Source: Macrostomum lignano (lineage: Eukaryota). From it: 64,000 bases of DNA. Below, piece after piece: positions 1 through 64,000 of the stretch. The notes beneath the pieces were generated by a model that worked only from the letters and a program-made list of their open reading frames with translations, had not been told where the DNA came from and did not search any database. The stretch spans positions 1-64,000 of the forward strand of contig NIVC01001279.1 in NCBI GenBank assembly GCA_002269645.1, given 5' to 3'. The position numbers and the translations under genes are program-made. Numbering within the stretch: position 1 is the stretch's first letter; every line of letters begins with the position of its first letter.

Positions 1-1813
1 GGTGATCGCGACTCAGACCGGCTACACTGACTTCAATTGTAAGTGGTGTTTCTAATTATCCTTGCGTCTAAAATGATCACGTATCATCCGTTAGACATCT
101 GATTCATCTGTTAGACATCTGATTCATCTGTTAGACATCTGATTCATCTGTTAGAATCTGATTCATCTGTTAGACATCTGAATCATCTGTAGACATCTGA
201 TTTATCTGTTAGACATTTGAATCATCTGTTAGAAATCTTAATCATCTGTTAGACATCTGAATCATCTTTTACACACCTGAAATCACCTGTTTGACCTAGG
301 ATAGGAAAAATTCCTATATAAAAGGCCCAGGCCTAAAAGGCAGACAATATCGATGGAAATTTTCAGTTTACGTCCGTGACCCTCCCATCCCGACGGCATC
401 CGCTGAGTATACCTTCTCGGACGTCGCACCGTCGCTGAGTGCCTGATGCGATGCAAATTCAGCGCCTCTGTCAACTGCTACGCCCACGCCTTTCGGCAGG
501 ATCTCAACCGCTGCGTCTTCTCGGCAACTTGGTGCGCCAGATTTGACATCACTGCACCGTCGAGTTTCGTGTACAGGAAACGTCTGAGCAAGCCCGATTT
601 TAGTGAGTTCTTATTGGACGATGCTTTGGTGGATTTGCCAAAAGCAAATCAGTCAGTGGACCGTGTCAGTGACCGTGTCAGTGGTCTAGCGCGGCGCTCT
701 TGATATGTCTGTGGCCCAGGCTTGATAGTGCATTTAACTACCTTGAGAAAAGTAAGTGTACATGCCTAACTATAAATAAAGTTAGGGCCGCTGTACACTC
801 CTGTGTGTGTGTGTGCCTGTGGGTATGTCTAAGTACGTATCTGCGCGCTTGTGTGGCTGCTCAGGGGAGTCGACGGAATGGGCAGTAATGCCTCTCGCCG
901 GTTGTGTGACAATGTCGCTCAAAGTGCGCCAGGCTGCACACAGGCCCTGCCTGTAAATTAGATGCTCGATTAGACTTAAGCTCAGTCGGTGAAGTGTTCG
1001 ATTAAGATGACCAGGTCCAGTTCGCAACAGAGAACATCAATAGCTACAGTATTAAATGCAGTGCATTTGTGTATAACTATAACTTATTAATCACTTCACG
1101 CAATCCATGCCGCAGATGTGTACGCCAGCGTTGGCAGTCGCAAGTTTCAAGTTATCCAACAACGATCTAAAGGCTTTTGAGCTTTGCTCAGTGCTGGGCC
1201 GACTACGAAAACGGATTCGGCGATGACAAAGACTTTTGGATTGGTAATGAGTCTATAAAAATGTTTTTTAATAGCTGATTTAGTCTAGTGACTAGTGAGC
1301 CTGTGCCTTGGGGGGCTGGCCCTCTTGGCTGTGAATCGCACGAAAAACCCTCGAAGGCTTAAATAAACCGATCAGCCAATTTTTGTATTTCAAGGATTGC
1401 GCAAAATCAACGAACTGACTGGAAACACGCCGCGACGCCTCCGCATCGAGGCTGTAACTCGCGAGAACAAGCTTTACGTTGCCGAGTACTCCGACTTCTC
1501 AGTTGGCGACGCGTCAACAAATTACTTGATGACATTCAATTCGTATTTGTCTGGAAGCTCCAACACCAGCGGAGATTCGCTCAGCATCAATAAGGGAATG
1601 AAATTCTCTACTCTGGATAGGGACAACGATGACAATTCGGACAGTTGCTCCCGAGAGTCCTACGGCTATGCCGGCTGGTGGTTCGAGCAGTGCTCCGACA
1701 GCAACCCTAACGGGATCTACTCGGCTGAGTTTAACAGCAATTCGGCCATGCACTATTGGGACGCCGACAAGAAAAAGGCGTTGAAAAGCATTCGACTCAT
1801 GGTGGAGATTTGA
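1..1813 (+). CDS. PAN/apple-like + fibrinogen-related domain (FReD) protein, 5'-truncated; exons <1-38, 367-602, 1116-1243, 1395-1813; two apparent 1-nt deletions (~412-414, ~1175-1178)
   Basis: All three introns are GT-AG and phase 1. Exon 2 gives RTVAECLMRCKFSASVNCYAHAFRQDLNRCVF (PAN-like Cys spacing). Exons 3-4 give FQVIQQR..SFAQCWADYENGFGDDKDFWIG|LRKINELT...MKFSTLDRDND...GWWFEQCSDSNPNG (FReD motifs). Exons 2 and 3 are each exactly 1 nt short of frame. Confidence 0.82.
85..290. repeat. 20-bp minisatellite (ATCTGTTAGACATCTGATTC)n in intron 1 of the FReD gene
   Basis: About 10 direct tandem copies visible. Confidence 0.9.
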
Positions 1814-1889
1814 GTTTGTAGCTACGCTCGTACGAACCATGCAGAGCGAGTGTTGAGTCGTTTGACGTTTTATTAGATGAGACCATTTG

Positions 1890-2415
1890 GACGGTGTGGT
1901 GTCGTTTTCATTTGAGACGATGTGTCATTTTCATTTGAGACGGTGTGTGGTGTCATTTTCATTTGAGACGGTGTGTGGTGTCATTTTCATTTGAGACGGT
2001 GTTGTTGTCATTTTCATTTGAGACGGTGTGTGGTGTCATTTTCACTTGAGACTGTGTGGTGTCATTTTCATTTAAGACGCTTCTGGTTCAGTTGGGACGG
2101 TGTGGTGTCATTTTCATTTGAGACTCTTCTGGTTCAGTTGGACGGTGTGGTATCATTTTCATTTGAGACTCTTCTGGTTCAGTTGGGACGGTGTGGTGTC
2201 ATTTTCATTTGAGACTCTTCTGGTTCAGTTGGGACGGTGTGGTGTCATTTTCATTTGAGACTCTTCTGGTTCAGTTGGGACGGTGTGGTGTCATTTTCAT
2301 TCGAGACGCTTCTGGTTCAGTTGGGACGGTGTGGTGTCATTTTCATTTGAGACGCTTCTGGTTCAGTTGGGACGTTGTGTGTGTGTGTGTGTGTGTGTGT
2401 AATTTTCATTTCAGA
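1890..2415. repeat. 26/46-bp tandem repeat (CGGTGTGGTGTCATTTTCATTTGAGA +/- CTCTTCTGGTTCAGTTGGGA) ending in (GT)n
   Basis: Direct tandem copies downstream of the FReD stop codon. Confidence 0.88.
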
Positions 2416-4692
2416 TGGTTTGGGTTAGTTTAGGACGGTGTTATTTGGGATAAATTGTTTTTTATTGCCGTAGCTACAGCTCATCCGAGATCCGATACCT
2501 ATAGCTGAGATTGCATGGTTGTCATATCTAGACGAGACAGTTTTTGTCATGTTTGTTATTAAATAATAATAAATAGAATATTTTTCTGTATTTTGTTCCT
2601 CATCTTTAAGCGCCGTAATTAATCTATTTAATCTTCTAATTATTTTATAATATGTTGCAAGGTATAGAGCATCACATTTATACACGTACACGTAAAGAGT
2701 AAATTGCTTTTTAAATATTTTAAATGCTTTTCTTAAACGCTTTTTCCTCCATTTGTTGTTTTCTTTAATAACAAATCTATTTGTCTTTTATAATTCATTA
2801 GAAATTGTGTCAAGAGCAGTAACTGCTTTTTTGTTTGTTTTAATTCTCACATATTTTTTCGAAAGTAACCTAAACTGTGTAACCTGTGTAACCTGTGTAA
2901 ACTGTGTAACTGTGTAACTGTGTAACCTAATTAATTAAGGCTAACAATTTTAAATTTAATTTTACTGCATTGTGTTGAAATAACAAAGGGAACGACGTAA
3001 ATGAATAATTTTATTTGTTTCTAACTTTGTTGTGCTGCAAACTATAAACTGAAGTGAAGAAGTTACAAAATCTATTTAATTATATTACGCAGCTATAAAA
3101 CAAAAATTCTTGTTAACCGATTTATTTTATAGTTTGAAAAAAGTTAACAGTTATCTAATTTTCAAAACAGAAAAGTTTTTGTCTCTACGATAATAAGTCG
3201 TCAGAGATATTGTGTAACTTTAAAAAAATCTATTGAACTTAACTCATATAAACTAAAAATTACTATCTAATAACATTTTATTAGAATGAACAATCTTTTA
3301 TTATTTATAATTATTGAATCGGTTAAAGAAAGGCTTTTTGAGTTCTTTTTACTACATTTTTAAACTTCATAGCGAAAAATTATTTCTACTTCTCCCCTTT
3401 CACTCCTGTCAGATGGTCAGTTCACACTTCTTTTAAACTGGGTCGGTGCACTAAGATAGTTTTTGGACAAACTGAATTGAATTAAACTTGTGACTCATAA
3501 GTACCTAATCAATCAGGGTACCAAGCTGCCAGTGTCTGTCGCTGATCTCTATTGAAGTGCGCGTAAATCCGTAGATTTGTTACAACGAGCATCGAATTTT
3601 CTAATTGGATGAGCCCGAGAGGACCCACTCGACTCTGATTGGCTGAGCTCATCGAATTCGTAACTAAAACTAATTTTAGTTGAATTAGGAAGCAAATTAT
3701 TTAATAGCTATAGACTTTTCCTTAAAATTATAAATTCAGTAATTATAAAGAAAAATCCTTTGCTAGCCTATTAAGAGTGATGTAAAAGCGAAGAAGATGA
3801 GTACTCTTAGGTCTGATTATAAGTTCAAACAAAGTTCGTCCCTATCATAAATTTAGTTCTTTTATCATTGAATCTGTGGTCCTTTGGGTTGTTACCAAAG
3901 TCAATTTAATCCTGGAAGCACAGCTCAGTGTCACTTAAGCCACAGACTGTCGTAGACGATCAACGATCGATATGTAATACCAACTTGATCTCAGTAGGCG
4001 GCTCAGTACTTCGCTGCAACCAAGCGAAAATCTGTTAGATTTAAAAAAATAGATCTTCGTTGCGCCTATGCTGCACCTCCTCATCGCATCCTGACAAAAC
4101 ACAGGAAAATCCACAGGAATAAAATTTTACTTTCCTGAAAAGTTCAAGCTCTTGTACATGTACGAGGGCTGTCCCAAGTGAATTACGTTTCACTATATCT
4201 CTTGTTCTGTGCTGATCCAAATAATATTACTTTGCACAAATTCATAGCGGCAACTCTCTTCTTCATATTATCTTTAACATCATTAAAAACTGACAATGGA
4301 AACAAAAGTTATAAACTAAAATGTAGCAGGACCCATGGAGGAAAGAGTAGAATGGATTGCTAATCTGAGCCAGTTATTTTTGTCTCGCTCGATCTTCACG
4401 TTTAACATATCCTTCCCCCCGTTCTTTCCTATTGGCTCGTGACTGCCATAGACGAAGTTAGTACGAGCTCGAATCAAAATATGCTTTCAGCCAATAGGAA
4501 GGAACGGGGGGAAGGGATGTTAAAAGTTAAAATCGAGAGAGATAAAAATAACTGGCTCAGATTAGCACTCCATTCTACACCTTTTTCCATTCTATTTTGG
4601 CAAACGTGCAATCAAGGTCAAAATCTTTTCATTCAATTCAGACAGTTAATGGTAGTTCTTGGCCGGATGTGCATACAATTCCACAGAATATA

Positions 4693-5843
4693 CACAGAAT
4701 GCCAAATCGAGCGATTTCCATGAAGCCGAATTAAAATTCGTGTGCACTACTCTTGTTGTGAAGTCTATGGCCAGTAGTATAAATTTGCGAAGAATAATTT
4801 ATCAAAGTCTCGCAGGCAGTCAGAGATCCTACCTGGAGGACCAAATGTAAAAATTTATCATTTTTTCGTATTTTATCATCTAAACAAACCAAACACTCTG
4901 AAGAACTCCAGTTAAGCAGAATTCATTCGCATCACAGTTAAACTACAGTTAAACAGCATTTAATCGCATCAGCTTCTTCCTCTCTTCAGCTCTCTTTATT
5001 CCTGTCGTGCGCCCCCCCCCCGCTTTCTCTGCTGAGCGAGCGTCCTCTGACTGTTGCACCAGTGATGCAGGCGAAGTCTGGCAAACAACTTGGCCATTGC
5101 CTTAGCACAGCGTTCGCCGTGATCCGAGCTGTGCGTCTGAATATTAGCAAGAACAATGGGAAAGAACTTTTCCTGAAGCCGTTTGCTCACGTCCTTCAGA
5201 ACGAACAGCTCTTTGTCCGTTGTCGTGAAGGTGCGCTCCATCTGACAGACTGCAGATATGACTGCCTTGTTGGAAATGATCAGATTTCCAGTCCCGCCCT
5301 GTCCGTTCTTGAGCTGCAGGAAGCGCATCTCTCCCGAGCCATCGCCTTTTAACGACTGCTGGCACTCCTCGCACTTTTCCTCAGATTTGAATAGCTTGAA
5401 AAGCAGCCAGCCTCCAATGTAGGCGCACTTCTCATTCTCAATGCTGCCGACTGTGCCAGCAGGCAGGTCTTGAGCTTCCTCAGTGGAGTCTGCTGAAATC
5501 AGGCCATCGCCCTGCGGACCAGGACTGGGCGCACTTGCACTTGCTGTTACTTTGGCCTGAAACTCGGTCAGCAAGGTGCTGCCATCGTTCTCGCAGTTGC
5601 TGTTAGTCTGCGATAGACAGTCCAACAAGTGGTTGACAGTGAATTTTCCAGCCATGCTGCGCAGAAAAGCGCAGACTGAACTTAGTTTTCATTTGAAAGC
5701 AAAGAATAAAAGTCGCTCTTAGAATAGTCTATGGCAAAAACTCAAGCCCTACTTATCAAAGCTTCACAACAAGAGTAGGCTGGTGTGATTTCAATTCTTG
5801 CACCGATTTTTTTAAACAAAAATGCTCGAATCGGCATTCTGTG
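4693..5843. mobile_element. Inner 1151-bp DNA element with CACAG termini, flanked by TA on both sides, nested in the mariner-like element
   Basis: CACAGAATGCCAAATCGAGC (4693-4712) vs reverse complement of 5824-5843 CACAGAATGCCGATTCGAGC (18/20). A second perfect 17-bp inverted block CTACTCTTGTTGTGAAG sits at 4747-4763 / 5762-5778. TA at 4691-4692 and 5844-5845. Confidence 0.68.
4996..5655 (-). CDS. 219-aa ORF resembling the C-terminal region of P-element/THAP9-type transposases (no catalytic core)
   Basis: Motifs SNCEND..LL, AYIGGWLLFKL..CEEC, GNLIISN..V..VCQME..F, H...C...LFARLRLHHW match my recollection of the P-transposase C-terminal Zn-binding region. ATG-to-stop intact. Confidence 0.6.
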   Translation of the reverse strand: MAGKFTVNHLLDCLSQTNSNCENDGSTLLTEFQAKVTASASAPSPGPQGDGLISADSTEEAQDLPAGTVGSIENEKCAYIGGWLLFKLFKSEEKCEECQQSLKGDGSGEMRFLQLKNGQGGTGNLIISNKAVISAVCQMERTFTTTDKELFVLKDVSKRLQEKFFPIVLANIQTHSSDHGERCAKAMAKLFARLRLHHWCNSQRTLAQQRKRGGGARQE

Positions 5844-6959
5844 TACAATTCCGACAACTGTGCTTTCAAAAGCGACAATTTTCAAACAAAGCAAACAAGC
5901 TACCACGAGAAACCGACACTTTGCAATCAATTCTGACAGTTGGCTATGAATTAGCTTTTTCTGTCCTCCTATCTATATGGCTCTTACTGCGAAATTTCCA
6001 ATCAATTCCCACAAATTTCAATCTATTTAGACAAGCTACTTTTTACTTTGGGTGGGGCCAGGGCTAAATGTGCATGTGCAGGGCTAAATCTATGGGTGTT
6101 CCGAATCTCCAAGTTTCTCTCCATGATGTGGCTATGGCATTCGCAGTACGAGCAGTATTGTTGAATCTCGGCTCAAACTGTGCCCCAGCCAGCCCCCAAA
6201 GGGTGTTAACACACTCCTCTGAGCAACACTTGAATGCACATCCGGGACTTTTAGCGCAGCAAAAGGAGGGAACAAAAAGCATTGCTACACAATAGAAGCG
6301 GTCTTTCGCGTCCCTGGGATTTCCCTAGGGAATTCCGGAATTACTGAAGCTAAGAGCTGAAGCCCAGTTGGAAATATTCTGATGCTTTAAAAGCTATATT
6401 AAAATATGCTTCTCCAATTTTTCCATAGATATCTCTTTGTCACAGCAGTCTAACAAAAAAGTTTGAGTACGTATTAAATCAAAAGTACTTTCGCTACTTT
6501 CCGCTAGCTTATCGAATTACTGTAAGTCTATTGTCGAGGTCCTGCTATATGTTAGTTCATAACTTGCGTTTCCATTGTCAGTTTTTAATGATGTTAAAGA
6601 TAATATGAAGAAGAGAGTTGCCGCTATAAATCTATGCAAAATGATATGTTATTAATACATGATAATATATGACATATGATAATGTTATTTGGATCAGCAG
6701 AACGAGAGATATAAAGAAAAGTAACACTACTACTTTTGGGACAGCCCTCGTATTATCAGCATCAGTGGGTGATTCGGTTGGAACAATTCTGTCTAACAGG
6801 TGACAGCTACTGTCTAATAAGAAGTTTTACCAGTGCAAATTAATCAACTGCAGAAATCAGTCGCTGAAGTTTTTTGTTCGCACGAAGTGAAAATTTATAA
6901 TTGTTAAAGAAATTTTGCATCAGACACGCTCAATCGAGATGAGAATGAAGCTGTTTTAC

Positions 6960-7108
6960 ATAATTAAATAATTAAATAATTAAGTAATTAAATAATTAAA
7001 TAATTAAGTAATTAAATAATTAATTAAATAATTAAATAATTAAATAATTAAGTAATTAAATAATTAAGTAATTAAATAATTAAATAATTAAGTAATTAAA
7101 TAATTAAA
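6960..7108. repeat. AT-rich 8-bp microsatellite (TAATTAAA/TAATTAAG)n
   Basis: Direct reading. Confidence 0.9.
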
Positions 7109-7786
7109 CATTTAAGTTTTAAAATAAGTGTTAGATTTTCAGACCGAATTTAAAACGAATAATGTGAGCACATCAGAGCTAAATCTTATAATCAGATTTA
7201 TATTAGCAGACAATTACAAGTTGCATTATCAAGGACTACTAGACTAGAAGGACGCAACACTTGCAAATCGTGCAAAAATAGTTGAAGGCCGATTATTAAA
7301 ATGTCTGTATTTCCGAATCAATTGCATGTAGAACGTGTCACGTTATTTGATGTTGTCCGTGACCCTTAAAAGGGCCGTTTTAGTCCCAAATGAATCGAGT
7401 CAAGTCTTGATAGCGGATTTGTGTAGCGGAGCACTTGGCACACAAGGCCGGAAGCTGGCCGTAGTTGGTTATTATTGTTGAGATCAATATTCGATGCGGT
7501 TAATATCAATATAGAACTTATTGCGCGTTGGGGCACTGGCGGCTGCAACAATGGTTTTGAATTGAAGGTGAGTTAGAGATTGTAGTCGAGTGGTAGGCGA
7601 GTGATGCAAGACGATGCAACGTGGTGAGTAACGGCGATGAGTACAACAGACGGCGATGAGTACAACAGTGGCTTGACTTACTTACTTGACTTAGCTGCAG
7701 GGCGGTCCGAAGACGCAGCGGGGAGGCGAGCGTCGCCCATTCCGCTAATCCCTGAAAGACCCGCATAGGCTAGGGCGCGGGGCCGG

Positions 7787-10700
7787 TCAGGGAGGTCTGC
7801 CGGTCCTGTCTGCAGCGTTGTCTTCGGTGGGGAAGACGGAGGCTCGCTTGGTGGCCCGGAGGAACCGGATGAGCCGTGGGATGTTCTCGGGCCGGCAAAC
7901 GTCGTCCAGGGACGGGTTGGGCCCGAGGTGGTTGAGCCGGTCTCGGTTGAAGGCCGGGCAGTAGCAGACGAAGTGCATGGCATCTTCATTCTCGAGGCTG
8001 CAGAAGGGGCAGAGTTCACTCCGGCGAACACATCGGAGGAAGCAGTGCCTGGCAAAGCAACCGTGACCTGTGAAGGTCATAGTGAGAGCGCGGATATCTT
8101 TTCGATTTTGATTCAAAAGGATTCTCCGCAGCTTGAGGGACGGATTGGGCACTGCCGCACGAGATTGGCGGCAGTTGGAGATACCATCCCATCTGCGCAA
8201 GTGCAGGATGTCCGCCCAGTCGTTAATCTGACGATTAATGACTGTGGCGGGGATGGGGGCCAGGGGCACGGGGCCAAGGGGCGAGCCGGAACAGCCCGCC
8301 TTAGCGAGGGAGTCGGCGAGCTCGTTACCTTTGAAGCCGGCGTGTCCTGGGATCCACGTGAGCCGGACGGTGTTCCTCCGAGCCAGCTTGTTGAGCTGCC
8401 CGATACAGTCGCGGACTGTTCGGGAGTTCGTAGTGGTGTGACACAGGGCCTGTAAAGCGGCCTGGCTGTCAGAGTGGAAGAAGATTCTTTGTCCTTGAAG
8501 TCCTTGCGGTGGAGCTCAGCTGCACAGGAGCTGATGGCAAGGACTTCATTCTGGAAGACGCTGGAGAGTCTGCCAGTGTGTTGGGCGTGAGTAGCAATCA
8601 CGCGGCCGTTGATAAGGATGCAGACTCCAAAGCCGGATAAACCGTCTTTGGAGGATCCGTCAGTGAAGCAGTGAACCTCCTGAGGGGCCCAGCTGTCGTT
8701 GGCGTTCTCCCTGGAGGGGATCGTGACCTTGAAGCGTTGGTAGAGGTTGAGGGAGCGCGGTTCAGCGTCCGAAAGGACAGCCGCACTCCCACTCTCCTCC
8801 AGAACTTTAAGGCACAGGTCAGAGTGCGGCAGGAGCTTGCGCTTCGCCATCGCTCTTTGTGGCTTGAAGCTAACACCAGCCTCGATGAGCCGGCGGGTGG
8901 TTTTAGCAGCCTCGCGACGGACAAAGATGTCCAGAGGCGGGAGGCAGAGAAAGGCGTTGAGGCCGTCAAAGGGAGCAGAGAGCGGGGCATTCAGGATCAT
9001 GCGGCACGCACGTCCCTGCACCTTTTTGAGGGCTTCGTGGCAGGTTTTAATCTGCAAGGCGCTGGTCCAGACCAGGCCGGCGTATGTAACGGCCGGTCGG
9101 ACCATTGCGGTATAGATCCACCAGAGACGCTTTGGGGTGAGGCCCCAGGTGGTGCCGACGGCTCTGCGCAGCTGCGCAAGAATCGCGAGGGCTTTTTTGG
9201 TTTTGGCCTGGACGTGGGTGGACCAGCTCAGCCGGTGGTCCAGCGTAACGCCGAGACACTTGGTTTGCTTGCAGGATGGAATTTCCACCCGTAAAGCTTT
9301 AGTGGGCGAATACGCCAGTTTACCCTGCTGGTGAACATGATCGCGACAGTTTTGGTCTCGGAGAGCCTGAGGCCGCACCTGTCCGCCCAACGTTCAGCAG
9401 AGCGAATGAAGTTTTGCAAAAGATCTCTAAGGGTTTCAGGTGACGGTCCGGATGCCACGGCTGTGACATCATCGGCGTAACCGACCTTGAGGATGGGGTC
9501 AAGATGGCTGTCCTGGAGGAGCTCATCGATGACCATGTTCCAGAGAACTGGAGAGAGGACACCGCCCTGGGGGCTGCCTTTGCAGACGGTTACCGTCCGT
9601 TGGTGGCCCAACAGGTGTGCGGTGGCAGTACGGTGGCTGATCATATACATGATCCACCGGGTGAGGTGCGAGTGGGTTCCTCTAGCACGTAGAGCTCTGT
9701 CAAAGGCCTCAAAGAGGACATTATCGAAGGCTCCAACAATGTCGAGGAAGACAGCGAGAGCGTAGCCATTACCAAGAACGGCTTTCTCCAGCATGTCAAC
9801 CAGAACGTGAAGCGCGCTCTCCGTGGACCTGCCTGCCCGAAAGGCATGCTGGTTCTCACTGAGCGGCTTGTTCTTCAGTTCCACAGAGAGGAGGCGCCAG
9901 AGCACCAGTCTCTCTAACAGCTTCACCAATGAGGAGGTGAGGCTAATTGGTCTGAAGGATTTAATGGACCGGTAGTCCGGTCGGCCAGGCTTGGGGATAA
10001 AGACCACCTTGGCCTCGGTCCAGGATTTCGGAACAAAGCCGAGCACAATGCAGGCTTTCAGAAGCCGGCAAAGGTTCCGCAGGAAACCGGTGCATTTCAC
10101 CGCCTCCCGCAGGAAGGCTGGCACAACGCCGTCCGGTCCTGGGGATTTGAAGGGTTTGAAGGAGGAGACAGCTTTAGTAACGCGGTCCTCCGTGATGATT
10201 GAGTCAGCCAGTACGTGTCCGCCCACTGAGTGGTCAGGGGGGCCGGGCCTAGCTGGCTCGTTCGGGAAAAACGCTGTTAGCATCGCTTCCAGTGTTTCTC
10301 CTGGGTTCTCAGTGAGCGAGCCGTCGGCTCTCTTGACTGAGGAGAGTTTGGACATTTTGTCCAGGGTGAGGGCTTTAACGATTCTGGAGGTGGGGCGGGA
10401 GCCCTCAAGTTCCTCACAGTATTCGCGCCACTTGTTGGTTTTGGCGTTCCTAACCTGCCTCTTGAACTCGTGGATAGAGTTCAGGTAGGCGGTTTGGTCG
10501 GCCGGGTTTTTAGTTTTTTGGGCCCTGCGGTGAAGCCTTTTGGCTCTGCGACGGAGGTCGCCAAGCTGCGGGTTCCACCATGGGGCCGACTGTTTGCCTT
10601 TATATGCCTTTAGTGGGCATGAGGCTTCGAAGGCAGCAGTGAGCGAGTCCGTAAGTGCGGCCGCAAATTCATCTGCTTCTTCGCAGGTGTTGATGGAGAC

Positions 10701-11488
10701 TGGAGCGCTAGTGCAACGATAGGTCTCCTCCAGGGCAAGCCTGAAGGCGGTCCAGTCGGTATTCCTAGCATTCCGTTTCCAGTAAAGCTGGCCTGCGTTA
10801 CGGGCGCTGGCCAGCGTGAAAGAGATGAACTTGTGATCGGAGAGGGACGCCTCAGGAAGCACCCGCCATTCCCTAGTGCTCTGGAAGAGCCTGGGCGTGG
10901 CGAGGGTGGCATCCAGCACCTCCGATCGGCGTCCGTTATTGAAGGTAGGGGTACTACCCGAGTTACAGAACTCAAGGGTTGTAGTAGCAATATAAGCCAG
11001 GAAGTCTTCACCTCTCTGGTTTATATCAGAACTGCCCCAGTGGGTGTGGTGGGCATTGATGTCACCTGCCACGAGCAGCTCATAGTTTCTGGTGGAGCAG
11101 AGCTCGACCAGTGTGACAAGCTCTACTGGGATCATCTCGCCGTCGCCCGGTAGGTAAACCGAGGCGATGAGGGTAGTCCTCCCAGGGAGTATGTCTTCAG
11201 ACTGGATGACACAGATGTCCCTGGTGGACAGGTCTGATCTGAGCCATGCGTTAATAGAACTGGACACCATGATGCAGGATCTTGGTGCCAGGTTTCCCTC
11301 CCGGGTACCAGCGGTTAAACACTGGTAGCCGGTGGGACATGTTGGGGGCTGCCCCTAAGCGTCCAAGGTTCCTGGATAAGGATAATCCCTGGCACGTATT
11401 GGTCAGTGTGCTTCAAGAGGTTGACTGAAGCAGCAATGCTGTGCTGCAGGTTGACCTGCAAGCAGTGGATGCCCTGGGAGACAGTCAT
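7787..11488 (-). CDS. LINE ORF2: AP endonuclease + reverse transcriptase + RNase H + C-terminal CCHC; three apparent 1-nt deletions (~11344-11348, ~9288-9290, ~8488-8490)
   Basis: APE: QVNLQH, IQEPW, GDINAHH..WGS, SDH. RT: FRPISLTS, QHAFRAGRSTE, GSPQGGVLSP, YADD, KCLGVTLD. RNase H: FTDGS, ELAISS, SDSQAAL, WIPGHAG..GNE.AD. Zn knuckle: CPFC...EDAMHFVCYCP. Restoring one base in each homopolymer gives one continuous ORF from ATG 11488. Confidence 0.93.
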
Positions 11489-11490
11489 GT

Positions 11491-13020
11491 CTACTGTCCA
11501 GGGGAGGAGAAAAGCAACTCATTCTCAGCCTCATCGGTGAGAGTTGAGTCGCCAATTTCCATTGGCTCAGGCTCAGCCGCCTCCCCAGCCGCCGCGGAGG
11601 CGGACACGGCGCCCACGGCAGGTGAGTCACCTAGCCGCGCTACACCGCCCTCCTCCCCAGCGACTGGGGTACGGCTGCTGCCTTCGCCTTGCGCCCCGCC
11701 GTCGGGAGTCTGAGCTCGGCCGGCAGCGTCCTCCTGGTGGTAATCCCACCAGTTGGAAGGCTGAGCCGTGCCGTCGTCCAGTTCCCTCGGCTGGCTTTCA
11801 GTGTTTTTTCGAGCGGCACGAGTCTGCTCGAGGTGAAGTCTCAGAGACTGAGCTTCGTCAAGTGCGCGCTGGATTAGACCGGACCGCCGGCTACTGCGGG
11901 CGGGTCTACGTCCGCGCGAGGCGGACTCAGCAGCGCGAATAGCCTTGTTAGGCTCGGGATCGGGTTGCTGCTGCCGCTTGGCCGGCGGGGCATGAGCCCC
12001 AGCTCCGGGAGCGGCGCGCTTCCCGTCTTTCTTGGTCTCCACCTTGCCCTCCTCACAGCGGAGGATGGTCAGTTGATGGAGACCAAGGTGGAGGTTTGTG
12101 CCGTGCGGTAGCCGCTTGGCCCATCCCTCCGTCAGGCCGAGGATGACTGTGGCCCCGGTCGTGCCCTTGCGGACCGTGCTGTGGTACACAAGACCACTGG
12201 CGTCGAGATCCGGGTGCCGCTTGAGCAGGAGCTGCCGCAGCTGCTCCCCGGACTTGATTGCACTGTCGGCCGGGACCCAAATCCGATGGCGGATGGTCTT
12301 CGGCCGCTCGCTCTCCAAGGCGAAGGTCAGCTGGCCCAGGTCGCTGTGCCAGTCGAACTTGGGCAGCTGATCCCGCAGGAGCTGGGTGCTCTCCTCGGAT
12401 TTGCACCACAGTAGGATGCACCCGTTCGCCTTGGTGGACTTGACGATGTCCACGAAGACGCCCTCCAGGGTTAGATTGAGCAAGCCCTCGTCGATGGTAC
12501 GCCACGCGACGTCGAGCTGCTCGGGCGTCAGGTCGAAATCCCCGCCGAGGATCATCACGGCGGGTTGCAGCGGCTGCTTGACCTTGGACGCGTAGGACTC
12601 GGAGGTCTTGAGCGGGGCCGCTTTGTCTTTGGAAGGCGGTAGGCCGGCAGGGTTGCCCCCCTGAGAGCCCGAGGACACGGCGGTTCCTGACGGCCCAGCC
12701 GCGCCACCGGACTCCCCAGAGGGCCTCCCCGCTGCGGTGGCTCCCGAAGGCCTCACCGCGGCTTGCGTGCCCTCCTCAGACGCAGCAGCAGCCCGCTTCT
12801 CCTGCCGCTTACGGTTGCGGCGGATGTTCCGCTGTCGTCGAGACTCGGCCGTGCGCGGTCGGCTAGACTGGCGGCCAGGGTGATCGGCGGCAGCGTCAGC
12901 TGGCCCGGTTGGACCAGGTTGGGCGTTGGTGCTACCAGTGGTAGCTACCGGAGCGGCTGATCCCGGTGAGCCAGAGGCGACCGGGTCAGTTTCTTTAGGG
13001 ATGGTGGCGTTAGTGGCCAT
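11491..13020 (-). CDS. LINE ORF1 (gag-like, 509 aa) with basic/low-complexity N-terminus and a DUF4780-like central domain; no CCHC knuckles
   Basis: Intact ORF directly upstream of ORF2. The segment NGCILLWCKSEESTQLL...IWVP...LL...P.L...G..L..G resembles LOA-clade ORF1 proteins (recognition only). Confidence 0.8.
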   Translation of the reverse strand: MATNATIPKETDPVASGSPGSAAPVATTGSTNAQPGPTGPADAAADHPGRQSSRPRTAESRRQRNIRRNRKRQEKRAAAASEEGTQAAVRPSGATAAGRPSGESGGAAGPSGTAVSSGSQGGNPAGLPPSKDKAAPLKTSESYASKVKQPLQPAVMILGGDFDLTPEQLDVAWRTIDEGLLNLTLEGVFVDIVKSTKANGCILLWCKSEESTQLLRDQLPKFDWHSDLGQLTFALESERPKTIRHRIWVPADSAIKSGEQLRQLLLKRHPDLDASGLVYHSTVRKGTTGATVILGLTEGWAKRLPHGTNLHLGLHQLTILRCEEGKVETKKDGKRAAPGAGAHAPPAKRQQQPDPEPNKAIRAAESASRGRRPARSSRRSGLIQRALDEAQSLRLHLEQTRAARKNTESQPRELDDGTAQPSNWWDYHQEDAAGRAQTPDGGAQGEGSSRTPVAGEEGGVARLGDSPAVGAVSASAAAGEAAEPEPMEIGDSTLTDEAENELLFSSPGQ

Positions 13021-13271
13021 AGCTGAAAAGCGGGGGAGGGCTACTCGTTATGCGAGTTGAGTACCCGACTGGCCGACACCTCAAGCCAGCCGGTTTGAAA
13101 AAAGGACCGCTAGCGACCGGACTACTCCCCGGCCTTCCAGCCCATCGGCACGGTCAAACACCTTAGGCATTAGAGGGTACGTTAAGCAGTACCACGGCCT
13201 GCAGGCTGGTGAGCCAGACCCGCATACCCAAATTCGGCCGAAGCCACTGGATAGGGTCGCCAGCGCCGGAG

Positions 13272-13510
13272 CCCAGTCTGTCCAGCAGCCCTAGGGTCTG
13301 CCTTGAACACACGCGGGGACGAGTACCCCTGGGTCGACTTGCGAGACAGCGTGGGGGAGTCTGCGGCTGCCAGAGGCAAATAGAGGGTGCAGACCTCCCA
13401 CCAGCCTTGACCTGCTGAAGATGGGGGCAGGCGTGAAGCATCGCAGACCTTAGCTCGTAGGCCTAGTCTGTCTCATACTTCACTGGCATGCTGAATACGC
13501 CTTCGCGTGC
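13272..13510 (-). ncRNA. HDV-like self-cleaving ribozyme at the exact 5' end of the LINE
   Basis: Minus strand: P1 GCACGCG (13510-13504) pairs with CGCGUGU (13315-13309; G1.U wobble). P2 CCCAG (13333-13329) pairs with CUGGG (13276-13272). P3 GGG (13328-13326) pairs with CCC (13318-13316). L3 is UACUCGU. P1.1 is AC/GU (13308-13307). P4 spans 13306-13281. J4/2 is C-A-G-A with the putative catalytic C at 13280. Confidence 0.85.
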
Positions 13511-14726
13511 TACAACAGTGGCAGATGCGTAGTGGTGAGATTGGCGTTAGCCGTGGCAGACAGTGGCAGGCTGGCCCAGACAGAGAGAAGGAAAACAAGG
13601 CCGCGAAGGGACGGCAGAACGAAAGGAAGAAAGACAGAAAGGAAGAAAGACAGAAAGGAAGGAAGGAAGGAAGGGAGGGTGAAAAACCAGCCCGCTGCCA
13701 GACGGGGGGTTTAATAAAGGAGCGCAGAGGGGGGGGGCGCGAAGCACGAGCGGTTTTCATTGGCTGGCGAGAGAACTTAAAATTATCGATCGTGCCAATT
13801 TTATACGGTCGCGAGAGAGGATAGCAAAATATACAGTGAATTAGAAATTGCCACAAAATCGTTGGGCCCTACTATAAGTAAACGTTAAAATAAACTATTG
13901 GAGAAATTAATATGAGAAATTACAAGGGAAAATATAGTCCAGCGGCCCTTTTCGGGACCACCTTAAACTGACAACGTCACAAACGTTAATTTTTTCGACA
14001 GATTGTTCCATTGTTCCTACCAAGTAAGCCTACCAAGATGAAGATGCGAGAAAATCCTGTACAATGGAGTCACCCTATTTTTGGGCGTATGGTAGCTATT
14101 CAAATCTTCAAGTTTAGGAAGCAAAATTAATAAAGTAGAGCCGAAAATCTTGAGCGCATTTTTTGTGAATACGCTCTTAGTTTCATTAGTGACGTTTCTG
14201 AAAATATATCGGAATCTGGAGATCATATACAGAACCCGCATAATTTGGTCTATATCCTTTAAATCTCTCACAAGATGGCCAGTCAGAAAAAATGAGAGAG
14301 AAGAAAAAGCCAAACATCACAAAAGCAGACTCCTGTTTTAACATTCTGTTCTTAGAATTCTCAGAATTCTCAGACAGATAAACAACTGTCTGTCTGGCAC
14401 AAAATTGGAGGTATGATAAACTGTATTGAGCAAATTTTATTGTCTGTCGAACAGTGTTGCAAAGTGACGAAACGGTAGAGAACAAAGAAAATGGAAAAAG
14501 TAAATAACAAATTCATGCAAATGAACTCAAATTATTTGCAATGCACAAAAATTCTTTTAACAAATTTGGTATAGTAAAAGAGTGGTTCATAAACAGTGTT
14601 GGGATCATGTGTACAAATGGTACATGTATATGCTGACAAACCATAAACATTAAAATCAAATTTAGGAAGCATATAACGAAGTGTTCCTAGTGTGGTCCTA
14701 GTGGTCCTTGTTCCAAAAGCGCAGCT

Positions 14727-17097
<2,371 letters not shown>

Positions 17098-17694
17098 GGG
17101 TTCACGCAGGAGTTTCAATGGCAATTCAACTATCTAATTGAGTTTTGCTTGGCAGATTTTCGCAAGCCAAAAACAACCACCCATCGCATCAGGCTTCAAG
17201 ACTCTCAGTTTTCTTATATTTATAACAATTAACATTCGTTTTGTTTGCGAAAACACGCAAACGTTGTCAATAGCAGGAAAAATATACAGATGTGCTTACA
17301 GCAAAATAGACTGCTATGGGAACAGTTATGGGAATTATATGCTATATGCTATGCTTATATGCTAACAGCTATGGGAATTAGTTATTGTTGAAGTACCGCT
17401 GGCAGTTTGCAGACAGTTGCAGACAGACAGTGCAGACATACACAATTTGTTTTTAGCAGAATCTGTACTGACAAAAAATTCAACTGTAAAGGACTTGCAA
17501 AAAAATACAGGAAAATAACCATTCAAGTTTACGAATGTTGTTGACAAAATATTTTTACCTTGGTTGACTCATTTCAGAGCTTTATAACAGTTATTAGGCA
17601 TGCTTAATTTATACGAGCGTATAGTTGACACTGCAACGCATTTTGGTCTAAACTCTTGCTGTCAAATTGGTGGCTAATCTGATCAAATTACTTA

Positions 17695-19730
17695 TCCCCA
17701 ATTCCCTGTCCCCTGTCCTCAATCCCCTGTCCACTGTCCTCAATCCCCTGTCCCCAATCCCCTGTCCCCTGTCCCCAATCCCCTGTCCCCTGTCCCCAAT
17801 CCCCAATCCCCTGTCCTCAATCCCCTGTCCACTGTCCTCAATCCCCTGTCCACTGTCCTCAATCCCCTGTCCCCAATCCCCTGTCCTCAATCCCCTGTCC
17901 CCTGTCCCCAATCCCCTGTCCTCAATCCCCCGTCCTCAATCCCCTGTCCCCTGTCCTCTGTCCCCAATCCCCTGTCCTCACTCCCCCGTCCTCAATCCCC
18001 TGTCCCCTGTCCTTAATCACCTGTCCTCAATCCCCTGTCCTCAATCCCCTGTCCTCAATCCCCTGTCCCCAATCCCCTGTCCCCTGTCCCCAATCCCCTG
18101 TCCCCTGTCCCCGATCCCCTGTCCCCTGTCCTCAATCCCCTGTCCACTGTCCTCAATCCCCTGTCCCCAATCCCCTGTCCTCAATCCCCTGTCCCCTGTC
18201 CTCTGTCCCCAATCCCCTGTCCTCAATCCCCTGTCCTCAATCCCCTGTCCCCAATCCCCTGTCCCCTGTCCCCAATCCCCAATCCCCTGTCCTCAATCCC
18301 CTGTCCACTGTCCTCAATCCCCTGTCCACTGTCCTCAATCCCCTGTCCCCAATCCCCTGTCCTCAATCCCCTGTCCCCTGTCCCCAATCCCCTGTCCTCA
18401 ATCCCCCGTCCTCAATCCCCTGTCCCCTGTCCTCTGTCCCCAATCCCCTGTCCTCACTCCCCCGTCCTCAATTCCCTGTCCCCTGTCCTCAATCCCCTGT
18501 CCACTGTCCTCAATCCCCTGTCCTCAATCCCCTGTCCACTGTCCTCAATCCCCTGTCCACTGTCCTCAATCCCCTGTCCCCAATCCCCTGTCCTCAATCC
18601 CCTGTCCCCTGTCCCCAATCCCCTGTCCTCAATCCCCCGTCCTCAATCCCCTGTCCCCTGTCCTCTGTCCCCAATCCCCTGTCCTCACTCCCCCGTCCTC
18701 AATCCCCTGTCCCCTGTCCTTAATCACCTGTCCTCAATCCCCTGTCCTCAATCCCCTGTCACCTGTCCCCTGTCCTTAATCCCCTGTCTCCTGTCCTCAA
18801 TCCCCTGTCCCCTGTCCTCAATCCCCTGTCCCCAATCCCCTGTCCCCTGTCCCCAATCCCCTGTCCCCTGTCCCCGATCCCCTGTCCCCTGTCCTCAATC
18901 CCCTGTCCACTGTCCTCAATCCCCTGTCCCCAATCCCCTGTCCTCAATCCCCTGTCCCCTGTCCTCTGTCCCCAATCCCCTGTCCTCAATCCCCTGTCCT
19001 CAATCCCCTGTCCCCTGTCCCTTGTCCCCAATTCCCTGTCCTCAATCCCCCGTCTTCAATCCCCTGTCCCCTGTCCTTAATCACCTGTCCTCAATCCCCT
19101 GTCCTCAATCCCCTGTCACCTGTCCCCTGTCCTTAATCCCCTGTCCCCAATCCCCTGTCCTCAATCCCCCGTCCTCAACCCCCTGTCCCCTGTCCCCAAT
19201 CCCCTGTCCTCAATCCCCTGTCCCCAATCCCCTGTCCTCAATCCCCCGTCCCCTGTCCTCAATCCCCTGTCCACTGTCCTCAATCCCCTGTCACCTGTCC
19301 CCTGTCCTCAATCCCCTGTCCCCTGTCCTCAATTCCCTGTCCCCCGTCCCCTGTCCTCAATCCCCTGTCCACTGTCCTCAATCCCCTGTCCTCAATCCCC
19401 TGTCACCTGTCCCCTGTCCTCAATCCCCTGTCCCCTGTCCTCAATTCCCTGTCCCCTGTCCCCTGTCCTCAATCCCCTGTCCCCAATCCCCTGTCCTCAA
19501 TCCCCTGTCCTCAATCCCCTGTCCCCTGTCCCCTGTCCCCAATCCCCTGTCCCCAATCTCCTGCCTCAATCTCCAATCCCCAATCCCCTACCTCAATCCT
19601 TTATCCCCAATCCCCTGCCTCAATCCTTTATCCCCAATCCCCTGCCTCAATCCTTTATCCCCAATCCCCTACCTCAATCCTTTATCCCCAATCCCCTGCC
19701 TCAATTCTTTATCCCCAATCCCCTGCCTGA
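17695..19730. repeat. ~2-kb C-rich satellite built from 7-mers CCCCTGT/CCTCAAT/CCCCAAT, between Ly6 copies A and B
   Basis: Direct reading; the long ORFs here are repeat artefacts. Confidence 0.93.
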
Positions 19731-20033
19731 ATTTTTGCCAAATCAGATTGGTGTTTTATAGGTTGAAAACTTATGGCTGCCTGCAATGAATCGGTGTATT
19801 TGATAACCAATCCAAGAATAACTAAGCAAACCGAAGTGTACGAGTAAAAAGCAGCGTCGCTTTAAAGAGGAACAAAATTAGAGCACATTAGTGTTGGATA
19901 TACTCGTATACGTAGCTGGAAGTTGAGGCGCACTGCTCGTTGCAGCATGTATAGCAAATCATTATGTTGCTTTTTCAGTGAGCAAAGTACGAGCGTACAT
20001 ATTTCTGCTTCAGGGGGTTCCAGAAGCGCAGCT

Positions 20034-23000
20034 TCAGAGCCGCTTCATCAGTGCCAGCAGGAAGGCGGCAGCAACGATGAACTGGCAGCCCCCCAGACTG
20101 CAGGCAGAGTTGCAGTAGTCTGTGCTGCAGCTGCGGCAGTTCGTGTCGGGGTACCGAGTGCAGTCTCCGCAGCCTGCAAAGAACACCTGCAATGGCGAAT
20201 GTTGGCTCTGGTTTTGTGGTGACGCAATGGGGTTGTGACACTAATTGAGACACTGTCTAACAGGATGATTGAGACACTGTCTAACAGGATGATTGAGACA
20301 CTGTCTAACAGGATGATTGAGACACTGTCTAACAGGATTATTGAGACACTGTCTAACAGGATTATTGAGACACTGTCTAACAGGATGATTGAGACACTGT
20401 CTAACAGGATTATTGAGACTCTGTCTAACAGGATGATTGAGACACTGTCTAACAGGATTATTGAGACACTGTCTAACAGGATGATTGAGACTCTGTCTAA
20501 CAGGATGATTGAGACACTGTCTAACAGGATGATTGAGACACTGTCTAACAGGATGATTGAGACTCTGTCTAACAGGATCATTGAGACACTGTCTAACAGG
20601 ATTATTGAGACACTGTCTAACAGGATTATTGAGACACTGTCTAACAGGATGATTGAGACACTGTCTAACAGGATGATTGAGACACTGTCTAACAGGATCA
20701 TTGAGACACTGTCTAACAGGATTATTGAGACACTGTCTAACAGGATTATTGAGACACTGTCTAACAGGATTATTGAGACACTGTCTAACAGGATGATTGA
20801 GACACTGTCTAACAGGATGATTGAGACACTGTCTAACAGGATGATTGAGACACTGTCTAACAGGATGATTGAGACACTGTCTAACAGGATTATTGAGACA
20901 CTGTCTAACAGGATTATTGAGACACTGTCTAACAGGATGATTGAGACACTGTCTAACAGGATGATTGAGACACTGTCTAACAGGATGATTGAGACACTGT
21001 CTAACAGGATTATTGAGACTCTGTCTAACAGGATTATTGAGACACTGTCTAACAGGATTATTGAGACTCTAACAGGATGATTGAGACACTGTCTAACAGG
21101 ATTATTGAGACTCTAACAGGATGATTGAGACACTGTCTAACAGGATTATTGAGACTCTAACAGGATGATTGAGACACTGTCTAACAGGATTATTGAGACT
21201 CTAACAGGATGATTGAGACACTGTCTAACAGGATGATTGAGACACTGTCTAACAGGATTATTGAGACTCTAACAGGATGATTGAGACACTGTCTAACAGG
21301 ATTATTGAGACTCTAACAGGATTATTGAGACTCTAACAGGATTATTGAGACACTGTCTAACAGGATTATTGAGACTCTGTCTAACAGGATTATTGAGACA
21401 CTGTCTAACAGGATTATTGAGACTCTAACAGGATGATTGAGACACTGTCTAACAGGATTATTGAGACTCTAACAGGATGATTGAGACACTGTCTAACAGG
21501 ATTATTGAGACTCTGTCTAACAGGATGATTGAGACACTGTCTAACAGGATTATTGAGACTCTAACAGGATGATTGAGACACTGTCTAACAGGATGATTGA
21601 GACACTGTCTAACAGGATTATTGAGACTCTAACAGGATGATTGAGACGCTGTCTAACAGGATTATTGAGACACTGTCTAACAGGATTATTGAGACACTGT
21701 CTAACAGGATGATTGAGACACTGTCTAACAGGATTATTGAGACTCTAACAGGATGATTGTGACACTGTCTAACAGGATGATTGTGACACTGTCTAACAGG
21801 ATGATTGAGACACTGTCTAACAGGATTATTGAGACTCTAACAGGATGATTGAGACACTGTCTAACAGGATGATTGAGACACTGTCTAACAGGATTATTGA
21901 GACACTGTCTAACAGGATGATTGAGACACTGTCTAACAGGATTATTGAGACTCTAACAGGATGATTGTGACACTGTCTAACAGGATGATTGTGACACTGT
22001 CTAACAGGATGATTGAGACACTGTCTAACAGGATTATTGAGACTCTAACAGGATGATTGTGACACTGTCTAACAGGATGATTGTGACACTGTCTAACAGG
22101 ATGATTGAGACTCTAACAGGATTATTGAGACTCTGTCTAACAGGATGATTGAGACACTGTCTAACAGGATGATTGAGACACTGTCTAACAGGATTATTGA
22201 GACTCTGACAGGATGATTGTGACACTGTCTAACAGGATGATTGTGACACTGTCTAACAGGATGATTGAGACTCTAACAGGATGATTGAGACTCTGTCTAA
22301 CAGGATGATTGAGACACTGTCTAACAGGATTATTGAGACTCTGTCTAACAGGATGATTGAGACACTGTCTAACAGGATTATTGAGACACTGTCTAACAGG
22401 ATGATTGAGACACTGTCTAACAGGATTATTGAGACACTGTCTAACAGGATTATTGAGACACTGACTAACAGGATGATTGTGACACTGTCTAACAGGATTA
22501 TTGAGACACTGTCTAACAGGATTATTGAGACTCTGTCTAACAGGATGATTGAGACACTGTCTAACAGGATTATTGAGACTCTGTCTAACAGGATGATTGA
22601 GACACTGTCTAACAGGATGATTGAGACACTGTCTAACAGGATCATTGAGACACTGTCTAACAGGATTATTGAGACACTGTCTAACAGGATCATTGTGACA
22701 CTGTCTAACAGGATTATTGAGCCACTGTCTAACAGGATGATTGAGACACTGTCTAACAGGATGATTGAGACTCTGTCTAACAGGATGATTGAGACACTGT
22801 CTAACAGGATTATTGAGACTCTGTCTAACAGGATTATTGAGACTCTGTCTAACAGGATTATTGAGACACTGTCTAACAGGATTATTGTGACACTGTCTAA
22901 CAGGATGATTGAGACTCTGTCTAACAGGATGATTGAGACACTGTCTAACAGGATTATTGAGCCACTGTCTAACAGGATGATTGAGACACTGTCTAACAGG

Positions 23001-26000
23001 ATGATTGAGACACTGTCTAACAGGATTATTGAGACTCTGTCTAACAGGATTATTGAGACACTGTCTAACAGGATTATTGAGACTCTAACAGGATGATTGA
23101 GACACTGTCTAACAGGATTATTGAGACTCTAACAGGATGATTGAGACACTGTCTAACAGGATTATTGAGACTCTAACAGGATGATTGAGACACTGTCTAA
23201 CAGGATGATTGAGACTCTGTCTAACAGGATGATTGAGACACTGTCTAACAGGATGATTGAGACACTGTCTAACAGGATGATTGAGACACTGTCTAACATG
23301 ATTATTGAGACACTGTCTAACAGGATGATTGTGACACTGTCTAACAGGATGATTGAGACTCTGTCTAACAGGATTATTGAGACACTGTCTAACAGGATTA
23401 TTGAGACTCTAACAGGATGATTGAGACACTGTCTAACAGGATTATTGAGACTCTAACAGGATGATTGTGACACTGTCTAACAGGATGATTGTGACACTGT
23501 CTAACAGGATGATTGAGACACTGTCTAACAGGATGATTGAGACACTGTCTAACAGGATGATTGAGACACTGTCTAACAGGATGATTGAGACACTGTCTAA
23601 CAGGATGATTGTGACACTGTCTAACAGGATGATTGTGACACTGTCTAACAGGATGATTGAGACACTGTCTAACAGGATTATTGAGACACTGTCTAACAGG
23701 ATTATTGAGACTCTGTCTAACAGGATTATTGTGACACTGTCTAACAGGATTATTGAGCCACTGTCTAACAGGATGATTGAGACACTGTCTAACAGGATGA
23801 TTGAGACACTGTCTAACAGGATGATTGAGACACTGTCTAACAGGATTATTGAGACACTGTCTAACAGGATTATTGAGACTCTGTCTAACAGGATTATTGA
23901 GACTCTGTCTAACAGGATTATTGAGACTCTGTCTAACAGGATTATTGAGACACTGTCTAACAGGATTATTGAGACTCTAACAGGATGATTGAGACACTGT
24001 CTAACAGGATTATTGAGACTCTGTCTAACAGGATGATTGAGACACTGTCTAACAGGATTATTGAGACTCTAACAGGATGATTGAGACACTGTCTAACAGG
24101 ATTATTGAGACTCTGTCTAACAGGATGATTGAGACACTGTCTAACAGGATTATTGAGACTCTAACAGGATGATTGAGACACTGTCTAACAGGATTATTGA
24201 GACACTGTCTAACAGGATTATTGAGACTCTAACAGGATGATTGAGACACTGTCTAACAGGATTATTGAGACTCTAACAGGATGATTGAGACACTGTCTAA
24301 CAGGATTATTGAGACTCTAACAGGATGATTGAGACACTGTCTAACAGGATTATTGAGACTCTAACAGGATGATTGAGACACTGTCTAACAGGATTATTGA
24401 GACTCTAACAGGATGATTGAGACACTGTCTAACAGGATTATTGAGACTCTAACAGGATGATTGAGACACTGTCTAACAGGATTATTGAGACTCTAACAGG
24501 ATGATTGAGACACTGTCTAACAGGATTATTGAGACTCTAACAGAATGATTGAGACACTGTCTAACAGGATGATTGAGACTCTGTCTAACAGGATGATTGA
24601 GACACTGTCTAACAGGATGATTGAGACTCTGTCTAACAGGATGATTGAGACACTGTCTAACAGGATTATTGAGACACTGTCTAACAGGATTATTGAGACT
24701 CTGTCTAACAGGATGATTGTGACACTGTCTAACAGGATTATTGAGACTCTAACAGGATGATTGAGACACTGTCTAACAGGATCATTGAGACACTGTCTAA
24801 CAGGATGATTGAGACACTGTCTAACAGGATTATTGAGACTCTGTCTAACAGGATCATTGAGACACTGTCTAACAGGATGATTGTGACACTGTCTAACAGG
24901 ATGATTGTGACACTGTCTAACAGGATGATTGAGACACTGTCTAACAGGATTATTGTGACACTGTCTAACAGGATTATTGAGACTCTGTCTAACAGGATTA
25001 TTGTGACACTGTCTAACAGGATTATTGAGCCACTGTCTAACAGGATGATTGAGACACTGTCTAACAGGATTATTGAGACTCTGTCTAACAGGATGATTGA
25101 GACACTGTCTAACAGGATTATTGAGACTCTAACAGGATGATTGAGACACTGTCTAACAGGATGATTGTGACACTGTCTAACAGGATGATTGTGACACTGT
25201 CTAACAGGATGATTGAGACACTGTCTAACAGGATTATTGAGACACTGTCTAACAGGATTATTGAGACTCTGTCTAACAGGATTATTGTGACACTGTCTAA
25301 CAGGATTATTGAGCCACTGTCTAACAGGATGATTGAGACACTGTCTAACAGGATGATTGAGACACTGTCTAACAGGATGATTGAGACACTGTCTAACAGG
25401 ATGATTGAGACACTGTCTAACAGGATGATTGAGACACTGTCTAACAGGATGATTGAGACACTGTCTAACAGGATGATTGAGACACTGTCTAACAGGATTA
25501 TTGAGACACTGTCTAACAGGATTATTGAGACTCTGTCTAACAGGATTATTGAGACTCTGTCTAACAGGATTATTGAGACTCTGTCTAACAGGATTATTGA
25601 GACACTGTCTAACAGGATTATTGAGACTCTAACAGGATGATTGAGACACTGTCTAACAGGATTATTGAGACTCTGTCTAACAGGATGATTGAGACACTGT
25701 CTAACAGGATTATTGAGACTCTAACAGGATGATTGAGACACTGTCTAACAGGATTATTGAGACTCTGTCTAACAGGATGATTGAGACACTGTCTAACAGG
25801 ATTATTGAGACTCTAACAGGATGATTGAGACACTGTCTAACAGGATTATTGAGACACTGTCTAACAGGATTATTGAGACTCTAACAGGATGATTGAGACA
25901 CTGTCTAACAGGATTATTGAGACTCTAACAGGATGATTGAGACACTGTCTAACAGGATTATTGAGACTCTAACAGGATGATTGAGACACTGTCTAACAGG

Positions 26001-28034
26001 ATTATTGAGACTCTAACAGGATGATTGAGACACTGTCTAACAGGATGATTGAGACTCTGTCTAACAGGATGATTGAGACACTGTCTAACAGGATTATTGA
26101 GACACTGTCTAACAGGATTATTGAGACTCTGTCTAACAGGATGATTGAGACACTGTCTAACAGGATTATTGAGACTCTAACAGGATGATTGAGACACTGT
26201 CTAACAGGATCATTGAGACACTGTCTAACAGGATGATTGAGACACTGTCTAACAGGATTATTGAGACTCTAACAGGATGATTGAGACACTGTCTAACAGG
26301 ATCATTGAGACACTGTCTAACAGGATGATTGAGACTCTGTCTAACAGGATTATTGAGACTCTGTCTAACAGGATGATTGAGACACTGTCTAACAGGATGA
26401 TTGAGACACTGTCTAACAGGATGATTGAGACTCTGTCTAACAGGATGATTGAGACTCTGTCTAACAGGATGATTGAGACACTGTCTAACAGGATGATTGA
26501 GACACTGTCTAACAGGATTATTGTGACACTGTCTAACAGGATGATTGAGACACTGTCTAACAGGATTATTGTGACACTGTCTAACAGGATTATTGAGCCA
26601 CTGTCTAACAGGATGATTGAGACACTGTCTAACAGGATGATTGAGACACTGTCTAACAGGATGATTGAGACACTGTCTAACAGGATGATTGAGACACTGT
26701 CTAACAGGATTATTGTGACACTGTCTAACAGGATGATTGAGACACTGTCTAACAGGATGATTGAGACACTGTCTAACAGGATGATTGAGACACTGTCCAA
26801 CAGGTGTGTAACAGTTCCAGTAAAACGGCCCTGACCAGTGAACTCACTTGAGTAGTTCCAACGCTGCTGCTGTACTTGTAGCAGGTGAGTGTGCTGCAAT
26901 TTATTTTTGTTCTACTAGAGTGAAAATAACTGTCAAAGCTGTGGTAGCAGTTCACAGTTGGCGGCCGAGTGTTGCAGTAGTCTGTTGAGCAAGTCGTGCA
27001 TAGGGAAGCGATGTGGTAGTAGTGCGTGCAGTCGCCGCATCCGCCATAGTTGTACTGTAGACATTTTTGGTGGGAAAGCATACTCGTATTTGTTAGGTAG
27101 AGTCAGAGCATTACTTTAGTTATTCTGTTAGTTTAGAGTTCTTGATGGGGTCTTTAACTAGTTCATAAACCGGGTCCTCAATAGAATCCTTAATCAGGTT
27201 TTTAAAAGGGTTCTTAATATCGGGCCCTCAATAAGGTCTTGAATCGGGTCCTCAACAGGTGATAGATCCAGGATCCCGAATCTAGTTCGGAATCGGTTCC
27301 ACAATCGCGTCTTTAATTGAGTCCTCAATCAGGTCCTTAATTGGGTCCTTAATTGCAGGATCCTCAATCAGGTCCTTAATTGGGTCCTTAATCAGGTTCT
27401 CACTTATATGTAGGTCTTCAATATGTTAGGTTGATGAATGTACATGTAAATGCTGATGTCTCATTGACCGTTATAGTCTTGAAAGCAAATCCGCTATAAA
27501 ATTTCAAGCTTACGGATTTGTAATTGTACGAGTAGCAGTACCACCGAGAACTGAGACAAGTTGTTTCAGTGCCGTTGGAATAAGGTGAAGTTGAGGCTGA
27601 CCGAGTGTAGCAGCTGAGCGGCGTTGCGGGACTCGCTGTGGGAGATAGTGTCTTAGTGTCTGTCTGTCTCTGTTTGTGTCATAAATATGTGTCTGTCTGT
27701 CTATGTTTGTGTCATAAATATGTGTCTGTCTGTCTATGTTTGTGTCATAAATATGTGTCTGTCTGTCTATGTTTGTGTCATAAATATGTGTCTGTCTGTC
27801 TCTGTTTGTGTCATAAATATGTGTCTGTCTGTCTATGTTTGTGTCATAAATATGTGTCTGTCTGCTGTCTATCTGCTTGTCTGTCTGTCTGTCTATTAGT
27901 ATGTTTGTCTGTTAGTCTGTCTGTCTGCTTGTCTGTCTGTCTGCTTGTCTGTCAGTCCGCCAATCAATCAATACGCCAGCCTTACCAAATATGGCAAGCA
28001 GAGCTACAGCGCAGACCAGATCGCAGTGAGCCAT
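20034..28034 (-). CDS. Ly6/uPAR-like two-domain GPI-anchored protein (copy B); exons 28034-27986, 27635-27514, 27054-26848, 20186-20034
   Basis: Same exon phases as copy A and the same 122-nt exon 2 and 153-nt exon 4. MAHCDLVCAVALLAIF-A..LSCY..C..C|YNYGGCGDC..CTTCSTDYCN..NCY..C..CY|VFFAGCGDC..CN + hydrophobic tail. Confidence 0.85.
20240..26805. repeat. ~6.6-kb satellite of 24-bp (TTGAGACACTGTCTAACAGGATGA) and 20-bp (TTGAGACTCTAACAGGATGA) units filling intron 3 of Ly6 copy B
   Basis: Direct reading. The 24+20 units alternate in patches. A rare GAGCCACTG variant recurs at ~22721, 22961, 23757, 25029, 25313 and 26597. Confidence 0.96.
27645..27955. repeat. 33-bp unit (TGTCTGTCTGTCTATGTTTGTGTCATAAATATG) plus (TGTC)n in intron 1 of Ly6 copy B
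   Basis: Direct reading. Confidence 0.88.
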
Positions 28035-28430
28035 GGTGAAGCGCTACATGTATAACAGACTTACTCCAGGTTTTGCGAGATGCTTCAGCTGTCGGGTTTA
28101 CTTAGCAGGTTTTTATGAGCCGGAAAACAAGCAGCCTCATCAGGTGATTTCTCATGACCCAAAAAATTCATATTTTGTTATTGTGTTTTCTACTAATAAC
28201 AGCTCTACAGGCTGAAACTATTTTTAGCTTTTTCGAGCAAGCATTCACATGTGCGAGATGCTTTTTTTGTCAGCATATTGAGGGGTAAAGTGGCAAAATG
28301 CAGATAGTCAGAGCATTCTCAGAAACTTGTGTGAACAGCAGAAACCTCTGACGAATCGATGCACGCAAGGCTGAGATTAAAGTTATTCACCGCACAAACA
28401 GGACTAGTTTGAGGCAACAGAAAAACAAAG

Positions 28431-28645
28431 TTGTAGTCCAGTGGTTGGAGCGTCTGACTCACGACTGAAAGGTCGGAGGTTCCATTCTCGAGCCACTCGG
28501 AACAATGTGTCCTTGAGCAAGACACTTAACTCTGCATTGCTTCAGTTCACCCAGCTGTAAAATGGGTGCCAGCATTAGCTGGAATAATTGAGGGTGCGTG
28601 TGGCTCCTCTTAGAGACTCCTGGGCCCGCGTCCTCTCCAAACCGT
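28431..28645 (+). mobile_element. tRNA-derived SINE with CORE-like central domain
   Basis: A-box-like TAGTCCAGTGG and B-box-like GGTTCCATTCT, then TGTGTCCTTGAGCAAGACACTTAAC...TTCAGTT...CTGTAAAATGGG (28506-28566), which resembles the CORE/MIR consensus as I recall it. A second decayed copy lies at ~51711-51900. Confidence 0.7.
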
Positions 28646-28651
28646 GTAGGA

Positions 28652-28720
28652 CAGGGGTTGGCAAACTTTTTTACGTTAAGCGCCAGATCAGATAGAGAAT
28701 CTAGTGCATGACTGCGGACC
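28652..28720 (+). mobile_element. Solo hAT (Charlie-like) terminal fragment CAGGGGTTGGCAAACTTTTT...
   Basis: The terminus resembles hAT-Charlie ends; no partner end found nearby. Confidence 0.35.
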
Positions 28721-29040
28721 AGAGGAAGGGAGAGAAGATTGTCAGAAGGAATGGGGAAAAGAGAAGAGAGATAGAAGAAAGGAAAGGCGAGGGAATAAAG
28801 AGAGGAGAGAAGAGGAGAGAAGTTGAGAAGAGAGGAGAGAGAGGAGTGGAGAGTAGATGAAATAAGAGAGAGAGACAAGGAGAGATGAGAGGAGTGGAGT
28901 GGAGAGGAGAGAGAGGAAGAGAGGAGAGGAGAGAGAGGAGTGGAGAGACAGATAAGGAGAGGGAGAGGAAATGAGAAGAGAGGAGGGGGAAAAGGAGTGT
29001 AGAGAAGAGAAAGTGGAGACAGGAGAGAAGAGAAGAGATT
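28720..29040. repeat. GA-rich low-complexity tract
   Basis: Direct reading. Confidence 0.85.
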
Positions 29041-29921
29041 TTCAAGTGTGGTAAAAATGTGGTAAGTGTGGTAAAGTAGACAGACAAACTATCAAGTACA
29101 TTTGGTTGGTGTAAATTAACCTAAAGGCCATCAACCAAAACGGTCGCACAGTTAAATTTCTCATCAATAAAAGATAGTTGAATTTTATTTTTTAAGAAAT
29201 AACATATATATCAGCTTTATATAGATTATGCAAAATACGAAATGAAATATACTTTTACGAGTACAAGGCCGTATTATTAAGCATTTTATACTCTTACAAT
29301 ATAGACTATGAACAATTAGCTACAAATGAGACCGAGAACTTGCTCAGAGAATGAGAATTATGAATAATATAGCATAGATGCAGTATCTACTTAATCTATA
29401 ACAATGCATTATGAATAATTGAACTCAAACAAACTAAAAGATTTCAAGCTACTCTGATCAACTGACAGCTTCTTAGTGATTTAAACAGCTTTTCATTCAA
29501 GGACACAGAGCAGCGGCCAAGAAATAAGCTTTCTGTTGCTTTTTTCAGCCAACCTAAATGACTAATAATTGTCTTTCTTCTACTAAACTAAATCCCAGCC
29601 TTTAGCAGCGGCAGATCGTGTAAGCAAAGTAACATTGAGAATATTTTCAAGCCAAGGTGATTACGAAGTAGACAGACAGTCATGGCGATTGGCTGAAAAA
29701 AAACCGATACTAAGAACTCGATACTCTCTGTTAATTAAAACAGATTTATAAGTGTCACATCTCGGTATAGTTAACAGCTTTTAAAGTACGTCAATCATTT
29801 ATTATTGTTGCTGTTGTCACTGTCTTTGTTGTTGTTGTTGTCGTTATTATTGTTGCTATTGTTCTTGTCTTTGTTGTTGCTGTTGTAGTTGCTTTTGCTG
29901 TTGTTCTTGTCTTTGTTTTTG

Positions 29922-31604
29922 TTATTGTTGCTGTTGTTCTTGTCTTTGTTGTTGTTGCTGCTGCTGCTGTTGATCATTCTGTCTAATAGCATCAACAGCA
30001 TTTCGAATCGACCATCTTTGCAGGATGTCGGGCAGCTCAAAATGATGAAAGAAATAAATCATAGAGTGCTGGATGAACAACCAGCTAGTGGTTAGTGCCA
30101 GGCCACTGTACTGACCGTTGAACCGGTAGTAGTAAGCGTAGAACCCAGCATGGTACAAGAAGAAGAACCTTGGCCAATGCCGCCTGGTAACGCTAGTATG
30201 GCACAACAGCGCCAAGAACTGATCGGATATCCAAATAATTATAATGACGTAAAATGCCGTAGAAGAGTCCGTAAAGAAATCGCTCATTATAGTTTCCATG
30301 CCAACTAGGCCTAATATGATGGTTAATAGCTGGGCTACGGGCAGATTAGGCGGCCTCAGAGTGGTATTAAACTCTAATCGGTGAAGCAAATCCGCAATGA
30401 ATAGGAATATCTGATGATGCGAATACCTAAGCAGCATAGATATGCACAGGGTGAATATAATCATAATAAACGCCGACGGCAGATAGCTGCTTCTACTCAT
30501 CCAAACGTTTACAAAGCGAAACTGATCACCCGTCACAACATTGCGCACGAAGCCTTTGTCACCAGCCTCTGCAAGGCGCTTCAAACTGGCCAATAGCAGA
30601 TCGTTGTAGCCTAGAAACTCTTCTAGTAGAAACCTGCTGAACCCGTTGCCAAAGCAGGTGTGATTATTAGGATCCAGGATTACTAACTGGACAGGAATGT
30701 TGAGATTTTTTCTAGTCACAGGCGACAGCTTCAAGAAGCCGTATTCTAGCGAGTATTCAATAATATGCTTCTCGCGTGGAAATACCAGATTAGCAAACAG
30801 TTCCAGCTCTGTTAGTGTCTCGCGAAACGGTTGCAAAGCTTTGTCTGTGTTAACATTAGCGCTGGCTACTAGATAGTCAAACAGGTAGCTAATAGTGTCA
30901 CCTGAACTAGCGTCTGAATTGTTGGAGGATGAATTATTATTAATAATCCCATTGCCACCTGTTGGATACCGAAAATTCGGCTGCTTATAAACGCTACCAA
31001 CTGGAGAATAGTACATGGCTAACAATTCGGCAATACTGGGTGAGTTGCACTGTTGAGTAGCAGCATGAGCTGATGCTTGAGCACGGCTGGCTTGAGAACC
31101 AGGTGAAACCTGCTGCTGCCGCTGAGGACTATGATATTGAATCAGTTGGGCAGCGCTGAACTCTTTGTGATAAGACTGATTCAGATCGTAACCAACCGGT
31201 GCGCTTTTGATTACTTCAACTCGTAGCACACCATTTCTAGGCCAAGTAGCAATGAGATCGTCCATGCAGGTGACGGGCGCTTTCACGAAGATCAAGTGCA
31301 CATACATAAGTATCATTAGTGCCGCTACGGCCACTACTAAAAGTACAAATTCTATGAATCTTCGAGCCGGCGACGGGAAAGCGCTAGCGTAGATGACGCA
31401 CAATCGATGGAGAAAGAATTCGAATAGTTGATCGCGTTCAGCGTTGTTAACAACTGCGGCTGCGGCTGCGGCGGCTGGTGGAGGAGGCGGCGGAGGCGGA
31501 GGTGGCGGAGGAGGGGGTTGAGCAGGCGGAGGTGGCTGAGGCGACGCCGCTGCAGCTCCTAACGCATTTTCTGTCGCTTCTGATGGAGCGACAGAGTCTG
31601 TCAT
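29922..31604 (-). CDS. TMEM259: Membralin (ER membrane ERAD factor), single exon, with N-terminal poly-P/poly-A and C-terminal poly-Q
   Basis: Recognisable blocks: RDQLFEFFLHRL..YA..FP...RRFIEF, IIEYSLEYGFLKLSP.TR..LNIPV..V.LDP....CFG..FSRFLL..FLGY.D.L, SMLLRYSH.QIF, HWPRFFFLYH..FYAYYYRFNGQYSGLAL.TSWLFIQHSMIYFFHHFELP. First ATG at 31604. Confidence 0.93.
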   Translation of the reverse strand: MTDSVAPSEATENALGAAAASPQPPPPAQPPPPPPPPPPPPPPAAAAAAAVVNNAERDQLFEFFLHRLCVIYASAFPSPARRFIEFVLLVVAVAALMILMYVHLIFVKAPVTCMDDLIATWPRNGVLRVEVIKSAPVGYDLNQSYHKEFSAAQLIQYHSPQRQQQVSPGSQASRAQASAHAATQQCNSPSIAELLAMYYSPVGSVYKQPNFRYPTGGNGIINNNSSSNNSDASSGDTISYLFDYLVASANVNTDKALQPFRETLTELELFANLVFPREKHIIEYSLEYGFLKLSPVTRKNLNIPVQLVILDPNNHTCFGNGFSRFLLEEFLGYNDLLLASLKRLAEAGDKGFVRNVVTGDQFRFVNVWMSRSSYLPSAFIMIIFTLCISMLLRYSHHQIFLFIADLLHRLEFNTTLRPPNLPVAQLLTIILGLVGMETIMSDFFTDSSTAFYVIIIIWISDQFLALLCHTSVTRRHWPRFFFLYHAGFYAYYYRFNGQYSGLALTTSWLFIQHSMIYFFHHFELPDILQRWSIRNAVDAIRQNDQQQQQQQQQRQEQQQQ

Positions 31605-33238
31605 TGTTTTTTGCCGGGGCTGTTTCAAATATTAAACAGTGATGAATGATGTTATCAGCAGAAATTTTAGTGCAATAGAAGATAAAAAGCGTAAGAATCT
31701 TTGATGCGCACAGAAGTTTCCTATCAATGAACTATAGCGATTAAAGACATAACTAAATTAGTCTTGCTAATTTGGAAAATTCTGAACAATCTGAATTTTG
31801 AAATCCTGTAGAAGGAAAACAGGTTGGGCCATAGACAATATACCAATATTGATGGGCTGCAGAGGGCAGAAATGAGCTATAACGCCGAGGCGCGTAGCGC
31901 CGAGGAGTGTTAGCTCGTTTCTGCCCGATGCGGCCCATCCATATTAGTTTTATAGTTAGCGAGCGTGAAACCGCGTTTCACGGGCCGCTGAGACTGTCTA
32001 TGGTAAAATCCCATTTACTCCAATGCATTCAGTTGGTTTCACGGCCCGCTGAAAATGTCTATGGCAAAGTCAGAAGAAAGCGGGGTCAAGGGGGCGCTGA
32101 GCCCTCTTGCGGGGGTGTGGGGGCGGAGCCCCCACATTAGCACACCAGCACACAAGACAAATAAAGAAATAATGAAATCCAAAAATTGTCTATGGCCAAA
32201 ACTCATTTTGTGAATTGAAAAAATAGTAACTGATTATTAAGCACTTATTAATTACTAAGAATTATTAAGCAGCACAAAGCTTTACTTTTGAAATATACAA
32301 GTTGTAGAAACATTAACTAGATACTTAAATGCATACGAGTTTTTTTACTTATTGAAGTTGGCCATAGATTATTGCAGCGGGCGGGATGCCGTGCGTTTCT
32401 GCCCATTTCAACACGCCTAGGCTAACTATAATACGTTTAACACAGACTAATTACAAGGTCTGTTGATGCAGTCAGTAGAAGCGTTACTGTATGTATCCGC
32501 ACAAGGTCGCTTTCTTGAATAACGCTTCAGTCTGTAAGTCTCAGCTAGTCGAGTATTTTAGTCAGAAGTTCACGTGTTGTCTATGGCCCAGAGCTGTCTA
32601 TAGTCGACTTGACTAAGTTGTGTATATCTATCTCTACTCTACAGTGAAAAATAGGCTTTGACCATAGACAAATCTTATAAATTAGTTTCTGCTAAAAGTA
32701 AAGTCAAACTCTTTTTAGTAGAGGAACTCTTTACCATAGATCGTAGAGTCCCTACATAGGCCACTCACACTGTACTTGGGTGCGCCCATAGACCCCAATC
32801 TATTTCTTTAAAATTTTAGCGACCACCGCCATGCATTTTATAGTTCTAAAACTGTTGCACAGAGACTGAGAAGCTCTCGCAGAGAAAAAAGTAGAAAATA
32901 GAGTTGGCATAACAAAAGACAAACAGCTTATAGTTTAGAAGCCCGAGTCAGACACAAAAAGACCATAAAGGCACAATAGCCACAAGGTGTAGCCCCTCCT
33001 CCATCACGCCATTTTTTTCTACCGGAATTTCGTCTCTTGTTCTATTTTCTCTTTAAAGAGATGTGTGCGTAAATTTCGAATGTACGTACAGCGACAATGT
33101 GGGGGCAAGGGCAAGGGCTTATAAAAACATCGAATTCAAGGCGACTATGTGAAGTACAGTTAAGCTAAAGAAGCGAGCGAGCCTGTCAGTTTTGTTAACC
33201 TTGGAAACCAGAGATAATTTTTTGCTAAGACGTAAAAA

Positions 33239-35452
33239 ATGAATTCTGACCTACGAAGGATTCAATTCCTTGTTCTTGTTTTGGCAACCGCGTTTGGTAA
33301 GACTTAATAGCAGCTTTTTATAAGAATGTGATAATTCACAACTGATAACTTCAGTATGTGATAATTCTCCATAGGGCTAAAATTTGATTCTCCAGGAGGC
33401 TAAAGGGTGATTCTCCATGGAACTAAAGGGTGATTTGGGATTTGGGTGATTCTCCATGGGATGTGGGTGATTCTCCATGGGACTAAAGGGTGATTCTCCA
33501 TGGCAATGAAGGAATATTCTCCACGGGACTAAAGGGAGACTATCTATGGGACTAAATGGTGATTCTCCATAGGAATAAAGGGAGATTATTTATGAGACTA
33601 AAGGGTGATTCTCCATGGCAATGAAGGAATATTTTCCACGTGACTAAAGGGAGATTATCTATGGGGCTAAAGGGTGATTCTCCATGGGACTAAAGGGAGA
33701 TTATCTATTGGGCTAAAGGGTGATTCTCCATGGGACTAAAGGGAGATTATCTATTGGGCTAAAGGGTGATTTTCCATGGGGTTGAGAGCAATTCTTCATA
33801 AAATCTTGCCAAGAAGCCACTATCTACGTATTTTTACACAATCAGGCGGTGCTTTGAGCATCAAATGCTACGTGGGTAGCGGCAGCGTCTATTGGAAAAG
33901 CGGAGTGCTGGAGACCTGCAGCAATGCTGTGTTTTACTGTCACTATTATTACACTACCGTGGCTGGCATTCCGGTAAGCAGTCACCACACTCAGACATCC
34001 ACTTTTAACACACTCAGACACCCAATTTTACCACACTCAGACACCCACTTTTTGGGTTTAACAGGCACGTAACGCGCATAACACGTAACAGGCATATACT
34101 TTTATCACACTCAGATATCCACTGCTCCCACACTCAGATATCCACTGTTCCACACTCAGATATCCACTGTTCCACACTCAGATATCCACTGCTCCCACAC
34201 TCAGATATCCACTGTTCCACACTCAGATATCCACTGCTCCCACACTCAGATATCCACTGTTCCACACTCAGATATCCACTGCTCCCACACTCAGATATCC
34301 ACTGTTCCCACACTCAGATATCCACTGCTCCCACACTCAGATATCCACTGTTCCACACTCAGATATCCACTGCTCCCACACTCAGATATCCACTGTTCCA
34401 CACTCAGATATCCACTGCTCCCACACTGAAGGCACCCACTGCTCCCACACTCAGATATCCACTGTTCCCACACTCAGATATCCACTGCTCCCACACTCAG
34501 ATATCCACTGTTCCACACTCAGATATCCACTGCTCCCACACTCAGATATCCACTGCTCCCACACTCAGATATCCACTGTTCCACACTCAGATATCCACTG
34601 CTCCCACACTCAGATATCCACTGCTCCCACACTCAGATATCCACTGTTCCACACTCAGATATCCACTGCTCCCACACTCAGATATCCACTGTTCCACACT
34701 CAGATATCCACTGCTCCCACACTCAGATATCCACTGTTCCACACTCAGATATCCACTGCTCCCACACTGAAGGCACCCACTGCTCCCACACTCAGATATC
34801 CACTGTTCCCACACTCAGATATCCACTGCTCCCACACTCAGATATCCACTGTTCCACACTCAGATATCCACTGTTCCACACTCAGATATCCACTGCTCCC
34901 ACACTCAGATATCCACTGCTCCCACACTGAAGGCACCCACTGCTCCCACACTCAGATATCCACTGTTCCCACACTGAGATATTCACTGTTCCCACACTCA
35001 GGCACCCACTGTTCCCACACTGAGATATCCACTGTTCCCACACAGATATCCACTGTTCCACACTCAGATATCCACTGTTCCACACTCAGATATCCACTGT
35101 TCCACACTCAGATATCCACTGTTCCACACTCAGATATCCACTGTTCCACACTCAGATATCCACTGTTCCACACTCAGATATCCACTGTTCCACACTCAGA
35201 TATCCACTGTTCCACACTCAGATATCCACTGTTCCACACTCAGATATCCACTGCTCCCACCCTCAACCTGTGCATTTTCAGTACTACTACAAAGGCTGCG
35301 GCACCTGCAGTCCCACACAGTCCAACTGCAACCAGTGCTCAGGTACAGACGGATGCAACACTAGCGATCGAATTCGAACAAGCGGCGGAGTACTTTTAAC
35401 CACAGCTCTGACAATGGCCGTATGGGCAATGGGACGATTGCTTGAAATTTGA
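33239..35452 (+). CDS. Single-domain Ly6/uPAR-like GPI-anchored protein (copy C); exons 33239-33296, 33846-33973, 35282-35452
   Basis: Phases 1,0. MNSDLRRIQFLVLVLATAF-GGALSIKCYVG..C..YC|YYYKGCGTC..CNQCSGTDGCN + hydrophobic tail; same Cys pattern as copies A and B. Confidence 0.85.
33380..33780. repeat. ~23-bp degenerate minisatellite (GGGACTAAAGGGTGATTCTCCAT) in intron 1 of Ly6 copy C
   Basis: Direct reading. Confidence 0.85.
34105..35260. repeat. 22/23-bp minisatellite (CACACTCAGATATCCACTGTTC/GCTCC) filling intron 2 of Ly6 copy C
   Basis: Direct reading. Confidence 0.93.
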
Positions 35453-35984
35453 TATGCTTATAGATTAAACTCTTTTTGACGCAGAGACGATATGTATCGA
35501 AAAATAACATTTTGTAGCTTACGAGTTAGGTGTGAAGTATGGCAAATGAAACAATTTTCTAATGAAGATTTAGATTAGAAATGAAAATATAAATTATTAT
35601 TTTATTGTAAGCTATCTTTGACAAACATCCTACTTAAATAGACATATCATGTAAATCTATCTAAATATACTAAATTTACTAATAAAGACAGTTATTATAA
35701 AAAAGTCTGAAATAATAAGGACAAGAGCTTGCGTTTAAATAATCATTTGGAAGGTTTGTATTTCAATGACAAAAGAACAATTCATTGAACTTTAGTAATA
35801 AACACAAATGACTAACACTTATTATCTTATTAACATGTGCAACACGCAAGACACATAAAATGTCATTAAAATGCTTGCAAATTGACTTCTACAAGTACTA
35901 CTACTACTGTAGACTCGCACACAATTTATGCCGTAATCCATCTTTTGAGCATACAAATATTGACAATTGGGCATACTTTACTTA

Positions 35985-36680
35985 TTAATCTACTTATCTA
36001 GCTGTCTAATCTACTCATCTAGCTGTCTAATCTACTCATCTAGCTGTCTAGTCTACTTATCTAGCTGTCTACTCTACTTATCTAGCTGTCTACTCTACTC
36101 ATCTAGCTGTCTACTCTACTTATCTAGCTGTCTACTCTACTCATCTAGCTGTCTACTCTACTCATCTAGCTGTCTAGTCTACTTATCTAGCTGTCTACTC
36201 TACTTATCTAGCAGTCTACTCTACTCATCTAGCTTTCTAGTCTACTCATCTAGCTGTCTACTCTAATCATCTAGCTGTCTACTCTACTCATCTAGCTGTC
36301 TACTCTACTCATCTAGCTGTCTACTCTTCTCATCTAGCTGTCTACTCTACTTATCTAGCTGTCTACTCTACTTATCTAGCAGTCTACTCTACTTATCTAG
36401 CTGTCTACTCTACTCATCTAGCTGTCTACTCTACTTATCTAGCAGTCTACTCTACTTATCTAGCTGTCTACTCTACTCATCTAGCTGTCTACTCTACTTA
36501 TCTAGCAGTCTACTCTACTTATCTAGCTGTCTACTCTACTCATCTAGCTGTCTACTCTACTCATCTAGCTGTCTACTCTACTTATCTAGCAGTCTACTCT
36601 ACTTATCTAGCAGTCTACTCTACTTATCTAGCTGTCTACTCTACTCATCTAGCTGTCTACTCTACTCGTCTAGCTAGCTA
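35985..36680. repeat. 21-bp minisatellite (CTACTCTACTCATCTAGCTGT)n between convergent 3' ends
   Basis: Direct reading. Confidence 0.93.
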
Positions 36681-36805
36681 CTCTTATTCAATGAGAGCTT
36701 TAATAAAGCTTATACCAAGCATTTAATTACTGGATTTCTGCACTACAATGCAAACAGACTCATAGTCAATGCGATGCATTGAGGACAAAATAATAGGACA
36801 AACAG

Positions 36806-37369
36806 TTACTTCCCACTTCGCCCAAGCTCAACTTGCTTCTTCAACTCTTGAACTTCTAAATCTGGCACAAATCTGAACTCGTCATCCTCTTCGCTTGGCT
36901 GTTCAATTTTCAAATTGACACCTTCGGGCAGGTTGTGAGCCAGCAAGTTAATTAATAGGCTCATTTCCACTGCCGGCAAATTATCAACGATTAATACCCG
37001 ACGATAGGTAATTAATTGAAAAGTGTCGCGCACTTTAGTAGACTCAGGCTGGTATAAATCTACAATAGTTTTGCGCTGAGGATAGGGCACCTGTCTGCAG
37101 TTGTCTGGGCCCAGTTTGAACTGATTGCGCAACAGGCTGTGAGCGTATTTAACGAATCTTTCCAATACGGGGTACTCGTGACAGGTGAATGACAGATTGA
37201 ATTGGTTAGCTGCGGGATAGTCGGGCTTGTAGTCCAGATATTCCGGCTCGTACACTCGAGGCAATCGAGGCGCTGGCTGGTCGCATAGTAACCGAGTCGG
37301 TTGCCATGGTAACCGAGAAAAACGGCAATAATTAAGCAGGGTCGTCGACAATCTGCTTAATGACGGCAT
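36806..37369 (-). CDS. MRPL48: Mitochondrial ribosomal protein L48-like (S10-fold), single-exon CDS, 187 aa
   Basis: Arg/Leu/Ser-rich transit-like N-terminus. Motifs YEPEYL..P.Y, FNL...HEYPVLERF..Y.H, L.TY.RV..V..L, LPEGV.L.I, RFVPD.E..ELK. Confidence 0.8.
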   Translation of the reverse strand: MPSLSRLSTTLLNYCRFSRLPWQPTRLLCDQPAPRLPRVYEPEYLDYKPDYPAANQFNLSFTCHEYPVLERFVKYAHSLLRNQFKLGPDNCRQVPYPQRKTIVDLYQPESTKVRDTFQLITYRRVLIVDNLPAVEMSLLINLLAHNLPEGVNLKIEQPSEEDDEFRFVPDLEVQELKKQVELGRSGK

Positions 37370-37434
37370 TGGATACTTGTGATATTCTTTGCATGAACAG
37401 ATTGATAAAAGTGCATGATGACAATAAATAATTG

Positions 37435-37740
37435 ATTGACAGATAATAATGGATAGATTGATTGACAGGTGATAAGTGATTTGAGTGACGGATAATAATG
37501 GATAGATGTGAGTGACAGGTGAGAATTGATAGATTTGAGTGACAGATGAGAATTGATAGATTTGAGTGACAGGTGAGAATTGATAGATTTGAGTGACAGA
37601 TGAGAATTGATAGATTTGAGTGACAGGTGAGAATTGATAGATTTGAGTGACAGGTGAGAATTGATAGATTTGAGTGACAGGTGAGAATTGATAGATTGAG
37701 TGACAGGTGATGATTGACAGGTTGATGGACAGGTGAGAAT
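37435..37740. repeat. 27-bp minisatellite (GATAGATTTGAGTGACAGGTGAGAATT)n just upstream of MRPL48
   Basis: Direct reading. Confidence 0.9.
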
Positions 37741-38489
37741 GGCAACTTTAAAATCTAGGAAAAAACAAAATTCTATGATGCAACTGGCACTTGTGCCGTA
37801 AAGAGCAAATGACAACAAAGACGAAATTTTCAGAGAAAGTGGAATATTCAAAAGAAAATTTAAATAGTTTACTTAATTTTTGACTAAAAAAGGAATTACT
37901 ACTATAAGGAAATCTAAAGACATTGAAAAACCTTTTCGCTAAATTGAAAACAAAGGCAAACTCTGAATATTAACATAAATTACAAGGATTATGCTCGTGA
38001 GAGTAAACGTAAGTAAGGAATTATTTATTATCCAGACGCTACTTTAAATTATAAAAAATTGAAAAAAGTGGATGCCAAAATCGAAATATTGCATATGACA
38101 AGCAGGCGTAAATAATTGATGGTGCTGAAACCTACAGGCATAAATATAAACTAATTGGAATCACAATGGGCTAGGAATAAAAAAGAAAGATCGAATAGAC
38201 AACAGTTCTTTTTCTATAGAAAATCAAATTAATCTAATCCACGCGCATGAGAGACTGGACTAGTTCGAATAGAATTGGACGAGAGACACAAATACTATTG
38301 ATATTTTCCGGCAGGTTAATGGTGCTGGTGCACTAAACAGCATGAAAAAGCAAGTCGATAAGAAAAGAAAACGATTAATATCAGATCTTTATGGAGTAAA
38401 ACTAACAGTTTTTCTTTGCACAGGTTTAATTGTACTGCTCTACTTCTTTCCAAGAATTTTGTGTACATTTGAAGTGAGTCAATTAATTA

Positions 38490-39495
38490 ATTAGGAGCGA
38501 GTGTACATTGGGGTGAGTGGCTGGGGGCTGTTCGGGAGCGAGTGTACATTGGGGTGAGTGGCTGGGGGCTGTTCGGGAGCGAATGTACATTGGGGTGAGT
38601 GGCTGGGGGCTGTTCGGGAGCGAGTGTACATTGGGGTGAGTGGCTGGGGGCTGTTCGGGAGCGAGTGTACATTGGGGTGGGTGGCTGGGGGCTGTTCGGG
38701 AGCGAATGTACATTGGGGTGAGTGGCTGGGGGCTGTTCGGGAGCGAGTGTACATTGGGGTGGGTGGCTGGGGGCTGTTCGGGAGCGAGTGTACATTGGGG
38801 TGAGTGGCTGGGGGCTGTTCGGGAGCGAGTGTACATTGGGGTGGGTGGCTGGGGGCTGTTCGGGAGCGAGTGTACATTGGGGTGAGTGGCTGGGGGCTGG
38901 TCGGGAGCGAGTGTACATTGGGGTGAGTGGCTGGGGGCTGTTCGGGAGCGAGTGTACATTGGGGTGGGTGGCTGGGGGCTGTTCGGGAGCGAGTGTACAT
39001 TGGGGTGGGTGGCTGGGGGCTGTTCGGGAGCGAATGTACATTGGGGTGGGTGGCTGGGGGCTGTTCGGGAGCGAGTGTACATTGGGGTGGGTGGCTGGGG
39101 GCTGTTCGGGAGCGAGTGTACATTGGGGTGGGTGGCTGGGGCTGTTCGGGAACGAGTGAACATTGGGGTGTACAGCTGGGGGCTGGTCGGGAGCGAGTGT
39201 ACATTGGGGTGGGTGGCTGCGGATGGTCGGGAGTGAGTGTACATTGGGGTGGGTGACTGCGGGCTGGTCGGGAGCGAATGTACATTGGGGTGGGTGGCTG
39301 CGGGCTGGTCGGGAGCGAATGTACATTGGGGTGGGTGGCTGCGGGCTGGTCGGGAGTAAGTGTACATTGGGGTGGGTGACTGCGGGCTGGTCGGGAGCGA
39401 ATGTACATTGGGGTGGGTGGTTGCGGGCTGGTCGGGACTCGGGAGTGAGTGTACATTGGGGTGTGTGGCTGCGGGCTGGTCGGGAGTGAATGTAC
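38490..39495. repeat. 41-bp G-rich minisatellite (GGGAGCGAGTGTACATTGGGGTGAGTGGCTGGGGGCTGTTC)n
   Basis: About 24 copies; same family as 45315-46000. Confidence 0.93.
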
Positions 39496-40389
39496 GTTTA
39501 TTTAAGTGTTTAACAGCCTACTCGATGTAAATTAAATATACATTGATAATGAACCACAGTATCTGGGTAAATAAAATCTAATTGCAAAAATAAAAAAGCA
39601 TCGGAATGCACACAGGCAAGCATAAAATGATATAATCAAAAAAGAATTAAAATCTTTACCATACATTTTTAAGTAGCTGTTGTTTTCCTACATTTTCCGC
39701 AGCAGCAGCAAATAAAACATCGAAAAAACTCTTTAAACAATAAAAGCAGAAAACGAAAAAAATATTCCGACTCGAAGAGAAATTCCGTAAATAAGGACAT
39801 TAAAAAATAACAATAAATGTCAACTGTGTTCAGGTCAGCCGGATAGCGCGGATTATCTGTCATTTAAAAACAATAGCAGCTCTATTGTACAAATACGGAT
39901 CTAAGTAGTATATAAAAAGCATAATAGATGCTTTTAAGTATGTAAAGATAGCAAAATTAACAACATTTAAATATATAGATAAACAATACACAGACAGTCA
40001 GAAATGATAGCTGCAGTGCATCAGGATATAGAAATATTTACTAAAAGTACACAAAAGAATTGCAAATTTGCAAACAATTTTCTCACGACAGCTGGCATAG
40101 AGAAAGTAAGTAAAATTGTTGAAATTCAAGGCGCACTGAGGCGGCTATGATAGTGTCAACTGTTGCGCATCATGCTACTTATTAGTATCTATTTATAGCA
40201 GTAGTTTTAGACATTTTTATAAGTATTATCCGTAGAAATAATGAAAAATATGCTCAATAGGTTCATTTAGCCTAAGCCCAGCACAGCAACATTTTTTACT
40301 CTTAATTTTTAATCCTAATCTGGACCCACCAAAAATCTGAATTGTGCCGCATTTGACTGCATAGTAGCCTTATCTAACCTCCGTCTGAC

Positions 40390-40680
40390 TACAGACGTGA
40401 CCTTATTTGACCTTCCACCGTTTTACTACAGACGTGACCTTATTTGACCTCTCCCGGCTGATTACAAGCGTGACCTTATTTGACCTCTCCCGGCTGATTA
40501 CAAGCGTGACCTTATTTGACCTCTCCCGGCTGATTACAAACGTAACCTTATTCGACCTCCCCCGGCTGATTACTACCGTGACCTTATTTGACCTCCCCAG
40601 GCTGATTACAGACGTGACCTTATTTGACCTCCCTATCTGATTACGCACATGACCTTATTTGACCCTCAGTTTGACCTTAG
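40390..40680. repeat. 36-bp minisatellite (GTGACCTTATTTGACCTCTCCCGGCTGATTACAAGC)n right after the CRAL-TRIO gene E stop
   Basis: Direct reading. Confidence 0.85.
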
Positions 40681-40703
40681 CTATGAACTTATTTCCCTTG
40701 CCC

Positions 40704-43700
40704 TCACTTCATGACGGCTCCGGACGGTCCAGCAGAGGCCGGTCTGGCCGGCACCGGAGGCGGCGGTCGCTTGGGCGCCGAACCTAGCCTTCTAGGCGTA
40801 CCAGAAACGCCGCTAGCAACCGAGTCGCCAGCTGGCGCTCCAGTCGTCGTTGTTGTCATCAATCGTTGACAATTGTTCCAACGGAACCAAGCCTCAAGCT
40901 CTGGCCGGCGCATGTGCTGAACAAACGGCTCATAGGGCACGCTATAGTCCATCTGGCCGTTAAACGGAGCCTCCTTAGGCAGCAGGTTGGCGTCGACGCG
41001 ACTGTGCAGCGCCGTAACGCTATCACCGTGATTCTGCACCCGATCCACCAGCTTCTTGGACATCAGGGCCGAAGCCAATTTAAACGAGGCATTGAAAAAC
41101 TTGCCACCTTTGATTATATTGAGCGCTTTAACACGAACAGGCAGGGCCTTGTTAACCACGGCTCGGAATCGCTTCAAATAGTCGATGTCGAGCTTGCGCA
41201 ACTGGCGCAGACTCAAATCTGACAGATCTAGCAATACGGCAATGCCGTTCACCTGAGTGTCCTCCTCGTGTAGAGCAGCTTCAATCACTACGCCATTGGC
41301 TTTCACTAGCTCCGTGCTAGAGAATTTGGAGCAGTCCCAGCGGCCGACTCTGTACAATACTAACCGGCGACCTTCAATGTCCCTAACGGGTAGCAGAGAG
41401 ACCACACCGCTCTCTAGCAGAGGCAGCACACCGGATGGAGTGAAATTGGCGAATACGTCTGGGAAACTGTTGCGCACCTGCGGCACACAAATGAAAAGGT
41501 TTGTATGTTGATTTGGTAATAATGGAATGCGACTCATTCGATTGACTCAATCAACAGATCATGCATGCACTTTAGTGGACAGTGACCTTATTTGACCTCG
41601 TATTTTAGACAGTGACCTCAATTGACCTAACCTATCGACAGTGACCTCAATTGACCTAACCTATAGACAGTGACCTCAATTGACCTAACCTATAGACAGT
41701 GACCTTAATTGACCTAACCTATAGACAGTGACCTCAATTGACCTAACCTATAGACAGTGACCTCAATTGACCTAACCTATAGACAGTGACCTCAATCGAC
41801 CTAACCTATAGACAGTGACCTCAATTGACCTAACCTATAGACAGCGACCTTAATTGACATAACCTATAGACAGTGACCTTAATTGACCTAACCTATAGAC
41901 AGTGACCTCAATCGACCTAACCTATAGACAGTGACCTCAATCGACCTAACCTATAGACAGTGACCTCAATTGACCTAACCTATAGACAGCGACCTTAATT
42001 GACATAACCTATAGACAGTGACCTTAATTGACCTAACCTATAGACAGTGACCTCAATCGACCTAACCTATAGACAGTGACCTCAATTGACCTAACCTATA
42101 GACAGTGACATTAATTGACATAACCTATAGACAGTGACCTTAATTGACCTAACCTATAGACAGTGACCTCAATCGACCTCACTTGTACAAAATGACCTAA
42201 GTTGACTATACTTATAAACTCAATGCCCTCATAGGGCTTATCAAAAGACAAATTATTTTAATCGATCTTATCTAATTGACTTTATTAAAAGCTATCTCAA
42301 TTGACCTATCTAGTGAAAAAGAACTCAATTGATCTTATCTAGTGACAGTGACCCCAATTGAACTTATCTACTGAAAGAGACCTCAATTGACCTTATCTAC
42401 TGAAAGAGAACTCAATTGAACTTATCAAGTGAAAGAGACCTCAATAGACCTTATCAAGTGAAAGAGACCTCAATAGACCTTATCTAGTGAAAGAGAATTA
42501 ACTCAATTGACCTTATCTAGCGAAAGAGACCTCAATTGACCTTATCTAGTGAAAGAGACCTCAATTGAACTTATCTAGCGAAAGAGACCTCAATTGACCT
42601 TATCAAGTGAAAGAGACCTCAATAGACCTTATCTAGTGAAAGAGAATTAACTCAATTGAACTTATCTACTGAAAGAGACCTCAATTGACCTTATCAAGTG
42701 AAAGAGAACTCAATTGAACTTATCAAGTGAAAGAGACCTCAATAGACCTTATCAAATGAAAGAGACCTCAATAGACCTTATCTAGTGAAAGAGAATTAAC
42801 TCAATTGACCTTATCTAGCGAAAGAGACCTCAATTGACCTTATCTAGTGAAAGAGACCTCAATTGAACTTATCTAGCGAAAGAGACCTCAATTGACCTTA
42901 TCAAGTGAAAGAGACCTCAATAGACCTTATCTAGTGAAAGAGAATTAACTCAATTGACCTTATCTAGTGAAAGAGACCTCAATTGACCTTATCAAGTGAA
43001 AGAGACCTCAATAGACCTTATCAAGTGAAAGAGACCTCAAGTGACCTTATCAAGTGAAAGAGACCTCAAGTGACCTTATCAAGTGAAAGAGACCTCAATA
43101 GACCTTATCTAGTGAAAGAGAATTAACTCAATTGACCTTATCAAGTGAAAGAGACCTCCATTGACCTTATCAAGTGAAAGAGACCTCCATTGACCTTATC
43201 AAGTGACAGTGGTCCTATTGACTCCATAAATAGACGGGACCTTCGTTGATTTTAATGAGAGACAGTGACCTCAGTTGAGCCTCGCTCATCATCATCAGCG
43301 GATCAAAAACTGAAACCTGCACTCTAAATAACCCTGCTCAGTCTGAAGCTTGACCTAAAATGACACTTCAGAAAAACAGTGAACTGCTATAACCTCACTA
43401 TAAAACTCTGATACTGTATTCTAATTTACAATATTCAACACTAACCTGCAAATAAGCCCTAATCCTTTGATGCGCGCTCTCCACATTAAATTTTCTATGT
43501 CGAAGAAATTTAATTAAAAACGCATCGTCCGTTCGACAAAATCCGCGCAATTGAACGTCCTTAGTAACCAGATCGCGAAGGGCGGCTAAAGCCGGGCCCC
43601 GGGTAGAGTCGGTCTCGCCAAGCTCTTGAGCGGCTCTCTGGGCAGCGAGCGGCGACAGGCGCGACCCCACTGGCGGAGGCTCAGGGGAATTAGACGCGCT

Positions 43701-43727
43701 GTTCAACACTGGTTCAACGCAAAGCAT
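40704..43727 (-). CDS. CRAL-TRIO domain protein (alpha-tocopherol transfer protein/clavesin-like), gene E; exons 43727-43446, 41477-40704
   Basis: CRAL_TRIO_N: RTDDAFLIKFLRHRKFNVESA. CRAL-TRIO: LP.RD.EGR.L...RVGRWD, TQVNGIAVLLDLS.LS, ALPVRVKALNII, RV..HG, LLPKE...G. Phase-0 GT-AG intron. Confidence 0.9.
41575..43215. repeat. Two related 29-bp arrays (GACAGTGACCTCAATTGACCTAACCTATA, ~41575-42185; GAAAGAGACCTCAATTGACCTTATCTAGT, ~42290-43215) filling the gene E intron
   Basis: Shared GACCTCAATTGACCT core; direct reading. Confidence 0.9.
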
Positions 43728-43874
43728 TGTTTGAGATTGTGGGTTGGCTGGATGTCTGGCAAGTGTCACGATCTAAGTACTGCTGTGCTGAATAGCAGCA
43801 AATTTGGGTTGAAAAACTGTAAGGCACAATGAAAATTCATGCGATTCATATATTTAGTAGCATCGTTTGGTTGG

Positions 43875-44840
43875 ACAGGAATGTGGGGTTGGTGGGGGTA
43901 GGAATGTGGGGTTGGTGGGGTAGGAATGTGAGGTTGGTGGGGGTAGGAATGTGGGGTTTGTGGGGGTAAAAATGTGGGGTTGGTGGGGGTAGGAATGTGG
44001 GGTTGGTGGGGGTAGGAATGTGGGGTTGGTGGGGGGTAGGAATGTGAGGTTGGTGGGGGTAGGAATGTGGGGTTGGTGGGGGTAGGAATGTGGGGTTGGT
44101 GGGGGTAGGAATGTGGGGTTGATGGGGGGTAGGAATGTGGGGTTGGTGGGGGGTAAAAATGTGGGGTTGGTGGGGTAGGAATGTGGGGTTGGTGGCGGTA
44201 GGAATGTGGGGTTGGTGGGGGTAGGAATGTCGGGTTGATGGGGTAGGAATGTGGGGTTGGTGGGGGTAAAAATGTGGGGTTGGTGGGGTAGGAATGTGGG
44301 GCTGGTGGGGGTAGGAATGTGGGGTTGGTGGGGGGTAGGAATGTGGGGTTGGTGGGGGTAGGAATGTGGGGTTGATGGGGTAGGAATGTGGGGTTGGTGG
44401 GGGGTAAAAATGTGGGGTTGGTGGGGGTAGGAATGTGGGGCTGGTGGGGGTGGGAATGTGGGGTTGGTGATGGTAGGAATGTGGGGTTGGTGGGGTAGGA
44501 ATGTGGGGTTGGTGGGGTAGGAATGTGGGGTTGGTGGGGTAGGAATGTGGGGTTGGTGGGGGTGGGAATGTGGGGTTGGTGGGGTAGGAATGTGGGGCTG
44601 GTGGGGGTGGGAATGTGGGGTTGGTGGGGTAGGAATGTGGGGCTGGTGGGGGTGGGAATGTGGGGTTGGTGGGGGTGGGAATGTGGGGTTGGTGGGGGTA
44701 GGAATGTGGGGCTGGTGGGGGTGGGAATGTGGGGTTGGTGGGGTAGGAATGTGGGGCTGGTGGGGGTGGGAATGTGGGGTTGGTGGGGTAGGAATGTGGG
44801 GCTGGTGGGGGTGGGAATGTGGGGTTGGTGGGGGTAGGAA
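43875..44840. repeat. 22-24-bp G-rich minisatellite (GGAATGTGGGGTTGGTGGGGGTA)n upstream of gene E
   Basis: About 40 copies with G4-G6 runs. Confidence 0.93.
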
Positions 44841-45314
44841 TGCCGGGAGATCGAGTTAAAATTGGAGGAGTTGATGTTTTAGTTAAAACAAATTAAATGG
44901 TCTTACAGGAATAAATAAAAAGCTCCTTAAATATTATATTGTTTTATAAGTACGCAATAGCAAAAAAACTGTTTACAGAGATGCAATTTTGCCGGAAAAA
45001 TTAAAACATTTCTGAAGTTGACAAGGCAGTGGGTGTAACAATGTTGAATTAAAATAAGCTTACATTTTACTGCCATTATGAGCCTATTAAAGATCTTTCA
45101 AGGCAATGACAAAATTAACAAATAATTAGTACCGATAGTATAGAAGACAAAATGTTTAAATTTGAATACAAGTAATTCAATAGAGCACCTTCGTATACAA
45201 CAAAATTCAATCTAGTAAATTTGATCACAAAACAAAAAATAACGAAAGGCAGCATGGTTTTGATTGGCACTCAATTTCAGCACTGTTTATAAAAAAGAAT
45301 ATATCAACTGTTTT

Positions 45315-46000
45315 GGTCGGGAGCGAGTGAACATTGGGGTGGGTGGCTGTCGGCTGGTCGGGAGCGAGTGTACATTGGGGTGGGTGGCTGTCGGCTGGTC
45401 GGGAGCGAGTGTACATTGGGGTGGGTGGCTGTCGGCTGGTCGGGAGCGAGTGTACATTGGGGTGGGTGGCTGTGGGCTGGTCGGCAGCGGGTGTACATTG
45501 GGGTGGGTGGCTGTCGGCTGGTCGGGAGCGAGTGTACATTGGGGTGGGTGGCTGTCGGCTGGTCGGGAGCGAGCGTACATTGGGGTGGGTGGCTGTGGGC
45601 TGGTCGAGAGCGAGTGTACATTGGGGTGGGTGGCTGTCGGCTGGTCGGGAGCGAGTGTACATTGGGGTGGGTGGCTGTCGGCTGGTCGGGAGCGAGTGTA
45701 CATTGGGGTGGGTGGCTGTCGGCTGGTCGGGAGCGAGCGTACATTGGGGTGGGTGGCTGTGGGCTGGTCGAGAGCGAGTGTACATTGGGGTGGGTGGCTG
45801 TCGGCTGGTCGGGAGCGAGTGTACATTGGGGTGGGTGGCTGTTGGCTGGTCGGGAGCGAGTGTACATTGGGGTGGGTGGCTGGGGGCTGTTTGTGAGCGA
45901 GTGTACATTGGGGTGGGTGGCTGTTGGCTGGTCGGGAGCGAGTGTACATTGGGGTGGGTGGCTGTCGGCTGGTCGGGAGCGAGTGTAAATTGGGATGGGT
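45315..46000. repeat. 41-bp minisatellite (GGGAGCGAGTGTACATTGGGGTGGGTGGCTGTCGGCTGGTC)n downstream of gene F
   Basis: Same family as 38490-39495. Confidence 0.92.
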
Positions 46001-46300
46001 GGCTTTTGAAATTGGGTTGATACATCGAAAACCAAAGTAAATTCCTATTTAACATTTTAAGCAAAAATTATCAGATTCCGAATCAATAAATAAGCATTAT
46101 ACTCAAACCTAAGTCTCACGCAAAGGCATCAACTCGTCAAAAAATAAAATATTGAGCCGATAAAAATAAAGGTAAGGAATCGGTTAAAAAGAATACATGT
46201 AGAGAAAAATCCCACTAAAAGAATAGATTAATAATTTTTTTATCAACAAGACTCTGGTTGAATGTGTTCAATAGTTGCATCAAAAGGAAACAGCTATGAG

Positions 46301-49300
46301 CTAATTTTCCAAAAACTTCTGCTTATTATTTGCTTCGAACCAGGCGTCCCAGCGGCCAGATAGCAGGTCAAATCGGCCCTCTTTGAACGGTCTTAAGCGC
46401 AACGATTCGTCGGTATGGCTGTCCATAGTGCCGCAGAATGGCTGCTCAATAGGCAGCAGTCTGGGCTCAATAGCTTTGTGCAAACTGGCCACGCTGGGGC
46501 CGTGATTCAGGACTCGCTGCCGCATCTTGGCGGACAATAGAAAGCTAAAAATTTTAAAAGCAACGTCGAATATTCGGCCGCCGCGCATTAGATGAATCTG
46601 TTTGACGCGAACTGGCAAAGCTTTCGACACGACTTCTTTTAGGCGCTTCAAGTAGGAGTCGCGTTTCATAGTGAGAATTTGATGCCAGCTCAGGCCATGC
46701 AAGTCGAGGATTACAGACACCCCGTTTACCTAAGGCATTGGGGAGAGAGACTGTTTTTGATGCCAAGCCTCTTTTCATCATCGGATAAGTTCAAGCAATT
46801 TATTCAGCCTTTAAATACACAATTTATATCAAAGTACAATCCTCTATTCCTCTGTATACACCAATCCAGACACCCTCTTGTCTAGGCACCAAATCCAGGC
46901 ACCCTCGACACCAAATCCAGGCACCCTCTCGACACCAAATCCAGGCACCCTCTCGACACCAAATTCAGGCACCCTCTCGACACCAAATCCAGGCACCCTC
47001 TCGACACCAAATTCAGGCACCCTCTCGACACCAAATCCAGGCACCCTCTCGACACCAAATTCAGGCACCCTCTCGACACCAAATCGAGGAACCCTCTTGT
47101 CTAGGCACCAAATCCAGGCACCCTCTCGACACCAAATCCAGGCACCCTCTCGACACCAAATCCAGGCACCCTCTCGACATCAAATCCAGGCAACCATCTC
47201 GACACCAAATCCAGGCACCCTCTCGACACCAAATCGAGGAACCCTCTTGTCTAGGCACCAAATCCAGACAAGGTGTTCGGGTCGGGTTCGGGGTAGTGTG
47301 TTCGGGTTCGGGTTTCGGGTCGGGTATTGGTACCGGGTTTGGGGTTTTCGGGTTGTTTATATTTTTTACGAGTTGAAACGAAATTAAGCTTAAACGGAGT
47401 ATTTCCAGGTTTTTTTCGTGTATATTTAATTTTTTAAATCGTTATAAATATCATTCTAGTATGCTACCTTACCTTATAATGCGCAACAATTTACACAAAT
47501 GATAAGTTAAGGCTTCGTCAAGAATCTGTTTAGAAAACTTGTTATTTTCTCGCCTTTATTCCTTTGAAACAGTTAGTGATTCAGGCTATGACTTATAGTC
47601 AGATGAAGCCTTGAACGTTAGAGAACTTAGAGCCCTTGAAGAAAAGCAGATAATATAACCCTTTTGCAGTGTCTCGACATGATACTACAGTGTTACTTTC
47701 CAAGCGCGCTTAAAAATACGAAAAATAGTGCAACTGTTTTTTCGGGGAGAATTTAGGGTCGGGTCGGGTTCGGGTTCGGGTAGGGTGTTCGGGTTAGATT
47801 CGGGGTTCGGGGTAATTAGATCTTCGGGTTCGGGTTCTACCCCAAACCCGAAAAAATGGAAACCCGAACACCCCTAGTCTTGTCTAGGCACCAAATCTAA
47901 ACACCCTCTTGTCTAGGCATCAAATCCAAACACCCTCTTGTCTAGGCACCAAATCCAAACACTCTGTTGTCTAGGCACCAAATCCAAACACACTGTTGTC
48001 TAGGCACCAAATCCAAACACCCTATTGTCTAGGCATCAAATCCAAACACCCTATTGTCTAGGCACCAAATCCAAACACCCTCTTGTCTAGGCACCAAATC
48101 CAAACACCCTCTTGTCTAGGCACCAAATCCAAACACCCTCTTGTCTAGGCACCAAATCCAAACACCCTCTTGTCTAGGCACCAAATCCAAACACCCTCTT
48201 GTCTAGGCACCAAATCTAGCACCTTACCTGAGTCTCTTCCTCCTCAAGAGCGGCCTCCATAAGCACGCCAACAGTTCTGAGCAGGTCGGTTCGAGACACA
48301 CCATCGCAATCCCAGGCCCCAACGCGGCACATTACAAGCAGACGGCCCTCGGAATCGCGTTCGGGAAGCAGGCAGAACAAGTTCGGATAGCCCTCTAACA
48401 CCGCACGTACTCCGCCGGGGTTAAAGTTAGCAAACACGTCCGACATGGTGTTGCGTACCTGTTAGTCAAACAATTGCATGGCTGCGGTAGTTGCGAATAC
48501 ATTCGGTTGGGGACTAGGATCAATACAGGAGTCAAGATAGTGGACAAGACAGGGTCAAGTTAGTGGACAAGACAGCGTCAAGATAGTGGACAAGACAGGG
48601 GTCAAGATAGTGGACAAGACAGACAAGGGTCAGGATAGTGGACAAGACAGACAGGGGTCAAGATCGTTAGGACAGACAGGGGTCAGGATAGTTGACAAGA
48701 CAGACAGGTGTCAGGATAGTGGACAAGACAGGGGTCAAGATAGTGGACAAGGCAGACAGGGGTCAAGATAGTTGACAAGACAGACAGGGGTCAGGATAGT
48801 GGACAAGACAGACAGGGGTCAAGATCGTTAGGACAGACAGGGGTCAGGATAGTTGACAAGACAGACAGGTGTCAGGATAGTGGACAAGACAGGGGTCAAG
48901 ATAGTGGACAAGGCAGACAGGGGTCAGGATAGTTGACAAGACAGATAGGGGTCAAGATAGTGGACAACCAGACAGGGGTCAAGATAGTTGACAAGACAGA
49001 CGGGTCAGGATAGTGGACAAGACAGACAGGGGTCAAGATAGTAGACAAGGCAGACAGGGGTCAAGATAATGGACAAGAAAAGGGGTCAGGGCGGTGCAGC
49101 AGACGAGACTAAACTGGACATCGTTACTAATTACAGCGACAGGCCAACCCCTTAAAGATTAATTCTAGATAATTTCCTACGCTATTCTGTCAGTCATTTA
49201 CATGTGCAAATGTCTCTCTGACAGAAAAAATGTCATTCTAAAATACTCAGTCGCCTGAGTATTGATAAAAAACACGAAAGTTATATAACTGAGTATATTA

Positions 49301-50369
49301 AATAAAAAAATCTAATTCTAACTAAATAATAGTACAATCAATTATGCCCGAACAAAACAAACACTGATTAGGATCAGTGTTTATTGATCCTGACTGAGTC
49401 TATCCTGACTGAGCTGTCATTAAATCACCTTGGTTTTACCTGAATCACTGAGCTGTCACTGAGTCACCTTCGTTTTACCTGAGTCACTGAGCTGTCACTG
49501 AGTCACCTTCGTTTTTAACGAGTCACTGAGCTGACACTGAGTCACCTTCGTTGTACCTGAGTCACTGAGCTGTCACTGAATCACCTTGGTTTTTACTGAG
49601 TCATTGAGCTGTCACTGAATCACCTTGGTTTTACCTAAGTCACTGAGCTGTCACTGAATCACCTTGGTTTTACCTGAGTCACTGAACTGTCACTGAATTA
49701 CATTGGTTTCCACTGAGTCACTGAGTTGTTACTGAATCACCTTTGTTTTCACTGAGTCACTGAATCACATTGGTTTTCACTGAGTCATTGAACTGTCACT
49801 GAATCACATTGGTTTTCACTGAGTCATTGAACTGTCACTGAATCACATTGGTTTTATCCGAGTCACTGAACTGTCATTGAATCACATTGGTTGTACCCGA
49901 GTCACTGAACTGTCACTGAATCACATTGGTTGTACCCGAGTCACTGTACGTTTACACTATTGAAAAATTGACTTTCCAGCAAGATTAAAAAAACTTTCTT
50001 AATACCTTACCAGCTTACCTGCAAATAAGCTCGAATCTTCTGATGCGCACCTTCCACATTGAATTTTCTATGCCTCAGAAACTTAATAAGAAAGGCATTG
50101 TCAGTACGACAGCTCAACTGAGCGTCATTAGTAACCAGTTCGCGTAGAGCAGTCAAAGCCACAGCTCTCGTAGCCTCACTTTCACCCAGCTCATTGTAGG
50201 CACGTTTAATTGCTAATTGTGACAGATTCGAACCAACAACCTCAGCTGTGGGACTGTCAGGGTGCACAGGAATCGATGCAGGAACTTGAAGAGAAGAAGC
50301 GCCAGCACAGTCATCTACTTGGCTATTATCGGCTGGCTCAGTTGGAACAGAGTCGCCCTCATTTGACAT
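46301..50369 (-). CDS. CRAL-TRIO domain protein, gene F (paralog of E); exons 50369-50019, 48458-48228, 46729-46301
   Basis: RTDNAFLIKFLRHRKFNVEGAHQKIRAYLQ|VRNTMSDVFANF...LPERDSEGR...EEEETQ|VNGVSVILDLHGLS...ALPVRVKQIHL...LLP. Both introns are phase 0, GT-AG. Confidence 0.9.
46875..48220. repeat. 24-bp (CTCTCGACACCAAATCCAGGCACC) and 29-bp (TTGTCTAGGCACCAAATCCAAACACCCTC) arrays in gene F intron 2, split by a MITE
   Basis: Direct reading. Confidence 0.88.
47269..47876. mobile_element. ~600-bp MITE-like element with (T)AGGGGTGTTCGGG / CCCGAACACCCCTA ends and TTCGGG subterminal repeats (hAT-like)
   Basis: Left AAGGTGTTCGGG, right CCCGAACACCCCTA; AT-rich core; no clean TSD. Confidence 0.55.
48520..49090. 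repeat. ~28-bp minisatellite (GGACAAGACAGACAGGGGTCAAGATAGT) in gene F intron 1
   Basis: Direct reading. Confidence 0.88.
49390..49950. repeat. 39-bp minisatellite (CTGAGTCACTGAGCTGTCACTGAATCACCTTGGTTTTAC) in gene F intron 1
   Basis: Direct reading. Confidence 0.88.
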
Positions 50370-51035
50370 TGTCTTTCTATTGATAGTAATTAATTGTTTT
50401 TGTAAAGCTAGACCTTATAGTAAACCAAAGGAACTGTGTTGTATTACAACTGAAATACAAAGAAAAAAGTATAGCCTCACAGTTAAAACTTAAGTGTGAA
50501 TTACTACATGACTATAGAAAATAGAAATTGTACTTTTAATACATGTAATTATGCAACTGCTCGGTTACCTGACTGACCCAGTAAACCTGGCTAGGGTAAA
50601 TTGTGATAGACCAATGGTAAGTCAACAAATTGACAAGTTATTAGTTTGAATTTGATCAGTAAAATTAGCAAAAATGAATATTTTCAATCTGTTCTTAGGG
50701 TTTGCAGCCCAGTGGTTAGTTAGTGTTAGACAAGGGTGTATATGGCAACTCCCAGTCCTTGGACTAAACATAAAAATACCTTGTTATTACTGAAATGCTA
50801 ATTTCTAACATAGAAACTCATTATAAAATACAAAACTAATATATAATAAACTTATTTTCTTTCTTAACTAATCTTTTACACTAGATAGGCCTTATAACTA
50901 AATCCATGACAAAACTATAATTGTACTTTTTACTAGTTAACCTTTGCTGTTCCTAATTAGAAACAAACTTTTTATATGATAAATTCCCTTTTATGAAAAG
51001 AAAAACACTATGTTTATAGTCAATTACCTTGGTTG

Positions 51036-51689
51036 TAGAGCTGTCACGAGATCTCGACATTTTTTCTCGTCTCGAGAAATCTTAAATTTTGTCAAGAAAT
51101 TCAAGATGAGATTCAAGAAGTTTTCTGATACCTTTTTTCAAAAGCTTTTAAGTCATAAGATATAAAAAGGGAAGCAAATTTTCATATAAATACAACTGTT
51201 TGTTATAACACGCTTGATAGGGCAATTTTCAAATGGTAAAATCTAGCCAATGTCGAGCAGTTATTTAACGAACGTCGTTATATACGAGTTTGTATTGTAT
51301 ATGCACTCTTTTAGTTATCATTTCAGTTCTGTAGCAAGGTGTATCATAGCAGACTTGAAGACAATCTACACAGGTCTTTTGACAAATTAGTAATAGAAGT
51401 AGGGCCAAGGGCCTATATGCTACAAGCATAAATTCTTATGAATAAATAGCAAAGAATTTAAACTAGAATTAAGAAAGTATTCTAGAAAATCTAAAAAATA
51501 TATTTTAGAATTGTATCTTATCAAGAAATTTAAGACAAGATAAGGCAAGATAAGAGCAAGACAAGATGCAATTCTGAAATATATTTTTTTAGATTTACTT
51601 TGTCTTGTCTCGTCTCGAAATTCTCGACTTATAAGCCTTTCTTGTCTCAAATCTCGTCTCGAATAAAATCTCTAATTTTGACAGCTCTA
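51036..51689. mobile_element. 654-bp hAT-like MITE
   Basis: Perfect 11-bp TIR TAGAGCTGTCA / TGACAGCTCTA. Flanks CTTGGTTG (51028-51035) and CTTAGTTG (51690-51697) form an 8-bp TSD with 1 mismatch. TCTCG subterminal repeats at both ends. Confidence 0.8.
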
Positions 51690-51710
51690 CTTAGTTGTAG
51701 TCAAATCTAA

Positions 51711-51900
51711 GCCTAGTGGTTAGAGGGGTAGACTTAACTCAAAGGTTAGGGGGGGGGTTTCATTCAAAACCCTACAAGAACAAGAATGATTTGTGTCATT
51801 AAGCAAGACATTTATCTCTGCATTGTTTCAGTTTGATAGCTATAAAATAGGTGCCAGCATTAGCTAAAGTACTTAATAGTGTGTGTGTGGCAATAGAGAT
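51711..51900 (+). mobile_element. Decayed second copy of the CORE-like SINE
   Basis: TGTGTCATTAAGCAAGACATTTATCTCTGCATTGTTTCAGTT...TAAAATAGGTGCCAGCATTAGCT aligns with 28506-28580. Confidence 0.6.
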
Positions 51901-53267
51901 AGGACAAAATGAAATTTTTGAACTGATTCAAATACTGAATAATACTAAAAACAAATATTTTGGTAAATAATATGCCCTATCTTGCTACTTATTAATCACT
52001 TGTCAATAGTACTAACTGATAATTAAATAAATTCATTTTTAGATAGATTGCTATAAAAAATGATAAATTTGGACTGGCTTTCATTGGTCCATGAATGTTC
52101 TATTAATTGTTACTATTTTTTGTGAGCATTATAATGGAGCCAAGAATAGCAAGGATTAAATTTATATGGAAATGTCTAGCTATGCATGTACATAGTATTT
52201 GATATCTAGCCCTATTCTATTTAGCAGCCTTTGACTAATAGGCTTGCATCTTCTTATTAAATGAAATGCACTTAGACTAAATTCCAACCCTACCCCTCTG
52301 AATTTATACAAATTAGCATCCCAAAATCCATGTTCTATAAACTTAATTCTTAATGCTCCCTTTTCTTAAAGCCTTATTCTCCTAAAGTCTTAGTATTCAA
52401 TCTAAGCACAACATACTTTCAAGTCCCTATCAGTCTGCAAAGGCACTAACAGAAAGAAAAATGTCTTGCTAAGAGTTTTATGGTCAAAGACATACCTTTT
52501 TTATTAGAGGCAGGGGGGTTGTATGCACCTTGGTGCATTTTAAGCGACGTGAACACACAACTGGCAAGAGGCATTATTGCCCATTCTAACAACTCCCCTG
52601 AGCAGGCACACAAGTGTGTAGATAGTATATAGGCACACACTCACATAGTAGTGTATAGCGGCACTAACTTTATTTTATCGTTAAGCATATTAGTGCCTTG
52701 GAGGGTTGGCTCTCAAGGCTATTAATTGCACAAGTAAAGCAAAGCCAAGATTCCAACTCAGCCCCAAATTAATGTGACTGCACTTGGAATCGAGCATTCA
52801 AGCCTAGGTTGCTGGCACATCAGAGCCTATGCTAGACCGCTGGCCTACGGCCCCCCTAGACATATACCTTGGTAATGGTATTTGGTACAAAAATCTTATA
52901 ATGGTTATAGCTAACTACAGAGTTCTTTTTACTAGCTCATAAGACATATGCAAACCAAATTTTACCAACAAAAAGTATATACAAAGGACTAAACATTTGT
53001 ATATTTTAAAGACAATAAGTCCAAAAAACAACCAGGAAAAAACTTTTTAGCTTTTCTGTGATGGTTGTAACTGCACTGCAGTTTTTCAACTTTGAAATCA
53101 AATATGTATTGTCCTATGAACTTTCTATTAGAAAAAAAGATTGCAAGAGCTACAGAAGACCCATTTATAGCAAAAGAAAAAAATTATACCCCAATGACTA
53201 ATCAAATGCCTAGGAATTACATTATATTTTTTTTTACTTTTTTACTTAGGCTATTCATCTTTTATAA

Positions 53268-54262
53268 AGATTACAGTTGTTTTGGTGACAAGACGTTTCG
53301 GTGACAGTCCTTTTGGTGACAAGCAAAAGTCATTTCGGTGACAAGCAAAAGTCATTTTGGTGAAAAGAAAATACCCTTTTAAGTGATAGCCATTCTGTTT
53401 TTAAACAGAAAATTAGCTTGCAAATCTTAAAGGATATTGAACCTAGTTTTAAATTATTTGAAAAGGTTAATTAATTTCTACTTTATTTAATTTTGTTTAT
53501 TTACAACTAAAGAGTTGTGGTCTTTTGAATTGTTTTTCAATCCAAACATGGACATCATGAAAAAAATGGAAAAAGAGTCAAAAAAGAGCTTACTGGTGTA
53601 GCTAAATATATGAAGTCATGAATAGCTAAAACAGTTATGCAAACTGAAACAGATACATCAGCAGTGTAATAATCTGCTTTTCAGTTGTTTATTCATTTAC
53701 TGTCTTTTTTAATTTCCTATTCAATTTGTCGTTAATCGTTAGACGTTAAGTTCGTTCGAAGTGTGTTTATGCTCGTTTTTCACACTTTGAAATATCTCGT
53801 GTTTTCAAAAATACTATATCTTTTTTACAAAAATCGCCTATTGTTGAGAGCAATCATTAATTAGGCCTATACTCGATATTTGTTATATTGACAAACTAAT
53901 ATTTAACTACCTTTCCTGAATAATCGCATGCATTTTAGAAGAATTGTTTTGCATTAAGGTCATATATATACGACATCAATTTTTTTTCCCTGCTTAGAAT
54001 CTTGTTGTTCTGTCGTTAGTCATTAATTGGCTGAAAAAAACCATAAAAAAATTCTATACGCTCTTTCAAATACCTTACTTAATACAAATATCGTAACTCG
54101 TTTTCAGCAATCGTGTAAAAATTTAACCTTTTGAACAAATACTAAATTCATTGGATACATTGGAAATACATTGGAAAATACTGGCAACTTGTCACCGAAA
54201 TGACTATTTGTCACCGAAACGTCTGTCACCAAAACGACTTGTCACCGAAACGACTGGTACCC
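53268..54262. mobile_element. ~1-kb non-autonomous DNA transposon with inverted arrays of TTTCGGTGACAAG subterminal motifs
   Basis: Left GGTGACA repeats 53284-53345, right TGTCACC repeats 54190-54247. Putative 8-bp TSD TTTTATAA / TTTCATAA (7/8). Superfamily not assignable. Confidence 0.68.
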
Positions 54263-55259
54263 TTTCATAATACTATTTAATAACACATTGAACCAAATTC
54301 CTCTCCAAGCTTCTCAAGTGTGGCAGTCTTGGTGTGTGGCAGTCTTGGTCCTACACTGGTAGGCCTATCCTAACCTTTGCTTGCCTTTCTTTCCTTATTT
54401 GGCAAGATGTGAAAAAGGCAAGGGGTTCAAAAACGGACTTAACTTTTAGCTTCCATAAGTTTACTCTATATAAAGTAATTGAATTTAAACTAGGCAGAAT
54501 TATTTATTGACCTATTTTCTATCTAAATAAAAAATGTCAATCTCAACTCTGTAATTCCATTAGGATAAAAACTAGGCCTATAAGCATGTAAAGTTTGTTT
54601 GCTTTTTTGTCTTTGCCATTCATCAAACTTATCCCTTTAGAACAAAGGTTAGAACTTAGATGATAGGGTTCAGTGTATATTATAGCAAAAATAGAATGTT
54701 TTGGAATAACTTCATTTTATGGCCTTATATGCACCTCGATAAAGAGGCTACATTTGATTTTGCTATAACAGTTTAGAGCCTAGTGGGGAATTCAAATCAT
54801 TCTCTACTAAATAAGTCTATAACTCTATGGCAATTTAATAGTAGGCCTAGATAGCAAATCAAGGCACAAATTTTTGCAATTAGTTTTGGTTTGTTTAGTT
54901 TTTGTAAAAATAAAAGCAAAAAATTAATTAAAGACTGATTAGGCCTATAATATAATACAATCTTATTACATCAGTTATACAATGGAAATTTCAACATTAA
55001 GTTTAATTTAAAGGTATTTTCTTTAAAGGAATGCACATTTTCTTGGTTTTTAGACTGCATTGCTGCATACTGCAATGAAGCTAAAGATATACAAATTCTT
55101 TCCAGGGCTACAAATTGGCCAGAAAGATAACATGATCATGATCAAAGTAGTCAGCAAATAGCCAATTGAATGAAACAACCATGACTATCTATGAGAGTAC
55201 TATATCCCACAAACTGGCTTTTTAAGTAGGGATTAGCAGCCTTTTACCTCATAGCCAAA

Positions 55260-55670
55260 TAAAGAATCTAGCTCATGGCTATAAGCCAGATAGATAGGAG
55301 TGGGAAAAAGGAATAGAAGATTAGAAAATCAAGGAGAGGTAAGAGAGAAAAGATAAAAAAAGAGATAAAAGAGTAAAATAGAAAAGAAGTGAGCAAGGAG
55401 AAAGAAAGAGGATGGGAGAAAAGAGAAGAGGAGAAAGGGGGAGAGAAAAAAGCAAAAGGAGGGAGGAGTAGGGAGAAAAAAAAGGCAACAAGGAAGCGAA
55501 TGAAAGTGAATAGAAATGAAAGGGCAGAGATTAGAGAAAGTGAAAAGATAAAAGAAATAAGAAATTAAAGCAAAGGGTAGAAAGAAGAGAGAAGAGACAA
55601 GAGTGAAGAGAAGAAAAAAGAGAGAAAAGAAGAAAAAAGAGAGAAAAGAGAAAAGAATAAAGGATTAACG
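55260..55670. repeat. GA-rich low-complexity tract
   Basis: Direct reading. Confidence 0.8.
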
Positions 55671-56314
55671 AACTAAAGATTATCATGTAAACTTAATAAA
55701 ATGAAACTTTTTTTTAAGTAGAAAGTACTTGCTTAATAGTTATAGGTATAGTTGATTAACAATAGGGCTATTCACTAAATACTAATGGGCTTATATCTGA
55801 TTTGGCCAATTCACCCAGCATAAATTCAAGTAAACCATATTTTAGTTGCTTTGGTGTCTTTGGTAAATTTTTACTTTTATAACAAACTTTTGCAAGGAAT
55901 TGAATCAATTGATGATTTTTTTGCTTTTTTAGGTATGTCACAAAACTATATGCATAGTCAATATAATTTATAAAATTGCATTTGTATGCCCTTGAAGGTT
56001 CTTTTATGAAGTGTATATTTATATATTATTTGCTGCAATATGTAGATATGCATTGAGGATATAAAACTATTGTAATATTTCCAGAAGGGTTATGCACACT
56101 GTGTGACTTCCTAATGGTCAGGAATATACCCTCATGGTTGGAACTGCATGCAATCAGAATCCATTTTTTTGCAGATTAGCTCAGATTTAGTTACCATCTT
56201 ACTTTAAGAAACATCAATAAAATGTTTTATTTATGAGTCTGTATTGGCCAAAATGACCCAATAATCTACAGTAATTATTTTTAATTGAATAATTTTTCAG
56301 CCAAACAGGTCATT

Positions 56315-59300
56315 ATGAGCACTATTGAACTCAAGAAAGACTCGAAATCAAACCTGATGACGCAGCAGCAACAATCAGACGCTGCCACCGACGATGAACC
56401 ACGTAGAAAGCGGCATCGACCTTCAACTGACATCATGGCCAGCATTGGCCCCGATAGTTCCATGGCAAATTTAGACGATGATGACAACAAAGCTTCCGGG
56501 CCAAAAGACGACACTATTGGCTCGCTGTTATCTCCAAACGAAGCCTATTCTAGGAAGCGTAGAACGCCAGGTGCCAGCGAGAAACAGCAACAGTTGGCGC
56601 CTGACAATGGCGCCGGAGTAGCGCGTCGGCGCCAGTCGCGCACACCGGAAGGCGCTGGCGGTGCTAGCGGAGGCAGAGACGGCCGAGCGGAGAGGCGGTT
56701 CGCCAAAGCCCAGGAATTGGCCGCTACTGAAGGGAATTATGTTCGAATATTGCAGGTAAGATATCTCAAATGTTTCAAATGGCGCCAAAATCTTACCCCG
56801 TGGCGCCAAATTCTGTCCTGCGCTTCCAAATGTCTCAGGTGGCGCTAAATTATCTTAGATAGCGCTAATACTTAACCTGTGGTGCTAAATGTTGGCGCCA
56901 ACGTCTCTTAAATAGCGCTAAATGTCCCAGTTGGCGCCAAAGTCTCTTAAACAGCTCCAAAATCTATTGTATGGCGCCATATGTCTCAGATACAAGTAGC
57001 GCCAAAATCTATCCTGTGCTTCCAAATTTCCGGGTGGCGCTAAAATATCTTAGATAGCGCCAAGATCTACCCTGTGGCGCCAAAATCCACCCTGTGGCGC
57101 CAAATATCTCAGATGGCGCCAAAATCCACCCTGTGGCGCTAAATATCTCAGACGGCGCCAAAATCCACCCTGTGGCGCCAAATATCTCAGATGGCGCCAA
57201 AATCCACCCTGTGGCGCCAAATATCTCAGATGGCGCCAAAATCCACCCTGTGGCGCTAAATATCTCAGACGGCGCCAAAACCCACCCTGTGGCGCCAAAT
57301 ATCTCAGATGGCGCCAAAATCCACCCTGTGGCGCCGTGTGTCAGATGTCGCTGTAGTATTTTTAATCGCGCCAAACTAGTCTGTGGCGCCAAATGTCTCA
57401 GATAACGCAAAATTTCACTAATCCATCATTCAAGGTAATCGTAGACATTATCCGCGCCGAAGTGGCGGAACTGTTGCCGCCAAAAGCCGCCGATCTGATA
57501 TTCACCGGCCTGGCGCCGATCTACGATTTGCATCGCGACATCGAGTCGGATCTGCGAGCCGCATTGGCCAACTGGGACACCGGCAGCACCACCATCGGCA
57601 GCGTGTTTGCTAGCAGAGCGGACAAGCTCAGCCAGCTCTATCCGCCATTTGTTAATTTCTTTGGCCAAGCTAAAGAAGAGCTGGCTAAATGGGAGAAAAA
57701 GTGTTCTAAATTTCGAGCGTATCTTAGGCAGTGCCGGGATAGGCCGGAGTGTCTGAGACAGTCGCTGAGCGATCTGATGATTAGGCCAGTGCAGCGGCTG
57801 CCATCGGTGACGCTTATATTGGCCGACTTGCTCAAGTATACCAGTGAGTTGATTGGGCTTCGATTGGAATGTCGGCTGTTCGGGATCCCGGGTTTTGGGA
57901 GCGGGATCTCGCTTCTTTCGGTCGGTATCTCGGTTTTTTTGAGGGTCGGGATCTCGGGTTTTCAGGGATCGGGATCTCTGGTTTGCAGGGTTCGGGATCT
58001 CGGGCTTTCAGGGGTCGGGATCCCGGGCTTCCAGGGGTCGGGATCTCAGGTTTTCAGGGGTCAGGATCTAGGGTTTTCAGAGGTCGGGATCTAGGGTTTT
58101 CAGGGGTCGGGATCTAGGGTTTTCAGAGGTCGGGATCTAGGGTTTTCAGAGGTCGGGATCTCGGGTTTTTGGGATCGGGATCTAGGGTTTTCAGAGGTCG
58201 GGATCTAGGGTTTTCAGAGGTCGGGATCTAGGGTTTTCAGAGGTCGGGATCTCGGGTTTTTGGGATCGGGATCTAGGGTTTTCAGAGGTCGGGATCTCAG
58301 GTTTTTGGGATCGGGATCTAGGCTGTTTAGGGTCGGGATCTCGGCTGTTTAGGGTCGGGATCTCGGCTGTTTAGGGTCGGGATCTCGGCTGTTTAGGATC
58401 GGGATCTCGGCTGTTTAGGATCTCAATCCCGTTTTTGAGGAATTTTCGGGATCCCCATACATTCTGATCTCTATCGTCCGCTTCCAATCGGCCTCACAAA
58501 TACAGGCGAAGACTCGCCAGACTACGCCTGTCTACAGACCGCCTTAGCCTCAGTTCGTCGCGTTCTCGAGCACATCAACGAAGAAAAACGAACCACGGAC
58601 CTACGCGTTGCCCTATTCGACGTTATGAACGAGGTGGAAAATTTCCCGCCATATCTTCTGTCGGCTCATCGGACCATTGTTGACAGATTCGATGTTGTCG
58701 AAGTTGGCTCCTCCGGCACTGGGATTTGCAGGCCCGGTGCCGGCCTGACTTTGTTTTTACTCACCGACTATTTGCTGGTTGCTAAGCGCCGACAGTCGGT
58801 TGCTTCTTCTGCTTCAACGGCCTCGTCTGCTGGAGGCGGAGGCGGCGGCGGAGGTCCAGGATCGTCTAATCGTTATAGGTGACTTACCAATAACTCAAAA
58901 AGTTTCAGAAAATTGTTGCTTAAATAATTTGAACTCTTCATCCCTCACAGTAAACAGCTACGAGCTGCGTTTTAAAGGCAAAAAATCGCCTTAAAAAGAC
59001 TCGCTTAGAACCCCCTCTAATAGGCTTTCTTAGAAACCGCCCCAAAGATTCAATCTTAGAAATCGTTCCTAAAACGTTTCTTAGAAATCACTCTTTAAAT
59101 GTTTTTTATAGAAATCGCACCTAAGATGCTTTCTTAGAAATCGCTTTTAAATGCTTCCGTAGAAACAGTTCTTAGGATGTTTTCTTAGAAATCGCCCCCA
59201 AACGTTTTTTTATAGAAATCGCTCTTCAAATGTTTTTGTAGAAATCGCCCCTAAGCTGTTTTCTTATAAATTGGCCCCTAAAATCTTTCTAAAGAAATCG

Positions 59301-62300
59301 CTTTAGGGATGCTTTCTTAGAAATCGCCCCTAACATTAATATTTCCTAGAATCTTTCAAAAAAGGTTTCTTAAAAAACGCCCTTAAAATCTGAAATCCTT
59401 TCTTATAAATCTTGCTTATTATAGTTTTCTTAGAAATCACCGTTAACAGGGTTCCAGGAAATCTTGTCTTAAGTCTTTCTTAGAAATCGCTCGTGCAAGT
59501 CTAACAAATCACCTCATATACAGATTTTAAACATAGCAAGATTTGCTGTGCCTATAAACAAATTCCTGAAAATCAAAATATACATTAGCAAATTGTTAAA
59601 ACCTGTTTGTTAGGCATCCCAAGTCAAAGTTTTAATAATAATCAAGAATTCTTTAATCCCAATGTCCCAGGTCACCCCGTCCGGGCCCTGGTTCGATCTC
59701 GACTCGAACGCCATCGGCTGCTAAGCCTCTTCGCTATCTGGAGCTGGTGCCATTGAACTCAGTCAGAGCTGTACACGATATTCGCGCTCCGGCTGTCGAT
59801 CCCGAAGATCGTAGACGTCTATTCGCCATTGAGTGCCGCCTAGCTGCGTGCGATGACACTGACGATGAGGTAGGTTTGGCTTTTGTGTTGAGTGAGTTTA
59901 CACCATTGCATCATCGCATATTAAGTATTCTTTAATTCTATCAAGCTCTAGAAACCCACCCTACAATCGCCACTAAGTCTACCCTTAAATCAACTCTAGA
60001 ATCTCGAATCGCCCCTAAACCTACCCTAGAATCGCCCCTAAACCCACCCTAGAATCGCCCCTAAATCCACCCTAGAATCGCCCCTAAACCCACCCTAGAA
60101 TCTCCCCTAAACCTACCCTAGAATCGCCCCTAAACCCGCCCTAGAATCGCCCCTAAACCCACCCTAGAATCGCTGCTAATCTTCAGTATAATCCATTTTT
60201 CGCACAGACGGCGCCTCCCTGTCAATTCTGTTTCGCACTGGCCGAACCGCTGGTTCTCAGCGGCAGTGGTGGCCCCAATGACGAGCCCTTTGAAGTCGCC
60301 GCCAACAATTCCACAGTAAACGAAGCGTCTACTATCGCGAGCGGCGGAGGTCGCGACAAGTCGTCAATACTTCGCAGTGTATGCGAGCAAATCGGCCGAG
60401 TGACCTGCTGTCCGAATCCGCTCGACCTGCTGCTCAGCCACTCCGATCCGGCCGCGTTTCCTTTAAATCTGGTCGGCATATTCGATCGGCAGAATCTGTT
60501 AAGCGCCAAGGCTAGACGATTCGGTCGCCGTGTAGTTACTAGGGTGCTATCGAATCGAACTCCTAGGCGGACTATTTCTCGAGCTTTGTTGGCTGCCGCG
60601 ACCGCTGCGGCGCCTTCTGCTTCTACTCAGCAGCAACCGGACAAGCCGTGTCCGACCATGGTTGCTGATGACGGCTTTGAAGGAAATCAGCCAGAGTCAC
60701 CCATGATGACCGTTCGGTCAGCTGCAGCTTTCCCTGATGATGAGGATGCTCATATGGCTGTGAGTTGATAGAGTGCTTGGTGTGGTTCTGCGAATGCTTT
60801 GCGGGCGATTCTAGGGTAGGCTTAGGGGCGATTCTGGGGTGGGATTAGGGGCAACTCTAGGGTGGGTTTAGGGGCGACTCTAGGGTGGGTTTTGGAGCGA
60901 CTCTGGGGTGGGTTTTGGGGCGACTCTAGGGTGGGTTTTGGGGCGACTCTAGGGTGGGTTTTGGGGCGACTCTAGGGTGGGTTTTAAAGGCGATTCTAGG
61001 GTGGGTTTAGGGGCGATTGTAGAGTGGGTCTAGGGGTGATTCTGTGGTGGGTTTAGGGGCGTTTGTAGAGTGGGTTTAGGGGTGATTCTAGGGTAGGTTT
61101 AAGGGCGACTTTAGGGTGGGTTTAGGGGCGATTCTAGGGTGGGTTTAGGGGCGATTGTAGAGTGGATCTAGGGGTGATTCTAGGGTGGGTTTAGGGGCGA
61201 TTGTAGAGTGGATCTAGGGGTGATTCTAGGGTGGGTTTAGGGGCGATTGTAGAGTGGGTCTAGGGGTGATTCTGTGGTGGGTTTAGGGGCGTTTGTAGAG
61301 TGGGTTTAGGGGTGATTCTAGGGTAGGTTTAAGGGCGACTTTAGGGTGGGTTTAGGGGCGATTCTAGGGTGGGTTTAGGGGCGATTGTAGAGTGGATCTA
61401 GGGGTGATTCTAGGGTGGGTTTAGGGGCGATTGTAGAGTGGATCTAGGGGTGATTCTAGGGTGGGTTTAGGGGCGATTCTAGGATGGGTTTTAAGGGTGA
61501 TTCTAGGGTTAGTTTAGGGGCGATTCTAGGATGGGTTTTAAGGGTGATTCTAGGGTTAGTTTAGGGGCGATTCTAGGATGGGTTTTAAGGGCGATTCTAG
61601 GGTGGGTTTAGGGGCGATTCTAGGATGGGTTTTAAGGGTGATTCTAGGGTTAGTTTAGGGGCGATTCTAGGATGGGTTTTAAGGGTGATTCTAGGGTTAG
61701 TTTAGGGGCGATTCTAGGATGGGTTTTAAGGGTGATTCTAGGGTTAGTTTAGGGGCGATTCTAGGATGGGTTTTAAGGGCGATTCTAGGGTTAGTTTAGG
61801 GGCGATTCTAGGATGGGTTTTAAGGGCGATTCTAGGGTGGGTTTAGGGGCGATTCTAGGGTTAGTTTAGGGGCGATTCTAGGATGGGTTTTAAGGGCGAT
61901 TCTAGGGTTAGTTTAGGGGCGATTCTAGGATAGGTTTAAAGACGATTTTCGGGCGAGTTTAGGGGCAATTCTATGGCAAATTGTGAATTTAAAAACTATT
62001 TCCAAGGTTCACAATGCCTTCGATATTTCAGGACGCAGCTGGGACGCCTCGAGTGGCGGCTAATCCACTGGCTGAAAATGTGGATGTGCTGCAGAATCAG
62101 CAGCGTAAAGCTCCAGATGGCCAGCAGCAGGTGTTTAAAAAGCCTGATAAACGACCGAAATCTCGTCCTAGCAGCTCTCTGATGAGCTCAGTTTGCCGCC
62201 TGAACTGGGGCTCTTTGCGGCACAGCATTGCCGGTGGCAAGAAGGCCTCCAGCTCGTCCGCTGACGCTCCTGCCAGCGCTGTGTCGACTTCGCGGCTCAG

Positions 62301-64000
62301 CCGAAAGAAGCAGCTAGTTAGCAGTGGATCGCTTTCTATGGCTCTGAGAAAGGTTGGTTTTGATAACTTTCACCCAGATCCTAGATTTCAGCCTCCCAGA
62401 TCCCCAGATTAGGTTACCAGCCTCCCAGATCCCCAGATTAGGCTACCAGCCTCCCAGATCCCCAGATTAGGCTACCAGCCTCCCAGATCCCCAGATTAGG
62501 CTACCAGCCTCCCAGATCCCCAGATTAGGTTACCAGCCTCCCAGATCCCCAGATTAGGCTACCAGCCTCCCAGATCCCCAGATTAGGCTACCAGCCTCCC
62601 AGATCCCCAGATTAGGCTACCAGCCTCCCATATCCCCAGATTAGGCTAGCAGCCTCCCAGATCCCCAGATTAGGCTACCAGCCTCCCAGATCCCCAGATT
62701 AGGCTACCAGCCTCCCAGATCCCCAGATTAGGCTACCAGCCTCCCATATCCCCAGATTAAGCTACTGTACCAGCCTTCCAGATCCTCAGATTAAGTTACC
62801 AGCCTCCAGATCCCCAGATTAAGCTACCAGCCTCCCATATCCCCAGATTAGGCTAGCAGCCTCCCAGATCCCCAGATTAGGCTAGCAGCCTCCCAGATCC
62901 CCAGATTAGGCTACCAGCCTCCTAGGTCCCCAGATTAAGCCACCAGCCTCCAGATCCCCAGATTAAGCTACGGTACCAGCCTCCCAGATCCTCCCAGATT
63001 AAGCTCAGGCCAGTCCAGCAGCCACCAATCACTTGCTCACCCTCAGGGCAGCGACATGGACTGCAGCTCCAGCAGCTTGGCCTCTCTTGCCGTAGTTGGC
63101 GAGTCGAATTCAACGGTGCGCAATCCAGACGACCCGTATGACATGGACGACTACGAGGACGGCCACAAGGACTGCGAGCAGTATGATTCGGCCTCGATTT
63201 CTGCTGTCTCGGCTGCTGGTAGAGGATCGCGCCTCGGCAACATGTCGGTAGCCAGGGCCTCTACTGCTACTTTGGCTAATGTTGAACAGGTTAGATTGTG
63301 TGCTCTTTCTTCTGTGTATCGCATGGCTCTGCCTTTGTCTTGGGGTCATTGACCCCTCATTGTGTTCTGGGCTCTTTGATGGTAAACGACGAGGTCATTG
63401 ACCCCTTTATTGTGTCCTGGTCTCTCTGATTGGTAATAGGGAGGTCATTGACCCCTTTATTGTGTCCTGGTCTCTCTGATTGGTAATAGGGAGGTCATTG
63501 ACCCCTTTATTGTGTCCTGGTCTCTGATTGGTAATAGGGAGGTCATTGACCCCTTTATTGTGTTCTGGTCTCTCTGATTAGTAATAGGGAGGTCATTGAC
63601 CCCTGTATTGTGTCCTGGTCTCTGATTGGTAATAGGGAGGTCATTGACCCCTTTATTGTGTCCTGGTCTCTCTGATTAGTAATAGCGAGGTCATTGACCC
63701 CTTTATTGTGTCCTGGTCTCTCTGATTAGTAATAGCGAGGTCATTGACCCCTTTATTGTGTCCTGGTCTCTCTGACTGGTATTAGGGTGGGGGTCATCTG
63801 CCCCCACAGCGTCTGAATTCGAATGCAATTGTATAATTAAACAAGAAGTAATTTCATATTAAACAGCTTCGGTGCGACTCCATCGCTCACTTGGGCTCCG
63901 CAGCCGCCGTCGCGGTCAGCTGTTCCTCATCTGGCAGCGTCGCCTCTGTCGCAGCCGCCGCCGCCTCAGCCTCTAGCCGGTTCAGCATCGGCGGCAGCGG
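56315..64000 (+). CDS. ECT2-family RhoGEF (DH-PH + low-complexity tail), 3'-truncated; exons 56315-56755, 57435-57843, 58506-58878, 59671-59869, 60208-60759, 62032-62352, 63047-63289, 63867->64000
   Basis: All seven introns are GT-AG with consistent phases (0,1,2,0,0,0,0). DH: QELAATEGNYV.IL, LYPPFVNFF, RPEC.RQSLSDLMIRPVQRLPSV.L.L.DLLKYT, HINEEKR. ECT2-type PH: FDV..EVENFP.YLLSAHR, LTLFLLTD.L.VAKRR, LELVPLNSVRAV.DIR. No BRCT exons recognised, so the symbol is withheld. Confidence 0.88.
56775..57400. repeat. 39-bp (20+19) minisatellite GGCGCCAAAATCCACCCTGT-GGCGCCAAATATCTCAGAT in ECT2-like intron 1
   Basis: Direct reading; 17 exact GCGCCAAA counted. Confidence 0.9.
57875..58420. repeat. 22/23-bp minisatellite (AGGTCGGGATCTAGGGTTTTCAG) in ECT2-like intron 2
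   Basis: Direct reading. Confidence 0.9.
58990..59500. repeat. Degenerate repeat (TTTCTTAGAAATCGCCCCTAAA-like) in ECT2-like intron 3
   Basis: Direct reading; shares AATCGCCCCTAA with the intron 4 unit. Confidence 0.75.
59955..60175 (+). repeat. 23-bp minisatellite (GAATCGCCCCTAAACCCACCCTA) in ECT2-like intron 4
   Basis: About 7 clean copies at 60007-60172. Confidence 0.88.
60800..61965 (-). repeat. 23-bp minisatellite (GATTCTAGGGTGGGTTTAGGGGC) in ECT2-like intron 5, the reverse complement of the intron 4 unit
   Basis: About 50 copies; direct reading. Confidence 0.92.
62385..63000. repeat. 29-bp minisatellite (CCCAGATCCCCAGATTAGGCTACCAGCCT) in ECT2-like intron 6
   Basis: Direct reading. 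Confidence 0.92.
63385..63790. repeat. 48-50-bp minisatellite (GAGGTCATTGACCCCTTTATTGTGTCCTGGTCTCTCTGATTGGTAATAGG) in ECT2-like intron 7
   Basis: About 8 copies. Confidence 0.92.

What the first reader, a model, noticed from the sequence alone, without database searches (positions are those of the whole stretch)
13272..13510. Complete HDV-like ribozyme whose predicted cleavage site is the first base of the LINE
Seen: G13510, the base adjoining the TSD, starts P1 (GCACGCG/CGCGUGU with the hallmark G1.U wobble). A compact core follows ~170 nt later: P2 CCCAG/CUGGG, P3 GGG/CCC, L3 UACUCGU keeping the U..G pair, P1.1 changed from the usual CC/GG to AC/GU (compensatory), a P4 hairpin, and J4/2 C-A-G-A fitting C-N-R-A. 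Established: HDV-like ribozymes process 5' ends of R2, RTE, L1Tc and Baggins (LOA) retroelements and leave a 5'-OH. Inference: this element self-excises from longer transcripts. I know of no description of this particular ribozyme or family but cannot confirm novelty.
Basis: partly seen in the sequence, partly recalled or inferred. Interest (0 to 1): 0.9.

Follow-up and report, generated by a model that had tools for sequence, protein, structure and literature searches.

The report
HDV-like ribozyme heading a flatworm LINE
The first ~246 bases of a retrotransposon in this flatworm (Macrostomum) DNA fold like the self-cutting HDV-type RNA enzyme, placed to trim the element's transcript exactly at its first base; this is a known strategy of such elements, seen here in a family where it has apparently not been described.

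Summary
The element is a full-length 5.84-kb LINE (minus strand, 13510→7673) flanked by an exact 12-bp target-site duplication, so G13510 is its first base. A published-criteria HDV descriptor hits only this site in the window. No match starting at nucleotide 1 arose in 20,000 shuffles of the 5' UTR.

The decisive evidence is comparative. An exhaustive ORF1 profile search identified the host as Macrostomum lignano or a close relative and yielded three sister lineages. Across four lineages, P2 and P4 covary, P3 is invariant, and L3 keeps U…C-G-U. The catalytic C is invariant. P1.1 is doubly compensated in L131. In the one sister whose contig reaches the 5' end, nucleotides 1-6 again pair with the strand right after P3, with a different sequence.

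Caveats: nothing is tested biochemically, and Rfam models do not match. Two sisters lack the canonical C-N-R-A J4/2. A competing helix (P1 3' strand with J4/2) may coexist.

Verdict: a genuine HDV-like 5'-processing ribozyme fold, and a new member of a known kind.

The parts
7673..13510 (-). Full-length LOA-like LINE (non-LTR retrotransposon), 5,838 bp. It has ORF1 and an APE-RT-RNaseH-type ORF2, and a short (TAAG/TCAAG)n 3' tail at 7673-7693.
   Evidence: TSD; Pfam Exo_endo_phos_2 + RVT_1; homology to RNase H-bearing ORF2s; sequence.
13511..13522 (-). 5' copy of the target-site duplication GCCACTGTTGTA.
   Evidence: Exact 12-mer occurs only twice in the window, 0.02 expected.
7661..7672 (-). 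3' copy of the target-site duplication.
13504..13510 (-). P1 5' strand GCACGCG (element nt 1-7). The predicted scissile bond is 5' of G13510.
   Evidence: 7 bp with 13315-13309, -10.4 kcal/mol. L131 has a different but complementary terminal P1.
13339..13503 (-). J1/2 peripheral domain (nt 8-172): several hairpins closed on themselves.
   Evidence: Folds as a closed multi-branch domain. Hairpins conserved with L131, 8/37 pairs doubly changed. Precedent for long J1/2 in PMC3774820 and PMC4908430.
13335..13338 (-). P2 extension, 5' strand GUCG (nt 173-176).
   Evidence: Pairs with 13268-13265 CGGC. G[U/C]CG/CGGC in all four lineages.
13329..13333 (-). P2 5' strand CCCAG (nt 178-182).
   Evidence: Pairs with 13276-13272. 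Five of six P2 pairs covary across lineages.
13326..13328 (-). P3 5' strand GGG.
   Evidence: Invariant GGG/CCC in four lineages.
13319..13325 (-). L3 UACUCGU. Positions 2-3 (A13324, C13323) form P1.1.
   Evidence: U1, C5, G6 and U7 invariant in four lineages. The L3 C and G are required for R2 ribozyme activity (PMC3774820).
13316..13318 (-). P3 3' strand CCC.
13309..13315 (-). P1 3' strand CGCGUGU (nt 196-202).
   Evidence: Also able to pair with J4/2 in an alternative helix.
13307..13308 (-). P1.1 3' nucleotides GU.
   Evidence: A-U and C-G with L3. L131 has CU/AG, so both pairs are doubly changed.
13281..13306 (-). P4 hairpin.
   Evidence: In the MFE and centroid; the five outer pairs have probability 0.46-0.99, the two loop-proximal pairs 0.05. 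A stable hairpin of different sequence in each lineage.
13277..13280 (-). J4/2 CAGA. C13280 is the predicted general-acid cytosine.
   Evidence: The C is invariant in four lineages. C-N-R-A is kept in the window and L132, not in L001 (CGUG) or L131 (CUGC).
13272..13276 (-). P2 3' strand CUGGG.
13265..13268 (-). P2 extension, 3' strand CGGC.
11491..13020 (-). ORF1 (509 aa), intact.
   Evidence: About 95% identical outside one deletion to M. lignano UniRef100_A0A1I8FVG9.
7829..11285 (-). ORF2 (APE, RT, RNase H-like, Cys-rich C-terminus), broken into three frames by shifts near 9286 and 8490-8510.
   Evidence: tblastn against intact relatives; Pfam.

Best explanation
Element nt 1-246 (window 13510-13265, minus strand) encode an HDV-like self-cleaving ribozyme with a large structured J1/2 insert. 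The element has no demonstrated promoter of its own, so the inferred route is read-through transcription from upstream.

Inferred order of events: the 5'-terminal 7 nt are made first. The ~165-nt J1/2 domain then folds on itself and brings its two ends together. When the P2-P3-L3-P3'-P1' segment emerges, P1 forms with nt 1-7, P1.1 forms between L3 and the two nt after P1', P4 folds, and P2 closes. C13280 in J4/2 then acts as the general acid and the chain is cut 5' of G13510. This leaves a 5'-OH RNA that starts exactly at the element's first base. That RNA is the template for target-primed reverse transcription, which explains why the TSD abuts G13510.

Shown here: the fold, its position, its conservation and its covariation. 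Inferred: catalysis, co-transcription, and any additional IRES-like or protein-binding role of the 5' UTR. This particular copy is coding-dead (two ORF2 frameshifts).
For: 1) Exact anatomy and TSD junction.
2) Sole descriptor hit in the window; 0/20,000 shuffles with P1 at nt 1; 0/113 natural sites sharing the core string complete the fold.
3) The nested helices appear in the unconstrained MFE, with P2/P2ext/P3 and the five outer P4 pairs at probability 0.46-0.99 except the P3-adjacent P2 pair (0.01). Forcing P1+P3+P4 costs 11.5 kcal/mol, about what the freed P2 duplex returns (-10.8).
4) A covariance model built from the window and L001 only finds the cores of L132 (E 1e-6) and L131 (E 2e-5), upstream of ORF1 on the sense strand, and nothing else.
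5) On that alignment 95.9% of cells pair, against 28-50% when partners are slid. 11/23 pairs are doubly changed, against 0-1 slid. 0/500 shuffles reach the observed value on four of five measures.
6) P1.1 is AC/GU in the window and CU/AG in L131. L3 U..CGU and the J4/2 C are invariant.
7) Terminal P1 is GCACGCG/CGCGUGU in the window and GCCUGC/GCAGGC in L131, with two compensatory pairs plus a matched 1-nt indel. In L131, nt 1 is the only 6/6 match upstream. Cognate duplexes are -10.4/-13.6 against -3.0/-5.5 when swapped.
8) Precedent: R2, R4, Dong, Baggins and L1Tc cleave at or near the element's 5' end; J1/2 ranges from 23 to more than 700 nt; structured J1/2 domains activate large HDV-like ribozymes (PMC3774820, PMC6765202, PMC4908430).
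Against: There is no biochemical or RNA-end evidence.

Rfam's HDV-family covariance models give no hit even on the bare core at E up to 10.

J4/2 is CGUG in L001 and CUGC in L131, lacking the constrained A, although both lineages have intact ORFs. P1.1 has a U.U mismatch in L001 and L132.

An alternative helix pairs the 3' half of P1' plus the P1.1 nucleotides with J4/2, including the catalytic C. It appears in the MFE and in RNAalifold's consensus with two compensatory changes. It is the best cognate partner in 4/4 cross-lineage rows, though the individual shuffle p-values are only 0.06-0.37.

The 5' termini of L001 and L132 are missing. More distant LOA-like cousins show no such fold. Folding z-scores are unremarkable.
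Confidence: 0.75

Rival explanations
1. A conserved but non-catalytic 5' UTR structure. The selected fold would be a nested three-way junction (P2 closing, P3 hairpin, long P4 extended by P1'-J4/2 pairing) that serves translation initiation, ORF-protein binding or RNA stability. The 5' end would be set by an internal promoter, and pairing of the terminus with P1' would serve end protection or packaging, not cleavage.
For: The extended-P4 (Alt) helix is in the MFE and in the RNAalifold consensus with two compensatory changes. Cognate Alt pairing is best in 4/4 lineages. J4/2 is non-canonical in two lineages with intact ORFs. There is no Rfam match. The rest of the UTR is also conserved, including a 30-nt invariant block. 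L1Tc shows that promoter and ribozyme functions, and non-catalytic conformers, can coexist in a LINE 5' UTR (PMC3185411).
Against: It does not explain the doubly compensated P1.1 pseudoknot, the invariant L3 U/C/G/U and J4/2 C at exactly the HDV positions, or why the P1 partner is the very first nucleotide in two lineages with different sequences. The Alt helix is individually non-significant against shuffles and is weaker than P1 in the window (-8.8 vs -10.4).
Confidence: 0.17
2. The true P1 is internal: a compact ribozyme using nt ~164-170, just before P2, which would cleave about 164 nt inside the element. The terminal complementarity would then be secondary, perhaps a relic of a 5' duplication.
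For: In L001 the internal GCUCGC pairs 6/6 with P1' (-11.5 kcal/mol, shuffle p 0.014). The 5' terminus resembles the internal segment: CGCGAAG vs CGCAAG in the window, CUGCAA in both places in L131.
Against: In the window the internal segment pairs only 4/6 (-2.8 kcal/mol), and cognate pairing is not consistently the best across lineages. The TSD-bounded copy and the L131 contig both begin at nt 1, and the upstream ~165 nt are conserved between lineages. Efficient internal cleavage would remove that region from the retrotransposed RNA.
Confidence: 0.05
3. A chance resemblance to the HDV motif in a GC-rich UTR.
For: Decoy descriptors (C to A/G/U) give about 0.7 hits per window, so motif matches as such are common. 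Loose descriptors give many hits.
Against: 0/20,000 shuffles place P1 at nt 1. The fold is independently recovered with covariation in three other lineages.
Confidence: 0.01

Closest known systems
R2 retrotransposon HDV-like ribozymes (arthropods, planarian, birds and others)
   Same: A 5'-UTR double-pseudoknot ribozyme that releases the element RNA from a co-transcript. It has a long, partly conserved J1/2 (216-498 nt in silkmoths, up to more than 700 nt), a long P2, a variable P4, conserved C and G in L3, and a catalytic C (PMC3774820).
   Different: R2 is a site-specific, single-ORF, restriction-like-endonuclease element in 28S rDNA, and it often cleaves upstream at -28. The present element is an APE-type, two-ORF, LOA-like LINE inserted in minisatellite-rich DNA, with the predicted cut exactly at nt 1.
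Baggins (LOA-clade) and RTE HDV-like ribozymes (Ruminski et al. 2011, J Biol Chem 286:41286; summarised in PMC6765202)
   Same: An APE-type LINE with a 5'-terminal HDV-like ribozyme that cleaves at the element's 5' end. The nearest named ORF2 relative here is the LOA-clade element Lian-Aa1.
   Different: I could not read the primary paper (not held) or compare sequences. ORF2 identity to insect LOA-like elements is only ~33-38%. My descriptor found no such fold in the five LOA-like cousin loci I could fetch. The host is a flatworm, and the J1/2 is ~165 nt.
L1Tc ribozyme (Trypanosoma cruzi)
   Same: An HDV-like ribozyme at nt +1 of a LINE. Downstream or alternative pairings switch it into a non-catalytic conformer, and it has a proposed dual role with translation and promoter functions (PMC3185411).
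   Different: L1Tc's ribozyme is a compact 77 nt with no long J1/2. It belongs to a different clade (ingi/L1Tc) and a different host kingdom.
drz-Agam-2 family with a P1.2 peripheral domain
   Same: A structured J1/2 whose closing helix 'pinches' P1 and P2 together and accelerates cleavage (PMC4908430). J1/2 here closes on itself and is conserved.
   Different: The J1/2 here is much larger and multi-branched. Its activating role is only inferred.

Membership tests
HDV-like self-cleaving ribozymes | Nested double pseudoknot in the order P1-J1/2-P2-P3-L3-P3'-P1'-P1.1-P4-J4/2-P2', with P3' abutting P1' and P2 abutting P3. | tested here: met
   Descriptor hit. The same order is seen in four lineages. 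Model-based alignment and pair counts agree.
HDV-like self-cleaving ribozymes | P1 of 6-7 bp beginning at the cleavage-site nucleotide (G1, usually a G.U wobble). | tested here: met
   The window has 7 bp with G13510.U13309. L131 has 6 bp with G1-C. There are two compensatory pairs between them.
HDV-like self-cleaving ribozymes | P1.1 mini-helix between L3 and the nucleotides following P1'. | tested here: met
   Window A-U + C-G; L131 C-G + U-A (both doubly changed); L001 and L132 C-G + U.U.
HDV-like self-cleaving ribozymes | Conserved L3 nucleotides: the C and G required for activity, and the 5' U. | tested here: met
   L3 is U-N-N-N-C-G-U in all four lineages. The requirement is taken from PMC3774820.
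HDV-like self-cleaving ribozymes | Catalytic cytosine as the first nucleotide of J4/2. | tested here: met
   C13280 and its homologue are invariant in four lineages.
HDV-like self-cleaving ribozymes | Constrained A at the end of J4/2 (C-N-R-A). | tested here: inconclusive
   Met in the window (CAGA) and L132 (CUGA). Not met in L001 (CGUG) or L131 (CUGC).
HDV-like self-cleaving ribozymes | Mg2+-dependent self-scission giving 5'-OH and 2',3'-cyclic phosphate, abolished by the catalytic C-to-U change. | not testable with these tools
   Needs in vitro transcription and cleavage assays.
Rfam HDV-family covariance models (HDV, CPEB3, drz-* families) | A score at or near a family's gathering threshold. 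| tested here: not met
   No HDV-family hit at E up to 10 on the window, the 361-nt region, the bare core, or L001's core. This counts against homology to a curated family, not against the fold.
LOA-clade non-LTR retrotransposons | APE + RT + RNase H ORF2, a separate ORF1, and phylogenetic placement with LOA/Lian/Baggins. | tested here: inconclusive
   APE and RT are found by Pfam. RNase H is present in the intact sister L131 and in relatives. ORF1 shows a weak DUF4780 signal. The closest named relative is Lian-Aa1-like at 37% identity. No phylogeny was built.

The most novel reading that the evidence does not exclude
The family is a natural two-state HDV-like ribozyme. The P1 3' strand alternates between the 5' terminus (active fold) and J4/2 including the catalytic C (inactive extended P4). 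Sister lineages with J4/2 = CGUG or CUGC would still cleave. That would show that the 'constrained A' of J4/2 is dispensable in nature, and that descriptor searches requiring C-N-R-A systematically miss active HDV-like ribozymes.
Probability: 0.2. Interest if true: 0.6.

Novelty: new member of a known kind. Interest (0 to 1): 0.45.

Why it matters
HDV-like ribozymes are an established way for promoter-less LINEs to define their own 5' end. This finding adds an APE-type, LOA-like family from a free-living flatworm (Macrostomum), a regeneration model whose genome is dominated by repeats.

It comes with a ready-made four-lineage covariation set and a large conserved J1/2 domain. It also offers natural J4/2 variants that could test how strict the C-N-R-A rule is.

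Practically, it gives exact 5' boundaries for annotating this repeat family. That matters because several M. lignano gene models in UniProt have swallowed its ORFs.

Tried and rejected
- Rfam scans at gathering threshold and at E up to 10, on the whole window, the region and the bare core: no HDV-family hit.
- A loose home-made descriptor was too permissive: 15 cores in the window and dozens in unrelated UTRs. I dropped it in favour of published criteria with decoy controls.
- The word-index protein search with ORF1, whole or as the conserved domain, found only one relative. The exhaustive HMMER search was needed.
- Exact-pattern DNA scans of the metagenome, genome and viral collections with a conserved UTR block found nothing. 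A protein-pattern scan of metagenome contigs also found nothing.
- A scan with the 17-nt core returned only chance matches in GC-rich bacteria. I reused these as a negative control.
- L004, L130 and L133 do not reach the ribozyme. P0123 has no contig on record.
- The LOA-like cousins L002, L003, L127, L128 and L129 show no HDV-like fold, so I could not show a clade-wide trait or obtain a positive control for the descriptor.
- MAFFT on 'mini' constructs misaligned the core by one column. I replaced it with a covariance-model alignment.
- The primary papers by Webb et al. 2009 and Ruminski et al. 2011 are not held.

Full report
**Observation.**
- G13510 opens GCACGCG, which pairs over 7 bp (G.U first) with CGCGUGU at 13315-13309.
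- About 170 nt later come CCCAG (P2), GGG (P3), UACUCGU (L3), CCC (P3'), the P1 3' strand, and GU (pairing with A-C of L3 as P1.1).
- These are followed by a 26-nt hairpin (P4), CAGA (J4/2, C13280) and CUGGG (P2').
- I add a 4-bp extension of P2 (13338-13335 with 13268-13265).

The 12-mer GCCACTGTTGTA occurs exactly twice, at 13511-13522 and 7661-7672, with 0.02 expected. Between the two copies lies a 5,838-bp element. It has an intact ORF1 and an ORF2 carrying APE and RT domains. It has a short TAAG/TCAAG-type tail. ORF2 carries two frameshifts. The bases following the two TSD copies differ, so G13510 is unambiguously the element's first base.

**Is it more than chance?** I wrote a descriptor from published criteria (PMC3774820, PMC10879173):
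- P1 of 7 bp and P2 of at least 5 bp.
- P3 of 3 Watson-Crick pairs.
- L3 of 7-8 nt with C-G at fixed positions.
- P1.1 of 2 bp.
- J4/2 of C-N-R-A.
- J1/2 of up to 400 nt.

It hits only this site in both strands of the window. Decoys with the catalytic C replaced give 1, 1 and 0 hits, so a motif match alone is not significant. In context it is. Only 4 of 20,000 dinucleotide shuffles of the 511-nt UTR gave any hit, and none gave one with P1 at nt 1. Among 113 unrelated genomic sites that share the identical 17-nt P3-L3-P3'-P1' string, none completed the fold.

Thermodynamically, P2, its extension, P3 and most of P4 appear in the unconstrained MFE with high pairing probabilities. Forcing P1+P3+P4 costs 11.5 kcal/mol, about what the freed P2 duplex returns. 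Folding z-scores are unremarkable.

**Relatives.** The word-index protein search found a single ORF1 relative. This is L001, which is the same element as L004 (ORF2 78% and ORF1 47% identical to the window). Its contig starts about 90 nt into the element.

An exhaustive HMMER search with the ORF1 profile then gave two things. The first was UniProt entries of Macrostomum lignano, one with an ORF1 about 95% identical to the window's outside one deletion. That identifies the host as M. lignano or a close relative, consistent with the window's density of minisatellites. The second was Logan contigs L131 and L132.
- L131 has intact ORF1 and ORF2, with ORF2 62% identical to the window.
- L132 has an intact ORF1; only the start of its ORF2 lies on the contig.

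L131 nt 33-73 align with element nt 33-73, so that contig starts at the homologue of nt 1.

**Comparative test.** Parsed by hand, the four lineages compare as follows.

| Part | Window | L001 | L131 | L132 |
|---|---|---|---|---|
| P2 | CCCAG/CUGGG | CCCAAA/UUUGGG | CUCAGA/UCUGAG | CCUCAGA/UCUGAGG |
| L3 | UACUCGU | UUCUCGU | UCUCCGU | UUCCCGU |
| P1.1 | AC/GU | UC/GU | CU/AG | UC/GU |
| J4/2 | CAGA | CGUG | CUGC | CUGA |

- P3 is GGG/CCC in all four, and the P2 extension is G[U/C]CG/CGGC in all four.
- L3 positions U1, C5, G6 and U7 are invariant.
- In P1.1, both pairs are doubly changed in L131; L001 and L132 have U.U plus C-G.
- P4 is a stable hairpin of different sequence in each lineage (-9 to -25 kcal/mol).

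To avoid hand-fitting, I built a covariance model from the window and L001 only, using nested helices only. It found L132 (35.9 bits, E 1e-6) and L131 (31.7 bits, E 2e-5) full-length, on the sense strand upstream of ORF1. It found nothing else in the window or in five LOA-like cousin loci.

On the resulting alignment, with P1.1 added as a pseudoknot, 95.9% of cells pair, against 28-50% when partners are slid by 1-3 columns. Eleven of 23 pairs are doubly changed, against 0-1 in the slid controls. No shuffle out of 500 reached the observed value on four of the five measures (6/500 for further pair types). Two caveats apply: there are only four lineages, and the alignment was fitted to the nested helices.

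**P1 and the 5' terminus.** In L131 the first six nucleotides, GCCUGC, are the exact complement of GCAGGC immediately after P3'. Compared with the window this gives two compensatory pairs (A-U to C-G, C-G to U-A). It also gives a matched indel: G7 and C196 are present together in the window and absent together in L131.

Nucleotide 1 is the only 6/6 match in the 164 nt upstream of L131's core. In the window it is the best of two, and the only one that extends to 7 bp. The per-position chances are about 0.003 and 0.009. Cognate P1 duplexes are -10.4 and -13.6 kcal/mol, against -3.0 and -5.5 when the partners are swapped.

**Complications.**
- J4/2 keeps only its C. It is CAGA (window) and CUGA (L132), but CGUG (L001) and CUGC (L131), so two lineages lack the 'constrained A'.
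- RNAalifold on the window and L001 pairs the 3' half of P1' plus the P1.1 nucleotides with J4/2, including the catalytic C. Two compensatory changes support this, and the helix is also in the window's own MFE.
- Across lineages each cognate Alt duplex is the best in its row, but shuffle p-values are only 0.06-0.37. In the window it is weaker than P1 (-8.8 vs -10.4).
- In L001 an internal segment (GCUCGC, just before P2) pairs 6/6 with P1' (p about 0.01). This is not seen consistently elsewhere.
- Rfam's curated HDV-family models do not match even the bare core.
- More distant LOA-like cousins show no such fold.

I read the Alt helix as a plausible inactive conformer, comparable to the catalytic/non-catalytic switching reported for L1Tc (PMC3185411). 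It does not replace the ribozyme fold, because it explains neither P1.1 covariation, nor the L3 invariants, nor the terminal P1.

**The J1/2 insert.** It folds as a closed multi-branch domain. Between the window and L131 its hairpins and closing pairs are conserved, with 8 of 37 predicted pairs doubly changed. This fits the activating peripheral domains of large HDV-like ribozymes (PMC4908430) and the long, functionally required J1/2 of R2 ribozymes (PMC3774820).

**Comparison with what is known, and novelty.** HDV-like ribozymes at LINE 5' ends are established for R2, R4/Dong, Baggins, RTE and L1Tc (PMC3774820, PMC6765202, PMC3185411). The nearest named ORF2 relative here is the LOA-clade Lian-Aa1. 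The held literature has no paper linking Macrostomum with HDV-like ribozymes.

This is therefore a new member of a known kind. Its distinguishing points are the flatworm host, the ~165-nt conserved J1/2, the natural non-C-N-R-A J4/2 variants in sister lineages, and a possible two-state arrangement.

**Verdict.** Confidence that this is a functional (or recently functional) HDV-like 5'-processing ribozyme fold is about 0.75. Catalysis itself is untested.

Noticed in passing
window 13108-13137 (minus strand); L001 365-394; weaker in L131 ~455-470, L132 ~283-310, L133 ~255-285: A 30-nt block of the 5' UTR (GGCCGGGGAGTAGTCCGGTCGCTAGCGGTC), about 130 nt downstream of the ribozyme, is identical between the window and L001 although ORF1 is only 47% identical. 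Recognisable versions occur in the other lineages. Its function is unknown; translation or protein binding are possibilities.
   Followed up: partly
L001 76-81 vs 109-114: In the L001 lineage an internal segment just before P2 (GCUCGC) is a perfect 6-bp partner for the P1 3' strand (-11.5 kcal/mol, shuffle p ~0.01). The element's 5' terminus resembles this internal segment in the window and in L131. This hints at a past duplication or shift of the cleavage site, as modelled for R2.
   Followed up: partly
window 9286 and 8490-8510 (minus strand): ORF2 of this copy runs through three reading frames (two frameshifts). The copy is full-length with a TSD but not autonomous.
   Followed up: yes
window 7631-7668: The insertion site lies in a perfect 19-nt tandem duplication (CTGTTGTACTCATCGCCGT x2 on the minus strand) that overlaps the 3' TSD copy. 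A (GAAA/GGAA)n microsatellite sits about 100 nt upstream of the element at 13616-13674.
   Followed up: no
whole window, e.g. 20244-26804 (24-nt unit x 281), 17695-19732, 34106-35265, 41578-43206: The window is packed with dozens of different minisatellite arrays of 20-60-nt period, some with extreme GC skew. This is consistent with the repeat-rich Macrostomum genome.
   Followed up: no
window 29922-31628 (-), 40704-41537 (-), 57393-58094 (+): Three host genes appear as long uninterrupted ORFs: membralin (Pfam E 1.6e-125), a CRAL-TRIO protein and a RhoGEF. Large single exons suggest intron-poor genes.
   Followed up: partly
UniProt M. lignano entries found (P0123, P0125, P0126, P0131, P0133, P0137, P0151): Several M. 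lignano gene models contain this LINE family's ORF1-like segment. They are named RNase H domain-containing (3,935 aa), DUF4780 domain-containing, protocadherin-16-like, fibrinogen C-terminal, ankyrin-repeat and others. These are probably TE-contaminated gene predictions.
   Followed up: no
L002 ~220-530; L133 1-210: The 5' UTRs of a distant cousin (L002) and of another ORF1 relative (L133) contain tandem duplications of roughly 80-110 nt. 5' UTR repeats seem common in these elements.
   Followed up: no
L001 nt 1 and L132 nt 1: Two independent contigs from different lineages both begin at about the homologue of element nt 90. This may be an assembly break at a variable 5' segment or a common 5'-truncation point.
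   Followed up: no
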